In this document: positions 1 through 64,000 of the stretch, in pieces
How positions within the stretch are numbered: the first letter of the stretch is position 1
Layout: every line of letters begins with the position of its first letter
From: Monocercomonoides exilis PA203
Lineage: Eukaryota > Protista > Preaxostyla
NCBI GenBank assembly: GCA_001643675.2
Contig: LSRY02000007.1
Span: 1-64,000 of the forward strand
Direction: 5' to 3'
DNA length: 64,000 bases
The notes under the pieces: model-generated
What the model saw: only the letters and a program-made list of their open reading frames with translations
Databases searched by the model: none
What the model was told of the DNA's origin: nothing
Made by a program: the position numbers and the translations under genes

Positions 1-8
1 GTATTGCT
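1..8 (+). other. Probable Oxford Nanopore ligation-adapter remnant (GTATTGCT)
   Basis: GTATTGCT matches the 3' end of the ONT adapter (...TTACGTATTGCT) and precedes the telomere. This implies nanopore-derived sequence, so homopolymer lengths are unreliable. Confidence 0.75.
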
Positions 9-3000
9 AACCCTAACCCTAACCCTAACCCTAACCCTAACCCTAACCCTAACCCTAACCCTAACCCTAACCCTAACCCTAACCCTAACCCTAACCCTAA
101 CCCTAACCCTAACCCCTAACCCAACCCTAACCCTAACCCTAACCCTAACCCTAACCCTAACCCTAACCCTAACCCTAACCCTAACCCTAACCCTAACCCC
201 TAACCCTAACCCTAACCCTAACCCTAACCCTAACCCTAACCTAACCCTAACCCTAACCCTAACCCTAACCCTAACCCTAACCCTAACCCTAACCCTAACC
301 CTAACCCTAACCCTAACCCTAACCCTAACCCTAACCCTAACCCTAACCCTAACCCTAACCCTAACCCTAACCCTAACCCTAACCCTAACCCTAACCCTAA
401 CCCTAACCCTAACCCTAACCCTAACCCTAACCCTAACCTAACCCTAACCCTAACCCTAACCCTAACCCTAACCCTAACCCTAACCCTAACCCTAACCCTA
501 ACCCTAACCCTAACCCTAACCCTAACCCTAACCCTAACCCTAACCCTAACCCTAACCCTAACCCTAACCCTAACCCTAACCTAACCCTAACCCTAACCCT
601 AACCCTAACCCTAACCCTAACCCTAACCCTAACCCTAACCTAACCCTAACCCTAACCCTAACCCTAACCCTAACCCTAACCCTAACCTAACCCTAACCCT
701 AACCCTAACCCTAACCCTAACCCTAACCCTAACCCTAACCTAACCCTAACCCTAACCCTAACCTAACCCTAACCTAACCCTAACCCTAACCCTAACCCTA
801 ACCCTAACCCTAACCCTAACCCTAACCCCTAACCCTAACCCTAACCCTAACCCTAACCCTAACCCTAACCCTAACCCTAACCCTAACCCTAACCCTAACC
901 CTAACCCTAACCCTAACCCTAACCCTAACCCCTAACCCTAACCCTAACCCTAACCCTAACCCTAACCCTAACCCTAACCCTAACCCTAACCCTAACCCTA
1001 ACCCTAACCCTAACCCTAACCCTAACCCTAACCCTAACCCTAACCCTAACCCTAACCCTAACCCTAACCCTAACCCTAACCCTAACCCTAACCCTAACCC
1101 TAACCTAACCCTAACCCTAACCCTAACCCTAACCCTAACCCCTAACCCTAACCCTAACCCTAACCCTAACCCTAACCCTAACCCTAACCCTAACCCTAAC
1201 CCTAACCCTAACCCTAACCCTAACCCTAACCCTAACCCCTAACCCTAACCCTAACCCTAACCCTAACCCTAACCCTAACCCTAACCCTAACCCTAACCCT
1301 AACCCTAACCCTAACCCTAACCCTAACCCTAACCCTAACCCTAACCCTAACCCTAACCCTAACCCTAACCCTAACCCTAACCTAACCCTAACCCTAACCC
1401 TAACCCTAACCCTAACCCTAACCTAACCCTAACCCTAACCCTAACCCTAACCCTAACCCTAACCCTAACCTAACCCTAACCCTAACCCTAACCCTAACCC
1501 TAACCCTAACCCTAACCCTAACCCTAACCTAACCCTAACCCTAACCCTAACCCTAACCCTAACCCTAACCCTAACCTAACCCTAACCCTAACCCTAACCT
1601 AGTTTGAACCCTAACCCTAACCCTAACCCTAACCTAACCTAACCCTAACCCTAACCCTAACCCTAACCTAACCCTAACCCTAACCCTAACCCTAACCCTA
1701 ACCCTAACCCTAACCCTAACCCTAACCCTAACCCTAACCCTAACCCTAACCCTAACCCTAACCCTAACCCTAACCCTAACCCTAACCCTAACCCTAACCC
1801 TAACCCTAACCCTAACCCTAACCCTAACCCTAACCCTAACCCTAACCCTAACCCTAACCCTAACCCTAACCCTAACCCTAACCCTAACCCTAACCCTAAC
1901 CCTAACCCTAACCCTAACCCTAACCCTAACCCTAACCCTAACCCTAACCCTAACCCTAACCCTAACCCTAACCCTAACCCTAACCCTAACCCTAACCCTA
2001 ACCCTAACCCTAACCCTAACCCTAACCTAACCCTAACCTAACCCTAACCCTAACCCTAACCCTAACCCTAACCCTAACCCTAACCCTAACCCTAACCTAA
2101 CCCTAACCCTAACCTAACCCTAACCCTAACCTAACCCTAACCCTAACCCTAACCCTAACCCTAACCCTAACCCCCTAACCCTAACCCTAACCCTAACCCT
2201 AACCCTAACCCTAACCCTAACCCTAACCCTAACCCTAACCCTAACCCTAACCCTAACCCTAACCCTAACCCTAACCCTAACCCTAACCCTAACCCTAACC
2301 CTAACCCTAACCCTAACCCTAACCCTAACCCTAACCCTAACCCTAACCCTAACCCTAACCCTAACCCTAACCCTAACCCTAACCCTAACCCTAACCCTAA
2401 CCTAACCCTAACCCTAACCCTAACCCTAACCCTAACCCTAACCCTAACCCTAACCCTAACCCTAACCCTAACCCTAACCCTAACCTAACCCTAACCCTAA
2501 CCCTAACCCTAACCCTAACCCCTAACCCTAACCCTAACCCTAACCCTAACCCTAACCCTAACCCTAACCCTAACCCTAACCCTAACCTAACCTAACCCTA
2601 ACCCTAACCCTAACCCTAACCCTAACCCCTAACCCTAACCCTAACCCTAACCCTAACCCTAACCTAGTTTGAACCCTAACCCTAACCCTAACCCTAACCC
2701 CTAACCCTAACCCTAACCCTAACCCTAACCCTAACCCTAACCCTAACCCTAACCCTAACCCTAACCCTAACCCTAACCTAAACCCTAACCCTAACCCTAA
2801 CCCTAACCCTAACCCTAACCCTAACCCTAACCTAACCCTAACCCTAACCCTAACCCTAACCCTAACCCTAACCCTAACCCTAACCCTAACCCTAACCCTA
2901 ACCCTAACCCTAACCCTAACCCTAACCCTAACCCTAACCTAACCCTAACCCTAACCCTAACCCTAACCTAACCCTAACCTAACCCTAACCTAACCTAACC

Positions 3001-3023
3001 TAACCTAACCTAACCTAACCTAA
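9..3023 (-). repeat. Telomere, (TTAGGG)n on minus strand / (CCCTAA)n on plus, about 500 repeats
   Basis: Continuous CCCTAA array from the window start, with scattered CCTAA/CCCCTAA variants and two AGTTTG interruptions. Confidence 0.99.
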
Positions 3024-6000
3024 TTCATTAAAAATCAAAGGTTATTCTAACATTATAACAGATATATACAGTGGGAGTGTGAGTGGGGATGGGGGGTGTG
3101 GGGGTGGTGTGGGGGTTGTCAGATGAAATGCCCAGGGGCCAGGAACGAATTTATGAAAATTTGATTTTTGTGGGTTAGGCCAGACAGAAGGGTCTGTTTT
3201 GCAGGGGGATATGCCTGTGAAAAGGCAGGAAATGAGGTTTTAGAAGGCGTCCGCTCCGCGTCCGCCTTCTACGAAGGCCACATACTGCTCATAGGGGGCC
3301 CCCCATGAAACTCGGGGGTAAGGCAAATTTTTTGCCATAAAATTAACTCAAAAAATGACTGAAAAATGACTAAAAAATTCAAATATTTCCCTGAGTTTCT
3401 ATAAGATGACCATAAAAACTACACCAACAATCATCAGGTTCAGCACGGTCTAACCCGAACCTACAATCATATTTCTCATTGTCCTCAATCATTTTTAAAA
3501 AATTTATTTTTGACTTCTTTTTTGACTGATATTTCACTGAAAATCAAATATTTTCATAAGTCATGATAGAAAAGTTGTTAGATAATTTTGTAATAAATTA
3601 TTATTTATAAGTGCCTTTCATTGAAGGTTAGATTTCAACTGCCTTTAACCCTAACCATCACTTAACAACAATAATTTTGAATTAATTTCTGATTTTAATG
3701 GGTTAAATGTCAATATAATTAATTAAATAAATAAAATAAACATGAGAAATTGTTGGAGTCAGTTAAGATAGACTAATGGGAGATCAACATTTTGTCACAT
3801 GGTCGACCTAACACTAACTGTTAATACTATATTTTATAAAAAATAAATTTATTAAAAAAAAGAATATTTTTGGGTTAGAATGACAACAATAATATTCAAT
3901 TAATTAATTTTCAATTTTTTCATTTTTTCTCCAATATTATATTATTACACATAATTCACAACTAACACACTGGCAAAATATCTCCCTCCAAATCAGTCAT
4001 TCCAGTGAGATATAAAATATTTATTGTTTTTCTTCACTCAGAAAAATGACAAGAAAAATTCATTAAAAATCAAAGGTTATTCTAACATTATAACAGATAT
4101 ATACAGTGGGAGTGTGAGTGGGGATGGGGGTGTGGGGGTGGTGTGGGGGTTGTCAGATGAAATGCCCAGGGGCCAGGAACGAATTTATGAAAATTTGATT
4201 TTTGTGGGTTAGGCCAGACAGAAGGGTCTGTTTTGCAGGGGGATATGCCTGTGAAAAGGCAGGAAATGAGGTTTTAGAAGGCGTCCGCTCGCGTCCGCCT
4301 TCTACGAAGGCCACATACTGCTCATAGGGGGCCCCCCATGAAACTCGGGGTAAGGCAAATTTTTGCCATAAAATTAACTCAAAAATGACTGAAAAATGAC
4401 TAAAAAATTCAAATATTTCCCTGAGTTTCTATAAGATGACCATAAAAACTACACCAACAATCATCAGGTTCAGCACGGTCTAACCCGAACCTACAATCAT
4501 ATTTCTCATTGTCCTCAATCATTTTTAAAAAATTTATTTTTGACTTCTTTTTTGACTGATATTTCACTGAAAATCAAATATTTTCATAAGTCATGATAGA
4601 AAAGTTGTTAGATAATTTTGTAATAAATTATTATTTATAAGTGCCTTTCATTGAAGGTTAGATTTCAACTGCCTTTAACCCTAACCATCACTTAACAACA
4701 ATAATTTTGAATTAATTTCTGATTTTAATGGGTTAAATGTCAATATAATTAATTAAATAAATAAAATAAACATGAGAAATTGTTGGAGTCAGTTAAGATA
4801 GACTAATGGGAGATCAACATTTTGTCACATGGTCGACCTAACACTAACTGTTAATACTATATTTTATAAAAAATAAATTTATTAAAAAAAAAGAATATTT
4901 TTGGGTTAGAATGACAACAATAATATTCAATTAATTAATTTTCAATTTTTTCATTTTTTCTCCAATATTATATTATTACACATAATTCACAACTAACACA
5001 CTGGCAAAATATCTCCCTCCAAATCAGTCATTCCAGTGAGATATAAAATATTTATTGTTTTTCTTCACTCAGAAAAATGACAAGAAAAATTCATTAAAAA
5101 TCAAAGGTTATTCTAACATTATAACAGATATATACAGTGGGAGTGTGAGTGGGGATGGGGGTGTGGGGGTGGTGTGGGGTTGTCAGATGAAATGCCCAGG
5201 GGCCAGGAACGAATTTATGAAAATTTGATTTTTGTGGGTTAGGCCAGACAGAAGGGTCTGTTTTGCAGGGGGATATGCCTGTGAAAAGGCAGGAAATGAG
5301 GTTTTAGAAGGCGTCCGCTCCGCGTCCGCCTTCTACGAAGGCCACATACTGCTCATAGGGGGCCCCCATGAAACTCGGGGGTAAGGCAAATTTTTGCCAT
5401 AAAATTAACTCAAAAATGACTGAAAAATGACTAAAAAATTCAAATATTTCCCTGAGTTTCTATAAGATGACCATAAAAACTACACCAACAATCATCAGGT
5501 TCAGCACGGTCTAACCCGAACCTACAATCATATTTCTCATTGTCCTCAATCATTTTTAAAAATTTATTTTTGACTTCTTTTTGACTGATATTTCACTGAA
5601 AATCAAATATTTTCATAAGTCATGATAGAAAAGTTGTTAGATAATTTTGTAATAAATTATTATTTATAAGTGCCTTTCATTGAAGGTTAGATTTCAACTG
5701 CCTTTAACCCTAACCATCACTTAACAACAATAATTTTGAATTAATTTCTGATTTTAATGGGTTAAATGTCAATATAATTAATTAAATAAATAAAATAAAC
5801 ATGAGAAATTGTTGGAGTCAGTTAAGATAGACTAATGGGAGATCAACATTTTGTCACATGGTCGACCTAACACTAACTGTTAATACTATATTTTATAAAA
5901 AATAAATTTATTAAAAAAAAGAATATTTTTGGGTTAGAATGACAACAATAATATTCAATTAATTAATTTTCAATTTTTTCATTTTTTCTCCAATATTATA

Positions 6001-9000
6001 TTATTACACATAATTCACAACTAACACACTGGCAAAATATCTCCCTCCAAATCAGTCATTCCAGTGAGATATAAAATATTTATTGTTTTTCTTCACTCAG
6101 AAAAATGACAAGAAAAATTCATTAAAAATCAAAGGTTATTCTAACATTATAACAGATATATACAGTGGGAGTGTGAGTGGGGATGGGGGGTGTGGGGGTG
6201 GTGTGGGGGTTGTCAGATGAAATGCCCAGGGGCCAGGAACGAATTTATGAAAATTTGATTTTTGTGGGTTAGGCCAGACAGAAGGGTCTGTTTTGCAGGG
6301 GGATATGCCTGTGAAAAGGCAGGAAATGAGGTTTTAGAAGGCGTCCGCTCCGCGTCCGCCTTCTACGAAGGCCACATACTGCTCATAGGGGGCCCCCCAT
6401 GAAACTCGGGGGTAAGGCAAATTTTTTGCCATAAAATTAACTCAAAAAATGACTGAAAAATGACTAAAAAATTCAAATATTTCCCTGAGTTTCTATAAGA
6501 TGACCATAAAAACTACACCAACAATCATCAGGTTCAGCACGGTCTAACCCGAACCTACAATCATATTTCTCATTGTCCTCAATCATTTTTAAAAAATTTA
6601 TTTTTGACTTCTTTTTTGACTGATATTTCACTGAAAATCAAATATTTTCATAAGTCATGATAGAAAAGTTGTTAGATAATTTTGTAATAAATTATTATTT
6701 ATAAGTGCCTTTCATTGAAGGTTAGATTTCAACTGCCTTTAACCCTAACCATCACTTAACAACAATAATTTTGAATTAATTTCTGATTTTAATGGGTTAA
6801 ATGTCAATATAATTAATTAAATAAATAAAATAAACATGAGAAATTGTTGGAGTCAGTTAAGATAGACTAATGGGAGATCAACATTTTGTCACATGGTCGA
6901 CCTAACACTAACTGTTAATACTATATTTTATAAAAAATAAATTTATTAAAAAAAAGAATATTTTTGGGTTAGAATGACAACAATAATATTCAATTAATTA
7001 ATTTTCAATTTTTTCATTTTTTCTCCAATATTATATTATTACACATAATTCACAACTAACACACTGGCAAAATATCTCCCTCCAAATCAGTCATTCCAGT
7101 GAGATATAAAATATTTATTGTTTTTCTTCACTCAGAAAAATGACAAGAAAAATTCATTAAAAATCAAAGGTTATTCTAACATTATAACAGATATATACAG
7201 TGGGAGTGTGAGTGGGGATGGGGGGTGTGGGGGTGGTGTGGGGGTTGTCAGATGAAATGCCCAGGGGCCAGGAACGAATTTATGAAAATTTGATTTTTGT
7301 GGGTTAGGCCAGACAGAAGGGTCTGTTTTGCAGGGGGATATGCCTGTGAAAAGGCAGGAAATGAGGTTTTAGAAGGCGTCCGCTCCGCGTCCGCCTTCTA
7401 CGAAGGCCACATACTGCTCATAGGGGGCCCCCCATGAAACTCGGGGGTAAGGCAAATTTTTTGCCATAAAATTAACTCAAAAAATGACTGAAAAATGACT
7501 AAAAAATTCAAATATTTCCCTGAGTTTCTATAAGATGACCATAAAAACTACACCAACAATCATCAGGTTCAGCACGGTCTAACCCGAACCTACAATCATA
7601 TTTCTCATTGTCCTCAATCATTTTTAAAAAATTTATTTTTGACTTCTTTTTTGACTGATATTTCACTGAAAATCAAATATTTTCATAAGTCATGATAGAA
7701 AAGTTGTTAGATAATTTTGTAATAAATTATTATTTATAAGTGCCTTTCATTGAAGGTTAGATTTCAACTGCCTTTAACCCTAACCATCACTTAACAACAA
7801 TAATTTTGAATTAATTTCTGATTTTAATGGGTTAAATGTCAATATAATTAATTAAATAAATAAAATAAACATGAGAAATTGTTGGAGTCAGTTAAGATAG
7901 ACTAATGGGAGATCAACATTTTGTCACATGGTCGACCTAACACTAACTGTTAATACTATATTTTATAAAAAATAAATTTATTAAAAAAAAGAATATTTTT
8001 GGGTTAGAATGACAACAATAATATTCAATTAATTAATTTTCAATTTTTTCATTTTTTCTCCAATATTATATTATTACACATAATTCACAACTAACACACT
8101 GGCAAAATATCTCCCTCCAAATCAGTCATTCCAGTGAGATATAAAATATTTATTGTTTTTCTTCACTCAGAAAAATGACAAGAAAAATTCATTAAAAATC
8201 AAAGGTTATTCTAACATTATAACAGATATATACAGTGGGAGTGTGAGTGGGGATGGGGGTGTGGGGGTGGTGTGGGGTTGTCAGATGAAATGCCCAGGGG
8301 CCAGGAACGAATTTATGAAAATTTGATTTTTGTGGGTTAGGCCAGACAGAAGGGTCTGTTTTGCAGGGGGATATGCCTGTGAAAAGGCAGGAAATGAGGT
8401 TTTAGAAGGCGTCCGCTCCGCGTCCGCCTTCTACGAAGGCCACATACTGCTCATAGGGGGCCCCCATGAAACTCGGGGTAAGGCAAATTTTTGCCATAAA
8501 ATTAACTCAAAAATGACTGAAAAATGACTAAAAAATTCAAATATTTCCCTGAGTTTCTATAAGATGACCATAAAAACTACACCAACAATCATCAGGTTCA
8601 GCACGGTCTAACCCGAACCTACAATCATATTTCTCATTGTCCTCAATCATTTTTAAAAAATTTATTTTTGACTTCTTTTTTGACTGATATTTCACTGAAA
8701 ATCAAATATTTTCATAAGTCATGATAGAAAAGTTGTTAGATAATTTTGTAATAAATTATTATTTATAAGTGCCTTTCATTGAAGGTTAGATTTCAACTGC
8801 CTTTAACCCTAACCATCACTTAACAACAATAATTTTGAATTAATTTCTGATTTTAATGGGTTAAATGTCAATATAATTAATTAAATAAATAAAATAAACA
8901 TGAGAAATTGTTGGAGTCAGTTAAGATAGACTAATGGGAGATCAACATTTTGTCACATGGTCGACCTAACACTAACTGTTAATACTATATTTTATAAAAA

Positions 9001-10886
9001 ATAAATTTATTAAAAAAAAAGAATATTTTTGGGTTAGAATGACAACAATAATATTCAATTAATTAATTTTCAATTTTTTCATTTTTTCTCCAATATTATA
9101 TTATTACACATAATTCACAACTAACACACTGGCAAAATATCTCCCTCCAAATCAGTCATTCCAGTGAGATATAAAATATTTATTGTTTTTCTTCACTCAG
9201 AAAAATGACAAGAAAAATTCATTAAAAATCAAAGGTTATTCTAACATTATAACAGATATATACAGTGGGAGTGTGAGTGGGGATGGGGGGTGTGGGGGTG
9301 GTGTGGGGGTTGTCAGATGAAATGCCCAGGGGCCAGGAACGAATTTATGAAAATTTGATTTTTGTGGGTTAGGCCAGACAGAAGGGTCTGTTTTGCAGGG
9401 GGATATGCCTGTGAAAAGGCAGGAAATGAGGTTTTAGAAGGCGTCCGCTCCGCGTCCGCCTTCTACGAAGGCCACATACTGCTCATAGGGGGCCCCCCAT
9501 GAAACTCGGGGTAAGGCAAATTTTTGCCATAAAATTAACTCAAAAATGACTGAAAAATGACTAAAAAATTCAAATATTTCCCTGAGTTTCTATAAGATGA
9601 CCATAAAAACTACACCAACAATCATCAGGTTCAGCACGGTCTAACCCGAACCTACAATCATATTTCTCATTGTCCTCAATCATTTTTAAAAAATTTATTT
9701 TTGACTTCTTTTTGACTGATATTTCACTGAAAATCAAATATTTTCATAAGTCATGATAGAAAAGTTGTTAGATAATTTTGTAATAAATTATTATTTATAA
9801 GTGCCTTTCATTGAAGGTTAGATTTCAACTGCCTTTAACCCTAACCATCACTTAACAACAATAATTTTGAATTAATTTCTGATTTTAATGGGTTAAATGT
9901 CAATATAATTAATTAAATAAATAAAATAAACATGAGAAATTGTTGGAGTCAGTTAAGATAGACTAATGGGAGATCAACATTTTGTCACATGGTCGACCTA
10001 ACACTAACTGTTAATACTATATTTTATAAAAAATAAATTTATTAAAAAAAAGAATATTTTTGGGTTAGAATGACAACAATAATATTCAATTAATTAATTT
10101 TCAATTTTTTCATTTTTTCTCCAATATTATATTATTACACATAATTCACAACTAACACACTGGCAAAATATCTCCCTCCAAATCAGTCATTCCAGTGAGA
10201 TATAAAATATTTATTGTTTTTCTTCACTCAGAAAAATGACAAGAAAAATTCATTAAAAATCAAAGGTTATTCTAACATTATAACAGATATATACAGTGGG
10301 AGTGTGAGTGGGGATGGGGGGTGTGGGGGTGGTGTGGGGGTTGTCAGATGAAATGCCCAGGGGCCAGGAACGAATTTATGAAAATTTGATTTTTGTGGGT
10401 TAGGCCAGACAGAAGGGTCTGTTTTGCAGGGGGATATGCCTGTGAAAAGGCAGGAAATGAGGTTTTAGAAGGCGTCCGCTCCGCGTCCGCCTTCTACGAA
10501 GGCCACATACTGCTCATAGGGGGCCCCCCATGAAACTCGGGGGTAAGGCAAATTTTTTGCCATAAAATTAACTCAAAAAATGACTGAAAAATGACTAAAA
10601 AATTCAAATATTTCCCTGAGCTTCTATAAGATGACCATAAAAACTACACCAACAATCATCAGGTTCAGCACGGTCTAACCCGAACCTACAATCATATTTC
10701 TCATTGTCCTCAATCATTTTTAAAAAATTTATTTTTGACTTCTTTTTTGACTGATATTTCACTGAAAATCAAATATTTTCATAAGTCATGATAGAAAAGT
10801 TGTTAGATAATTTTGTAATAAATTATTATTTATAAGTGCCTTTCATTGAAGGTTAGATTTCAACTGCCTTTAACCCTAACCCTAAC
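3022..10886 (+). repeat. Subtelomeric head-to-tail tandem array, ~1.03-kb unit, about 7.6 copies, non-coding
   Basis: AATTCATTAAAAATCAAAGG recurs at 3022, 4057, 5088, 6116, 7151, 8186, 9216 and 10247. TAACCCTAACC recurs at 3646, 4676, 5705, 6740, 7775, 8804, 9836 and 10871. Copies differ almost only in homopolymer length, and no ORF is conserved across copies. Confidence 0.98.
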
Positions 10887-10907
10887 ATCGGTTTTTGCAC
10901 GACTTTT

Positions 10908-11320
10908 TGTGACTATATCCGATTGTGATTATATGCGATGTGTCTTTACACAGAAAAAAATAAAAATTAATTTTTGAAATAATTAATTTTGGGTCAATTT
11001 TTTTATTTTTGAAAAAACTTGACAAATACACATTTTTCAATAGAAATAACAATTTTTATTGTTTTATTATGTTATTCAGACTTTTTTAAACATTATTTTG
11101 AAAAATCGATTTTTTGAAATTTTTTATCAAAAAATATATTTTTAATTGAAATTATCACAAATAATGAAAACAATTATGATTTCATATTTTCAGCCCTGTG
11201 ACTATATGTGATGGATATTGAATGAAAAATTGGGAAAAATTGTTTGTGCATGGATAAATGTGACTATAAACGAATGTGATTGTATTCGACGTGATTATAT
11301 CCGGTTTTGACTGTTAACAA
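10908..11320 (+). repeat. Cluster of degenerate ~16-bp motifs, consensus TGTGAYTATATNCGAT
   Basis: TGTGACTATATCCGAT-TGTGATTATATGCGAT from 10908; TGTGACTATATGTGAT at 11197; TGTGACTATAAACGAA-TGTGATTGTATTCGAC-GTGATTATATCCGGT from 11259. Confidence 0.7.
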
Positions 11321-12450
11321 ATCGACATAAATAAGCAACATAAAAAGGATTATATGAAAATATTCACCATGACAAACATTAAAAACTATATTTTATCTTG
11401 TTCGATTGAATTGATAAATTCATTCGAACTATGTCAAGCAAGAAATAGATATCTCTATAAAATATGAACAAAATAAAAAATTATGGGTGCTGAAATTTTT
11501 GAATTTCAGAGAGAAATGTTTTTGTCTAATTTCGAATTTTCCCTCCTTGAATCGCTTAGTTAAATTGTGAAGATTAACGCCATTTTATTCAAATTTTGAA
11601 AAAGTCCAAACTGAAAGTGATACAATTTACACCTATGCCAAATTCTTTTCGAAAAATCGGTCCATATAAAGTTTAAAAATAATTATTATCTATTAATTCG
11701 TTATGAATTGAGCGTTTAAAAACCCAAATTGCAAAAGGAGCGCATTTCGAATTATGCCTTAAAACCGTGAGAAAAATGAAGTCACAGTTTTAAAAAATTT
11801 TTTAAATTCAAATGAATTGCGCTTCCTGTTCGTTTGAATGTGTTCACACGTGCAATGTTATCCATCCATCAAGTGTCTTCAGATTTTCTTTTCATTAACT
11901 GAGTTTGTTTCTTGTTGAAAAACAGTAATAATTTTGAAATAAAGAAACACGCATTCATTCACAAACCACTTTTGTATAAGTTAAAATTGAAGTCGATTTT
12001 ATTCAATATGATATTTATTATGTTTTCATTTCGATTGTGTTATGGAGAAATTTGGATGAAACTTATTTGAAAACAAAACTTATAATGGGGTTGTGTCGGT
12101 TTATTCAAAATGTTGTTGACTTCATAAAAATACGTTAAATGAAATTACCAATGAATAAATCGAGAATTTGAAGGAAAGAAATAAAAATGAGCATTATACA
12201 AAAACTTTTAATTTATCGAGACTATTTTTATGATCCCATAAAAAATCACCCATATTAGTTTTTTCTTCGATTTGAAATTTATTGCATAAGATAGGTTTGC
12301 TTTGAATAGTTATTTCATATTATTTCTTATTCATTCGTTGATAAAGAAATGTTATTCTTTGAAAAGACATTTCAAACTATTTCACTGATCAATTTCAAAG
12401 TTATATAAACATTGATCAAAATAGTGTTTTGTTGAAGAGTGCTTTAAAGA

Positions 12451-14922
12451 ATGTTTTTGGGATTAATTCTTTTCAAAATCGTAATAAACATTTATGCGAA
12501 TGAAGATCCATCAAATCCTCAAACAGTTTACGTGAAGCAAAGCGGGAAAGATGAAAACAGCGGATTGGCAATCGATCAGGAAAAGCCATCATTGAACGGT
12601 GCATATAATCTGCTGGGCGATGGTAGCATATGCAGCATGAAAATAGTCTACGATACAGATCCGTTGACTGCAGAAGTCATTGTATTTAGCAATAAACAAA
12701 AAATTACAATTGAAGGATGGAAAAGTGATGGAAGTGGAAATGCTGAAGTGGCAATAGACTGTGACATTCATCCAGGATGTAATCTATTTAATTGCTGTTG
12801 TGATGCGGAAATAAAATTCTTGGCGTTTCACTTCCCAACAACGTTGAGAAATGAAAGCCAAGAGCGTGGATCATATGATTTGATACGAGATAATTATGCT
12901 TCGTTGTTAATAAGCAACTGCAGATTTATTCGGCCAGAAGGTGAAGGATGCTCCGGTGATATTTATCTTGTGAACGCATATGGAGGATCATTAACATTGG
13001 ACTCAGTTGAGTGCGCGGATGAATCTAAAACATTAACATCGGAGAATGAACTGTTTTTTGCAAACACATGTGAAACAGTGATATTGTCAAATTTAACATT
13101 AAAGAAAATTGAAACAGACGAGAATTATGTTATTCAGATCCCATGTTACAATAAATGTGATATCACATTGAATGGAAGCAGTTTTAAGGAATGCAAAGCA
13201 AATTATTTTGGAACCTTGGTTGTTTTTTTCTTCAACAGTGAATGCACGCTTTCAGTTGGAGATGGAGATGTTACCACTTTTTCATCTTGCAGTAGCAATA
13301 ATTATAAAGGATCCGGAGGAATATATCTGCAAATACCAGCTATTGAATCAACAAGCCAACTTAACTGGCCTGAAGACGGAACGAATCTGATATTTGACAG
13401 ATGCACAGCAGGAGAAGGCTTATCAAAAAGGAACATTGGAATATATTTGGAGATGGCAAATGACTCATTATTCGAAGAAATAGCAGATGCAATGAAGAAG
13501 AGTTTTGCAGCTAATTACACACGAAGAGATAACAAGTGGAATGTTGTTGGAATTGAAAATAATAATTACGAAGAATTTGATTTTATATCTAAGTATTTAG
13601 ATCCTTTGCTGCCTCCATCGCAAAATGTTTCAAAGATTTATGTTGAGTCCATAGGCAATGGGAATGGTGAAAGCTTGGAGAAACCAATTGACAGTTTGAA
13701 GGAGGCCAATGAATTGTTGGGAATGATCACAAGAGAAGACATATTTGGCATTTCAATATTAAAGTCGGATGATCCTATCCAAGCCGAAGAAATTACATTT
13801 AGCAAGAGCCGTGGAATAATCATTGAAGGAGTGAACAGCGACGGAAATGGAAATGTTGAAGTGGCTATCGATTGTGATGCCATAGCTTCAAGAGCTTTAT
13901 TCACGTGCGAAAAAGAGGTGGAATTCAAGTATTTGGCATTCAATTTCCCAACGTCAGAGAACAAATGGAATTTTTTGATTTTAGGAAATATGATGTCAAC
14001 CTCACTCACGATCAACAATTGCCGATTTGTTAGAGTTGCAGCCCAATTGCCAGAGAAAATGACGATAAATGCTGATGGGGATGATGTTGTTGTAGGCAAT
14101 CTTGTAAACGTTTGTGGGGGAAAAGTCGCTATGAACACTGTCACATGCACAGATAACAGTAATACAGTTTCGTTTTCTTCATCAACGTTTTATTTCAGCG
14201 GACCAAAAGAAGTGTCTTTGAATGGAGTGGAGATCAGCAATGTGAAATTTTCAAACAGTGCTGCAATTTTTATTACGGAACCATTAGACGAAGCTGTGAA
14301 AATTTCTATTGAGGGATTGAATATTCGTGAAGCCAATTCAAAGAAAGGAGATGCAGCTGGATTACGGATTGCTTTGTTCTCAGAAGAATCCACAGTGGCA
14401 ATTGGAAGAAACAACAAATGTTCATTCAAGTCATGTACAGCGCCAAAGGGGAAATCGGGTGCAATATTAATTGAAATTTCGAAGGCAACATCAAATCTGA
14501 AACTCCCTTCAGAACACAATCTGGAGATTGACAATTCAAACACTGCGAATTCAACAGCAAGATCAATATTCATCATCGCCCCAGATTTAGATGAGTTCTG
14601 CAAACAGGAAGGTGCATTCGAATTTGCGAATGATTACGATGATTCGACAGTTGGATGGATTGTGGGAGCAAAAGATGAAGAATCAGAACCAACTGATGTG
14701 TATGAGAAATATTTGAAGAAGACAGAAGATCTTTCTCCAGAAGATAAGAAACCAAATGCTGGAACTGTTGTTGCAATTGTCGTGCCGATAGTTGTTGTTG
14801 TTGTTGTCGCAGTTGTTGTGATTGTGGTTGTTATTGTGATTGTCAAGAAAAAGAAGGCCAAAAGCAACAAAGATGGAGACAACGAGGGAAGCAAAGAACA
14901 AGAAATGAGCACCCAGGAGTAG
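12451..14922 (+). CDS. Type I membrane/surface protein (823 aa) with two tandem ~370-aa domains, probably beta-helix-like
   Basis: Intronless ORF with an N-terminal signal peptide. Internal duplication: ITIEGWKSDGSGNAEVAIDCD vs IIIEGVNSDGNGNVEVAIDCD, and ISNCRFIR vs INNCRFVR. Val-rich TM followed by KKKK and a short tail. Confidence 0.9.
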   Translation: MFLGLILFKIVINIYANEDPSNPQTVYVKQSGKDENSGLAIDQEKPSLNGAYNLLGDGSICSMKIVYDTDPLTAEVIVFSNKQKITIEGWKSDGSGNAEVAIDCDIHPGCNLFNCCCDAEIKFLAFHFPTTLRNESQERGSYDLIRDNYASLLISNCRFIRPEGEGCSGDIYLVNAYGGSLTLDSVECADESKTLTSENELFFANTCETVILSNLTLKKIETDENYVIQIPCYNKCDITLNGSSFKECKANYFGTLVVFFFNSECTLSVGDGDVTTFSSCSSNNYKGSGGIYLQIPAIESTSQLNWPEDGTNLIFDRCTAGEGLSKRNIGIYLEMANDSLFEEIADAMKKSFAANYTRRDNKWNVVGIENNNYEEFDFISKYLDPLLPPSQNVSKIYVESIGNGNGESLEKPIDSLKEANELLGMITREDIFGISILKSDDPIQAEEITFSKSRGIIIEGVNSDGNGNVEVAIDCDAIASRALFTCEKEVEFKYLAFNFPTSENKWNFLILGNMMSTSLTINNCRFVRVAAQLPEKMTINADGDDVVVGNLVNVCGGKVAMNTVTCTDNSNTVSFSSSTFYFSGPKEVSLNGVEISNVKFSNSAAIFITEPLDEAVKISIEGLNIREANSKKGDAAGLRIALFSEESTVAIGRNNKCSFKSCTAPKGKSGAILIEISKATSNLKLPSEHNLEIDNSNTANSTARSIFIIAPDLDEFCKQEGAFEFANDYDDSTVGWIVGAKDEESEPTDVYEKYLKKTEDLSPEDKKPNAGTVVAIVVPIVVVVVVAVVVIVVVIVIVKKKKAKSNKDGDNEGSKEQEMSTQE

Positions 14923-15769
14923 AATTGAGATTTCCAATTCTTTCAGAGCAATTTAACATTTTTTGAGTTCAAAAAACATATATTTGTGAATATCGTAGTA
15001 TATTTCTAATCTTTTCTTCCTCATTAATCGCATTGAAAGTGTGATTATTTGTTGAAATGTAATTCGAAGATTTGTTTCATTTCACACACCAATTATAATT
15101 CACCATCAACATTTTTTCGTTCAATTCAGATGATTTTTTAATTATTAACATGCAATTTTAACTTTTCTGGTTTGAATCAATAACTTATAACAAGTAACAT
15201 CTTGTTATTAATAAACTTCATTTTTTTCGAACAAATTTTCAACAAATAATGTAACATTCAATTCAATGAACATTCCACTTTTTTGGAATTCATTACAAAA
15301 TAACCAACACTTTGATTAAATAACTTCAAGTTTTTGTTATGGATTCAATGATCATCAGAAATGAAAAACTGAATATTCCATTCACCGATTGAGAAATCCG
15401 TGAATGAATATTACATGTAGAATTTGAAATATTATTTCCTGTGTGACAACAAAAATTGGTGAGATGCAATATTTTTGATATTCTGCCTGATGATTTTTGT
15501 CAATTGGAAGATAGAAGAAATACACCAATTTCATCAATTACACAAAAAGACGTAATGTATGTAATTTTTATTGTTCTATTGATTGTGAAGATATTTCCAT
15601 CTATATCCTTTCGAAAGTGCAGGAATATGAGTTATTGTTGAAATGGCCAATCTCCGCTTTGGAGAGCAATGCGATGGGAATGGAGCTGATTATTGTTTGG
15701 CAATTAGGAAATAAATGAAGTTACGCAAGATATATGATTTTCATATTTTTGTTTGAAACTAGAAATGAA

Positions 15770-16790
15770 ATCAAATTCGATGAAAAGAACTTAATTGAAA
15801 GAAAACAGAATGGAATGATGTTATATATGAAATTCGAACAAAATTGCACAACAATATGGAAAATGGGATGAAGAACAGATAACAACGTTTCCAGCTTTTT
15901 GGAAAATCGAAGCTTTCGAGATTTAAATATTGAATCCAAATTGAAGAAGAAAAACGATGAAAGCAATGAAACTGGAGATCAACTTCATCAAAGAATGTGT
16001 ATTTTTAAACGTATGCTATTGAAAGGGAAGATCAGTATTTTTTGGAATCTTTGAAGCGAAACAAGGCAATTTCCTGTTCAGTTTTTGATTAGGAAATGGA
16101 AAAAGAGTTGTATTTGAGAGATAATTTTAAAAATAATTCGAAATTATCAAAAGCACAACAATCACATTCAACTTGCATATCACTAATTGCAGTGCAATTG
16201 ACTTTTCAAACACTTCCAGGTTTTAAAGTTTGACAAGAGCGATTGTGAATGAATTGCATTTCATGAGAGGGGCTGCAAAGGAAATAGAAGAGCTGACATA
16301 AGTAGTAGATAAACAAAGAGAGAAAAAAGAAGAAGAAATTGAAGAAGGGAAAGAAGTGATTGATCAACGAGATTGCTCGTAACGTTAGATTTTTTCCTTC
16401 ACTTCCACCAATCGAGGATTAAAGAATTTATTCTGCTTGTCAACAACATTGTAATGATGTTTAAAGCATCAAAGAATAACAGCAGAAAAAAAGTTACATT
16501 TAACCTGAACCTTTAGAAATGTTGCGAGAAGAAGCAGTGTGAAAATTGGCGAATTGCTGAAAAACAGAACTATTTGTGCTATTTAGGAGGAGATAAAGTC
16601 ACAAACATTGAAAGTAAATGATAAATGAAATATTTGGAAGTTTTTATCGATACTCAAAGACAATTTCGCGAAAAGATGCATAATGAAGCTGATGAAAGGG
16701 GAAATGAAAAATATGGAGTAAAGAAAGGTGGTTGAAAAGACGAAGGAAGAAAGAGGAAGATAGCATCATCGGATTGAGCTATTGAATGAG
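15770..16790 (+). pseudogene. Degraded copy of an expanded Lys/Glu-rich hypothetical family of the type seen in Monocercomonoides
   Basis: Fragments MEKELYL (16096), IVNELHFMRGAAKEIEELT* (16242-16301) and VKIGELLKNRTICAI*EEI (~16538-16594) resemble, from memory, that family's motifs in the expected order. They are broken by stops and frameshifts. Boundaries approximate. Confidence 0.6.
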
Positions 16791-17129
16791 TTGAGAATTC
16801 GGTATTTCTTCATAATTTGTTGCTCACTATTATATTTTATTCTCCGAAAACTTATCAATATTAACTTCCGGTTCGCTTTTTGTATTTTTTTCTTCATTTG
16901 TCTCAATGAAAGGTTCTTATTGTTAAATATTTGAACAGAGACAAGGACTCTTTCAAAGAAACTCAATATTTTAAAAATAACATGAAGAAAAGCAGATATT
17001 TATTCCATGATAGAGTCTATGAAATATGAATTGTTTTTAGAAAAGAAAAGAAAACATTTTTTAATTGGATATTCCAAAACACTATCAATGAGCAAAAGGT
17101 TTTTTGTTCTGCAAAACTGTCAAAAGCAT

Positions 17130-20100
17130 TCAATGATGGGCTGATGCAGTATGCTCCGCAATTAACCTTAAAAGAAATCCATATCTGTCAATATATGTAT
17201 ATTAAAAATCACATGAATTATAAAATTTCAAATTGATTATAATTTCGCTTATTTAAGATTTGATAAAAATCTTTTCAAACCTTGCTAAAGATAATGTTAG
17301 AGGCCTTCCTCGCTTTAGTCCAATGTCTTGTTCTCCGTTTTTATCCAGATAAAGTTCAAACCTACAAACATTATTTCAAAAAATCAAAATTGAAAAAGAT
17401 GAATATTGATAATCAAATATAAATATATGAAATACAAATATTGAAAAAAAGTGTTTTTTAAAGATGGAAATAAAAAAGCTCATACAATGGCAGTATTGTT
17501 ACGTAATGTAATGTGCCAATGATCGCGCAAAGATATCCAGATGCTAATGTTAGAATAATTCCTGAGCATGAAGAAGAATGAGCCACCTCTTCTGAAGAAA
17601 GAGATGTATTCCTAATTGTAAATAATAGATTTTTCTTGTTATTTGAATCCAAATTCAACTTTCGTTGATCATTGTTCTGAGAAAATAAATCATTAACTTG
17701 ATAATTTTCATTCACAACACATTGACAGCACTTACTGCAGCTGCACATCAACTTTCCACAGAGCATGCAAATGCTCATCAGCCCGCATAACTTACCACAA
17801 CAAGTACAATGGCATTGCTGCCCAAAAGAAATCAAACGAAGCAAAGATAACGGGAGTGAAACTAAACGTGGTAAAAGTAGATTTTGCGGTAAAAGATTAG
17901 GCCTGGTTAAGTGCAATGAATGCTCGGAATTGCAATGTTCTGTCAGTGGAATTTTTCTATCAAGTTTTCTTTTTGCAGATAACAAATCCTCTTTTCCATT
18001 GAACGATTCAGTTTGATAAACATAATCTCCTTGTAAATTATCCCTTGACAAATGACATCGCTTTCGTCGCATGTTGCAGCCATTACAAAGAAAAGATGAG
18101 AAAAATATGAGTAACTGCTGATCTGAAGGTGAAGAATAAACTGTCATCGCATCCAAATCTGATACATATAAAGATGTGACAAAATCGACCTGCCTGTTTA
18201 AAGAATGTACAGATGTTAGTTGCTCAGATGATGCTGAGGAGGAAGAAGTCGTTGAAGGATGAGGCAAAGAAGAAATAGAGGACGAGGGAGAAAAAGACGG
18301 AAAAGAAGTCATCAAAGATGAATTACACGATGAAGCAACAGAAGATTTTGAATGAACATTTTGGATATCAGGAGAATACAAAGGGGTTTTCATCAGCTTT
18401 TCAAATATGTTAAATGTCTCATCAAATGCAACAATGGAATCAGCCAATAGTTTTTCCTGTTCTAAGGGTTGAGCTGAAGAATCTTCTTCATCTTTCCGCA
18501 TTGCACAATCTAATTGATGACTTTCTGAGATAAATGATTCGGCTTGCTTCAGGCAAGAACTCCACTTATCTTCATTCTGTATTCCAAACAAAGCAGTAAA
18601 CAAAAGAGATGCACGACGGAGAAATATGTGACGTTGAATGCTTGCATTGCGAGGATCAAACCAGGGAGAAAGCAAAAAAGGTGAATGTGGATGGTGAACC
18701 ATCCAGACAAGCAGTTCATGTGTCAGTTCTTTTTCATTGTTGAGTTCATTCAAACTTATATCACTTGAGCTGCTTTCTTTCAAATGAACAGAATTCTCCA
18801 AATCCACTGATTCAGCACCTGCAGTCTCGTCCGTAGTTGTTTTTGATTTCGATTCAATAGAAGTGCAATAAAAAGGAAGGCAATTCAAAACATGTTGAAG
18901 ACATGTCACAAATTTGTATGGAGACAATGAATAAAGCTTCCAACTTGATTTATATTTGCGTTCACCTTGTTGAGAGGTTTTCTCATTTCCGTCAACAATT
19001 TCGCGAATCAAAAGCATCACAAGCAATGTTAAAGGATCGCTACCAACAAACGAACAGAGTTCTTTTGCTACAAATCCTGGTTTGTCTGACTTCAACAATC
19101 GCAACTTTGGCTCTTCACTTTCTGATTCGTAGTTTTGTTTCTGTTCAATTAACAATCTGTTCACCTCCATCCATGTCAATCCATTATGACGCCACATTAA
19201 AACCTTCTTCACAGCACTTTTAGCATTGGTCATTATCACAATCTCTGAGTCAATGCGTTTTTTGATCAGCTCCCATGTGGAAGATGAAATAGGATCACTT
19301 AGCAATTTTGTTTTGATGTTCTCTATTTGCGAATCTTTTGGTAATAATTCCTTCTTTGGTTGTTCTAAGACGTCTTTACTTACTGAATCAGGAAAAATTA
19401 TGTAGTTTGTAAGCATATCTGAGTAGCTAGGAGATGAATGAGATAAGTATGAGTCTGCATTCATATGGATAATAGCTTCGACTATCTGTTTGTTGTCCAA
19501 GCAGTCGCAAAGAACCCATAGTTTCTTTATATCCAATGGCTGGGTATGCTTTTGAGATGCAGCAAAAACAACAGCTGAGTCAAAAAGAGAAGCAATTGTT
19601 TGTTTCTGAGGAGGTGTGAGGTGAAACTGATGAGTGCACATTGGAGGAACAAAACACTCCTCCGAATCCCAAATAAAAGAAGAAAGAGCTTTTTCCTGAT
19701 GTTGGAATATTTCAGAGGATTTCAATTCGGAAAAATCTGCATCTTCATTATTAGTCTGTTGAAACCCTTGTTCCGCATTTGGAAACGTTTCATTAGCAAA
19801 ACTCTGGCATTGATTGCGTTGCAATTTGTTTCTTTTGCGTCTGCGACTTTGGAATGTTGAGTCCCAAACTTCTTGTCCAGGTAAAGGAAGAGGCCGAAGT
19901 CCGAATTCAATTGATGCCAATGTTGATACTAATGATTCAAGAATAGGATTAGAAACAGCATCTCTATTTGGCTGAATTGGATTTGGAATATTGTTTACAG
20001 AAGAATGCATAGAATTGAAATCAATAGCATCCGAAGTAATTGGATCTGTTGCAGTTAGCGATAAAGATGAAGATGATGATGAAGCCGATGCATAACTTCG

Positions 20101-23100
20101 CTGCAAATCACTCGATGTTTCTTTGCATTCATCTGTACTCATCTTCTCTTTCTCTTCCTGTTCTTCCTTTATTGATGCAGCTTCAATTGTATTTGCTTTT
20201 ATTGAATTGATTAATTCTTTTCTTCTCTTTTGCGCAGAAGCAATTTCATCCAAAAGCCAATGCTTCCAAATGCGAATGAAATAAATCATTTCGTCCAATG
20301 AAATAAACAAATCATAACTCAGGCAACTTTCCATAAATGCTATCCTTTTTCGCCTTTCTCTAATTATTTCTTTTTCTTTTTCTTCCCATTTCTCGATCAA
20401 ATCAAACGTTACCTGAAAATGCAATTCATTTTTTTCATTATTGTTTTGCTTCTCATTTTCTGTATCAGTCTGAGTTTGTTGTTTGGGATATAAATGAGAT
20501 AAATTGGAATTAGTTGTGTTTGTTAAGTTTTTCTCATTCTCTTCTGTCTTTTTTTCTTTTTCTTTTTCCGTTGATTCTTTTAATTCATCTGATTTTCCTT
20601 CAGAGCTCAGCTCGTTTTTGGAATTATTTTGAAACTTCATCTTCTCTGCAAAATAATTGGAATATTCCTGTTCTGTGCATAAATTTAATTCCTTAACGCT
20701 ACTTTTATTCAACTGAAATTCGGAAATTTTCTCGACAATAAGCATTGAGAGCCAGTAAAAAAAGAATTTTGCAGACTCCACGCCACAGGTTGTCATCATC
20801 TCTATTGTAGATGGGGGAGCAATACATCTTTCAATAAAGTTTTCTGGTTGAGGGAGTTTTAACACTGAAGCTTGTGCTTCTTGCGGATTTTCATGTTGTT
20901 GCATAGATAATACTTTCCTTTTTAGTAATTCGGTAATAAGCAAATCACTTTCCAGTATTTCAGGTAGTTCATCCGGCATCTTCTTATTCAAAAAACTGCT
21001 GAGACAAATGTGCTTTTTTTTCATGTCGAAAATTGTTGCAGTTTTCAAAATGTGGCAAAGTTTCAAGGCATAAGTGCAGTAAAATGATAGCTCATTAAGC
21101 ATCGATGCTCTTATCAGCGGATTTTGGAGCGAGTGAATCGGAATATCTGAAAGTGAAGTGAAAGACGAATAGAAGCAATTGCTTGGAATGTTAATTCGCA
21201 AACGATGGTTAGCCAAAAGTGAGCTTTGCGTTGGATGATCTTTTATGGGATGATCAATTTGCTCGATTGCTTCTTCTATTGTCTTCGCTTGTTGGCATTC
21301 CAAGTTTTCTGCTTTGCAAGTTTGTCGTAAACGCAGATTACGTTGTTGCTTGAGTTCTTCTATTCTTCTAATGATTGAATATTTTTTATTTTGTTTCTCA
21401 CTTTCTTGTGTTGCTCCATCAGAGAAATTCCATTCTTTTCTCTCTTCGGTTTCTTCACTCCTGTAGCCAATCTGAGTAGATTCCTGATCCAAACCGGAAA
21501 GCAAAGGAATAAATGTATTCCCAACGCAGTGACAAAGCGGACAATGGAACTGGTTTAACTGGGTAATAAGTCCCTCCGCTTCTTTTTGTTTCCCTCCCTC
21601 TCTCAAAATATGTGCGGCTAAGCAACGAAAATGAATCACATGTGTGCATGTCTGTGTAAAAAATGTGCATGAGACAATCGAAGGAGGAGAAGGTTCTGGC
21701 AAATAGCTAAGAATTTTATGGATGTTCCTCGAATAACTTGTCTGAAGGCTATTTGACAATGATTTGGATGTTTGAAACCTCTTATTAGGGGACATCTTTG
21801 AAAAGACCTGTTTATCGATATTTCCGAAGAGCCAACTTTTATCTTCAGTCTGTCTAGCATAAATCAATTTTGTCAAATGATTAAGCGGAATATTCAAAAT
21901 GGGATTCCACGTATACTCCTCCTCGTTGTATGACCATATCCGGATTAACTTTAATAAATTAAACAACTTCAAATAATTCATATTCGATAGAGAGAAATCT
22001 TGTGCTTCTTTCTTTGATTCTGTTGCTATTGTTGAAGCTTCATTTTCTGAAGAAAAATCGTATGTTGAGTAAACAGGAAGGAAAGGAAATGCACATTCTA
22101 ATATTGGTGACAGATCGGTGGAGGTGTATCGTATGTCCTCAATAACTAAGTCATCTCGCCCGCTGTTTCCCCACAAATCTGTCTTTGTCCCGAGGGCAAT
22201 TTGGTTCCATAAGGATACTTTCTCCTCTTGCAACGCTTGAGAATCCAAAAGAGAATGGAAAGAAGTCGAGAAAGAAGCAGAAGTTTGATTAGATAGTTTC
22301 TGAGATGATTGGCTCGATTCATCGCTGTTGAGCTCATATGACTGTTGTCCACATTCATCGCATCCAGACGTGTCCATCGCCAAATTCCATTCGTTCAGTT
22401 CTCTTCCCCACTTCTCCAATTTGAATAAATATTTCTCTATTTCGTTTCTTTTCGACAGCCTACGCATTTTCAGAGGTCCCTCAGGTGCACGGAACAAAGG
22501 CACACGTCTGTGATTTGCTATAAATGATGAATAGTTTTCTCGAGAAGAAGCAGATGAAAGCGGCTTTGATTGGTTTGGATTCTTTTCATCGTTTTCAGAA
22601 TTGTCAGTGAAGGGAAAATCAGAAGTTGTGGAGCTATCTGAATCTGGTGCATGCAATAAGCAATTAGAAGACGATGACTCTGTCGATTGTTCCTCTTTGA
22701 GCGCATCCTGTTCTTTCTCAACGTGTAATGAAAGCTTCATCGCAATATTTGTTGAAAGTGATTCGATTTTTTGCTCGTTATATATTTTCTTTTCGGCTTC
22801 GTTAACTTCATCTTCCTCGTCTTCGTCTTGTTTCTTCCAGAATAATGCTTTTTCGTATTTTTCTTCATCTTTTTCTGCTTTTCTGGACTCTTTTTCCCAG
22901 TCCCTTTTCTTTTTCGTTTTTTCTTTTTCTTGTATGTGCTTATCTTTTGCTTTTTTCTTTATTAAAAATTTTACCTTATTTTTCTTCATCTTCTTCTTCA
23001 TTTTATCCAGCATTTTGAAGTAACTCGATGCCCATTTGACGAATCGCTCCTCCTTCTTCACCGTCTGTATTCGATGCCTCTGTTCAGTAAACTTCGCTAA

Positions 23101-26100
23101 TTCATTCACAACGGCCTGTTTGTTTGTTCCAAAGAAGTGCTTCTCGAAGCCAGCAGGGGTATTCAATCCTTTCATGTTATTGCCAATCAGCTCAGAGGAA
23201 TCGTCACCAAATTTGGATGTTTCCTTTGGGAAATGGAAAAGTGGCAATGCTGTCAAATGCATCGTCTTTGAGGGCTCAAGTTCCTTGCTGGCATCGAGCA
23301 GGCTGTCTTCGTTTGCTCCTTTCTCTCTGAATGGCATCAGCATAAAAGAGAAAGGGACATCTTTAGTGGTGCTTGAAGAATATAATGGACCGTGGGTCAA
23401 ATCCAAAGAATCCGTATCTTTTTCTCTGATTGGCTGTTCCATTGTATCTTTTACTGAACAATCTGATTGAAGGACAGCTTGTTTCTTATGAATTCCTTTT
23501 TCCATTGCATTTTCTGCTGTTTTTACTCTTTCTATTTCATCCAGAAAATCTCCGTCTTCCCAAAAATGTTCTCTTTTAGCAAAGTTCCATCGATGACATC
23601 TTGTCAATACTTTTCCTTTGTGTTTGTGTTTTTTCCTCCTTTTTTCATCTTTCTTCTCTCTCCTTTCTTTCTCCATCGCCTTCCTCTTCCTTTCTTCCTC
23701 ATCGCGCAAATGATACACAGCCGACGAGTTCAGCGCCTGAAGCGTCGAGTCATACGACAAATGGCCAATGTATCCAGCACTTTCTCCTTTCAATATGGCA
23801 CCGTGGCAATACATGCACACCTCGCTTGTTTCTTCCTCTGCCTCCATTTTTTCCAGCTGGTTTTCAAGTTCAGCTATTTCTGCGTCGATTGCGCTTATCT
23901 GCTGCTTTTTCAGTTCTTCTTTTTTCTTTTCGCTTTCCACTGAATCAACTTCGATTTCGCATTGATTTGTTTTTGAGTCATTTGATTGTGCAACGCTTTC
24001 TTTCGTATCTTCCTTGTTGTCTTCCTTGTTTGAATTCTCTTTCTTTTCCACAACATTGTCAGATTTGTTTTCTTCATTTTCTTTTCCATCTTCTTCCATC
24101 ATGCCAAACGCCTTCATTGCCATCTGTTGTTTTCTTTTCAACTCTTCCATAATTCTTTTTCTTGCTAGTAATGCTTTCTTTTTATTTGCCTTTTTCTCCT
24201 TTTCTTCAAAATCTTCTTCATTTCCTTCTTTGTTTGTTACTTCTTCAATTGCCATCTTCTTTAACTGCTCACTTTTTCTTATCTCTTCCAGCTCTTTCTC
24301 TTTTGCAGAGCGCGAATTGTAAACTCTAATACCAATCTGTTGAAGCATCGTCCTTCTCTTCAATGGATCGTTGGCAGTGAATAGCCAGGTGAGAAGGCGC
24401 AGACGATGGAGAATGCGCGAAAGAAGAGGAAGGACTAATTTTGATGTAAATAAAAGAGTCGAAGATGAAGAAGACGACGAAGCAGAAGAAGAAGCAGAAG
24501 AAGCAGAAGCAGAAGGAGGTGATAAGATGGAAGCAGAGTTTAAAGATGGATCGGAAACATTCAAAGAAGCAGTGCTTTGTGTTGTTGAATCTTTTGCAAT
24601 ATCAGGTGAGAATCTTTCATCTGCTTTTGTATGTTTTTCCTCTTCAACTGAATCTGTGTCTTTACAAAACTCTTCCCATTTTGAGTCGATTAGATTCGAA
24701 AATGGCAATTTCAGAGGATTCGATTCTGAATGAGCAGAAGAAAGAAGAGCAAATAGAAGAGATGCTATGCTATATTTGCAGTCCGAGCATTCAGACGAAT
24801 CGTCTTTGTGAGACGAAGCATTCGCTGGTGACTGTGATAGCGATGGAAACGGAGAGCACGTGCAAGAAAGAGGGAAAAAGAGTATTTCCAAGAAAGAAAG
24901 AGAAGAAGGAACAGAAGGAAAAGCCAAAGGATGCTTTGAATCATTCAGCAGTTGTGGCTGCTGGAAGATAAGATGAGAATTTGTTTTAGAAGAAGAAGAA
25001 CTTTGCTTTTCATCAATAGAAATGTCACTTTTTTGAATGTCGCATATTTCCTGCACGCGCCAAGCAGCGCTGAAGCAGATGGTTACGTCGAGCAGTCTAA
25101 GCGCTGGAATGAGCAATCCTTCATTTGAGGGTGTCTCTCCAAAAGACGGAAGATGGACGGAAGAGCTGTCTGACGCTATCTTCTGCTGGACTGATGAAGG
25201 ATGGAGCGAATAGTGCAAAATCGTCCATATCATCCCAAGCACAGCACGTGAACAGCAAACGTCGAGAAGATGCGAAAGCGACGGATGAGGCAGACGAACA
25301 TGCGGCAGTCCAGGAAGAGGAGGAAGGAGAGAAGGAAGAAAGTGCTTTGGAATAGAGCTAAATATCGGATGTGACGAGGAGCATGCATTCTCAGCGTGTT
25401 GAATGTAATCCTCTTCAAACAGCTCTTCGCCTTTGTACAAGCAAATGCTCCACTTCTTTCTTCTTTCTTCTTTGGCCTGTGCATCATCTTCCTTTTCATC
25501 TGGCTTTGTGTTCCAGCTGCAATAAGACGACGTTAACGTGTTCTCCAGTTTTTGTGTGTAATTCGTTCTGGCAGTCAAACGGCAACAGTTCGAAAAGGGA
25601 TCAGCAAGCAGAATCTTCAGTGGCGCCAGAGAAAGGCATTCTTTTGCAGAGCTGTGGGATGAATAAGCACTTCCTGCAGAGTTTGATGAAGAACCAGGCA
25701 GAAGAGAACGCAGAACCTGCGCAGATGAATTGATGGTGTTCAAAGAAACAGCAGATCTGCCTCTGTTTCTATTGGACTCTTCTGAACTGTTACACAAGTC
25801 TGCGATGATAGGCTCAAAAGACGGGTGCTGTGTAAAGCGAGGATTAAGCAACGAGCACATGCTGGAATACGACCTGGACTTTTCAGAAATCATATAAGAA
25901 GAAAGAGAAGCAACAAAAGAAGGTGTGAATGGGATGACGACAGGCTGATTGGTTGATGTGTGGAAAGAGGGGCATGATGACACAACCTTTCGCGAATTTG
26001 GATTGAGTCGAGGGAAACGGTTGGGGTATTCGATGAATGGAGAAGATAAGTACAAAAATGTAGATTCACAATGAGACGTTGAATCTGATGAAGAATTATC

Positions 26101-29100
26101 TGAAATTGGATGAACTTTTATGAAAAAAGGAGAAGTTGAAGTGAAAGAAACTTCGGAGTTTGTTTCTGTAAGAGTTTTGGAATCGTCGATTTCGTGATTT
26201 AAATAAAAGAGGGAACCAAACGCAGACTCAAGAATAGCTTCTTTCAATGAATAAGAAAAAAATTGTTGTCCATTTTCGGTATCACTTGAATCAGAAGAGC
26301 TTGGGTATCGAGGAGTCATTTCATACATCCATTCCATGTGAACAGGATGAGGATTCAAAAAAGAGTTGTAGCTTGCTGAAGAAGAAGAAGCTGAAGATGA
26401 TTTCGATTTTTGATGTTGTTGGATAAATTCGATATTTGGCAGAAGAGGAAACATCCTGTCAACACAAATAGTAACAATATTAGACAGAAAATATGATGCG
26501 TATGTGAATGATTCAGATGTGCTCATCGACCAGCACACTCCTGCTCTTTCAGGCTCCGAAGGAATAATTGAATCGAAAGGAGTGGACATCTCTGAGATAG
26601 TTTGAGATGGATGCTTCTCGCTTTCCTTCGTAATATCAATCTTTGCGGAATCTGTTTGCTCCTCTTTTTCATGTTCTGATGAGAAAGTATTTATGTATTG
26701 TTCCTTTTCCTTCTCTTTTTCATTTTCTTCATGGTATGGAATTCTCTTCAATCTACTTTTTCTTTCCTCATTCAGCTCATTCCATCTCTTTTCACACCAT
26801 CCGCCTTCAAAGAAGAAGTCAAGTAGCCACACATTCATCATAAAAGCAAAGAACGCATCCCATCCTGCACCACAAACACACAGCTGCATGCAGAACAGCT
26901 CAGGCCCCGCAAAATCGGGGAGGTATCCGGTATAATTCATGATGAAGTAGATTTCTTCAAAAGCCATGTCGTTCCTCCTCCACATTCCGCTGTATTCTTG
27001 GCTTATTCCTCTGGAAATAAGGATTGATTGCTGGCAGCAGCTAAGATAATACGAAGAAGGAAGCGAAGACAAAAGCACGAGCGAGTGAGTGGGCTGCGTT
27101 TTGTGTGTTACTATTAGATAAATTGATGGCTCATATAGCGAAGAGAAAGTATTGTCGGATGAAAAGAATTTCACTAAACTGTTCGTAAGTGAGGCAGGAA
27201 CAAAAGGAGTGTAGCATTCAGACTCAGCTGCTTCCAATGCGTGGAACGAGTGGTATGACACGGTTGTGATAAGAGTTGAGCCCAGATGTGCAAATAATCG
27301 AGGCAATTCGTTGTGGATTGTCCCAGGCGGTTCCAAGTGAATGTGCCGCTGGATCAATGCAAGGATGAATGCCTCTGTGTGTGCAGTGTGTGTGGGAAAG
27401 AGTGAAAGTGGAAATTGAGTTCTCAGCTGGTCAGCAGATGACTGTTCAAAGGATGATACAGATTGCAAAGGAACATGGTTTTGATCCAATCTTTGAGCTT
27501 CATTGAGCACTTCTCGCAAAAATACTTTAATGGGCTTCGTAGGTTTGAACACAAATGTCATTATGTATTTCATAAACATCTCCTTTTCCTTATTCTTGAG
27601 GTCGACTGATTGATTGTCAACATCTTCAAAAAACAAATTTAAAAGAGGAAGAGGAACGTCTTCGTAAGAAAATGTTGCAAGAAACGGAATCGTTGGTGTG
27701 TTGCATTCCTCTAAAAGGAATGGGCTCAGCTTATTAGCTGACTCAACAGTATCGCGTGTTTTATCCTCATTCCCGACCATCTCTTTGCTGATGCTACAAA
27801 GAGGATGGTATGGAAGAACAAGCGAAGAAGGAGCCAAAGAAGATGATCTTGACACAATCAGACAGCTAACAAATTGGAACAGCTGCAGACACCCAAGGCG
27901 ATTACAATTATCTGGCACGCTAATTTTTTGCTCCTCTTGCTCTGAGTCAAGTGAATCGGCTGTTAAATGTTCTGACTCGTGTTGTGTTTGCTGTTCTTCA
28001 ATTGGCATTCGCAGCACGTTTGTGGACGTGTCATTTTCTGTCAACTGGCTGGGCAGGAATGATGCAATCATTGCAATTAAATTGGAGATGTGCTCAACTT
28101 GTAAAAATATATCGAAAAGATCCTCTTTTATTCCTGAGTCCAAATACGGGAGATGTCCGGGTGTCCTAATCAAAGGACATTGGTCACTTGCTGATGCGAC
28201 GAGGAAGATTAAATGCAATAGAAGCAAAAGTGACTGTGGAAAGCCTTCAGGTTCAAAACTTGCAGATGCTGTTTGCGTTATTTTTGTTTTTTGCGAAGGA
28301 AGTTGATGAAAATGAGTGTAGATCTTAAATGGATAATCTGAATAGCTCATTGCAGCAAGTGGATTTTTATAAAAAGAAGTGAGTGGAAACTGAAGTTGCG
28401 AAATATGAGAACTTAAAGAATGTTCACAAGATGTGTCTTGCGAAGATGAAGAAGAAGAAACTGAAGCATCATCGCATTGTATTGATATGTTGACAGGAAA
28501 CAATGAAAGGTTGCTTGTATTGAAACTTTTTGAAGCATGCGCATACGAATTGAAAAAATTATCAAATGATTGTTTTGATTGAAACGAATCTTTATTTGAA
28601 GCTTGTCTTTCACTCGTTTTATCACCATAATCATTTGAAGTAGTTGTATATCTTTTCTCTTCATTATCTCCATTGCCTTTAACACTTATTTTGTTTTTAT
28701 TATTATTTTCATTTGTCTGTTTGTCGATCCACCTGTCAAACAAGCTCAAGTGCTTCATTCCATCTGCCAGAAGTGCTGCATAATACGGAATTCCTAAATA
28801 ATTGATGCATCCCCGGCATCCTGCCCACACTTCGTCTGAAAACATATACATAATTTCCGTGTTAAAAAATTGTATGTCAGCAAATGAATGGAGCGAGGAT
28901 AAGAAACAAGAAGAAGGAAACTGGCTGGTATAACATTTCTGCAAAGTTTGAACAGCATCTGTTTTCATTTCCTTGCCTTTTGTTTGGATTTCAATTAGCA
29001 TCTTCTTTTTTTGCTCTTCTTCAATCATAAACAGAATCCAGTTAAGACGATAACGTTGAGATTCCAATCCATTCTTAACTTTCTCCATGTAGTCCACATT

Positions 29101-32100
29101 TATGTCGTAATATTCATAGTAATCCAAGCCAATCGTTTTGAAGTAGTCAAGCCAGAACTCAATAGATGGTGTTGCATTCAATCCCAAAATGTTATGAATG
29201 AACGACAAATCTGCAAATATCAGAAAATCTGGGTTGATTTCCCTGATAGTCAAACAAAGCTGCGGAGTCATTTGGACGCTCACTGTTGAACTTTCGTCGT
29301 GTTCCGCCGCACAAATAATTCCTTGAAGATTAAGGATTTTACTGCAGTCTTCCACGTCATAGAAAAGATAGTCCTTGTCGAACTCGTAAAGCCAGCTGTC
29401 CAGTTCGTTCCATTCACCGATGCCATTCTGCTTTTTGCTTTTTGTGTTATCTTTCTCCTCTTCTTCCTTCTTTTTCTTTTCGGATAATTCTGCTTTTTTG
29501 TGTTTGACTTTTTCTTTGATTTTCTGCTTCATGATTTTTTGCAACGATGAATTAACGCAGCTAAAATGCTGTAAAATGTTTTTACTGTGAAGATTTCTTT
29601 CTCTTCGGATTTTGATCATTGTCTTTACCTTTTTGTCATCTTTCTTGTTTTGTGACTCATTATTTTTGCAATTGTCTTCATTTTTAATTCCCAATATTCT
29701 TTCAATTCTGTCTTGTTCCACAAAATTCTTCACTTCTTTCCATCTCTTATTCATCCTTTTGTTCACTTCCGCTTTACTTTCACCATTTTGAACCCAGCCG
29801 CATTCTGATGGAATTGCATGCACACTGATCGTGTTCAATCGATCAAACCAGCACTTCACTTGTGTTGCTGAGAATGTGCGTTCGAGTGTAAGTGGGAGGA
29901 GAAATTGCATAAACTCCACAGCTGGCAGCATCCGAATGGAGTCCAAGAGGAAATAGAAAACGGTGTCTGTGAATGCAATGAATGGAAAAGGTGAAGTCAG
30001 TTTATTGTCTGGATTTGGCAAAGAGTTACGATGCTGTTCTAAGTAATCAATAAGCTCGTGAAGGGAAAAAGTGCCACATGTTGAAATATTTGGAAGGATT
30101 GTCTTTTCATCATCAGGATGCAATGGTAATTGTGAATTCTGGCTTAAGAAAGAAGAAGAAGGAGCATTTTCTGGTAGACTGTCTTTGTCAACAAAATTGT
30201 TGATGTGAATGTCCATAATTGATTTGGATTCCATTGCATTTGTTGGAGAAATAGTGTTCAGGTGATTAATGGGCGAAGCTGCCAATGAAGAATAGTTTGA
30301 CGTTGCTTCAGCCATTTCGCTGCATCTTTCTGGAGAGTAACTTCTGAAATATCCAAAATATGTGGAATTGTTCAGGTCTTCTGCTTCCTTGTTTGTATTA
30401 TCGTCCTCAAACACCAACAAATCTTGTGGCTTTGCTTCTTTCTTGACTCCCCTGATGTCTTTCTCTTGCTCTGACAGCGGAGGATATCCGCTTATCCAAG
30501 CTTCTGCACACCTGTTGAATGTGCTCTGGTGCTTCAGCGGATTCTTGGGCCTTTTGTTCATCAGCCCCACCATCACAAGATGTCGTATTCCGCTGCTCTT
30601 TTCAATCAGCTTGTGGAGCGTGTCGAGAAGCGTTGCAAGAACTTTGATTTTGCATTCACTAACATACAAATAGATGGACTTAGCAACATCGAGGAAATAA
30701 CTGCGGAAGGCCAAATAAAGTGGAAGAGAAAGAAATGAAAAGATGAGGGAATTGATAAATGAAGCTGAAGGAACATAAACTGATGAAGAAGAAGACGATG
30801 ACAGAGACTGCGACGACAATGATGAAGCAGATTGCAAACCAGTTAATTCTGATTTTATTGGAGAAAAATGTATTTGATGAGCATTTTGTTCATTGCTTTC
30901 TGGAATGCCAAAGAAAAATGAAGAATTTGAAGAAGACAGCCAGCTGATAGGTGATAATGTTGCAATGAAAAATATTGACTGCAAAACTTGAGTTTCGGAT
31001 AAAGTCGAAAAGCTTTCGGATTTGTAAAGTTTCTCTGTTTGTTCACTTGTGATGAATGGTGCTTCTTCTATTTTGTCTGATTTTTCTCTGCTTTTGTCTT
31101 CGTTTTGCTCTTTGATTGTCATTTCATTGCTGGTTTGCTTATCATGTAAACATTCTGCTTCTTGGCTTCTTTTCCATTTCTGCTCCTCTTCAAACAAAAA
31201 GCGAAGTTCTTCTGGTGAAAATATCAGCAAAGCCTGAGCAGTGTTCAATTGGGCAATTAAATCACTTTCTTTTTTACTCTTTTCTGCATCATCATCATCA
31301 TCATCTTCTTCTTCTTCTTCTTCTTCTTTTTCGTTTTCTTCTTCTTCCCCTTCGTCTTCTTCTTCATCTTCGATCTCATCCACATCCTCATCCTCATCAT
31401 CAGACTCTTCATCATCCTCATCATTTTCGCTTTCATTTTTAGTTTCTTCCTCACTTTTTTCTTCTTCACTTCTTTCTTTGTTATCTCTAACTTCTTCGTC
31501 ATGTCTATCATTTCTTGTTTCAAATTTTTTCATATTTCCAAGTTGAATCGATTTGAGTGAAATATGTTTGTCTTCGCTTTCGCAATGGCATTCATCTTCT
31601 TTGTTTTCTCCTTCAAATTCAGATGTTCCAAGCATCGTTGAACATTTTTTGGCATCTTTTTCTTTTTCACAAAGTAAAACACTCTTTAACTCAGAAATGG
31701 ATTTTACAAGAGCTTCCTTCCAATTCTTAACTATAATTTGTGGTTGAGTTGTTTCCTGACAAGCTAATTGAGCTTCTCCAAGCAACGCACCAAGTATCTT
31801 CAAAATTATGGATTGCTAACAAATATATTTTTTGATCAATAGTAACATATTCAATAAAGATAAAAAATTATTTCATGATATCATCAAAGAAATAGAAAAG
31901 AAATCAATAAAGAGAGATAAAGAAGGATATGATAGCAGCAAACCAAAATGTGTTTTTTGTATTTGGATAATTTGCAGAATTTAATAATCAGCTTTTCGTA
32001 ATCCTCTTCTCTCATATCCAACTTTGAATAAGATTTTCGATCTTTTAAAGTTTTTTCGTTCTTCAGTATTTTTTGCCTCAAATAATATGCATTTGTTTTC

Positions 32101-32840
32101 ATAATATCACACAATGCATAAAGCTCAATAAGCTTATTTATCTTGAATCGTATCAACAAAATGCAATTACACAATGAATGTAACATTCCTTCAATCCATT
32201 CACATAATCTATTCAAACTGATATTTGAATTGTTAAATGTTTCCAGTGGAGATATATTTTTATTGCGATTTGAAAGATGTCGAGAGCACCACCCGCTTTT
32301 TTGCCACGCATCATCGCTTCCACAATCGCAAGTTCCTCCTGTTGCATGTATCTAACAGTCGTACAATAAAAATTGGAACAATTTATAAATTAATACATAT
32401 GTTGATGTTTTGAAAATTAAATTAAACCATTTGATAGTCATGCCCAATATGTTTCTCGGGATCAAAGCAAGCCTGACAGATTGCTGCTGATGAATCTGCA
32501 TCTATTCTTCAAAAAAAACAGCAAAAGCTCTTTTCAATTCAAACCTAATCCGCATGTACGACATTTATAAGCTTTTTCCGAACCATACCATATTGTGCTG
32601 CATTTTTGTTCAATTCGAGTATCTTCTTTTTGAAGCATATTCAAAGTATCTTCCCAATGTTTTCCAAATCCAATAGTACATAATATATTGAATTGTTTTT
32701 CTTCTTCCTTCCATTTTTTAAAAAGCTCGAAATGATTTGCAATTATTTCTTTGACTTAAATTGTATTAAAAATCAGTTAATATATTAAAGCATAAGGGTA
32801 TGTGTGTATACAAAAAGATTATCCAACCTGCATTAGACAT
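17130..32840 (-). CDS. UBR1: Giant UBR1/UBR2/PRT6-type N-recognin E3 ubiquitin ligase (~5,000 aa, multi-exon)
   Basis: Spliced 5' exons give a UBR box: CSTIWYGSEKAYKCRTCGL..SSAAICQACFDPEKHIGHDYQM/IHATGGTCDCGSDDAWQKSGWCSRH (~32280-32600). RING halves CMYC and CTHVIHFRC...CPLC lie in the ~14.3-kb exon. The C-terminal UBR1 domain includes CMLCG and the exon FELYLDKNGEQDIGLKRGRPLTL (~17282-17361). Stop TGA at 17130-17132; start at 32840 is tentative. Confidence 0.9.
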
Positions 32841-34558
32841 CTAAAAGCAAAATTCTTCAGTGATATGGAGCTTTTTAAATTTTTCTCTTTTATAATATTT
32901 TTTATGGGTCAAGAAAATTATCGGTTGGAAATTTTCACTTTATGGAATTTATTCCATATTGCATTTTTTAATATATTTCTCTATTAAATTTTTTTCGCTT
33001 TTTTTTTAATGAAAACGATAGATAAATGGTGATGAAAGAGCAGAAAACGAATAAAACAAATAGTTGTTTTTTTTTATTAATGCAAATTTTTTGTTTTTTA
33101 TCATTTTTATTATTTTCATCAAATTTTTCATTTAATGTTTTCATACGATTGTTGTGTGTGTGTGTTTGTTTTTTTTTCAAATAAAAATTTTTTTGCTTAA
33201 AGAATTTTCATTTCCAAATATTTAGAACAAATTTATCGAAAAAAAATTAAAAAATCTCAAAAGAAAAAACACATACACAATAACTTTATTCAATTGAGAT
33301 TTTGAGCTTTCAACAAGACATTCATTCATTCAATTTTTTATCAAAATCATATTTTATTGATAAATATGTTAATGTGCAAAAGCTTGTATTAAGTTATATT
33401 TTATAAACACAGAAAATAAAAAACTGCATTCGAAGATATTTTTGAATTTATAATGTCAAAAATATTGGCTTTTAATATGATTGCAATAAATGTTGCATTT
33501 CAATTTTTATTTTTATGGATATGATTATAAAGCTAATAATTATCAACGCTGAACAAAAATATCTGATTTCTAAAATAATCATCCAATTCCTTCTAAAAAA
33601 TATATTCTCAATCTATTATTCATATCGAACTTACAGTTTTTCAATCTAAAATTCATGATATAGTTAATTATTCAAAGCACAAGAGATGAACAAAAGGATC
33701 ATTGAACATTTCGTTTTCTTTCAAATATTAAATTTTTCTTTCAAATGGAGCTAAATATTTCACTTCAAATATTTTCATTGAAAAATTATGTACTTTTCGT
33801 TGACTTTTTGTATCCAAAAAACACAATAAAGATGTGTTTATTTTTTGACATTCGTGAAATGTTGAAAAACTTTGTGTTTTGATTTCTTCGATGCCTGTTT
33901 ACAGTATTGAAAATCAAATTTATTTTGAAATCAGAGAAAGCCAAATAAAGTTATGAGTGAAACAATGTTATTTTTGATTCATGCAAAAAAAGCTTGAAAG
34001 TCCGAATTTTCCACCATATTCTTAAAAAAACAATTTTTAAATGGGAACAAATTTTTTGTTTGATGAATTTTGTTCCATTCAGTGCTTTCAAAGTTATTTC
34101 TCAACTGTATACTATTTCTTCATCCCCCCACCCCCATCCCCATGAAAATGATAAAATAATTATTAAAATAATACAGTTAAAAGTTTGTAACAAATCATTG
34201 CTTTTTCCATAAATGAAAGAATTTTGTTCCAGATGCAAGTTTTATGTGAAAATATATTTTATTTTTATTTTTATTTAATAACTATTTATTTTTTGATTAT
34301 TTATTTTTTGAAATCCAATAGTGGACTCTCAAGACAACGTTTCAAGGAAACGACAATATTTGAGCATTCAAAAACAGAAATTTGTTGATAATTCAATATC
34401 TGTTGAATTTAATTTTTTTTTGAAAAAAATCAAAATAGCCCCTTCTTAGAGTTCAATGATTTTGCTAATTTTCAGTTTTCATATTTGGAATATTTTGAAA
34501 TTTTGTTGTTATATTTTATAATGAGATTAAGATCAAAATTGTTGGAGTATTTGCAGAG

Positions 34559-37500
34559 ATGGTACTGTTGATTTTTGCTTTGATTATTCCACATCTTTTT
34601 GATGCAAAAGTTGTGGATGGAGGTTTACTTTACAATTTTTTATTTAAAGCATATTGATTTTGCGACAGTTACTGATAATGCAGGGGTAATTGAAGGAATT
34701 GCCAGGGGCATGTACCATACTGTAAATGTCATTCCAAGAATAAAGCAAAATGCAGTGATAGATGGAACTGAATTTGAAATCCAAAGTTTTTCAGATGTGG
34801 CTGTACATTTTTTGGTTGCAAATAGTCGTTCTTCAAAGGATGTGTGGACTTTAATATCGAAATATGCAATTGTATGCGTTGCAGTTCGAACTTGCTTGTC
34901 AATTTTTTAATAAAATTTGATTATTAAGTCAATCGTCAGCGTTTGCATTGTTACGGCTGTAGCTTTTCTGGCTTTTTTTGTTTTATCGGTAATTTGGTGC
35001 TTTTGCCAATGCATTGGTACACGTCCAAATTCAGATGTTCGACCACGTTGCTGTGCGGTTTGTCGTTGGAAACAAAATCGAAAAGCTGTTTGGATATGCA
35101 GGATCATTTTCTCAATAATGTGTTTAATGATGCTGTATGATAATATTACACACAAAACTCTTGAAATTTCAACCTTATTAATACTCACCTTTTAACGTTT
35201 CAATATTTTTGTAGATTTGGAGTCATAATCACAACAGTGGGAGGAATATTAACAAATGAAAGCGTAAAACTTGTGTTCACAAACTGCACTGGAACTATTG
35301 GATGGTTTTCCGAAAGCATTAACAAACTAAAAGTCGTTACAGAAGGTATTTATTAATCTTTTGTTGTTATATTAACTTTTCTTTTTTAATATTGAAATTA
35401 TATTTTATAAATCCAAAACTTGAACTTAAACATTTGTACGATTCCGAATTTCTGTATTTTTAAACTTTTTTATTTACAAATGATAATCCCAAAAAACAGT
35501 GGGAAATGCTTACGGAGATATGACATCGTCTGTTGAAGAGTATATAATGAATGATGGAGGCTTAGAAGAATACTACAAACTTCTAGAGCACGCAGAATCT
35601 CTTGCCAACGGACTGAATATTATGTATGCAATTTACAAACTATTTGAGAAAAATTAATGAAAAAGAAACGATTATATGTTAACATTCGAATTTTCATAAT
35701 TTTATTTTCTTTTTTTGGGACATTTTCATTTTTATAATGTTAATTATATTTAAATAGAAATAAGCAATTCACCAGCATAAAAGATAGCAATAGTTTCACT
35801 GCTGTAGATGATCTTCCCGATTTGAGCAACTCGATCATATCTTTCAACACAGCTCTGGATCCAATTCATTCATCTTATTCATATCAATTCACAAACTCTC
35901 CAATAACCAAAGACAGAGGCAGCAATGAACCAGCTGATGTGTTGACAAAACTAACAGAAATGTGTGAAAGTTGTGAGAATATTCTGGTGCCTGCACATGC
36001 TGAAATGGCAAACTTCATCAAAAGTCTTATTCTTCTCAACAACAACAACATCAATGGAGACGAGGCAAATGGTGCAACTGATGGTTCATTCAATCCAACG
36101 TTGAGCAGCATATTTGACAGAATCAACACAGCAAGAAATAAAATTGTTGGAAACGTTTCAAGTTCTTTTCCATATATAGATTTTGCAGCCATTAACAGCA
36201 GTTTAAATAGCGGAAAGGATGTAATAGATAGAGTATTGAATGATTCACAAAACAAAGAAATAATAAAGACAGCTGCTTTGAAGTATTTGGGGGTGATGAG
36301 CGATCTGCTTGAGGCCATTAATTCTGCAGCTGTTTTTGGTGATGACGGAGAGGTTTATTCTTGCAGCAATCTTCCTCCCTCAGAACCAAATACATCTTCT
36401 TCATCTTCTTCATCTTCTTCATCTTCATCACACACTTCATTTTTATCTCTTAATGAAATGTCTGAACCCAGCAATTATCATTTCTCACACGCCAAACAGC
36501 ATCCAACTAGAAAATTGACTGGCAATGAAGCAACTACGGAACTTAAAATAATCAAAGTCGATGAGAATTTAGTTACCAAAGTAAATGCCGAAGAAAACAG
36601 AGAAGTACAAGGAATTACAGTTTCAGATGATAATATTCCTGAAAACATTACAAATTTGGATTGCTTTGAAAATGCTCGTAAAAACTTATCGTCACTTGCG
36701 ATTGGGCTGGGTGTGCTGGACAATGCGATTGGCCAGGTGGACGAGGTGTTCTACGAAGCATCCGACACGCTTGTCAGAGGAGGCAACTACATCGGCGAGC
36801 TGTACGGCTTCATCGACGAGTTCAAGGCGCTGTACACTTCCTACGGGGATGTGATTGTGTACTCGGTGGCAGGCTTTCTGGGGGCGTTTATGCTGCTCCT
36901 GCTGTCGACGCTGGTGTGCGGGTGGTGCTGTTCAGACGACTCCATCGTGTGCTGCTCGACCCTCTGCAACGAGGTGTTTGTGGTCATTCTGGGCGCAGTA
37001 GCTGTTGTGCTGTCCTTCTTCGCATTCGGCTTTATGGATGTCTATCGGGACTTTTACGAGACGACAGACCTGTCGAAGTTCAACCCGGTGTTTAATTACA
37101 TCGTCGATCTGACAAAGAAAGAGGACAACACAACAGACACACCAACAAACGGAGGGAAAGGACAGTTCACAAAGGAAGTGGAAGAGCTCATAGAAGAAAT
37201 GGAAGAAAAGAGAGCAGAATATTTGGATCGGATGGAGAAGAGAAAGAATAGAACGAGCAGAATATCTCATTTCGTGTCTCTGTTGGAGCCACAGTCTCAG
37301 TCGCATTCTTCTTTTGCTGAATCGTCTTTTTCTGAAAATCGATCGCCATTCAACGAAGGCGCCTCTCATCTCAATCAAGATGACACCAACATTACAGTTC
37401 CAGATTTCAATGGGCTGTTCCCATTTAACAACCTCGTTGGCTCAGATGTTGCGACATACTATTTGCGGTGGAGCGAAGACAAACAGAATCCATTACATGC

Positions 37501-38350
37501 CACATTTGTGGATGGAATAAGAGAGCTTCTGGGAAAAGTCATCACAAGCACAGAAAATATTGACCAGATATTCCAAAATAAAGTTGATTCAGAATCATTC
37601 AAAGTATGCAATATCTCATTAATTGGATATGGAAATGAAAAAAAAATGTCTATTGAAAAAGAAAAAAAAATTTTTTTTATAAAATTGTTGAACTTATTCA
37701 CTTGAATGAAAATGACCGATGCATTTGCTGAACTTTTATTCTTCAATTATTTATCATTATTTTCATTTTGAATGATATTCATTTGTTTTTGCATCTGTTT
37801 GAATTGACAGGCAAAGTTGTATGAGCAAGGCAATGCGTCGATGGATGCTCTGAATGGCTTCTTAGACAACACGGTTGTTCCGATCATCGACCACAACACA
37901 GTCACCCCTGTTTTATACGAGTTTATGAATCCTCTGTTCATCAAAGCGTCTCACTCACTCGCTGTTGTCTGGGCAGGCGGGTTCATCACGCTCGTCTTTG
38001 GCATCCCGATGATCTCCATTCTCTACTGCGGCCGCACACTTTGGAAGCCTCTGAAGGGGAAGGCCAAAGGCAGCAGCGCCAGTCGCCAGAGGAGCTACGC
38101 AGCAAAACCAGCTGGGAAAGGAAAGGCACCTCCGAAGCGACAGGACGGGAGAGGCGGAAGAAGCACAAGGAAAGTGGAGGCATCGAAGTCGGTGAGAGGG
38201 AAGCCTGGACATTCAGGGGGACAGTCAAGAGGAAAGTCTTCAGGAAGAGACAGAGACAGAGAAAGAGAAAGAGACAGGATGCGTTCAAGAGATGGTCATG
38301 GTCACCATCACAGCTATTCTTCAAGCTCATCGAGGTCACGAAGAAGATAG
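34559..38350 (+). CDS. Pentaspan membrane glycoprotein with prominin/Tweety-like topology (multi-exon)
   Basis: Signal peptide MVLLIFALIIPHLFDA; TM1, Cys-rich loop (WCFCQC..CCAVC), TM2; large loop; TM3, GWCC..VCC, TM4; large loop; TM5; basic Arg/Ser-rich tail. Joins ORFs 34599, 34917, 35822 and 37817 through GT-AG introns. Family call rests on topology only. Confidence 0.7.
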
Positions 38351-39848
38351 AATGGAGGCGATTGGCTATTGAAGACAAGCAACTGACAAGCTAATACAAA
38401 ATATATGTTCATTAACATATTCAAATGAAGAGTTCATTGTGAATGCAAAATGACATTTTTTTCACTTTAACCAACATCAAAGAGATGTTCAATTATTCAC
38501 AGCGATGACACCTTTTCGATTTTGCTGATTCACAAAATTTCTCTGATTTCATTTGCTTTCTTTTCTGATGGAAGTATTTCGCTGTTTTGTTTCTTTGGCA
38601 GCTGTTCTTCATTCTCAAAGACATCAATTTATTCTCAACAGATTGTCATTGCTTGTCCACTCGCACTCTTATCTGCTCGGCAACAGCCAACTTTCAAGTC
38701 TTTTGTGTTTCATGATCGCTTCTTCTGTTCCACTTCTTCTGCCCTTTTTGGATTGTCTCAAATGCTCTTCAATCAAAATATTTAAGCGAAAGAAATGATG
38801 TCTTCAAAATCGATTATGACTTTCCTTGTTTTGAGAAAGAGAACCAGTTCAACAGCAGAACATCAAATAAATTGCATTCTGCTTTGAAGTTTTTTGCTTT
38901 CTTTTGATTGCTTTCTGCTTTCATTCTATTTGAAGTTATTGTTGGAGTGGTTGTCTTCTTTTGCTCACAAAAGCATTAAATTCCTTTTTTGCTCTCCAAA
39001 TTATGTTTTCTTCATGCTCTCATCAAAATTTGCATTTAGGCACTTTTTTTTAGGCGTTTTTCTTTGGTTTTTTAAGCTTTTTGCTCACATTTCTGTTTAA
39101 GCTGAATGTCAGAAATTTATTTTTGAAATGCAACATTTTTACAATCTTTTTCGTTTATCGTTCATTTTAGCACAATCACGTAACATCAGTTTTATTCGGC
39201 TTGACTTTCATATTTTGATTGTCGACTGCAACTTTTCATTGTTTTCATAGACGGGATGATTTTAAATGCGATTTTCTTGCATTTTTAATCTTTTCATATT
39301 TTCGTTCCTTTTCGTTGCTTTTTGCATTTCCTTTTTTCAATAATAATTTTTAATGCAATAATTTTATTGCTTTTTGTTGTTTTTCGTTAGCTTGCTATTT
39401 GCAATTTTTCTATTTTCTTTTAAATATCCTGATATATTCGCTTTGACGATATCTTTTTATCACTTTGATTTTTAAATTTCATCATCGAATCAAGCTTTGA
39501 TACCTCACTTTTTTATTTGATATTTGTAAGTTGTATTTTTCGAAAATTGAAAATTTCACTTCACTTTTATTTAAAGGTATTAGTTGACTACTTTTTTTTT
39601 TTGAACCGTTTTGCATATCATCAACAAACGTTTTATATTATTTTCGACAAAAAAATTAGTTTTTAAAAAAATAATTCCTTTCAAATAAAAAGGTTTAAAA
39701 CATCTAAAGAAATTGAATATTATTTGCAAATTATCCCAGTAATTTTATTAAAAATTATAAATGAGGGAAACTCAAACGATTCAAAAGTCCAACAAGAAAA
39801 AGCGAAACCTTTATTTGACAAAATTATGTAACCATAAGTTTGTTTTCA

Positions 39849-41427
39849 ATGAAGCTGTTGTTTCTTTTTGGAATTGCTTACTCCCTTTTTGACGGTATAA
39901 TATCAGACGAACCAGAAGATCTTAGTTTTACTGGCAAGTACGCCCCAAGAAAAGATCTTGATCCAGTGATTCTTATTCCTGGTTTGATATTGATTTTTGA
40001 GATTTTGAATAGAGTATTTTTCTTCAAATAGGACTTGGAGGAAGCAGAGTTGAATACACCCTTAAAAATGAATCAAAATGGAAGCCCCTTTGGCTTGATG
40101 TTTCTCGTGCACTTCCTGGAAAATATGAAGAGTGGATTCGCCAATTAACACCTGTATATGATGTTAACTCCGACACATATACATCCCAACCAGATCTTTC
40201 TACAAGGCCCATTGATTATGGAGGAGTTGAGGTACTTTAATTTTGTTTTTTCTTTGAAAGAAAACATTCTTTAAAACAAATCAAAATAGGGTGTAAGATA
40301 TCTTGATTCATTGGCAAAGAACATTTCCGGTTACTACAACGTCATTTTGACAGCGATGGAGCAAACTGGCTATAAAATTGGAAAGAACGTTTTTGGGGCA
40401 CCTGTGTGCTTATTGAATTTTTAATGAAAATTTATTTTAAAGAAACAATTTTTATTATATATACTGTTAATAATTGTAATTTTAAGTTTGATTGGAGACT
40501 CGCAAATGCAAAGCAAATTATGACAAACGGAATGTGCGAAAAGCTGAAGGCTTTGGTTGAAAAAGCTGCTTCTTTAAATCCGGGCAAAAAAGTTCATCTT
40601 GTTGGACATAGCATGGGATGCACATTTATCCAACAGTTTTTGCGGAACTATGTACCAGAAGGATGGAGGAAGAGGTATGTTGCATCATTCATTTCGATTA
40701 GCGGGCCTTATGGAGGCTCATTCGAGGCATATGCACATCTGGCATCACTACACAAGTGGGGGTCTATTCCCATTCCATCAAAATTTATCCACAAGATTTC
40801 ACAAACATTGGGAGGAATATTTTGGATGCTGCCAAACTTCAATGCATATTCGAGTGACACAGTTCTTGCGCGGATTCCAAAAGCAAACATGGTTATCACA
40901 ATGGGAAATATGACTCAGACTTGGATTTCCTCAAACCGAAGTGAAGTTCTTGCGGGAGTCAGAAGCACAATGAACCACGTGAATCAGATAGATCCACCAC
41001 AAGTTCCAACATACATTTTATATTCGAATGGCCAGAAAACATTGCGCGAGATACAAATCGATGGACCAGCTGATTCGTGGTGGCAAACTGAAAGCAAGAC
41101 CACTTTGGTGGGTGATGGAGATGGAACTGTGCCAATTGAGTCTTTGATGGGTGTGTAATTGTTATTAGTTTTTCTTCCCCCATAAAATTGCTATTATTTT
41201 CTATTTATGTTATTTCATTACACTTTGTTGTTCCTCGCCACATTTCTTTTTGAAATGTTTTGTGATTGTGAATGTCTGTTTATTTGCTAATTGCAGCTCC
41301 TCTCCGCTGGAAAAACCAGCAGGCTGAGCCAGTCACTTCTGTCCTCGTGGAAAACGTGGGCCACTTTAAGATTTTGAAAGAAGAAAAAACAGTCAACACA
41401 ATTCTTGATGTCATCTCCAGAGACTAA
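39849..41427 (+). CDS. LCAT / group XV phospholipase A2-like alpha/beta hydrolase (5 exons)
   Basis: Signal peptide; PVILIPG/LGGS; GAP/FDWRL; nucleophile VHLVGHSMG; GDGDGTVPIESL; catalytic His in GHFKIL; stop TAA at 41425-41427. Confidence 0.93.
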
Positions 41428-41970
41428 AATTTGAAAAAAAAGATGGTTTTAATGATTATTTTGAGGAAAAGGATTTCGAAGAGGAGAAAAGTGTTGCCCG
41501 AAACTTATTAACACATTTCATGAACTTTCTGTAAATTTTTTTTAGCTTATTATCTATTTTGCGAAGAGGCTGACGACAGAGTTGGTTCACTCACGTTGAT
41601 TTCCTCGCAATTTTATTTGTTGATGAAAATGTGTTAATTAAATAGAGTTCATTATCTTTTGGTTGTACCTTTTTTATTTAATTTATCTGTTTACACTTTT
41701 TAGATTTTAACTTCGTATAGAACTTATTTTTTCTCTGACCTGATATTTGCATTTGAATTTCTTGGAATTTACTTTGTGGGTAAGGCTTATTTTTTCAAAA
41801 CCTTTTACCACGGATATTTAGTGCTTTGCATCCAATTTGAAGATCGTTTTTTAACGAATTTTACACTCTCTGCATTTGCACTTTATTATAATTGGATGCA
41901 AGTTTAAATATTCTGAGTTTGAATTTATTAACAGAAAATTTCAATTAGGAAGTTTGTGAATCATTTTTCG

Positions 41971-42029
<59 letters not shown>
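41971..42029 (+). repeat. Poly(A) tract (A59) preceded by TTTTTCG
   Basis: Direct reading; lies ~200 bp upstream of the amylase ATG. Confidence 0.85.
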
Positions 42030-42031
<2 letters not shown>

Positions 42032-42227
42032 GGAAGATCGAAGTGTTTTTTATTAACATTGAATTTAAATAGCGAGGAGAAAAAATTCAAACAATATTCG
42101 ATTCATTTCATTGATTTTTTATTCTTAAACGGATGAATCAATATCTTCCGAAACACATGATTAATGGGAAAATTTGTGTTTTTTGATAGCCTAATATAAG
42201 AAAACAATTGATAATACAGTTTCCCCG

Positions 42228-44108
42228 ATGATGTCACAAAAATTCACTTTGAGAAAGATTTTTGCAGTATCTTTTGCTGCGATACTTGCAACTATTGCAG
42301 TTGTTGTACCTCTTGTTGCAATCCGTTCCCCAATGGTTATGAAAAAATCAAGAAAAGATCTTCCTGGATGCGATCTTAATCCAACTTTGTCATGCACAGG
42401 AAATGAAGGAAACATGAATGAAAAATGGAAGGATAACTTATGGAACACACCGCCAAGAAACCATTCAAAGTGGCATGCAGGTTTCCAAGATATGAGCGTT
42501 TTACAGGGTTATCCCCAACTGCAATACAACGCTGATCACACTGAGTGCACTGTCACAATTTACACAAAAACCAAAAATCCAATGCTTCTTTATTATTATT
42601 TTGACGGTCAAATTCAATCAAGTCCTTCAAAGAAATATGATACATCATACAAGAACTCACTGAAGGTCATCGTGACTGCAAGATCTGGTGAAAGATTGGA
42701 GTTAGATGAGATTGATTTCTTGTGGAATGTCCAACCTTTAAGACCAAGAAGTGGAGATTATCGCAATGGACAAAAAGGAGCAATCGTTGAATTATTTGGA
42801 TGGCCTGATGCAGATATTGCTCAAGAATGCAAATTTATTGCGGATGCAGGATATCTTGGAGTAAAGTTATTCCCACATCAAGAACAGTTGATGTCTCTAC
42901 AACCAATGGACAATGAGCTCAATCCATGGTATTTCATGTATCAACCGGTGTCATATCGTCTTCAAGGAAGAATGGGTTCAAGATCTCAGCTTCGTCAAAC
43001 AATTAAAGTTTGCCGTTCTTATGGTCTTCGCGTTTACGCTGATGCGGTTGTGAATCATATGACTGGAGGAGGAAACGATGCTCAAGAACACAGAAATCCA
43101 GGAGCTGGATGTGTGCATTGGCCAGCAAAGAATTCATCAGCAGGAGAGAATTTATCTCCATTTTACACTCATTCATACACTTATGAAATCAATGATTATA
43201 ACGGAAGACCAAATAATGCACTTGAATATCCAGGTGTTCCATACGGACCAATGGATTTCCATTGCGATAAAGGAATTAATTCATGGACTGATCCAAACAT
43301 CCTCAACACTGGATGGCTTGTGGGATTAGCTGATTTGAACACTGGAACTGATTACGTTAGACAAAGGATTGCTGATTTCTTTGTTGATTTATTGTCCATT
43401 GGATTCACAGGTTTCAGAATTGACGCAGCAAAACATATTCATCCAAAAGATTTAGCAGCTATTTTCGCAAAATTCAAGGCTCGTCTGGGAGGAAATATTC
43501 CGGATGATTGGTTCACATGGCTCGAAGTTTTAACTGGTGGAGAATCATGGCTTCTTGTTCAAGATTCTGATTACTCTTACACCGTTGGCCTCACAAGAGA
43601 AATGAAAGCTGTTGGATTGAGCGAATCTGATATTTCAAAAGTTAGAATTTGGTGGAGTGGCTATCCAAATGAACCATTTAACGATAATGGAACATTAGAT
43701 AACAAGCGTAAGGTTATTCAAAACGACGATCATGATCAACAAAATCCAGGTTCATCATCAAGAGACATGCACGATAAAGGATGTGTTCTTGTTAAGGGAT
43801 GTTCACCTGATAATCACAGAAATTATGAAAAGAAACTCTTCCTCGATCCTTATGAAGTTCGCGATAATGATAATGATTGGCCAATTAGAATGGTGCTTTC
43901 TTCTTACTATTTTGATAACGGTGTTGCAAGTATCCCAGATGGACAATCTGATTGTCGTCAATGCAAAGTGACATGTGATGGTTGCAAAACAAAGACATAC
44001 ACAAAGGCTTACAATCCAAATGCAAGACCTTATTCGGGGAAAGGTTACACATACGTTCATCGTGATACAGAAATTATTGCGGCAATGAGACAATGGATGC
44101 ATCTGTGA
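42228..44108 (+). CDS. GH13 alpha-amylase with N-terminal signal/anchor and extra N-terminal domain (intronless, 626 aa)
   Basis: GH13 motifs PWYFMYQPVSY, DAVVNH, GLADLNT, GFRIDAAKH (Asp nucleophile), WLEVL (Glu) and NDDHD (Asp). Hydrophobic stretch at aa ~11-32. Confidence 0.95.
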   Translation: MMSQKFTLRKIFAVSFAAILATIAVVVPLVAIRSPMVMKKSRKDLPGCDLNPTLSCTGNEGNMNEKWKDNLWNTPPRNHSKWHAGFQDMSVLQGYPQLQYNADHTECTVTIYTKTKNPMLLYYYFDGQIQSSPSKKYDTSYKNSLKVIVTARSGERLELDEIDFLWNVQPLRPRSGDYRNGQKGAIVELFGWPDADIAQECKFIADAGYLGVKLFPHQEQLMSLQPMDNELNPWYFMYQPVSYRLQGRMGSRSQLRQTIKVCRSYGLRVYADAVVNHMTGGGNDAQEHRNPGAGCVHWPAKNSSAGENLSPFYTHSYTYEINDYNGRPNNALEYPGVPYGPMDFHCDKGINSWTDPNILNTGWLVGLADLNTGTDYVRQRIADFFVDLLSIGFTGFRIDAAKHIHPKDLAAIFAKFKARLGGNIPDDWFTWLEVLTGGESWLLVQDSDYSYTVGLTREMKAVGLSESDISKVRIWWSGYPNEPFNDNGTLDNKRKVIQNDDHDQQNPGSSSRDMHDKGCVLVKGCSPDNHRNYEKKLFLDPYEVRDNDNDWPIRMVLSSYYFDNGVASIPDGQSDCRQCKVTCDGCKTKTYTKAYNPNARPYSGKGYTYVHRDTEIIAAMRQWMHL

Positions 44109-44601
44109 ATAATGTTTTAAAATGTCTTATCCGCTTCGCTTCATAAAAAAATTTTTTTTGTTGTTAGAAATTATGTTTAAACTTGAATTGAGTTAGAAAC
44201 ATTTTTATGTTGATAGATTTTTCGTATGTTTTGATTATTTTTTGTATATTTTTTATTCAAAGTTTTTCACATTGTATATATTTAATTGTTTTCTGTCTTT
44301 TCGATTTTTATCATGTAAATAAAGTTTTTATTTATCTATGAGTGATCTATTTTTTTCAAAATTGTAAAATATTTCAAAGGTGTTTTTGAAAGATAGTGGT
44401 GATTCAAAAAAAAAAAAAAAGAAGAAGAACTGAAAATGACAAAAGAGCATATTAAGGAAATGAAAAGGAAAATCTCCATATTTTCAAAGCAAACAAAACT
44501 TTCTTTGAAAGGTCTTTGATGAAATTGTTAGTGGAATAGGATAAGGATTTACACCCAACAATAAAACACAAAATGAAAAAGAACAGCAACCTTCTCTCTA
44601 T

Positions 44602-47600
44602 TCATCTCCTTCCCCACCTCGAATTCGCATTCTGCTCATCTTCAATAGCCTTCTTCATTCCTTCAACCACCATATCGCGTATCTCATATCTCAGCAGCGT
44701 AAAAAGCGGGAAAATAATCACATCCTTTGCTATCTTTCGCTTTGAATAATCGCCTGAACGTGACCTGTCAAATTGGGCAGCATTCAACGAAGCAGAAGAA
44801 GCTGCATTGTCTGTTCCGAATCCGGGCACATCTGTTTCAAACATATCTCTCTTTCCTGAACCAAACCCAAGCAGCTCGTCCTTCCTCTTCTGCGCTTTGG
44901 GATACGTCAGCTGGTAGTGTCTCTTCCTAAGCTCAGTCAACTTGTTTCGGATGATCGAATAGCGGATCGTTTCTGGCACAAGACTCGGTGGAGGATTGGC
45001 TGCTCCGCCTGTCCCTTCTCGTCTGCCTCTCGCACTGCGGGATGTCGCATTTGCCGAGCGGGACGTGACATTTCCAGAAGCGTTGCGGTCAGTTGCATTT
45101 CCTTTGCTGAAGATATTGATTCCGCTAAGGTTGAGAGAGAAGTTCAGAAGAGGGTTTGCTGAAGATGACGAAGAGACCGAAGACAAATCCGATTCGAGAA
45201 GAGAAGAAGAAGAGCTCTGCCTTGTCAGCGCATGAGACAAAGATGACGTTGAGCTCTGCCTCGAAAGACCAGGGTGATGTTGCAAACTGGATGAGGATGT
45301 GGACTTTGACAAGACAGCTGGCAGATGGGTAGTGGAAGATGAAGCGGCGTTGCTGTTGGACTTGGCAGGCTGCAATTTGGACCCAAAAACAGCAAGAAAT
45401 TCTTCAACTACTGAAATAACATCGATGCTGCTTATATCGCGTAACGATTTTTGCTTTGTGAAATTCTTTTTTGGCTTTGTCTCTTGAACAGGTGCGCCTT
45501 CTTTGGCTGATCCGTTGGTCGGCTCTTCAACTCCGTCTTTGCCTTGCTCATTCTGTTTTGTGTTGTCTGCTTCATTCTTGCTGTTCTTGTCCGCATTCTC
45601 TCCTTCTTCGCTCTTCTCCTCCTCCACTTCACTCTCCTCCTCCACCTCGTTGATCACGCTCCACTCGTCCAGCGCATTCCTCGCTTCCTCCGAGCGCGGA
45701 TCAACAATCTGCTTCCCGTACTTCTCAACAAGCACTTGGTGCGCTTTCTCGTCGGGATCTTCGGCTGCTGTCGACGTCAGCGGCATCTCAGCATCCTTCG
45801 AAGTGAAGCGGAAGCGCTTGTACTTCAGCGGATCGCCCCATTTGGATGGATGGTGGCGAAGAAGAACTGCCTCTTCATAACGCCACTACAGATAAAGAGG
45901 GAGAAAAGAAAAGAGGAAGAAGAAAGATAATACAAAAAGAAGATAAAATAAATCATCGTTAATATTAGTGAAAAAATAATATATACCATCAAATCTATTG
46001 CTTTCATCCTGTGTGACAAACATTGAATGAATGAGGCCACTTTTCTCTGTCCATTGATTACTGAATAACATTTGAATAAATAACAATATTAATTAATAAG
46101 AAAGTTGTTTAATCTGTTAAATTCAAAAGCATCATCGTTCATACTCAACTGTCTGTATTGTGATACTCTTATCACAAACAGCATTTGAACGCGTGTCTGA
46201 ACTAAGCAGCGACGAATAGAAGACAAATACCCAAGACGACATTTTGTGCGGAAGTGCAGAACAAATCTCCCAAGCGAACTAAAATAGATAGACAAGCATT
46301 TCAAAATTTGAAATTTGAAATTTGAAATAAAAATGTGAATAACAAATAAAAATCAAAGATAAGCAATGCAAAAGAGTTTAAGCAGTATCAAAAAACCGAA
46401 ATTAGGTATCTACAAATAGTCAATCCATATAACCAAAAAATATTCGTTGAACATAACATATTTTATTAACATCTAATCATCTTCTGCTCATCCACATACC
46501 GTGACAGAGTTTCAAATGACATAACCATTTGCCTTCTCCTTTTCTTCATTTCGATTGCAATTCTTTCTCTTCTCTGCCTCTCCTTTTCAGCTTCTATCAG
46601 CGCCAGCAGCTTTCTCCTTCCCCTGTCTTCAGCAAGCGCGTCTGCAAGCACCGATAGCCTCGCCAGCAGATGCACCACAATCAGCATCCGCTGCGCACCC
46701 GCCTTCAATTTGTGTGTCGTTCTGTACTGCCCAGGGCGCGGCCGTGATGCGTCCTTCGCCAGCTCCTCGCGCAGAAACGAGAACTGACGCTGCTGCTGCT
46801 CGTAGAGGCTGTTCTCATAGCGCTCTCTGACCTCCTCCATGTGCACACGGTGGGCAGCCAGCGACTGTTCAGAGAGGACTGTGAGTGGGGTGATGAGGCG
46901 AGGGTCAGCAGGCGAAGTGGTTGAGAAGGAGAGCTTGGGCGAGGCAGAGGAAGAGGCAGATTGCGAAGAACGAGACGAAGACGATGAAAGAGCTGATGGC
47001 CCAAGAGGCGATGGAGGAAGATAGACAGAATGGAGAAGAGGTGGTGATCGAAGTGGGAATGTGTGTGTGGATGTCACAGACGATGGGGTGAATGAGGTGG
47101 AGGCTGAGGAAGGCCTGTTGTATGATCTGAAAGTGGATGGACGTGTTTTTGAAGAGGCGGAATTGAGCAGTCGAGAAGAAGTGCTGCCAGAAGAAGGAGA
47201 AGCAAATGAATATTTCCGAGACGAGTCGTAAAAACCAGCAGATGATGTTTTTGGCCTGACAGAAGGAGGAGACGACAAAAGAGAGGAATTATAGCTGGAA
47301 TCAGAACTTGCAGCTGGCTTCATGCTGCCATACACACTCGACGGGCGAGACCTTCTTGGCTGAGGGCTGCGTGATTGAGAAGATAGAGGCGCATATTCAG
47401 AAGAAGACAGGGCTGGGCGAGTGAATGCAAAAATGGATGGAACCGAAGACGAAGTGGCTGATGAGAGGCGAGATGACATGGCAGACGAACGAGGACGAGA
47501 AGAAATGGAAGAGGCAGGCACCGTATATGCTGATGGTGCAAACTGAGAGCGAGATGAGTGAGATGGGCGTTGGCTCCCCCGCATCACCATCTGCGTTGCA

Positions 47601-48951
47601 CTTTCCCCTTCGCTTTCTGTACCATCCAGATCTTCCTCTCTGAAAGCGCTGCTTTCCTTTCCTCGTCCCGCTATTCCACTCAGCGCAGATGAAGTGAATC
47701 TGTCGTTACCATCGTCACTGCCCTGCTCAAGTCCAACAGCGTCTTCGTCTTCGCTTCCGCTTCCTCCAACAGTCAATGAGAGAGGCTGTCGAGATGTCAT
47801 GTTGTAGCGATATCTGGCTGTGTATCCTTCCATCTGTTGGATCGGAGACTCTCCCACTTCCATCTCTCGCTGTGTTCTCAACACCAGACGCTCCATCACA
47901 TCTTCTGCAGGTCCTTCGTATATCTTCTCTTTTTCTGTATCAAGTCGCAGATAAAACCCCTTCTTCTTATTCTGTCCGTGCTTTTTGTTGTTCCTTCGGC
48001 TAGAGCTTCCCCAATCGTCGCGACCATCATCTGCGTCGCCTCCACGCGTCTCTCCATCCGATGCACCGCTGCTATTTCTGCGATGAATGCTTCGCTCTTC
48101 CACTCTATTAATGCCTTGACGACTGCGACGAAGTGCAACATCCTCCATCTGCCGCTTCAGTTCGTATATTTCATCATCCAACTTGTTCCTCCGCTTTTTT
48201 TCGAAAGGGACTTTTTGCGTCATTGTGCTTGGTGACAAAGTCGATGTTCGCTTCATGCCCTGCCTCCAAGGAGTTTCATATGAGAGATTTTTCCGTGATG
48301 CGCCTGAACGTATTGGGTCACCGTCCTTTGCAGTTAACGAATGATGAGCTGCTCCAACACCCGCTTTATTTTTTGTTGAGGAAAAATTGCTCGGTTTTTC
48401 TTTGGTGCCCAGACTGAAACGTTCAACAGCATCTTGCAATCCTTGCCCATTTCCAGCCCCAGAAGAAATAAGTAAAGAATCAACATCTCTCAAAAGCTGT
48501 TTGAACTTTGCTTCATGTTCTTCCTGATGTTCTTCGAAATAACTTAATTGCGCGAATTCAGAAGATTGCGAATTACTTGCTTGAGTTGGGTCGGTGTATT
48601 GGTGATCAAGTTCTTCAAATACATCATGAACAGGATGAAATGCATTTTCAAAATCAACTGTAAAATCAGAAGCTTCTCCTAATACCAGTAAAGAATCTAA
48701 AAAATTGTAAATATTCAACAAAAAAATAATTTTAAAAAAATATTGAAATTCATGTTAATTTAATTCAAACCTGCATTTCTAGCTCGTTTAAATCCTCCTT
48801 CAAACGCAAGCAAAGCATTTACTTTGGTCATTGCACGACGTTTGACATCGGTAAATGTTGCTTTCCCAGTTTGAGATCTTGGAGTTGAATTTATTCTGCT
48901 TCTAGTTGTTTGAATAGAGCTTGGCGATCTTGGTGTGAGCAAACTATCCAT
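44602..48951 (-). CDS. Ser-rich hypothetical protein with basic helical (IQ-like) segments, 5 exons
   Basis: Exons ~48951-48771, ~48695-46500, ~46278-46146, ~46060-45987 and ~45886-44602. The last four join in consistent phase (..TLSR/SLGRFVLHFRTK..RQL/IINGQRKVASF..DLM/WRYEEAVLL..). No recognisable catalytic domain. Confidence 0.75.
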
Positions 48952-49192
48952 ACAATTAGCTCGGGCAATTTATAACAAAACTCTTAAACAACTTTTAAAA
49001 GAGAAATAAAAACAACTGTTGAAAAAACGAAACTTTAAAAAAATATGACGGGGATATTGATCAGAAGTTAATGAAAAATGCTTCATTTGAAATTTTCGTT
49101 AATATATTTTCACTTATATTATGAAACAACACATAAACAAAGAATTGATGTTTCATGAATGTAATAAAGTCTTTTTCGTGCAAAACCTCAAA

Positions 49193-52100
49193 ATGACGGA
49201 TGCTCTAGCTTCCTCAGGGAAATTTATAAATGAGGAAAGCATCAAAAATACTGTACAAAAGGGATTGTGGAGATTTCAAAAACAGATTCAGGAATACTAC
49301 ACAAATCTTGCAACAAAAACAGAATTTGAAAAACTACAGCATTCACATGTATAGCTTTTTTTATTAATATTCAAAAAGAGCATCATTTTTTTTTCTTTAT
49401 TTGCTATTGCACCTGCATAACTTCAAAAAGATTGTTGATGCACAAAATGAATCACAAGCTGCAATAATTCAATTTGCTGATTTTATTATTGATTCTTTCC
49501 ATTCTGATACTATTTCTGATCCTGAAAGCTTGAATAAATCAAAGGGTACAAATACGTTCTTGACATCAACAGAAGGCCAGGAAGTTGTGAAAGATGTTAG
49601 AATTGAAGAAAAATTGTTATCAAGACAAGAGGTTTGAGAAAAGTGCGATAAATTTTAAAGACTTTTACTTGAAATACTTATCCAAAAGGAAATTATGGAG
49701 ACGCTTCATCGGGTGGAATCTCAAAATGATATTTTAAAAAATCAACTAATGCGAAGAGACAGATTGCTTGCCGAGCAGAGGGCTTTATATTTGAAAGAAA
49801 TGGCAAGGCTGAGAGAACAGGTAAATGGAAGTTTTTTATTCGATTTCTTTTTAACCATCTTGGCTTTTGCAGTTATACCAAAAAAGTCTTTTAGGAGATA
49901 GTTTCATCCCTGATTCTCAAACACTTTTTAATCCTGAAGATTGGATTGATAAAGTGTTGCAATCTGAAAACAATGGGCACCAAAAGGAGGATGAAGCAGA
50001 AATCAATCGCTTACTTTTGGAAATTGAGAAAATCAAAACGCAAAGCAACATTGAGAAACGAAAATTAGAACTTGCACTGAAAGTGTGACAATCTGAAAAG
50101 AGAGAGAGATTGAAATTGACAAATTCTTTTTTTATTTTCGTTTATTTTATAGCAACAAAAGAACGATGCAACCAGCGAAAAGGAGCTGATGGAAATGAGA
50201 TGGAAACAGAAAGAAGAAGAGCTGACAAAAGAGAACAAGATGCTGAACGATGCGATTGAAAGAGACTTGAATGAGAACATTTTGCTGAAAGAGCAGTTGA
50301 ACGAAGCCCAGAAAGACGCTGAAGGAGCAAAAGAAGAGCTGCGCAGATTGAAATCCGACGAAGCAAACATTGCAGAAATTGAAAGAGAGAAAATGCTTGA
50401 AGAAATGCAGGAAAAGCTGCGACTGGCTGAAGTGAATGCAGCTGATGCAAACGAAGAGGCAGTCAGAGAAAGGGAACAAAGAGAGGAGATGGAGAAGAAA
50501 GAGAATGAATTACAACAGATTATCCAAGAGCTGAGAAACAAACTGGAGCAGAGCGAGGAAATGACTCAAAGAAGAGAAGAAGAAATGGCAAATCTGAAAG
50601 AAGAACTCAAAAAAGCTACACATTTGAGAGAGGGAAATGGAGAGTCAGAAGGGAAAGGTCAGGCAAACAATGGGACTTCATCTGACAATTCTGAAATAGA
50701 AGAACAGAAAAAGCTGATTGAAGAGTTAAGAAAAGAAAGAGAAAGAGAAAAGCAAGAAGCAGAACGAAAAGAGGCAGAACTACTCAAAAGAATGAGGGCT
50801 ATAAAAGCTGAAGAGGAAGAGATGGAAAAAAGGAAGAAAGAATACGAAGAGCTTAAAGCAAAAGAAATCGCTGCTCGTATTTTGAGTGCGAAGCAAAAGA
50901 AGAACGAAGGATATGATTCAAAACAAGGGAAAGTGGTTGAGAGAGATTTCTCGTCAGCACAAAATGCAGACGGATTGAATGCTGAAAACAAGGAAAGTGA
51001 AGATGCCATCAAAGATAGGCAGACGATGGGGCAGTTGATTGAGTTGACGGCTGGTGTTGGAAGAGAGCAGGAGCTAAAACGCGAAAGGGCAATGAACAAT
51101 TGGACGATGCTGACTGTGAAGTTGAAAGGAAAAGAGATGAAGCGAAGAATTAGTGAGGGAATCAAATACGATGAGGATGATTTTGGAGGTGATTCCGAAA
51201 AGGATTCAGACAAATTGAATGAAGAGCAAAATGATTCGCAGGATTTCGATCAAAAGCTGCAGTTTGGATTGTCTCCTTCAGCATCTTCAGGAGGCAGATT
51301 ATCATTGGGCTTTTCTTCCTCTTCTCTGCGGATGTCTAAAAGCCCAATCAAAAAGATTCCGATGCACCGACTGCAGAAATGGATTGTGAAAGGGACGATG
51401 TCAACGCGCCAAAAGGAGCAGGAGGAGAAACTGCGGGCAGTGAAGAACATGATTGAGGCTGAGCGAATGCGGAACATCCAGCGTGTGTTGTCTGCAGCTT
51501 GCTTGCTGGTGAATCCTGAAGAAGGCAGTGGAAATAGCCGGAATGTGATTGAGAAGAGTTATGCTTTAGAAGAATCAGGAAAAGAAAGGAGACAAGAAAG
51601 CAAAAGTGGAAAAGAAAAAGAAATGAACGAAACATCGTTTAATAACACTTTTTCGACCACACGCAAAAAATCTCCATTATCCACATCAGCAAATGCAGAT
51701 GCAGATGTCATGAAGGTTATAAAAGAGATCAGAAGAAGCGAAAAAGCGAGAGAGGAGGCAAATGAGTGGTTGAATGCAACAGCTGGGAGTGCTGTCTTTT
51801 TGGAGTCAGAAAAAGATACATCCAACAACCATTTGCATTGGAGAGATGAAGATGATGGAGATGTTGAAGTCAGAAGGTTGGTGATGGTTAAAGCAGATGA
51901 CAGAGAGAATGGAGAAGAGAAGGCGAATAACCAGAAAATGGAAGGATGGACGGATAGAATGGATGAAGATGCATTCGATGCTTTTGAAAAAGAAGATGAT
52001 GAAGATAAAAATGCGATGATGCTTTCTATTAAAGGCAGCAAGAATGAAGAAGGGAAAGATGTGCAATCTTCATCTCAACAGAAAACAGAGCCGCTAATCA

Positions 52101-54211
52101 AACTTATGCGAACAACGGAGCAGCGAAGTCAAAAGAAGCGAAGAAGAAAATTAGAATTGACCGATGAAAATAAAAGAGAGCGTGTTGGCAGTCACGAAAA
52201 TAGGGCAATCTCCAGCCGCAGCATTCTGTTTAACGACGATGGAGATATTGCAAAAGAAGTGACTTATGCTTTTTCGACACAAAAACCACTAAATCAATCA
52301 GCATCATTTTTCAATTCTTCATCAGTTAGATTATCTCCACCTTCAATTCGCCACACGTCTTCACTAACTCTTTCACCCACATCCCCAATTTCTGCAACTG
52401 CAACACCAAAAAGCCCACTTTCTTCAGCTGTTAAGTCGAGCATTTTAATTCCATCACTACCTCTTCCATCTGAAGAAAACAAGGAAAATAAACAGATGCC
52501 CAACTCTAAAGATGAAGAGCTATCAAAAACTCTTCCAGCGTCTTTAAATTCTCCTTTGTCATCTTCAAATATGCTCCCTTCTCCACCTCATCTTCAGTTG
52601 ACTTCCTCTTCCTCCTCCCTTTCGTTCACATCACCTTCTTCTTTTTCTTCTTTAGTACCATCTCACAAAACCCCCACAACTGCTCTATCAACCACTCTTT
52701 TCCCTCAACTCGAGTCTTCTGAACTTTTTGTGCAGAAGCAACAAAACATCTCTCCAAAAACTGTTGCAAATGAAGAACAAAAGCAAAACAAGGAGAAATC
52801 TGCAGAAAGAGCAAAAAGCTTGCCGAAAGAAAGAAAACTTGAAACATCAAAAATTGAAAGAGAAAGCAGCAAAGATTTTGAGGAAATCACAAAAGATGAG
52901 AAAAGCAAAGGAAGACAAAAGGAAGATAAAAAGAATGAGATTCTGACTGAAACAAATGATGGAATCATTAGGGGTAGCAAAGTAGATAAAGATGTTTTTG
53001 CTGTCATCGGAGAAGATGGATTCATCGAAACAAAAGAACAGTACATCAAAAATATCGAAGCAGAAATGTTTGAACAGGAACTGAATTCTCGACGAAAAAG
53101 AGCAGAACAAAAGAAGAAGGAAAGTGCAAGCGAAGAAGCAAGAAACGCGTTGGGCCATTCGAAAAATAAAAACAAAGAATTGAACGATAAGAATCTCATT
53201 TACGGGAAGCTCAAACAAACTGTTTTCGAACCAACAAAACACAAAAGCGATTTCTCAGCAATTTCTGAAGAGAAACAACAAAAAGCAAATTCAGACAAAA
53301 ATGAGAGTGAAAGAAAAGTACTTTCGCCAATTCGCCTTGAAGAAAGAAGTAAGAGCGAGCAGAGTGGAAGTAAGTATTTATCAGCTTCTGACCATTCTGC
53401 CCAGTCATCTGCATCGATTCCTCTTCTGTTTGACACTCAAGGAGAACTTCTACTTGGAGGTGGAAGATCAAAATCATCAGACATGTTTTTCACCCCTCGG
53501 GATCCGCTTTCTTCTCCAATTCCGCATAGCCAACATTTTGGCGAGTCGGCATTTCCTTCATCGTCATCTCCTCTTCCTCTACCTCCTCCGCATGATGGGA
53601 AAGCAAAGACTCATTCAAACAGCAGGAAAGAGCAGACTCTTTCAGACAATGGAAAAGATAAAAAATTGACTCAAACAAGGAAAAAAGCAACTGACGCGAA
53701 AAAGACACAAGCCAACGAAGATTCTGTGAGATACATCGAAGAGCCTTATCCCCCAGAAATAGATGGCAGTGTCATCACTTCCTATTTCCTTCCTCAGCCC
53801 CCTCTGAAGCTGAAGCCAAAGGGCATCAAGAGTTCAGCAGAAGAAGAAGTAACTCCATCAAATTCTGGCAGAGAAACATTAGTTCACAATGTCAAAGGAA
53901 GTTCAATGCTTCTCCATTTGAATGAACACAACAACAAAAACCATTCAACGAATTATTTGACAAGTTCGCAACCTGCTTCCACATTAGCGCAACAGAAATT
54001 TACAAGTCAATTGCCTCAAACACTTCTTTCTTCTTCTTCTCATCAATCTCAATCGGTTGGATCTTTATCTCCAAATGACACCCATATGAATGAATTAAAT
54101 TCGAATGAAACAGACAAAATCACTTATCAAACGAATATGTGCGCGAATGAGGTAAAAAATATGAAAGCTGAACACGTTCTTCCTCCACTTTTCAACCATT
54201 CTGGAACTTGA
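49193..54211 (+). CDS. Large coiled-coil / low-complexity protein (5 exons)
   Basis: ORFs 49121, 49401, 49695, 49867 and 50189 join through short phase-0 GT-AG introns. Long E/K/R heptad region followed by S/P-rich disorder. Start codon tentative. Confidence 0.8.
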
Positions 54212-54501
54212 AATGTTTTGTATTTTCCGTTTTGTATGTTGTAAAGTCTTATTTTAAAGATTTTGAAATGTGGATGATTCAATTTTTTAAAATATGTATT
54301 GTTTAGAAAATATCGACGAGTTTTTATTTATTGCTTTATCAAGAAATCTCTTGTTATCAAAAGATTAAAAGGGCTTTTGATATTTTTAAATTATACGTTG
54401 TAAAAGTTGAAATTAAAATTGCTTTCAAAATTTTTGATCAGAGCATTTTTCTAATAAAAAGTCACTGAATTTTTAATTATCAGTTCAGAATGTCTTTTTT
54501 T

Positions 54502-54506
<5 letters not shown>

Positions 54507-54554
<48 letters not shown>
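54507..54554 (-). repeat. Poly(T) tract, reading TTTTCG + long A-run on the minus strand
   Basis: 48 T on the plus strand followed directly by CGAAAA. Confidence 0.85.
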
Positions 54555-55102
54555 CGAAAAGCTACCGTAGTTGTATTTTTAAGCTGAAATATAACCTCAA
54601 ATTTTTTCTTATTTTGTTTTTCTCATAGTCAAATTTCTTCACTTCACAAATTAAAAGAATCTTTTGTTATTAAAAAGGAATGCTTTATAAAACGGGGAAA
54701 TTCGAATTGTTAGTTAAACAATTTGCTTTTTTGAAATATCAAGTTTCTGGAATGAATGAACAAAAAAAAAAAATAGAAAAGAAAAGAAAAGAAAAAAGAT
54801 AAAACATTTGATCATATTGAAACAAATATTGCATAAAAAAATGAACGTCATCTGTTCGAAACTGAATTTTATTTATTTTATTTTATTTTTTGGGAACGAA
54901 TGATTTAATAAAAAGCAAAAGAATGCTTTCAATTCCAATGAACAATGAGAAAAAACGGAAATACGTTAATAAATTTTAACATTTTCAAATAAAATTTAAA
55001 TATATGCTTGAAAGGTATCTTCATCAACAATAATTTTTAATATCTTCACAAGCAGATTTTTCAATGAAAATTTGTTTTATTCACAATAAAACTAATTAAA
55101 GT

Positions 55103-57872
55103 ATGGCTTTGATCTGTGAGCTTTTTACTTTTTGGATGATATTTTCTCTTATTCTTGCTGAATTTTCTATTATATTTTGCGATTTGTGCGATTTAGACAA
55201 TAATACATTGCATACGATTGCAGAAGTTAAAACCTGCTTGAACTCTATTCCAGTTTGGAGTTGAAGATAAATTATTTTTGATTTGATGCTTTTTTGGGTT
55301 TTAGAAAGAGGAAGCATATGAGGACATCAAACGTGCGAAGATGATATTGAACAATTATATCTTTTCTGACCAGCACCTTAATCCTCCGGAACCTCATAAG
55401 AATACAAAAATTAATTTGGCACAAAGTCTTGATGATATTCCAAAAGATAATTTAGAATCAATGGATATTTATATGCAAGTAGTTAATACTTTGAAAGCCT
55501 TGAAAGATCCACATACGCTATTTTTCCCTCCTTGTTACAGGAATTTTAGATATGTTCTTCCATACAGCTTTACTGCACAAATTCCTGCGGGTGAAGGAGC
55601 TCCTCTTCGCATAATCGCAATTAAGCATTCATATGAAAATGTTACAAAAAATTTCATCGATTCGGGCAAACCAAATTTGGAAAACAAAGAAATAACGAGA
55701 ATTGGCTTGGAAGGGGAAAATTCTTTGAAGGATGCTTCTGAAGTGATTTCAAATTTCGCTGAGAATGAAGTGCCATATTCTAAATATCCTGTTGCGAGAT
55801 TAAACGAAGCGTTAAAATCTGCGTTTGCAATTAGAAATGCGGCAGTGTATGATATCCCCAAAGCAGAAAATATATGGGTTGAATATGATGATGATGGAGA
55901 GAAAAAAGTTATCGCATTTCCATGGAAGGTTGTTGTTGGGCAAAGCATGAATGGGCTTGATTCTATTTGCCCCAAAATCGCAGAAACAAATTCGGACAAT
56001 GAATCAAGGAGATCGGATAAAGCTAAAATAGAAAACGATGAAAGCAGCAAATCATTTTCATTTTCAGAGCTTCGAGAAAGAGAAATGAAAAAATTTTTGG
56101 ATTTTCTGTACGAAAGTGAAGAGATCGGAGCCAAAACTATGAGAGAAGCAAATGAAAAATTTAGAGAAATGCAAATGACAAAACTACAAACAAACAATGC
56201 TTCTGGGAACAGTATCAACAAAAGAAAGGAGAATGATTTCCTTCTTCCCACAGATGCTTTGGAAGTGTTTGTAGATGACCCGAACGTTGTTGTTGGATAT
56301 TCATCTGCACACAAAGTTGGATATGTCAGAATCATTTCATTTAATCCAGATGACGTAAAGCAGTTCGGACAAATTCTCGGAGATGGGATAAAAGATCTTG
56401 TGGAGAAATACAAAGCAGAGCGCTGTGTAATTGACGTACGAGGAAATGGAGGAGGTGCAGTGCTGCTTGGGATGCAGCTGAACCAGTTTCTTCATCCATC
56501 TACATATCCATGGTTTGGGCAGTATCGTCTTGTTCACAGCAAGCTCAATGAGGAGCTCTCGAAAGTTCCTGATGATGATGGACAGGTGCTTTACATCGAT
56601 CCACACACTCGGAAGCAGTTCAAAGGGCGCACCTGGTATACAAACACAGACACGCTGAAATTCAGAGACACCACTCATATTCCAGAATCAGAGTATAACC
56701 GAGATTATACACCGAAGTACGAGATGGACATGTCAGATCCACCTGTCTTTCTGGAAACCATCAAAAACTGGCCCAACTATCCTGGCCATAAGAAGATGCC
56801 TATTTTTACTCCAAGCAACCTTCTGATCGTTACAGATGGACTTTGTGGATCGACCTGTGCATGCTTTGTCAAGAGACAGCAAGAGGCACATGCAGCGAAG
56901 TTTGTGGGACTTGGCTCAAATCCTCATGTTGCACAAAAAGATTACGATGTTAGTGCATTCCCCGGAGGTGCAGTGTTTTCACTGGATGGGATAGAGTCAA
57001 CTGTGAAGCAAGCAAAAAATCATCCAGAATGGGGCGTAAATATTGATATGAAGGACTACAACTTCCAAAGGAAGACTACAGACATATCTTGGACTATGCA
57101 TGGAATATACACGTGGGAAGAGGAAAAGAAGAAAACAGAAGAAGCAAACGATGGAGAGGATATTCAGACAGGAAAAGATCTGCTCGAGTTCAAATTAAAC
57201 AAGGTCGATACAACACTGAATATGTTTCCACAACCGCTTTATGATAGGACAAACGAAGGAGTGACAGAGCTGATTGAGAAAGTTGTTCCGATATTTAACC
57301 AGTGCTTTGACTGGGAGGTGCAGGTAGACACTGAAAAATGTACAGGGCCTAAACAGTTGGAACGTCGTGCTGAATTCTCGAAAAAACAAAATACAGGGAA
57401 TCATTTGTCATCCTCAAGACGCACTGCATTTGAGACCGTAAACGGCTCGGAACCTGCTCGTGTTTCAGCAGAGCACAAACTATATGGCCATCCATGTGTT
57501 GGAGGGAAGTTTGTGCAGGAGAAGTGTGTATTTGCTGGGTGCGAAGCTGGATTCTATTTGGACGGGCCTTTTGGCGATGGAGAAGAGAGCGAGTGTCTTC
57601 GCGTGCCTGACTTTGTCCCGAAGAAAGACAACCCTGATGAAGAGAAGCTGAAGAAAGAGAAAGTTCTGTATATGTCGCTGATTGGAGGAATGTTTGGAGT
57701 GTTTGTCATAATTCTGGCTGTTGTAAGTGTGGTTGTGGTGATCAAGAAAAAGAGTGGGAAAAAGATGGTTGTGGTTGAAGAGCAGAGCCCACTGTATTTC
57801 GAGGACGACTACAACACAAAAAAGAGTGGAAGCGGAGCAGGATATCAAGCTGAGCAGGCAATGTCAAAATAA
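55103..57872 (+). CDS. Peptidase family S41 (eukaryotic/fungal-like), type I membrane-anchored
   Basis: Signal-peptide exon 55103-55252 and a short intron, then LKDPHT, VGYVRIISF, IDVRGNGGG and IVTDGLCGSTC (catalytic Ser), a Cys-rich stalk, C-terminal TM and KKK tail. Confidence 0.9.
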
Positions 57873-58515
57873 GCATAACATCTGAAAAGTCATTACACTG
57901 ATTTTCTTCTCCTTTTGAATATTTATTTATTTTGGATGTAAGTAATGTTGGTTAAGTGCGAATTTGTATCAACTTAATGAATATTTGCGTTATAAATTGG
58001 AAAACAAATTTTAAAAAAAATAAATTGTTTTTGTTGAAGTCTTCTGTGATAATTGTATGTAGTTCTGATGTTTAAATAATTCTAAAGTACATTCTGACCT
58101 TGAACTTTACAAGTGATACACGTTGTTTTCTTTGATATTTATAAAGAGTCCATTCGCTTATCAAATTAACACTTCAACTTCTGCATCATCTTAATTTTTC
58201 TATTTATACTTAAACTATTTCTAAATAAGTAAATTATCTTTTCAGATAACAATACTTCATATTTTACTTCATTCAAAAAAATGAATCTTCAAAATCATCA
58301 ATCAACACATGCAAATTAGAGACGTCTTTATTAAAAGAAGAGAATAAGAGTTAATATGAACAATTTTTATTGCATTATTTTGTAAAGTGCTAAAAACGAA
58401 AAGAAATGTATTTCTCTGAAGAATGCAAACTCAGATAAACACATTTTTAATATAAAATAGAAGATTATTTGATAAGAAATGCAGATAGAAATTTATTAAT
58501 AAATATGAAATGAAG

Positions 58516-59797
58516 TTATTTCTTTCCCGTTCCTGTGTACCGAGTAAGCAATTCGACGCCAGGAAGATCTTTCAAAATGTCAACCACAACTAATTTATCA
58601 AATTATTTAATAACAGCAAAAAGTACATAAAACATGAAATATATATATATGAAAGATTACATTCATTTGCAAATTTCAAACAAAATACAAAATCAAAATA
58701 TAAACTGCTTCAAAAATTTTCCACTTTTCAATAATTTTTGCATTAATTTGAATTTTTCTTTGACATTTTTTTTCTTTCTTTCAAACCTGGTTCAGTCAAT
58801 CCAAAACATCTTGTTCCCTGAATTGCGAAAGTTTGCCTCCTAACTGGATTCGTTTTTTGCAATTCTTGAAGTATTTTAGAGAAGCATGCAGAAGAAGATG
58901 TCTCAGTGAATGTGATTGATTCATCGCATACTTCAAATTTGAAATTGAGAATTAAAAAAATACATATACGAGATAAAAGATTCATTTTTAACTTATCAAC
59001 ATATAAATAATCATACAGCACGTGACACGGAACAAAGGATTTTCGCCTCCATCAAGAATTTCACATAAGTATAAATGTTTCATTGTTGGATGCTTTAAGC
59101 ATGTAAATTTATGTTTATATTTATAGCCAACAGGGAATATATGCCTAATGAAGTTTATGAATTTGTTAACATAGTCAAAAAAATGGATCATAACGAATAT
59201 CAAACCTTTGAGTGTGATATGCTGGACGATCTGTAACAACAACACCTGTATTTATGAGTTCGTCGTCTCCAATATGAATAATCATGTCACCTATTTTAAC
59301 AATCAATAGTGATCACAAAAAACGTTTTGAAATCATGCAAACTTGGAGCTGTCAAAGGAATTGGGCGAGGCTCAATTTTTTTTGCACGAGATCTCTTTTT
59401 TAAAGCTTGTGCCTTCAAAGATTCTTCATGGTCATTAGACGTGACAGATGTAATGTCATGCAAATGGCTGAAGAGGTGTGAGAATTGATTTAAAAAATGA
59501 AAAATTATAAAAGTTATCAAAATACATAAAATAAAAAAATAAAAAAGAAATAATGTACACACTCCTCAAACTCTTGAGGAAGCTTTCCGAAATCCGTTCC
59601 CCAACGTGGCATTTCCTTTTAACAACAGCAAAAATTTAACAATATTACAAAAATTCAATAAGCAAAAAATTAGAAAATAAAAATCATACAGCCATGGGAT
59701 GCCTTATAAATTCTACAGCCTCATCATATTTTTCCCAATGCATCCCCTGATCTTCTGGAGTTGCCATGTGAGCTGCCTCTTTTGTTGGTTGAGCCAT
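58516..59797 (-). CDS. FYRN-FYRC domain protein (TBRG1-like), about 7 exons
   Basis: Spliced translation contains GVVVTDRPAYHTQR/HIFPVGYKY..LYLCEILDGGENPLFRVTC (FYRN) and SSSACFSKIL..GTRCFGLTEP/VVVDILKDLPGVE (FYRC). Not visible as one ORF in the track. Confidence 0.85.
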
Positions 59798-60020
59798 TGA
59801 TCTAACCCTTGATAATTAAAATCAACGATGCATCTATTTTGTGAATAATTTAATATAGCTTTTTTCGAAATTAAACTTGAACATTAAATAAAACTTATAT
59901 GAAAAAATGCATGAGCTGCGATAAAAGTGAAATGAATTTTTGAAAAAGAGAAAAAAATATCGAAATAAAAATAGTTATGTTTCAATCTTTTTTACAACTC
60001 TCAAATGTAACGCATGTATT

Positions 60021-61960
60021 TCATGAAAGAAGACCAACTTTTTCTATATCTTTTTCGCTTTCTTCTTCTTCCTCTGAATCGTCAATCATTCTTGTTGAAG
60101 TGTCTTTCTCGTCTTCGTTTTCACTTGAGCTCAACCTCCTCCTTCTCACAGATGAAGAACTTCTATTTTTTAATCCTCTTTTGTATCTTCTCTCTCCTAT
60201 TTCTCTCAACATCTGGGTTCTTGCTTCTTTTTCTTGCAAATCGCGCTTTTTCTCTCCTTCGTTAATTCTTCCACAGACATACGAAAGCAAATAAAGCACA
60301 GCAGTGAAGCTTACAAGCAGAAAAATGAAAATAAGAGAGAATGAAACACTCACTTGCCTTCCATGATATGTTGGAGGAGTTGCTTTATGATGGGGAAAAA
60401 ATAATAATTGAATGTTATTCAGAAGCATACAAAAGCATACAGAAATAGAAACAAACAAAAGTAAATGTGAAACAATATGTTTTATCAAAAACAAATTGTT
60501 CAGAAAAAATGAGAGGAAAAAAGATTCAAACTTGAAAAATACACAGTTTGTGATTCGATGTTGCCCAAGTTCTTTCCTTTGAGATAATAACACGTTCCAT
60601 TCATTCCCCATTCAGTTCCCCAGCTTTTTAAAATAGATGGATGGGCAAAATAATCAATGAATAAAAATAAAAGTCTGCGAAAAAAATGAAATGAGTGAAG
60701 TATCACCTGTTAATCATGATCCAATAAGGGACTTCAGCAGTATCGTTCCATCCGACAAGACGGACAGCGTGATTTCCCAGAAAGTCTCCGTCTGTTCTGT
60801 TGTAAACACCGCCCTTGTAAAGAGTGAATGACTGGAACACATTCATTGCAACTGAACATTCATTGTGAAACAAGGATTTCATTAAGCATTTTCCACACAA
60901 AATGAAAAGGGTAAAAAATTTTATATGAAATTTCTGAAAATGCATGAATTATTCATACCAGCAATTGATCCACCTATCATAATTCCTTTTTTCATTTCAT
61001 TCTCAGACACTTTCATTATGCTTGGAATTTTCGCATATAGACCTCTATTTGAACATAATTTTTTATCATTCAAGTATTAAAAATTATCTTCAGTATTGTA
61101 TAAATTAAACTCGCAAAGAACAAACTTATAAACTTCCATTTTAACACCTTCTTTTGAGCAACTAGTGAAGCAAGGCTTTGACGAATTTTCTTCGTATGGA
61201 ATGCATTCATCAGAAACAATTCCATTATTCTCAATATCTAAAATTCAGATTTGCATTCAGTTGAGCAAAAAAGTGAAGGAAGCTTTGATAAATCTCAAAG
61301 ACAAACACAGTGAAGCTGCTGTAAGAACTCCTCCATTACATCCGTCTGAGCAAATTAATTATTTAATAGAAATGAAAGAAAAGATTAAAAAAACATACAA
61401 TCACATTGTTTCAACGGAATTTCGAGACACTTATTATCGCAACAAATCTTTTAAAAAATGTCGGACATTCAGTCATATTAAAGAGAGAATTGGCTTTACA
61501 TTACCTGACGCTGAGGAGATGGAATAACGTTTGCAATGCCGTTGATGCACAAAGCATCAGCAGCAGAGCCGGTAGTAGCAAATGCCCAACAACTTCCACA
61601 TTTCTTTTGATCTAAAACAGATGTTAAAGACTTGCAATTCGGATACACCTTTTGAAAACGAAAGAAATCAAAAAAGCTAAATTGAAGTTGTTCAAACTGC
61701 TCTTGAATCGTATGCTGTTGGAATCGCTTCGTTAATAAAAGACGCTTCAGATCCAGATCTTTCAAAAATCTTTTTAAAAGGAGTTTTCTGTACATAGCGA
61801 TAAATCACATCCAATGTATCTTGATCTATTTCAAAGAATATAAGCGAAATTTTTCAAATATTTGTTTCAAAGAAATTTGTTGAATATTGTCTAAGCAACG
61901 CCGCACACTCAATAAAGTTGAAAATCCACTAGTTACACAAAAAATCAAGAAAAAGATCAT
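60021..61960 (-). CDS. Cathepsin B-like C1A cysteine protease with C-terminal TM and cytosolic tail (many short exons)
   Basis: Signal peptide; DQKKCGSCWAF; GCNGG; FTLYKGGVY; GNHAVRLVGW; YWIMIN/SWGTEWGMNG; then a hydrophobic stretch and a charged tail. Confidence 0.9.
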
Positions 61961-62053
61961 TAAATGATCGCAATAGTTCTTATTTTTTTTTCAATATCAA
62001 AATGAAGTCAAAAAATATAACTTATAATAATCATCAAAAAATGAATGAAATTT

Positions 62054-64000
62054 TTATCTATTAAGACTTGACAAATGCTGCAGGTTTTTCAAAGTTTCTT
62101 GATTTTGTGATATATGTTCGATAAGTTGCCTTTTCATTGTCTGAGAAAGAGTGCTTGAGTAATCCGTATCTACTTCACTCTTCTTGAATATTGAATCAAT
62201 AGCATTTATTAACTCGCCTATATTTTGTTCTGTAGATTTTGCATTTTCCCCTGTTTTGCTTGGATTATTGTCATGTGACTGAATATTTCCACTTAACTTC
62301 CTTTTTTGTTTGTTGTTTGAAGTTTCTTCCACAGAAGATCTCTTTTTGACTTGTTTATGCATTTCTTTCTTTCTGTTTTTTGAAGCAGTCAAGTTGCTAC
62401 GTGTATAATCTTCAGAATGCTGTTCACTTTCCTCAGGAAAATTCTTTTGATCATTCCTCTCGTCTCTTAGCTGATTTTTAGGTTGTCTTTCCAAAGCATC
62501 CTCTTCAAAGTATTTCTGAGCAACTTTCTCTTTCTCTTTCTCCTTCTCCTTCTCTTTCTCTTTGTTCCTTTTCAATTCCTCAAATTGCTTCAACAAATCA
62601 GAAAGTCTGTCCAAAATTTCACTTTCTTTTTGCTCTTTTTCGGATGCAGAATCAATTTGAGTCTCTTCATTTTCGAATTCATCAGCCTTCTCTTCATCAA
62701 ACGAATGCATTTTTCTTTTATTCGTCTTTGTTGGTCTTCCTTCTTCAGAATGTGCTGTATTCCTTTTTGTTGATTCTTGCGTGTTGGATTTTTCTTTCTT
62801 TGGAGTTGAAAGCTTCGAACTTTTTGCTTTTTTATTATCTTCTTCTTTTTCCTCTTCTTCTTCATTTTCCTTTTTCTTGTCCGTTTTTTCTGAATTTTCC
62901 TTGTGCATTTCTTCCTCTTTCTTTTTTTCCTCTCTTTCGTTTCGATGTAGCTGCCCCAGCAATGCTTGTGTGATTGTGTCAATAAGATCGTCTTCGTCCT
63001 TCAGCCATTCAATCAGCGCATCACTTTCAGACACCTCATCTTCTGCACCAGCAATCACATCATTCTCTTCGTTTTGCGTTTGCTTTCTATCCTTTTGAGA
63101 TGAAATTTGTTCTTCTTCTTCTCGTATTTCTTCTTCTTCCTCTTCCTCTTCCTCTTCCTCTTCTTCTTCTTCTTCCTCCTCCTCCTCCTCATCTTCTTCT
63201 TCTTCGTCGTCGTCGTCGTCATTCTCATATTCACCATTTTCTTTGTCAATCCCATCCTTTTCATTATTCTTTTGTTCTCTTCGAAATTCATCAGTTCCTT
63301 TTCCATCTGCCATTCTGCCAGCAAAAGGAGAGTTCACAGCATTCAGACTGGATGGCGTGTGGAGAGTGAAGCTGCGTTGTAATGTTGTTGGTGTGGAAGA
63401 GAAAGACGAAAGTGGCAGAGGAGGAGGAGGAGGAAGGAAAGTGTTGGTAGAAGGAGAGTTGATTGGAGATTTGAGTTCTGATTGGGCAGATGGAAGAGCA
63501 GAATGGACATGTGAATAAGAGCCAAAGGGAGAGAAAGAGGCAGATGCGAAAGGAGAAGAAGAAAAGCTATTCGAATGAGGAGAAGATTGAAATGAAGCAT
63601 TGGAAGAAGATAGCTTGGCAGGCAAAGGGGCAGGAGGAAGAACAGGAAGTGAATGAAGAGAAGATGCTGTGAGAGTCGAAAAAGCAGACGGAAGAGACGA
63701 ACGAGGAGGAGAAGGAGTGGCAAAAGAACCTTTGAATTGAGAGGCCGATGGAGGCGAAAGAAGAGAATATGGCGAGGGGGGTGTGAATGAAGAGGATTCC
63801 AATGAAGGATTGAAAAATGATGAATGAGTACTTGAATTCAGAGGAGGAGGTGGTGGAGGAGGAGGCAGGTTGTGAGGTTGAGAGCGAGAAGTGCTTTCTT
63901 TCTGGTCATTGGAAGGAACACAGCAGTCTGAAACAGACTCATTTTTCGTGCTCTCTTTTGTGATGTTGACATTTTCACTCTTTTGAGAAATTACTGATGT
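62054..64000 (-). CDS. 3' part of a low-complexity Pro/Ser-rich and Glu/Lys-rich protein (starts beyond the window)
   Basis: 582-aa ORF whose coding-like composition continues to the window edge; poly-Pro and poly-Glu tracts. Confidence 0.75.
   Translation of the reverse strand, partial: TSVISQKSENVNITKESTKNESVSDCCVPSNDQKESTSRSQPHNLPPPPPPPPLNSSTHSSFFNPSLESSSFTPPSPYSLLSPPSASQFKGSFATPSPPRSSLPSAFSTLTASSLHSLPVLPPAPLPAKLSSSNASFQSSPHSNSFSSSPFASASFSPFGSYSHVHSALPSAQSELKSPINSPSTNTFLPPPPPLPLSSFSSTPTTLQRSFTLHTPSSLNAVNSPFAGRMADGKGTDEFRREQKNNEKDGIDKENGEYENDDDDDEEEEDEEEEEEEEEEEEEEEEEEEEEIREEEEQISSQKDRKQTQNEENDVIAGAEDEVSESDALIEWLKDEDDLIDTITQALLGQLHRNEREEKKKEEEMHKENSEKTDKKKENEEEEEKEEDNKKAKSSKLSTPKKEKSNTQESTKRNTAHSEEGRPTKTNKRKMHSFDEEKADEFENEETQIDSASEKEQKESEILDRLSDLLKQFEELKRNKEKEKEKEKEKEKVAQKYFEEDALERQPKNQLRDERNDQKNFPEESEQHSEDYTRSNLTASKNRKKEMHKQVKKRSSVEETSNNKQKRKLSGNIQSHDNNPSKTGENAKSTEQNIGELINAIDSIFKKSEVDTDYSSTLSQTMKRQLIEHISQNQETLKNLQHLSSLNR

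Follow-up and report, generated by a model that had tools for sequence, protein, structure and literature searches.

Head-to-tail telomeric chains that end in a truncated terminal copy are known from the MoTeR elements of Magnaporthe and from GilM/GilT of Giardia, and the non-LTR telomeric retrotransposons (HeT-A/TART, SART/TRAS, GilM/GilT and MoTeR) carry a reverse transcriptase (RT) or gag ORF and a defined 3' end, often with poly(A). The Penelope-like elements Athena and Coprina have a hammerhead ribozyme motif beside their 3' telomeric tract (PMC8557442). For the Y' elements of Saccharomyces cerevisiae, the proposed route of spread is invasion of internal tracts by short telomeres and outward copying by break-induced replication (PMC6410037; PMC13177704). 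According to PMC6410037, which cites Flint 1997 and Ambrosini 2007, the borders of human and yeast duplicons carry short or degenerate (TTAGGG)n tracts in the same direction as the telomere. The genome papers on Monocercomonoides exilis, a eukaryote without mitochondria, go no further than the telomere repeats and a count of the contigs that bear telomeres, and its subtelomeres are undescribed. Here we analysed a window of 64,000 nt, the whole stretch under study, which belongs to contig C69 of the ONT assembly (other C numbers designate other contigs of the same M. exilis assembly; all features given with window coordinates lie on the + strand). The subtelomeric array of this window is one copy of a genome-wide non-coding repeat that probably travels from one chromosome end to another and is re-formed by DNA-level processes.

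The window starts with the terminal telomere, (CCCTAA)n in its C-rich strand (7-3020), whose repeats decay to CCTAA 5-mers in the final ~50 nt ahead of the array. A variant motif, CCTAACCTAGTTTGAA, lies within this telomere at 1593-1608 and again at 2658-2673, and has 164 exact copies in the genome compared to 0 for a control pattern. The array itself spans 3022-10886. It consists of one distal partial unit (3022-3656), which corresponds to unit positions 401-1035 and is joined directly to the telomere, followed head-to-tail by seven full, non-coding units (3657-10881; individually 3657-4686, 4687-5715, 5716-6750, 6751-7785, 7786-8814, 8815-9846 and 9847-10881), the unit count and array length being those of the ONT assembly alone. 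The seven full units measure 1029-1035 nt and differ from each other by homopolymer-length indels and by one substitution, sited in the innermost unit; truncated inner units are absent from this array. The unit lengths hinted at a higher-order repeat of four units (L S S L / L S S L), which was dropped because nearly all differences between units are homopolymer indels, without consistent i/i+4 pairing.

Every unit ends in CTGCCTT followed by the perfect 11-nt C-strand tract TAACCCTAACC (for example 6740-6750; the other tracts start at 3646, 4676, 5705, 7775, 8804 and 9836). The chance expectation from the unit base composition is 0.0015 perfect 11-nt tracts per unit. No A-run was found before the tract in the C69 units, and no further tract of this kind was found in the rest of the window (10887-64000). 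Two degenerate telomere-like tracts lie inside the unit, CCTAACACTAAC at 5866-5877 (unit positions 151-162) and CTAACCCGAACCTA at 6544-6557 (unit positions 829-842). The G+C-rich core module, which occupies 6067-6487 in the same unit (unit positions 352-772), is the portion common to all array variants and includes an invariant segment of ~70 nt, in which there is a strong hairpin.

Proximally, the array terminates on a 16-nt tract, TAACCCTAACCCTAAC (10871-10886), which we read as a telomere seed left at a healed break. The DNA that follows (10887-11314), which would be the site of this break, is a cut copy of a MITE-like dispersed repeat of ~452 bp with 28-nt terminal inverted repeats and at least 493 candidate copies in the genome. 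The first ~24 nt of this copy are missing and the telomere tract stands in their place, which argues that a break was healed here by telomerase and that the chromosome end was once capped exactly at this point. An earlier note on this DNA had described seven complete units, a telomere-capped distal unit without its first ~400 bp, one perfect 11-nt telomeric tract per unit and a longer tract ending the array at 10871-10886, all of which were borne out. By contrast, the flank that it took for unique DNA is the 5'-cut MITE-like copy. Regarding the tandem structure, for which it had pointed to raw reads, short reads of this strain from a 2016 run gave a 312-nt contig that crosses one unit-unit tract (9739-10050) with 0 differences, which upholds the joining of the units and leaves their number to the ONT assembly. 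Among the short-read pieces listed, none crosses the proximal junction. In four runs, unit words are much deeper than the flanking single-copy words, a depth that shows the multi-copy state only.

At least 20 contig ends carry members of the unit family, all of them pointing the same way with respect to the telomere. On ~20 ends, some of which were examined only around their junctions, all proximal borders of homology fall on a C-strand telomere tract. These borders lie at three to four different unit phases, namely unit 1035 (C69, C15, C24, C10 and C48), unit ~162 (C54, C20, C43/C83, C66, C67 and C56/C47/C12), unit 842 (C55 and C52) and just past unit 965 (C51), the first three of which match telomere-like tracts, perfect or degenerate, of the C69 unit. 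Between units the tract measures 11 nt without exception, the C52 array included despite its 88% identity, whereas at array-flank borders its length varies between 11 and ~100 nt. On C54, C20 and C43 the copies pass over unit position 1 to the tract and the adjoining unit, indicating that an array, rather than a unit with ends of its own, was the template; no copy terminates at that position. The distal truncation points vary (unit 401, 702, 361, 91, 217, 268, 426 and 922), and C24 carries a single short copy (unit positions 922-1035) with the 3' end kept and the 5' part gone. It should be noted that the units of C69, C54 and C20 are mutually 99.9-100% identical, that two unit variants are intermixed along the C52 array (A A A A B A B') and that the arrays of C18 and C26 are tandem, yet without any tract. 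Telomere patches are scattered through one unit copy on C70, perhaps as a consensus artefact. Buried tract relics occur 23-52 kb inside contigs.

These data extend to at least 20 ends the polarity, the head-to-tail chain, the telomere-capped distal truncation and the proximal telomere seed that the earlier note had described. The single orientation on chromosome ends and the variable distal truncation points (eight, between unit 91 and 922) that it had asked about were likewise found on these ends. Its idea that proximal joining always takes place at a telomere tract held as to the tract, all borders being on C-strand tracts, but not as to a fixed site, since several internal phases are used besides the unit end. 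Clearly, short telomere seeds have received non-telomeric DNA on their distal side.

The same tract rule is followed by DNA other than the unit. On C52, a cut unit is followed by a 15-nt tract and then by a 9.6-kb block with a 990-aa ORF. This block is 100% identical to C1 over the ~5.2 kb searched, its distal ~250 nt match C1 too, and C1 has the same 15-nt tract at the border of the common block. Comparison of the 990-aa ORF with Pfam gave no family above threshold. Similarly, C15 and C66 have in common a terminal piece that includes the telomere junction at unit position 91, and their homology stops inside the tract. That a 9.6-kb gene block and a terminal piece with its own telomere junction both obey the tract rule points to DNA templates.

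The short telomere tracts look like the scars of healed chromosome breaks, onto which DNA of other ends was copied. The best reading of these results, and on balance a probable one, is that ends repeatedly broke, were healed by telomerase and, from telomere tracts as seeds, were extended by copying of DNA templates, in the manner of yeast Y'. The chromosome would first have broken inside the MITE at 10887, telomerase would have healed the break, and the new telomere would have shrunk to a short seed, of which 16 nt are left. The G-strand end of this seed could then have annealed to the 11-nt tract in an array of another end or of the sister chromatid, followed by outward copying through unequal exchange or through break-induced replication, the factors of which include Rad52 and Pol32. 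Out-of-register copying would have expanded the array to 7.6 near-identical units, and a later break at unit position 401, healed again, would have given rise to the present 3-kb telomere. CTAGG is found at the start of many healed junctions and is part of the variant motif recurrent within telomeres; CTAGG or TTCAAACTAGG is a candidate start of new telomeres made by telomerase.

In this scheme we infer the order of events, as well as copying by a DNA polymerase rather than by an RT; the same junctions would result from an RNA template several units long, or from internal priming on an RNA of this kind. As a seed of 11-16 nt is short for classical homologous recombination, a microhomology-driven variant must be assumed. 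Among the assembled ends, no possible donor with at least seven units identical to those of C69 was found, so that local amplification is also an assumption. The scheme presupposes a 'tract followed distally by non-telomeric DNA', the very first origin of which it does not explain.

Alternatively, a ~1-kb DNA circle with one tract, excised from an array, might have served as rolling-circle template for the short telomere. Such circle-templated extension of a short telomere is the 'roll and spread' idea of Kluyveromyces lactis. It would yield a run of identical units beginning at a tract, and the C69 array has this form, with seven full units without substitutions save one in the innermost, the same tract in each and a start exactly at a tract. 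However, out-of-register break-induced replication or unequal exchange would leave the same sequence, the interleaved variants of C52 are not expected from a single circle, and the 9.6-kb block and the junctions at other phases are left unexplained. We therefore consider a circle unlikely as the template.

A retroelement reading is disfavoured and appears distinctly improbable. Here the unit would be a non-autonomous element. Its RNA, with UAACCCUAACC at the end, would pair with the G-overhang and serve as the template from which an RT provided in trans (Penelope-like, DIRS-like or TERT) extends the chromosome end. The polarity is as expected, with a reverse-complement telomere tract at the inward end of each unit, short single copies such as that of C24 keep the 3' end and lose the 5' part, the distal truncation points are variable, and the genome has RT genes and TERT. 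Nevertheless, the unit has no coding ORF (the longest is 57 aa), and an Rfam scan of 3000-12000 on both strands, hammerheads included, gave no match at E<=1; the sole strong match in the variant arrays is an LSU rRNA fragment in the C18 variant. The last 180 nt of the unit, searched genome-wide, match unit arrays only and never adjoin an RT gene, and the RT-encoding element sharing the 3' end of the unit, suggested in the earlier note, was not found in this way. Among the best 150 of 332 candidates, the RVT_1 matches lie scattered through contig interiors and are paired, at a distance of ~2 kb, with tyrosine-recombinase matches, a DIRS-like arrangement. The structure of the junctions also argues against such an element: the inner tracts are always 11 nt, the inner units are untruncated, copies pass seamlessly over unit position 1 and none ends there, junctions lie at internal phases, arrays without tracts are tandem anyway, and the 9.6-kb gene block and the piece with the donor's telomere junction obey the identical junction rule. 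These data do not support the view of the unit as a discrete element with an RNA template and an RT as copying enzyme. A structured RNA in the G+C-rich core was considered separately on an alignment of nine variants and rejected. The ~70-nt stretch is invariant; the few two-sided changes trace back to a single replaced block and covariation contributes only -1.17 kcal/mol, so that the core is not evidence for an RNA gene.

RNA-templated synthesis beside telomerase could also take a form in which read-through transcripts of arrays or terminal blocks anneal via their telomere-like tracts to short G-overhangs and are copied by TERT or another RT. If so, the tract-punctuated subtelomere mosaic would document which templates a telomerase-like enzyme had chosen. 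We give this form little credence. Every end carries ~3 kb of canonical telomere and the genome has one TERT gene, and the second end-extension system beside telomerase put forward in the earlier note is accordingly unsupported.

Site-specific integration is very improbable. A telomere-associated tyrosine recombinase would insert circular units into telomere repeats with the tract as crossover site, and conservative recombination would indeed hold the tract at exactly 11 nt. Such a reaction would not give truncated modules, junctions at degenerate motifs or flank tracts of 11-100 nt. No recombinase gene was found within or beside the C69 array, and a tyrosine recombinase was rejected as array partner, the Phage_integrase matches seen being DIRS-like and located in contig interiors beside RT matches, not at arrays. 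Lastly, it is hardly credible that the tandem array or the short tracts are artefacts of ONT consensus and ten rounds of Pilon polishing (PMC8767320), to which the mainly ONT-typical homopolymer indels between units and perhaps the patched C70 copy could be attributed, given the independent 2016 short-read contig without differences, the depth of the unit words in four runs and the recurrence of these tracts, in unchanged positions, in diverged paralogous arrays of many contigs.

The window and the ~20 other ends provide an unusually clean record of end breakage, healing and rebuilding. Since every block border, even those of modules inside the 1-kb repeat, is a telomere scar of the same direction, these ends are a useful natural case for telomere healing and template-seeded repair. 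The principle is already known from yeast and human subtelomeres, and no new kind of system is therefore proposed.

With the endonuclease-deficient Penelope-like elements (Athena, Coprina and Terminon), the unit has in common a terminal site, uniform orientation and an inward 3' reverse-complement telomere tract (PMC8557442), whereas, in contrast to Athena/Coprina, it has no RT ORF, RT-bearing partner, hammerhead ribozyme or defined 5' end, and its unit-unit tract is invariant in length. Like HeT-A/TART of Drosophila (PMC5537684), the array is a head-to-tail chain at a chromosome end with a truncated terminal copy. HeT-A/TART, MoTeR and GilM/GilT, however, either code for a cognate RT or rely on one, their ends are defined and their inner copies are variably truncated, none of which is seen in M. 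exilis, where the ends are capped by telomerase-made telomeres of ~3 kb. The C1/C52 block and the relics buried 23-52 kb inside contigs resemble the human and yeast duplicon borders mentioned above, whereas the M. exilis tracts, unlike those of human subtelomeres, punctuate a 1-kb satellite at each unit and sub-unit module border and thus at a much finer grain. The unit differs from Y' in lacking a helicase ORF (no ORF exceeds 57 aa) and sequence homology, in its length (~1 kb against 5-7 kb), in tracts of only 11-16 nt and in a distal unit that is always cut and healed, not complete. In both systems, tandem units of one orientation, split by short internal telomere tracts, lie between flank and telomere, near-identical copies occur on several ends (C69, C54 and C20), and homology begins at an internal tract and can reach the donor's own end (C15/C66, and C1/C52 at the 15-nt tract). 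By analogy, then, the M. exilis unit is outside the Y' family and behaves like Y'.

The window, the left end of contig C69, opens with a telomere of about 3 kb, (CCCTAA)n (7-3020), followed by a head-to-tail array (3022-10886) in which a distal partial unit (3022-3656; positions 401-1035 of the unit) precedes seven complete units, each 1029-1035 nt long. Each unit ends in ..CTGCCTT-TAACCCTAACC, an 11-nt telomeric tract of which 0.0015 perfect examples per unit are expected from composition, and the final, proximal tract (10871-10886) measures 16 nt. A single substitution, located in the innermost unit, distinguishes the seven full units, the remaining differences being homopolymer-length indels of the ONT-assembly type, and the ORF check of the unit gave no ORF longer than 57 aa. 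One unit-unit tract is also crossed, with zero differences, by a 312-nt contig of short reads from an independent run on strain PA203; the number of units and the junction of the array with its flank are based on the ONT assembly (82,301,135 bases, 101 contigs; PMC8767320), which was also the genome searched. Given this layout, the tracts and the short-read support, the earlier note correctly described a chain of units each ending in a telomeric tract. Subtelomeric repeats are described neither in the ONT assembly paper (PMC8767320) nor in the 2019 genome paper, and a literature search on the genus Monocercomonoides and subtelomeres returned nothing relevant. The core of each unit carries a stretch of about 70 nt (window 6320-6390) with a strong GC hairpin, ..GGCGTCCGCTCCGCGTCCGCC.., the stretch being invariant in nine variants of the array whose other positions differ by 10-15% (alignment A3, columns ~253-325); it may act as a promoter or bind a protein. 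Elsewhere, the window contains an uninterrupted 4781-aa ORF on the minus strand (17458-31803) and pure homopolymer runs of 59 A (41971-42029) and about 60 T (54495-54554; 94% matches).

The DNA on the inward side of the array had been taken as unique, but a copy of a MITE-like dispersed repeat (about 452 bp, 28-nt terminal inverted repeats) occupies positions 10887-11314; the genome has at least 493 candidate copies, at 83-89% identity. Uncut copies start with ..ACAGTCAAAACCGGATATAATCAC-ATCGG. The window copy is cut at its left end, with the telomere tract standing in place of the first ~24 nt (alignment A2); the same missing letters appear as loose ends at 10885 in short-read contigs of other copies. 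This replacement indicates that the chromosome once ended within the MITE and received a telomerase cap at that point, with the array added later, outward of the leftover 16-nt telomere seed.

The scars show a possible telomerase signature. CTAGG precedes TTAGGG at the start of about 10 of 25 junctions between flank and telomere tract, and the longer motif TTCAAACTAGG (164 copies versus 0 for the control) lies in every case within telomeres or tracts; both observations are consistent with telomerase having written the tracts where ends had broken. An inserted telomere variant, CCTAACCTAGTTTGAA (G-strand TTCAAACTAGGTTAGG), whose CTAGG part opens many healed junctions, has 164 exact copies genome-wide versus 0 for the control; it occurs in the window telomere (1593-1608 and 2658-2673) and in those of C1, C10, C24, C26, C52 and others, with 1-8 copies per telomere where listed. 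This motif may be what telomerase writes when starting on a fresh end and, if so, would reveal the telomerase RNA sequence beside the template.

The unit family was found on contigs C69, C54, C20, C52, C55, C51, C15, C24, C10, C48, C66, C70, C26, C18 and C17, with buried relics on C43 (duplicated on C83), C22 and C67 and a unit-bearing block common to C56, C47 and C12. Copies lie on the + strand close to left ends and on the - strand close to right ends, the exception being C83, a 46-kb contig duplicating the C43 relic, where orientation is unclear. A single 9-nt stretch was the only one in opposite orientation among all tracts seen at unit-bearing ends, and the pattern DTAACCCTAACCD gave 124 matches versus 14 for the control, those listed being nearly all close to contig ends and on the appropriate strand. 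Many ends were sampled around their junctions, and all proximal borders of unit homology lie on a C-strand telomere tract, at variable phase: the canonical tract at unit position 1035 (C69, C15, C24, C10 and C48, all with different flanks), position ~162 (C54, C20, C43/C83, C66, C67 and C56/C47/C12), position 842 (C55 and C52) or another site (C51). At the first three of these phases the C69 unit itself has a telomere-like motif, namely the tract (1025-1035), CCTAACACTAAC (151-162) and CTAACCCGAACCTA (829-842). Random phases, mixed orientations and many interstitial copies, named in the earlier note as signs against its reading, were thus not seen. Distal truncation varies from end to end as anticipated (401, 702, 361, 91, ~217, 268, 426 and 922); proximal joining at telomere tracts held at every border, but the same phase was not always used. 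A mosaic of modules that each sit on a telomere scar is a better description of the unit than a two-ended element.

Two further copies should be mentioned. On C17 (1327029-1349895), 29-52 kb from the right end, a buried array repeats a 1047-bp variant 23 times, every unit having an 11-nt tract, and resembles a former chromosome end covered by later additions. At C70:222500-223300, a unit-like copy has dozens of short stretches swapped for CCCTAA-type patches, which may genuinely record repeated action of telomerase or recombination, or may be a consensus artefact produced by ONT assembly and ten rounds of Pilon.

The earlier note was right on architecture and polarity. Its mechanism, in which an RNA or circle is copied onto ends by a reverse transcriptase (RT) acting in trans, is not supported, given the constant 11-nt inner tracts, the lack of a 5' end, a gene-bearing block and the lack of retroelement hallmarks. 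The Rfam scan gave no hammerhead or other match in the array, and the genome search placed the last 180 nt of the unit in unit arrays only, never beside an RT gene, so that the proposed partner sharing this 3' end was not found. Among the best 150 of 332 candidates, RVT_1 matches are scattered in contig interiors, about 2 kb from tyrosine-recombinase matches. At many interior loci RVT_1 and Phage_integrase lie about 2 kb apart on the same strand in long open frames (for example C20:1013002 and 1015071; C2:1661124 and 1663194), a pairing by which the abundant retroelements look DIRS-like in arrangement. The genome has one TERT gene, and a long canonical telomere caps every end examined.

By contrast, several observations point to DNA as the probable template. 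Unit-unit tracts are always 11 nt, including in the C52 array (88% identity to C69), whereas those between array and flank measure anything from 11 to about 100 nt (C66, ~100; C67, ~80; C56 group, 31; C24, 21; C69, 16). This difference indicates that the inner tract is inherited as part of the repeat, separate events being recorded by the outer junctions only. Copies on C54, C20 and C43 cross unit position 1 into the tract and position 1035 of the next unit, and none of the unit copies examined ends at position 1; such read-through indicates that the template was an array. The C52 array breaks off near unit 537-564; distal to it come a 15-nt tract, a 9.6-kb block of other DNA whose 990-aa ORF points outward, and the real telomere. 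The first 5.2 kb of this block are 100% identical to C1, which carries the identical 15-nt tract right at the edge of the block and has a different proximal flank; the distal ~250 nt also match C1, which runs on where C52 was cut and healed. This gene-bearing block obeys the same junction rule as the units. C15 and C66 share an identical terminal piece (telomere, unit 91-162, tract), with the same telomere junction and unit variant, and their homology stops inside the tract. Two independent reverse-transcription stops at one base are unlikely, and a donor end copied to the tip explains the piece directly. Finally, the related arrays of C18 (period 1382) and C26 (period 1060) are tandem without a telomere tract, so the tract is not needed for array building. 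The 1382-bp unit of C18 (array at 7.5-14.9 kb) combines the G+C-rich core of the family unit (unit positions 352-772) with an antisense LSU rRNA fragment of 160 nt (Rfam RF02543 positions 2825-2984, E 2e-35; 652-813 and 2006-2193 of sequence L030).

We propose that a chromosome end would break or erode and be healed by telomerase, the new telomere then shrinking to a short seed. This seed could anneal to a telomere-like tract in the repeat of another end and prime outward DNA-templated copying, via break-induced replication or unequal exchange. Local amplification, possibly by rolling circle, would follow, before a fresh distal break and its healing.

Penelope-like elements (PMC8557442) share two positional features with the M. 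exilis unit; two of their defining features, an RT partner (best 150 of 332 RT candidates) and a hammerhead, were not found for it, which makes a Penelope-like identity unlikely. The closest analogues are the spread of yeast Y' and, in yeast and human subtelomeres, the telomere-like tracts that mark block borders (PMC6410037, PMC13177704). Without homology to Y', the M. exilis array would, by analogy, work like it.
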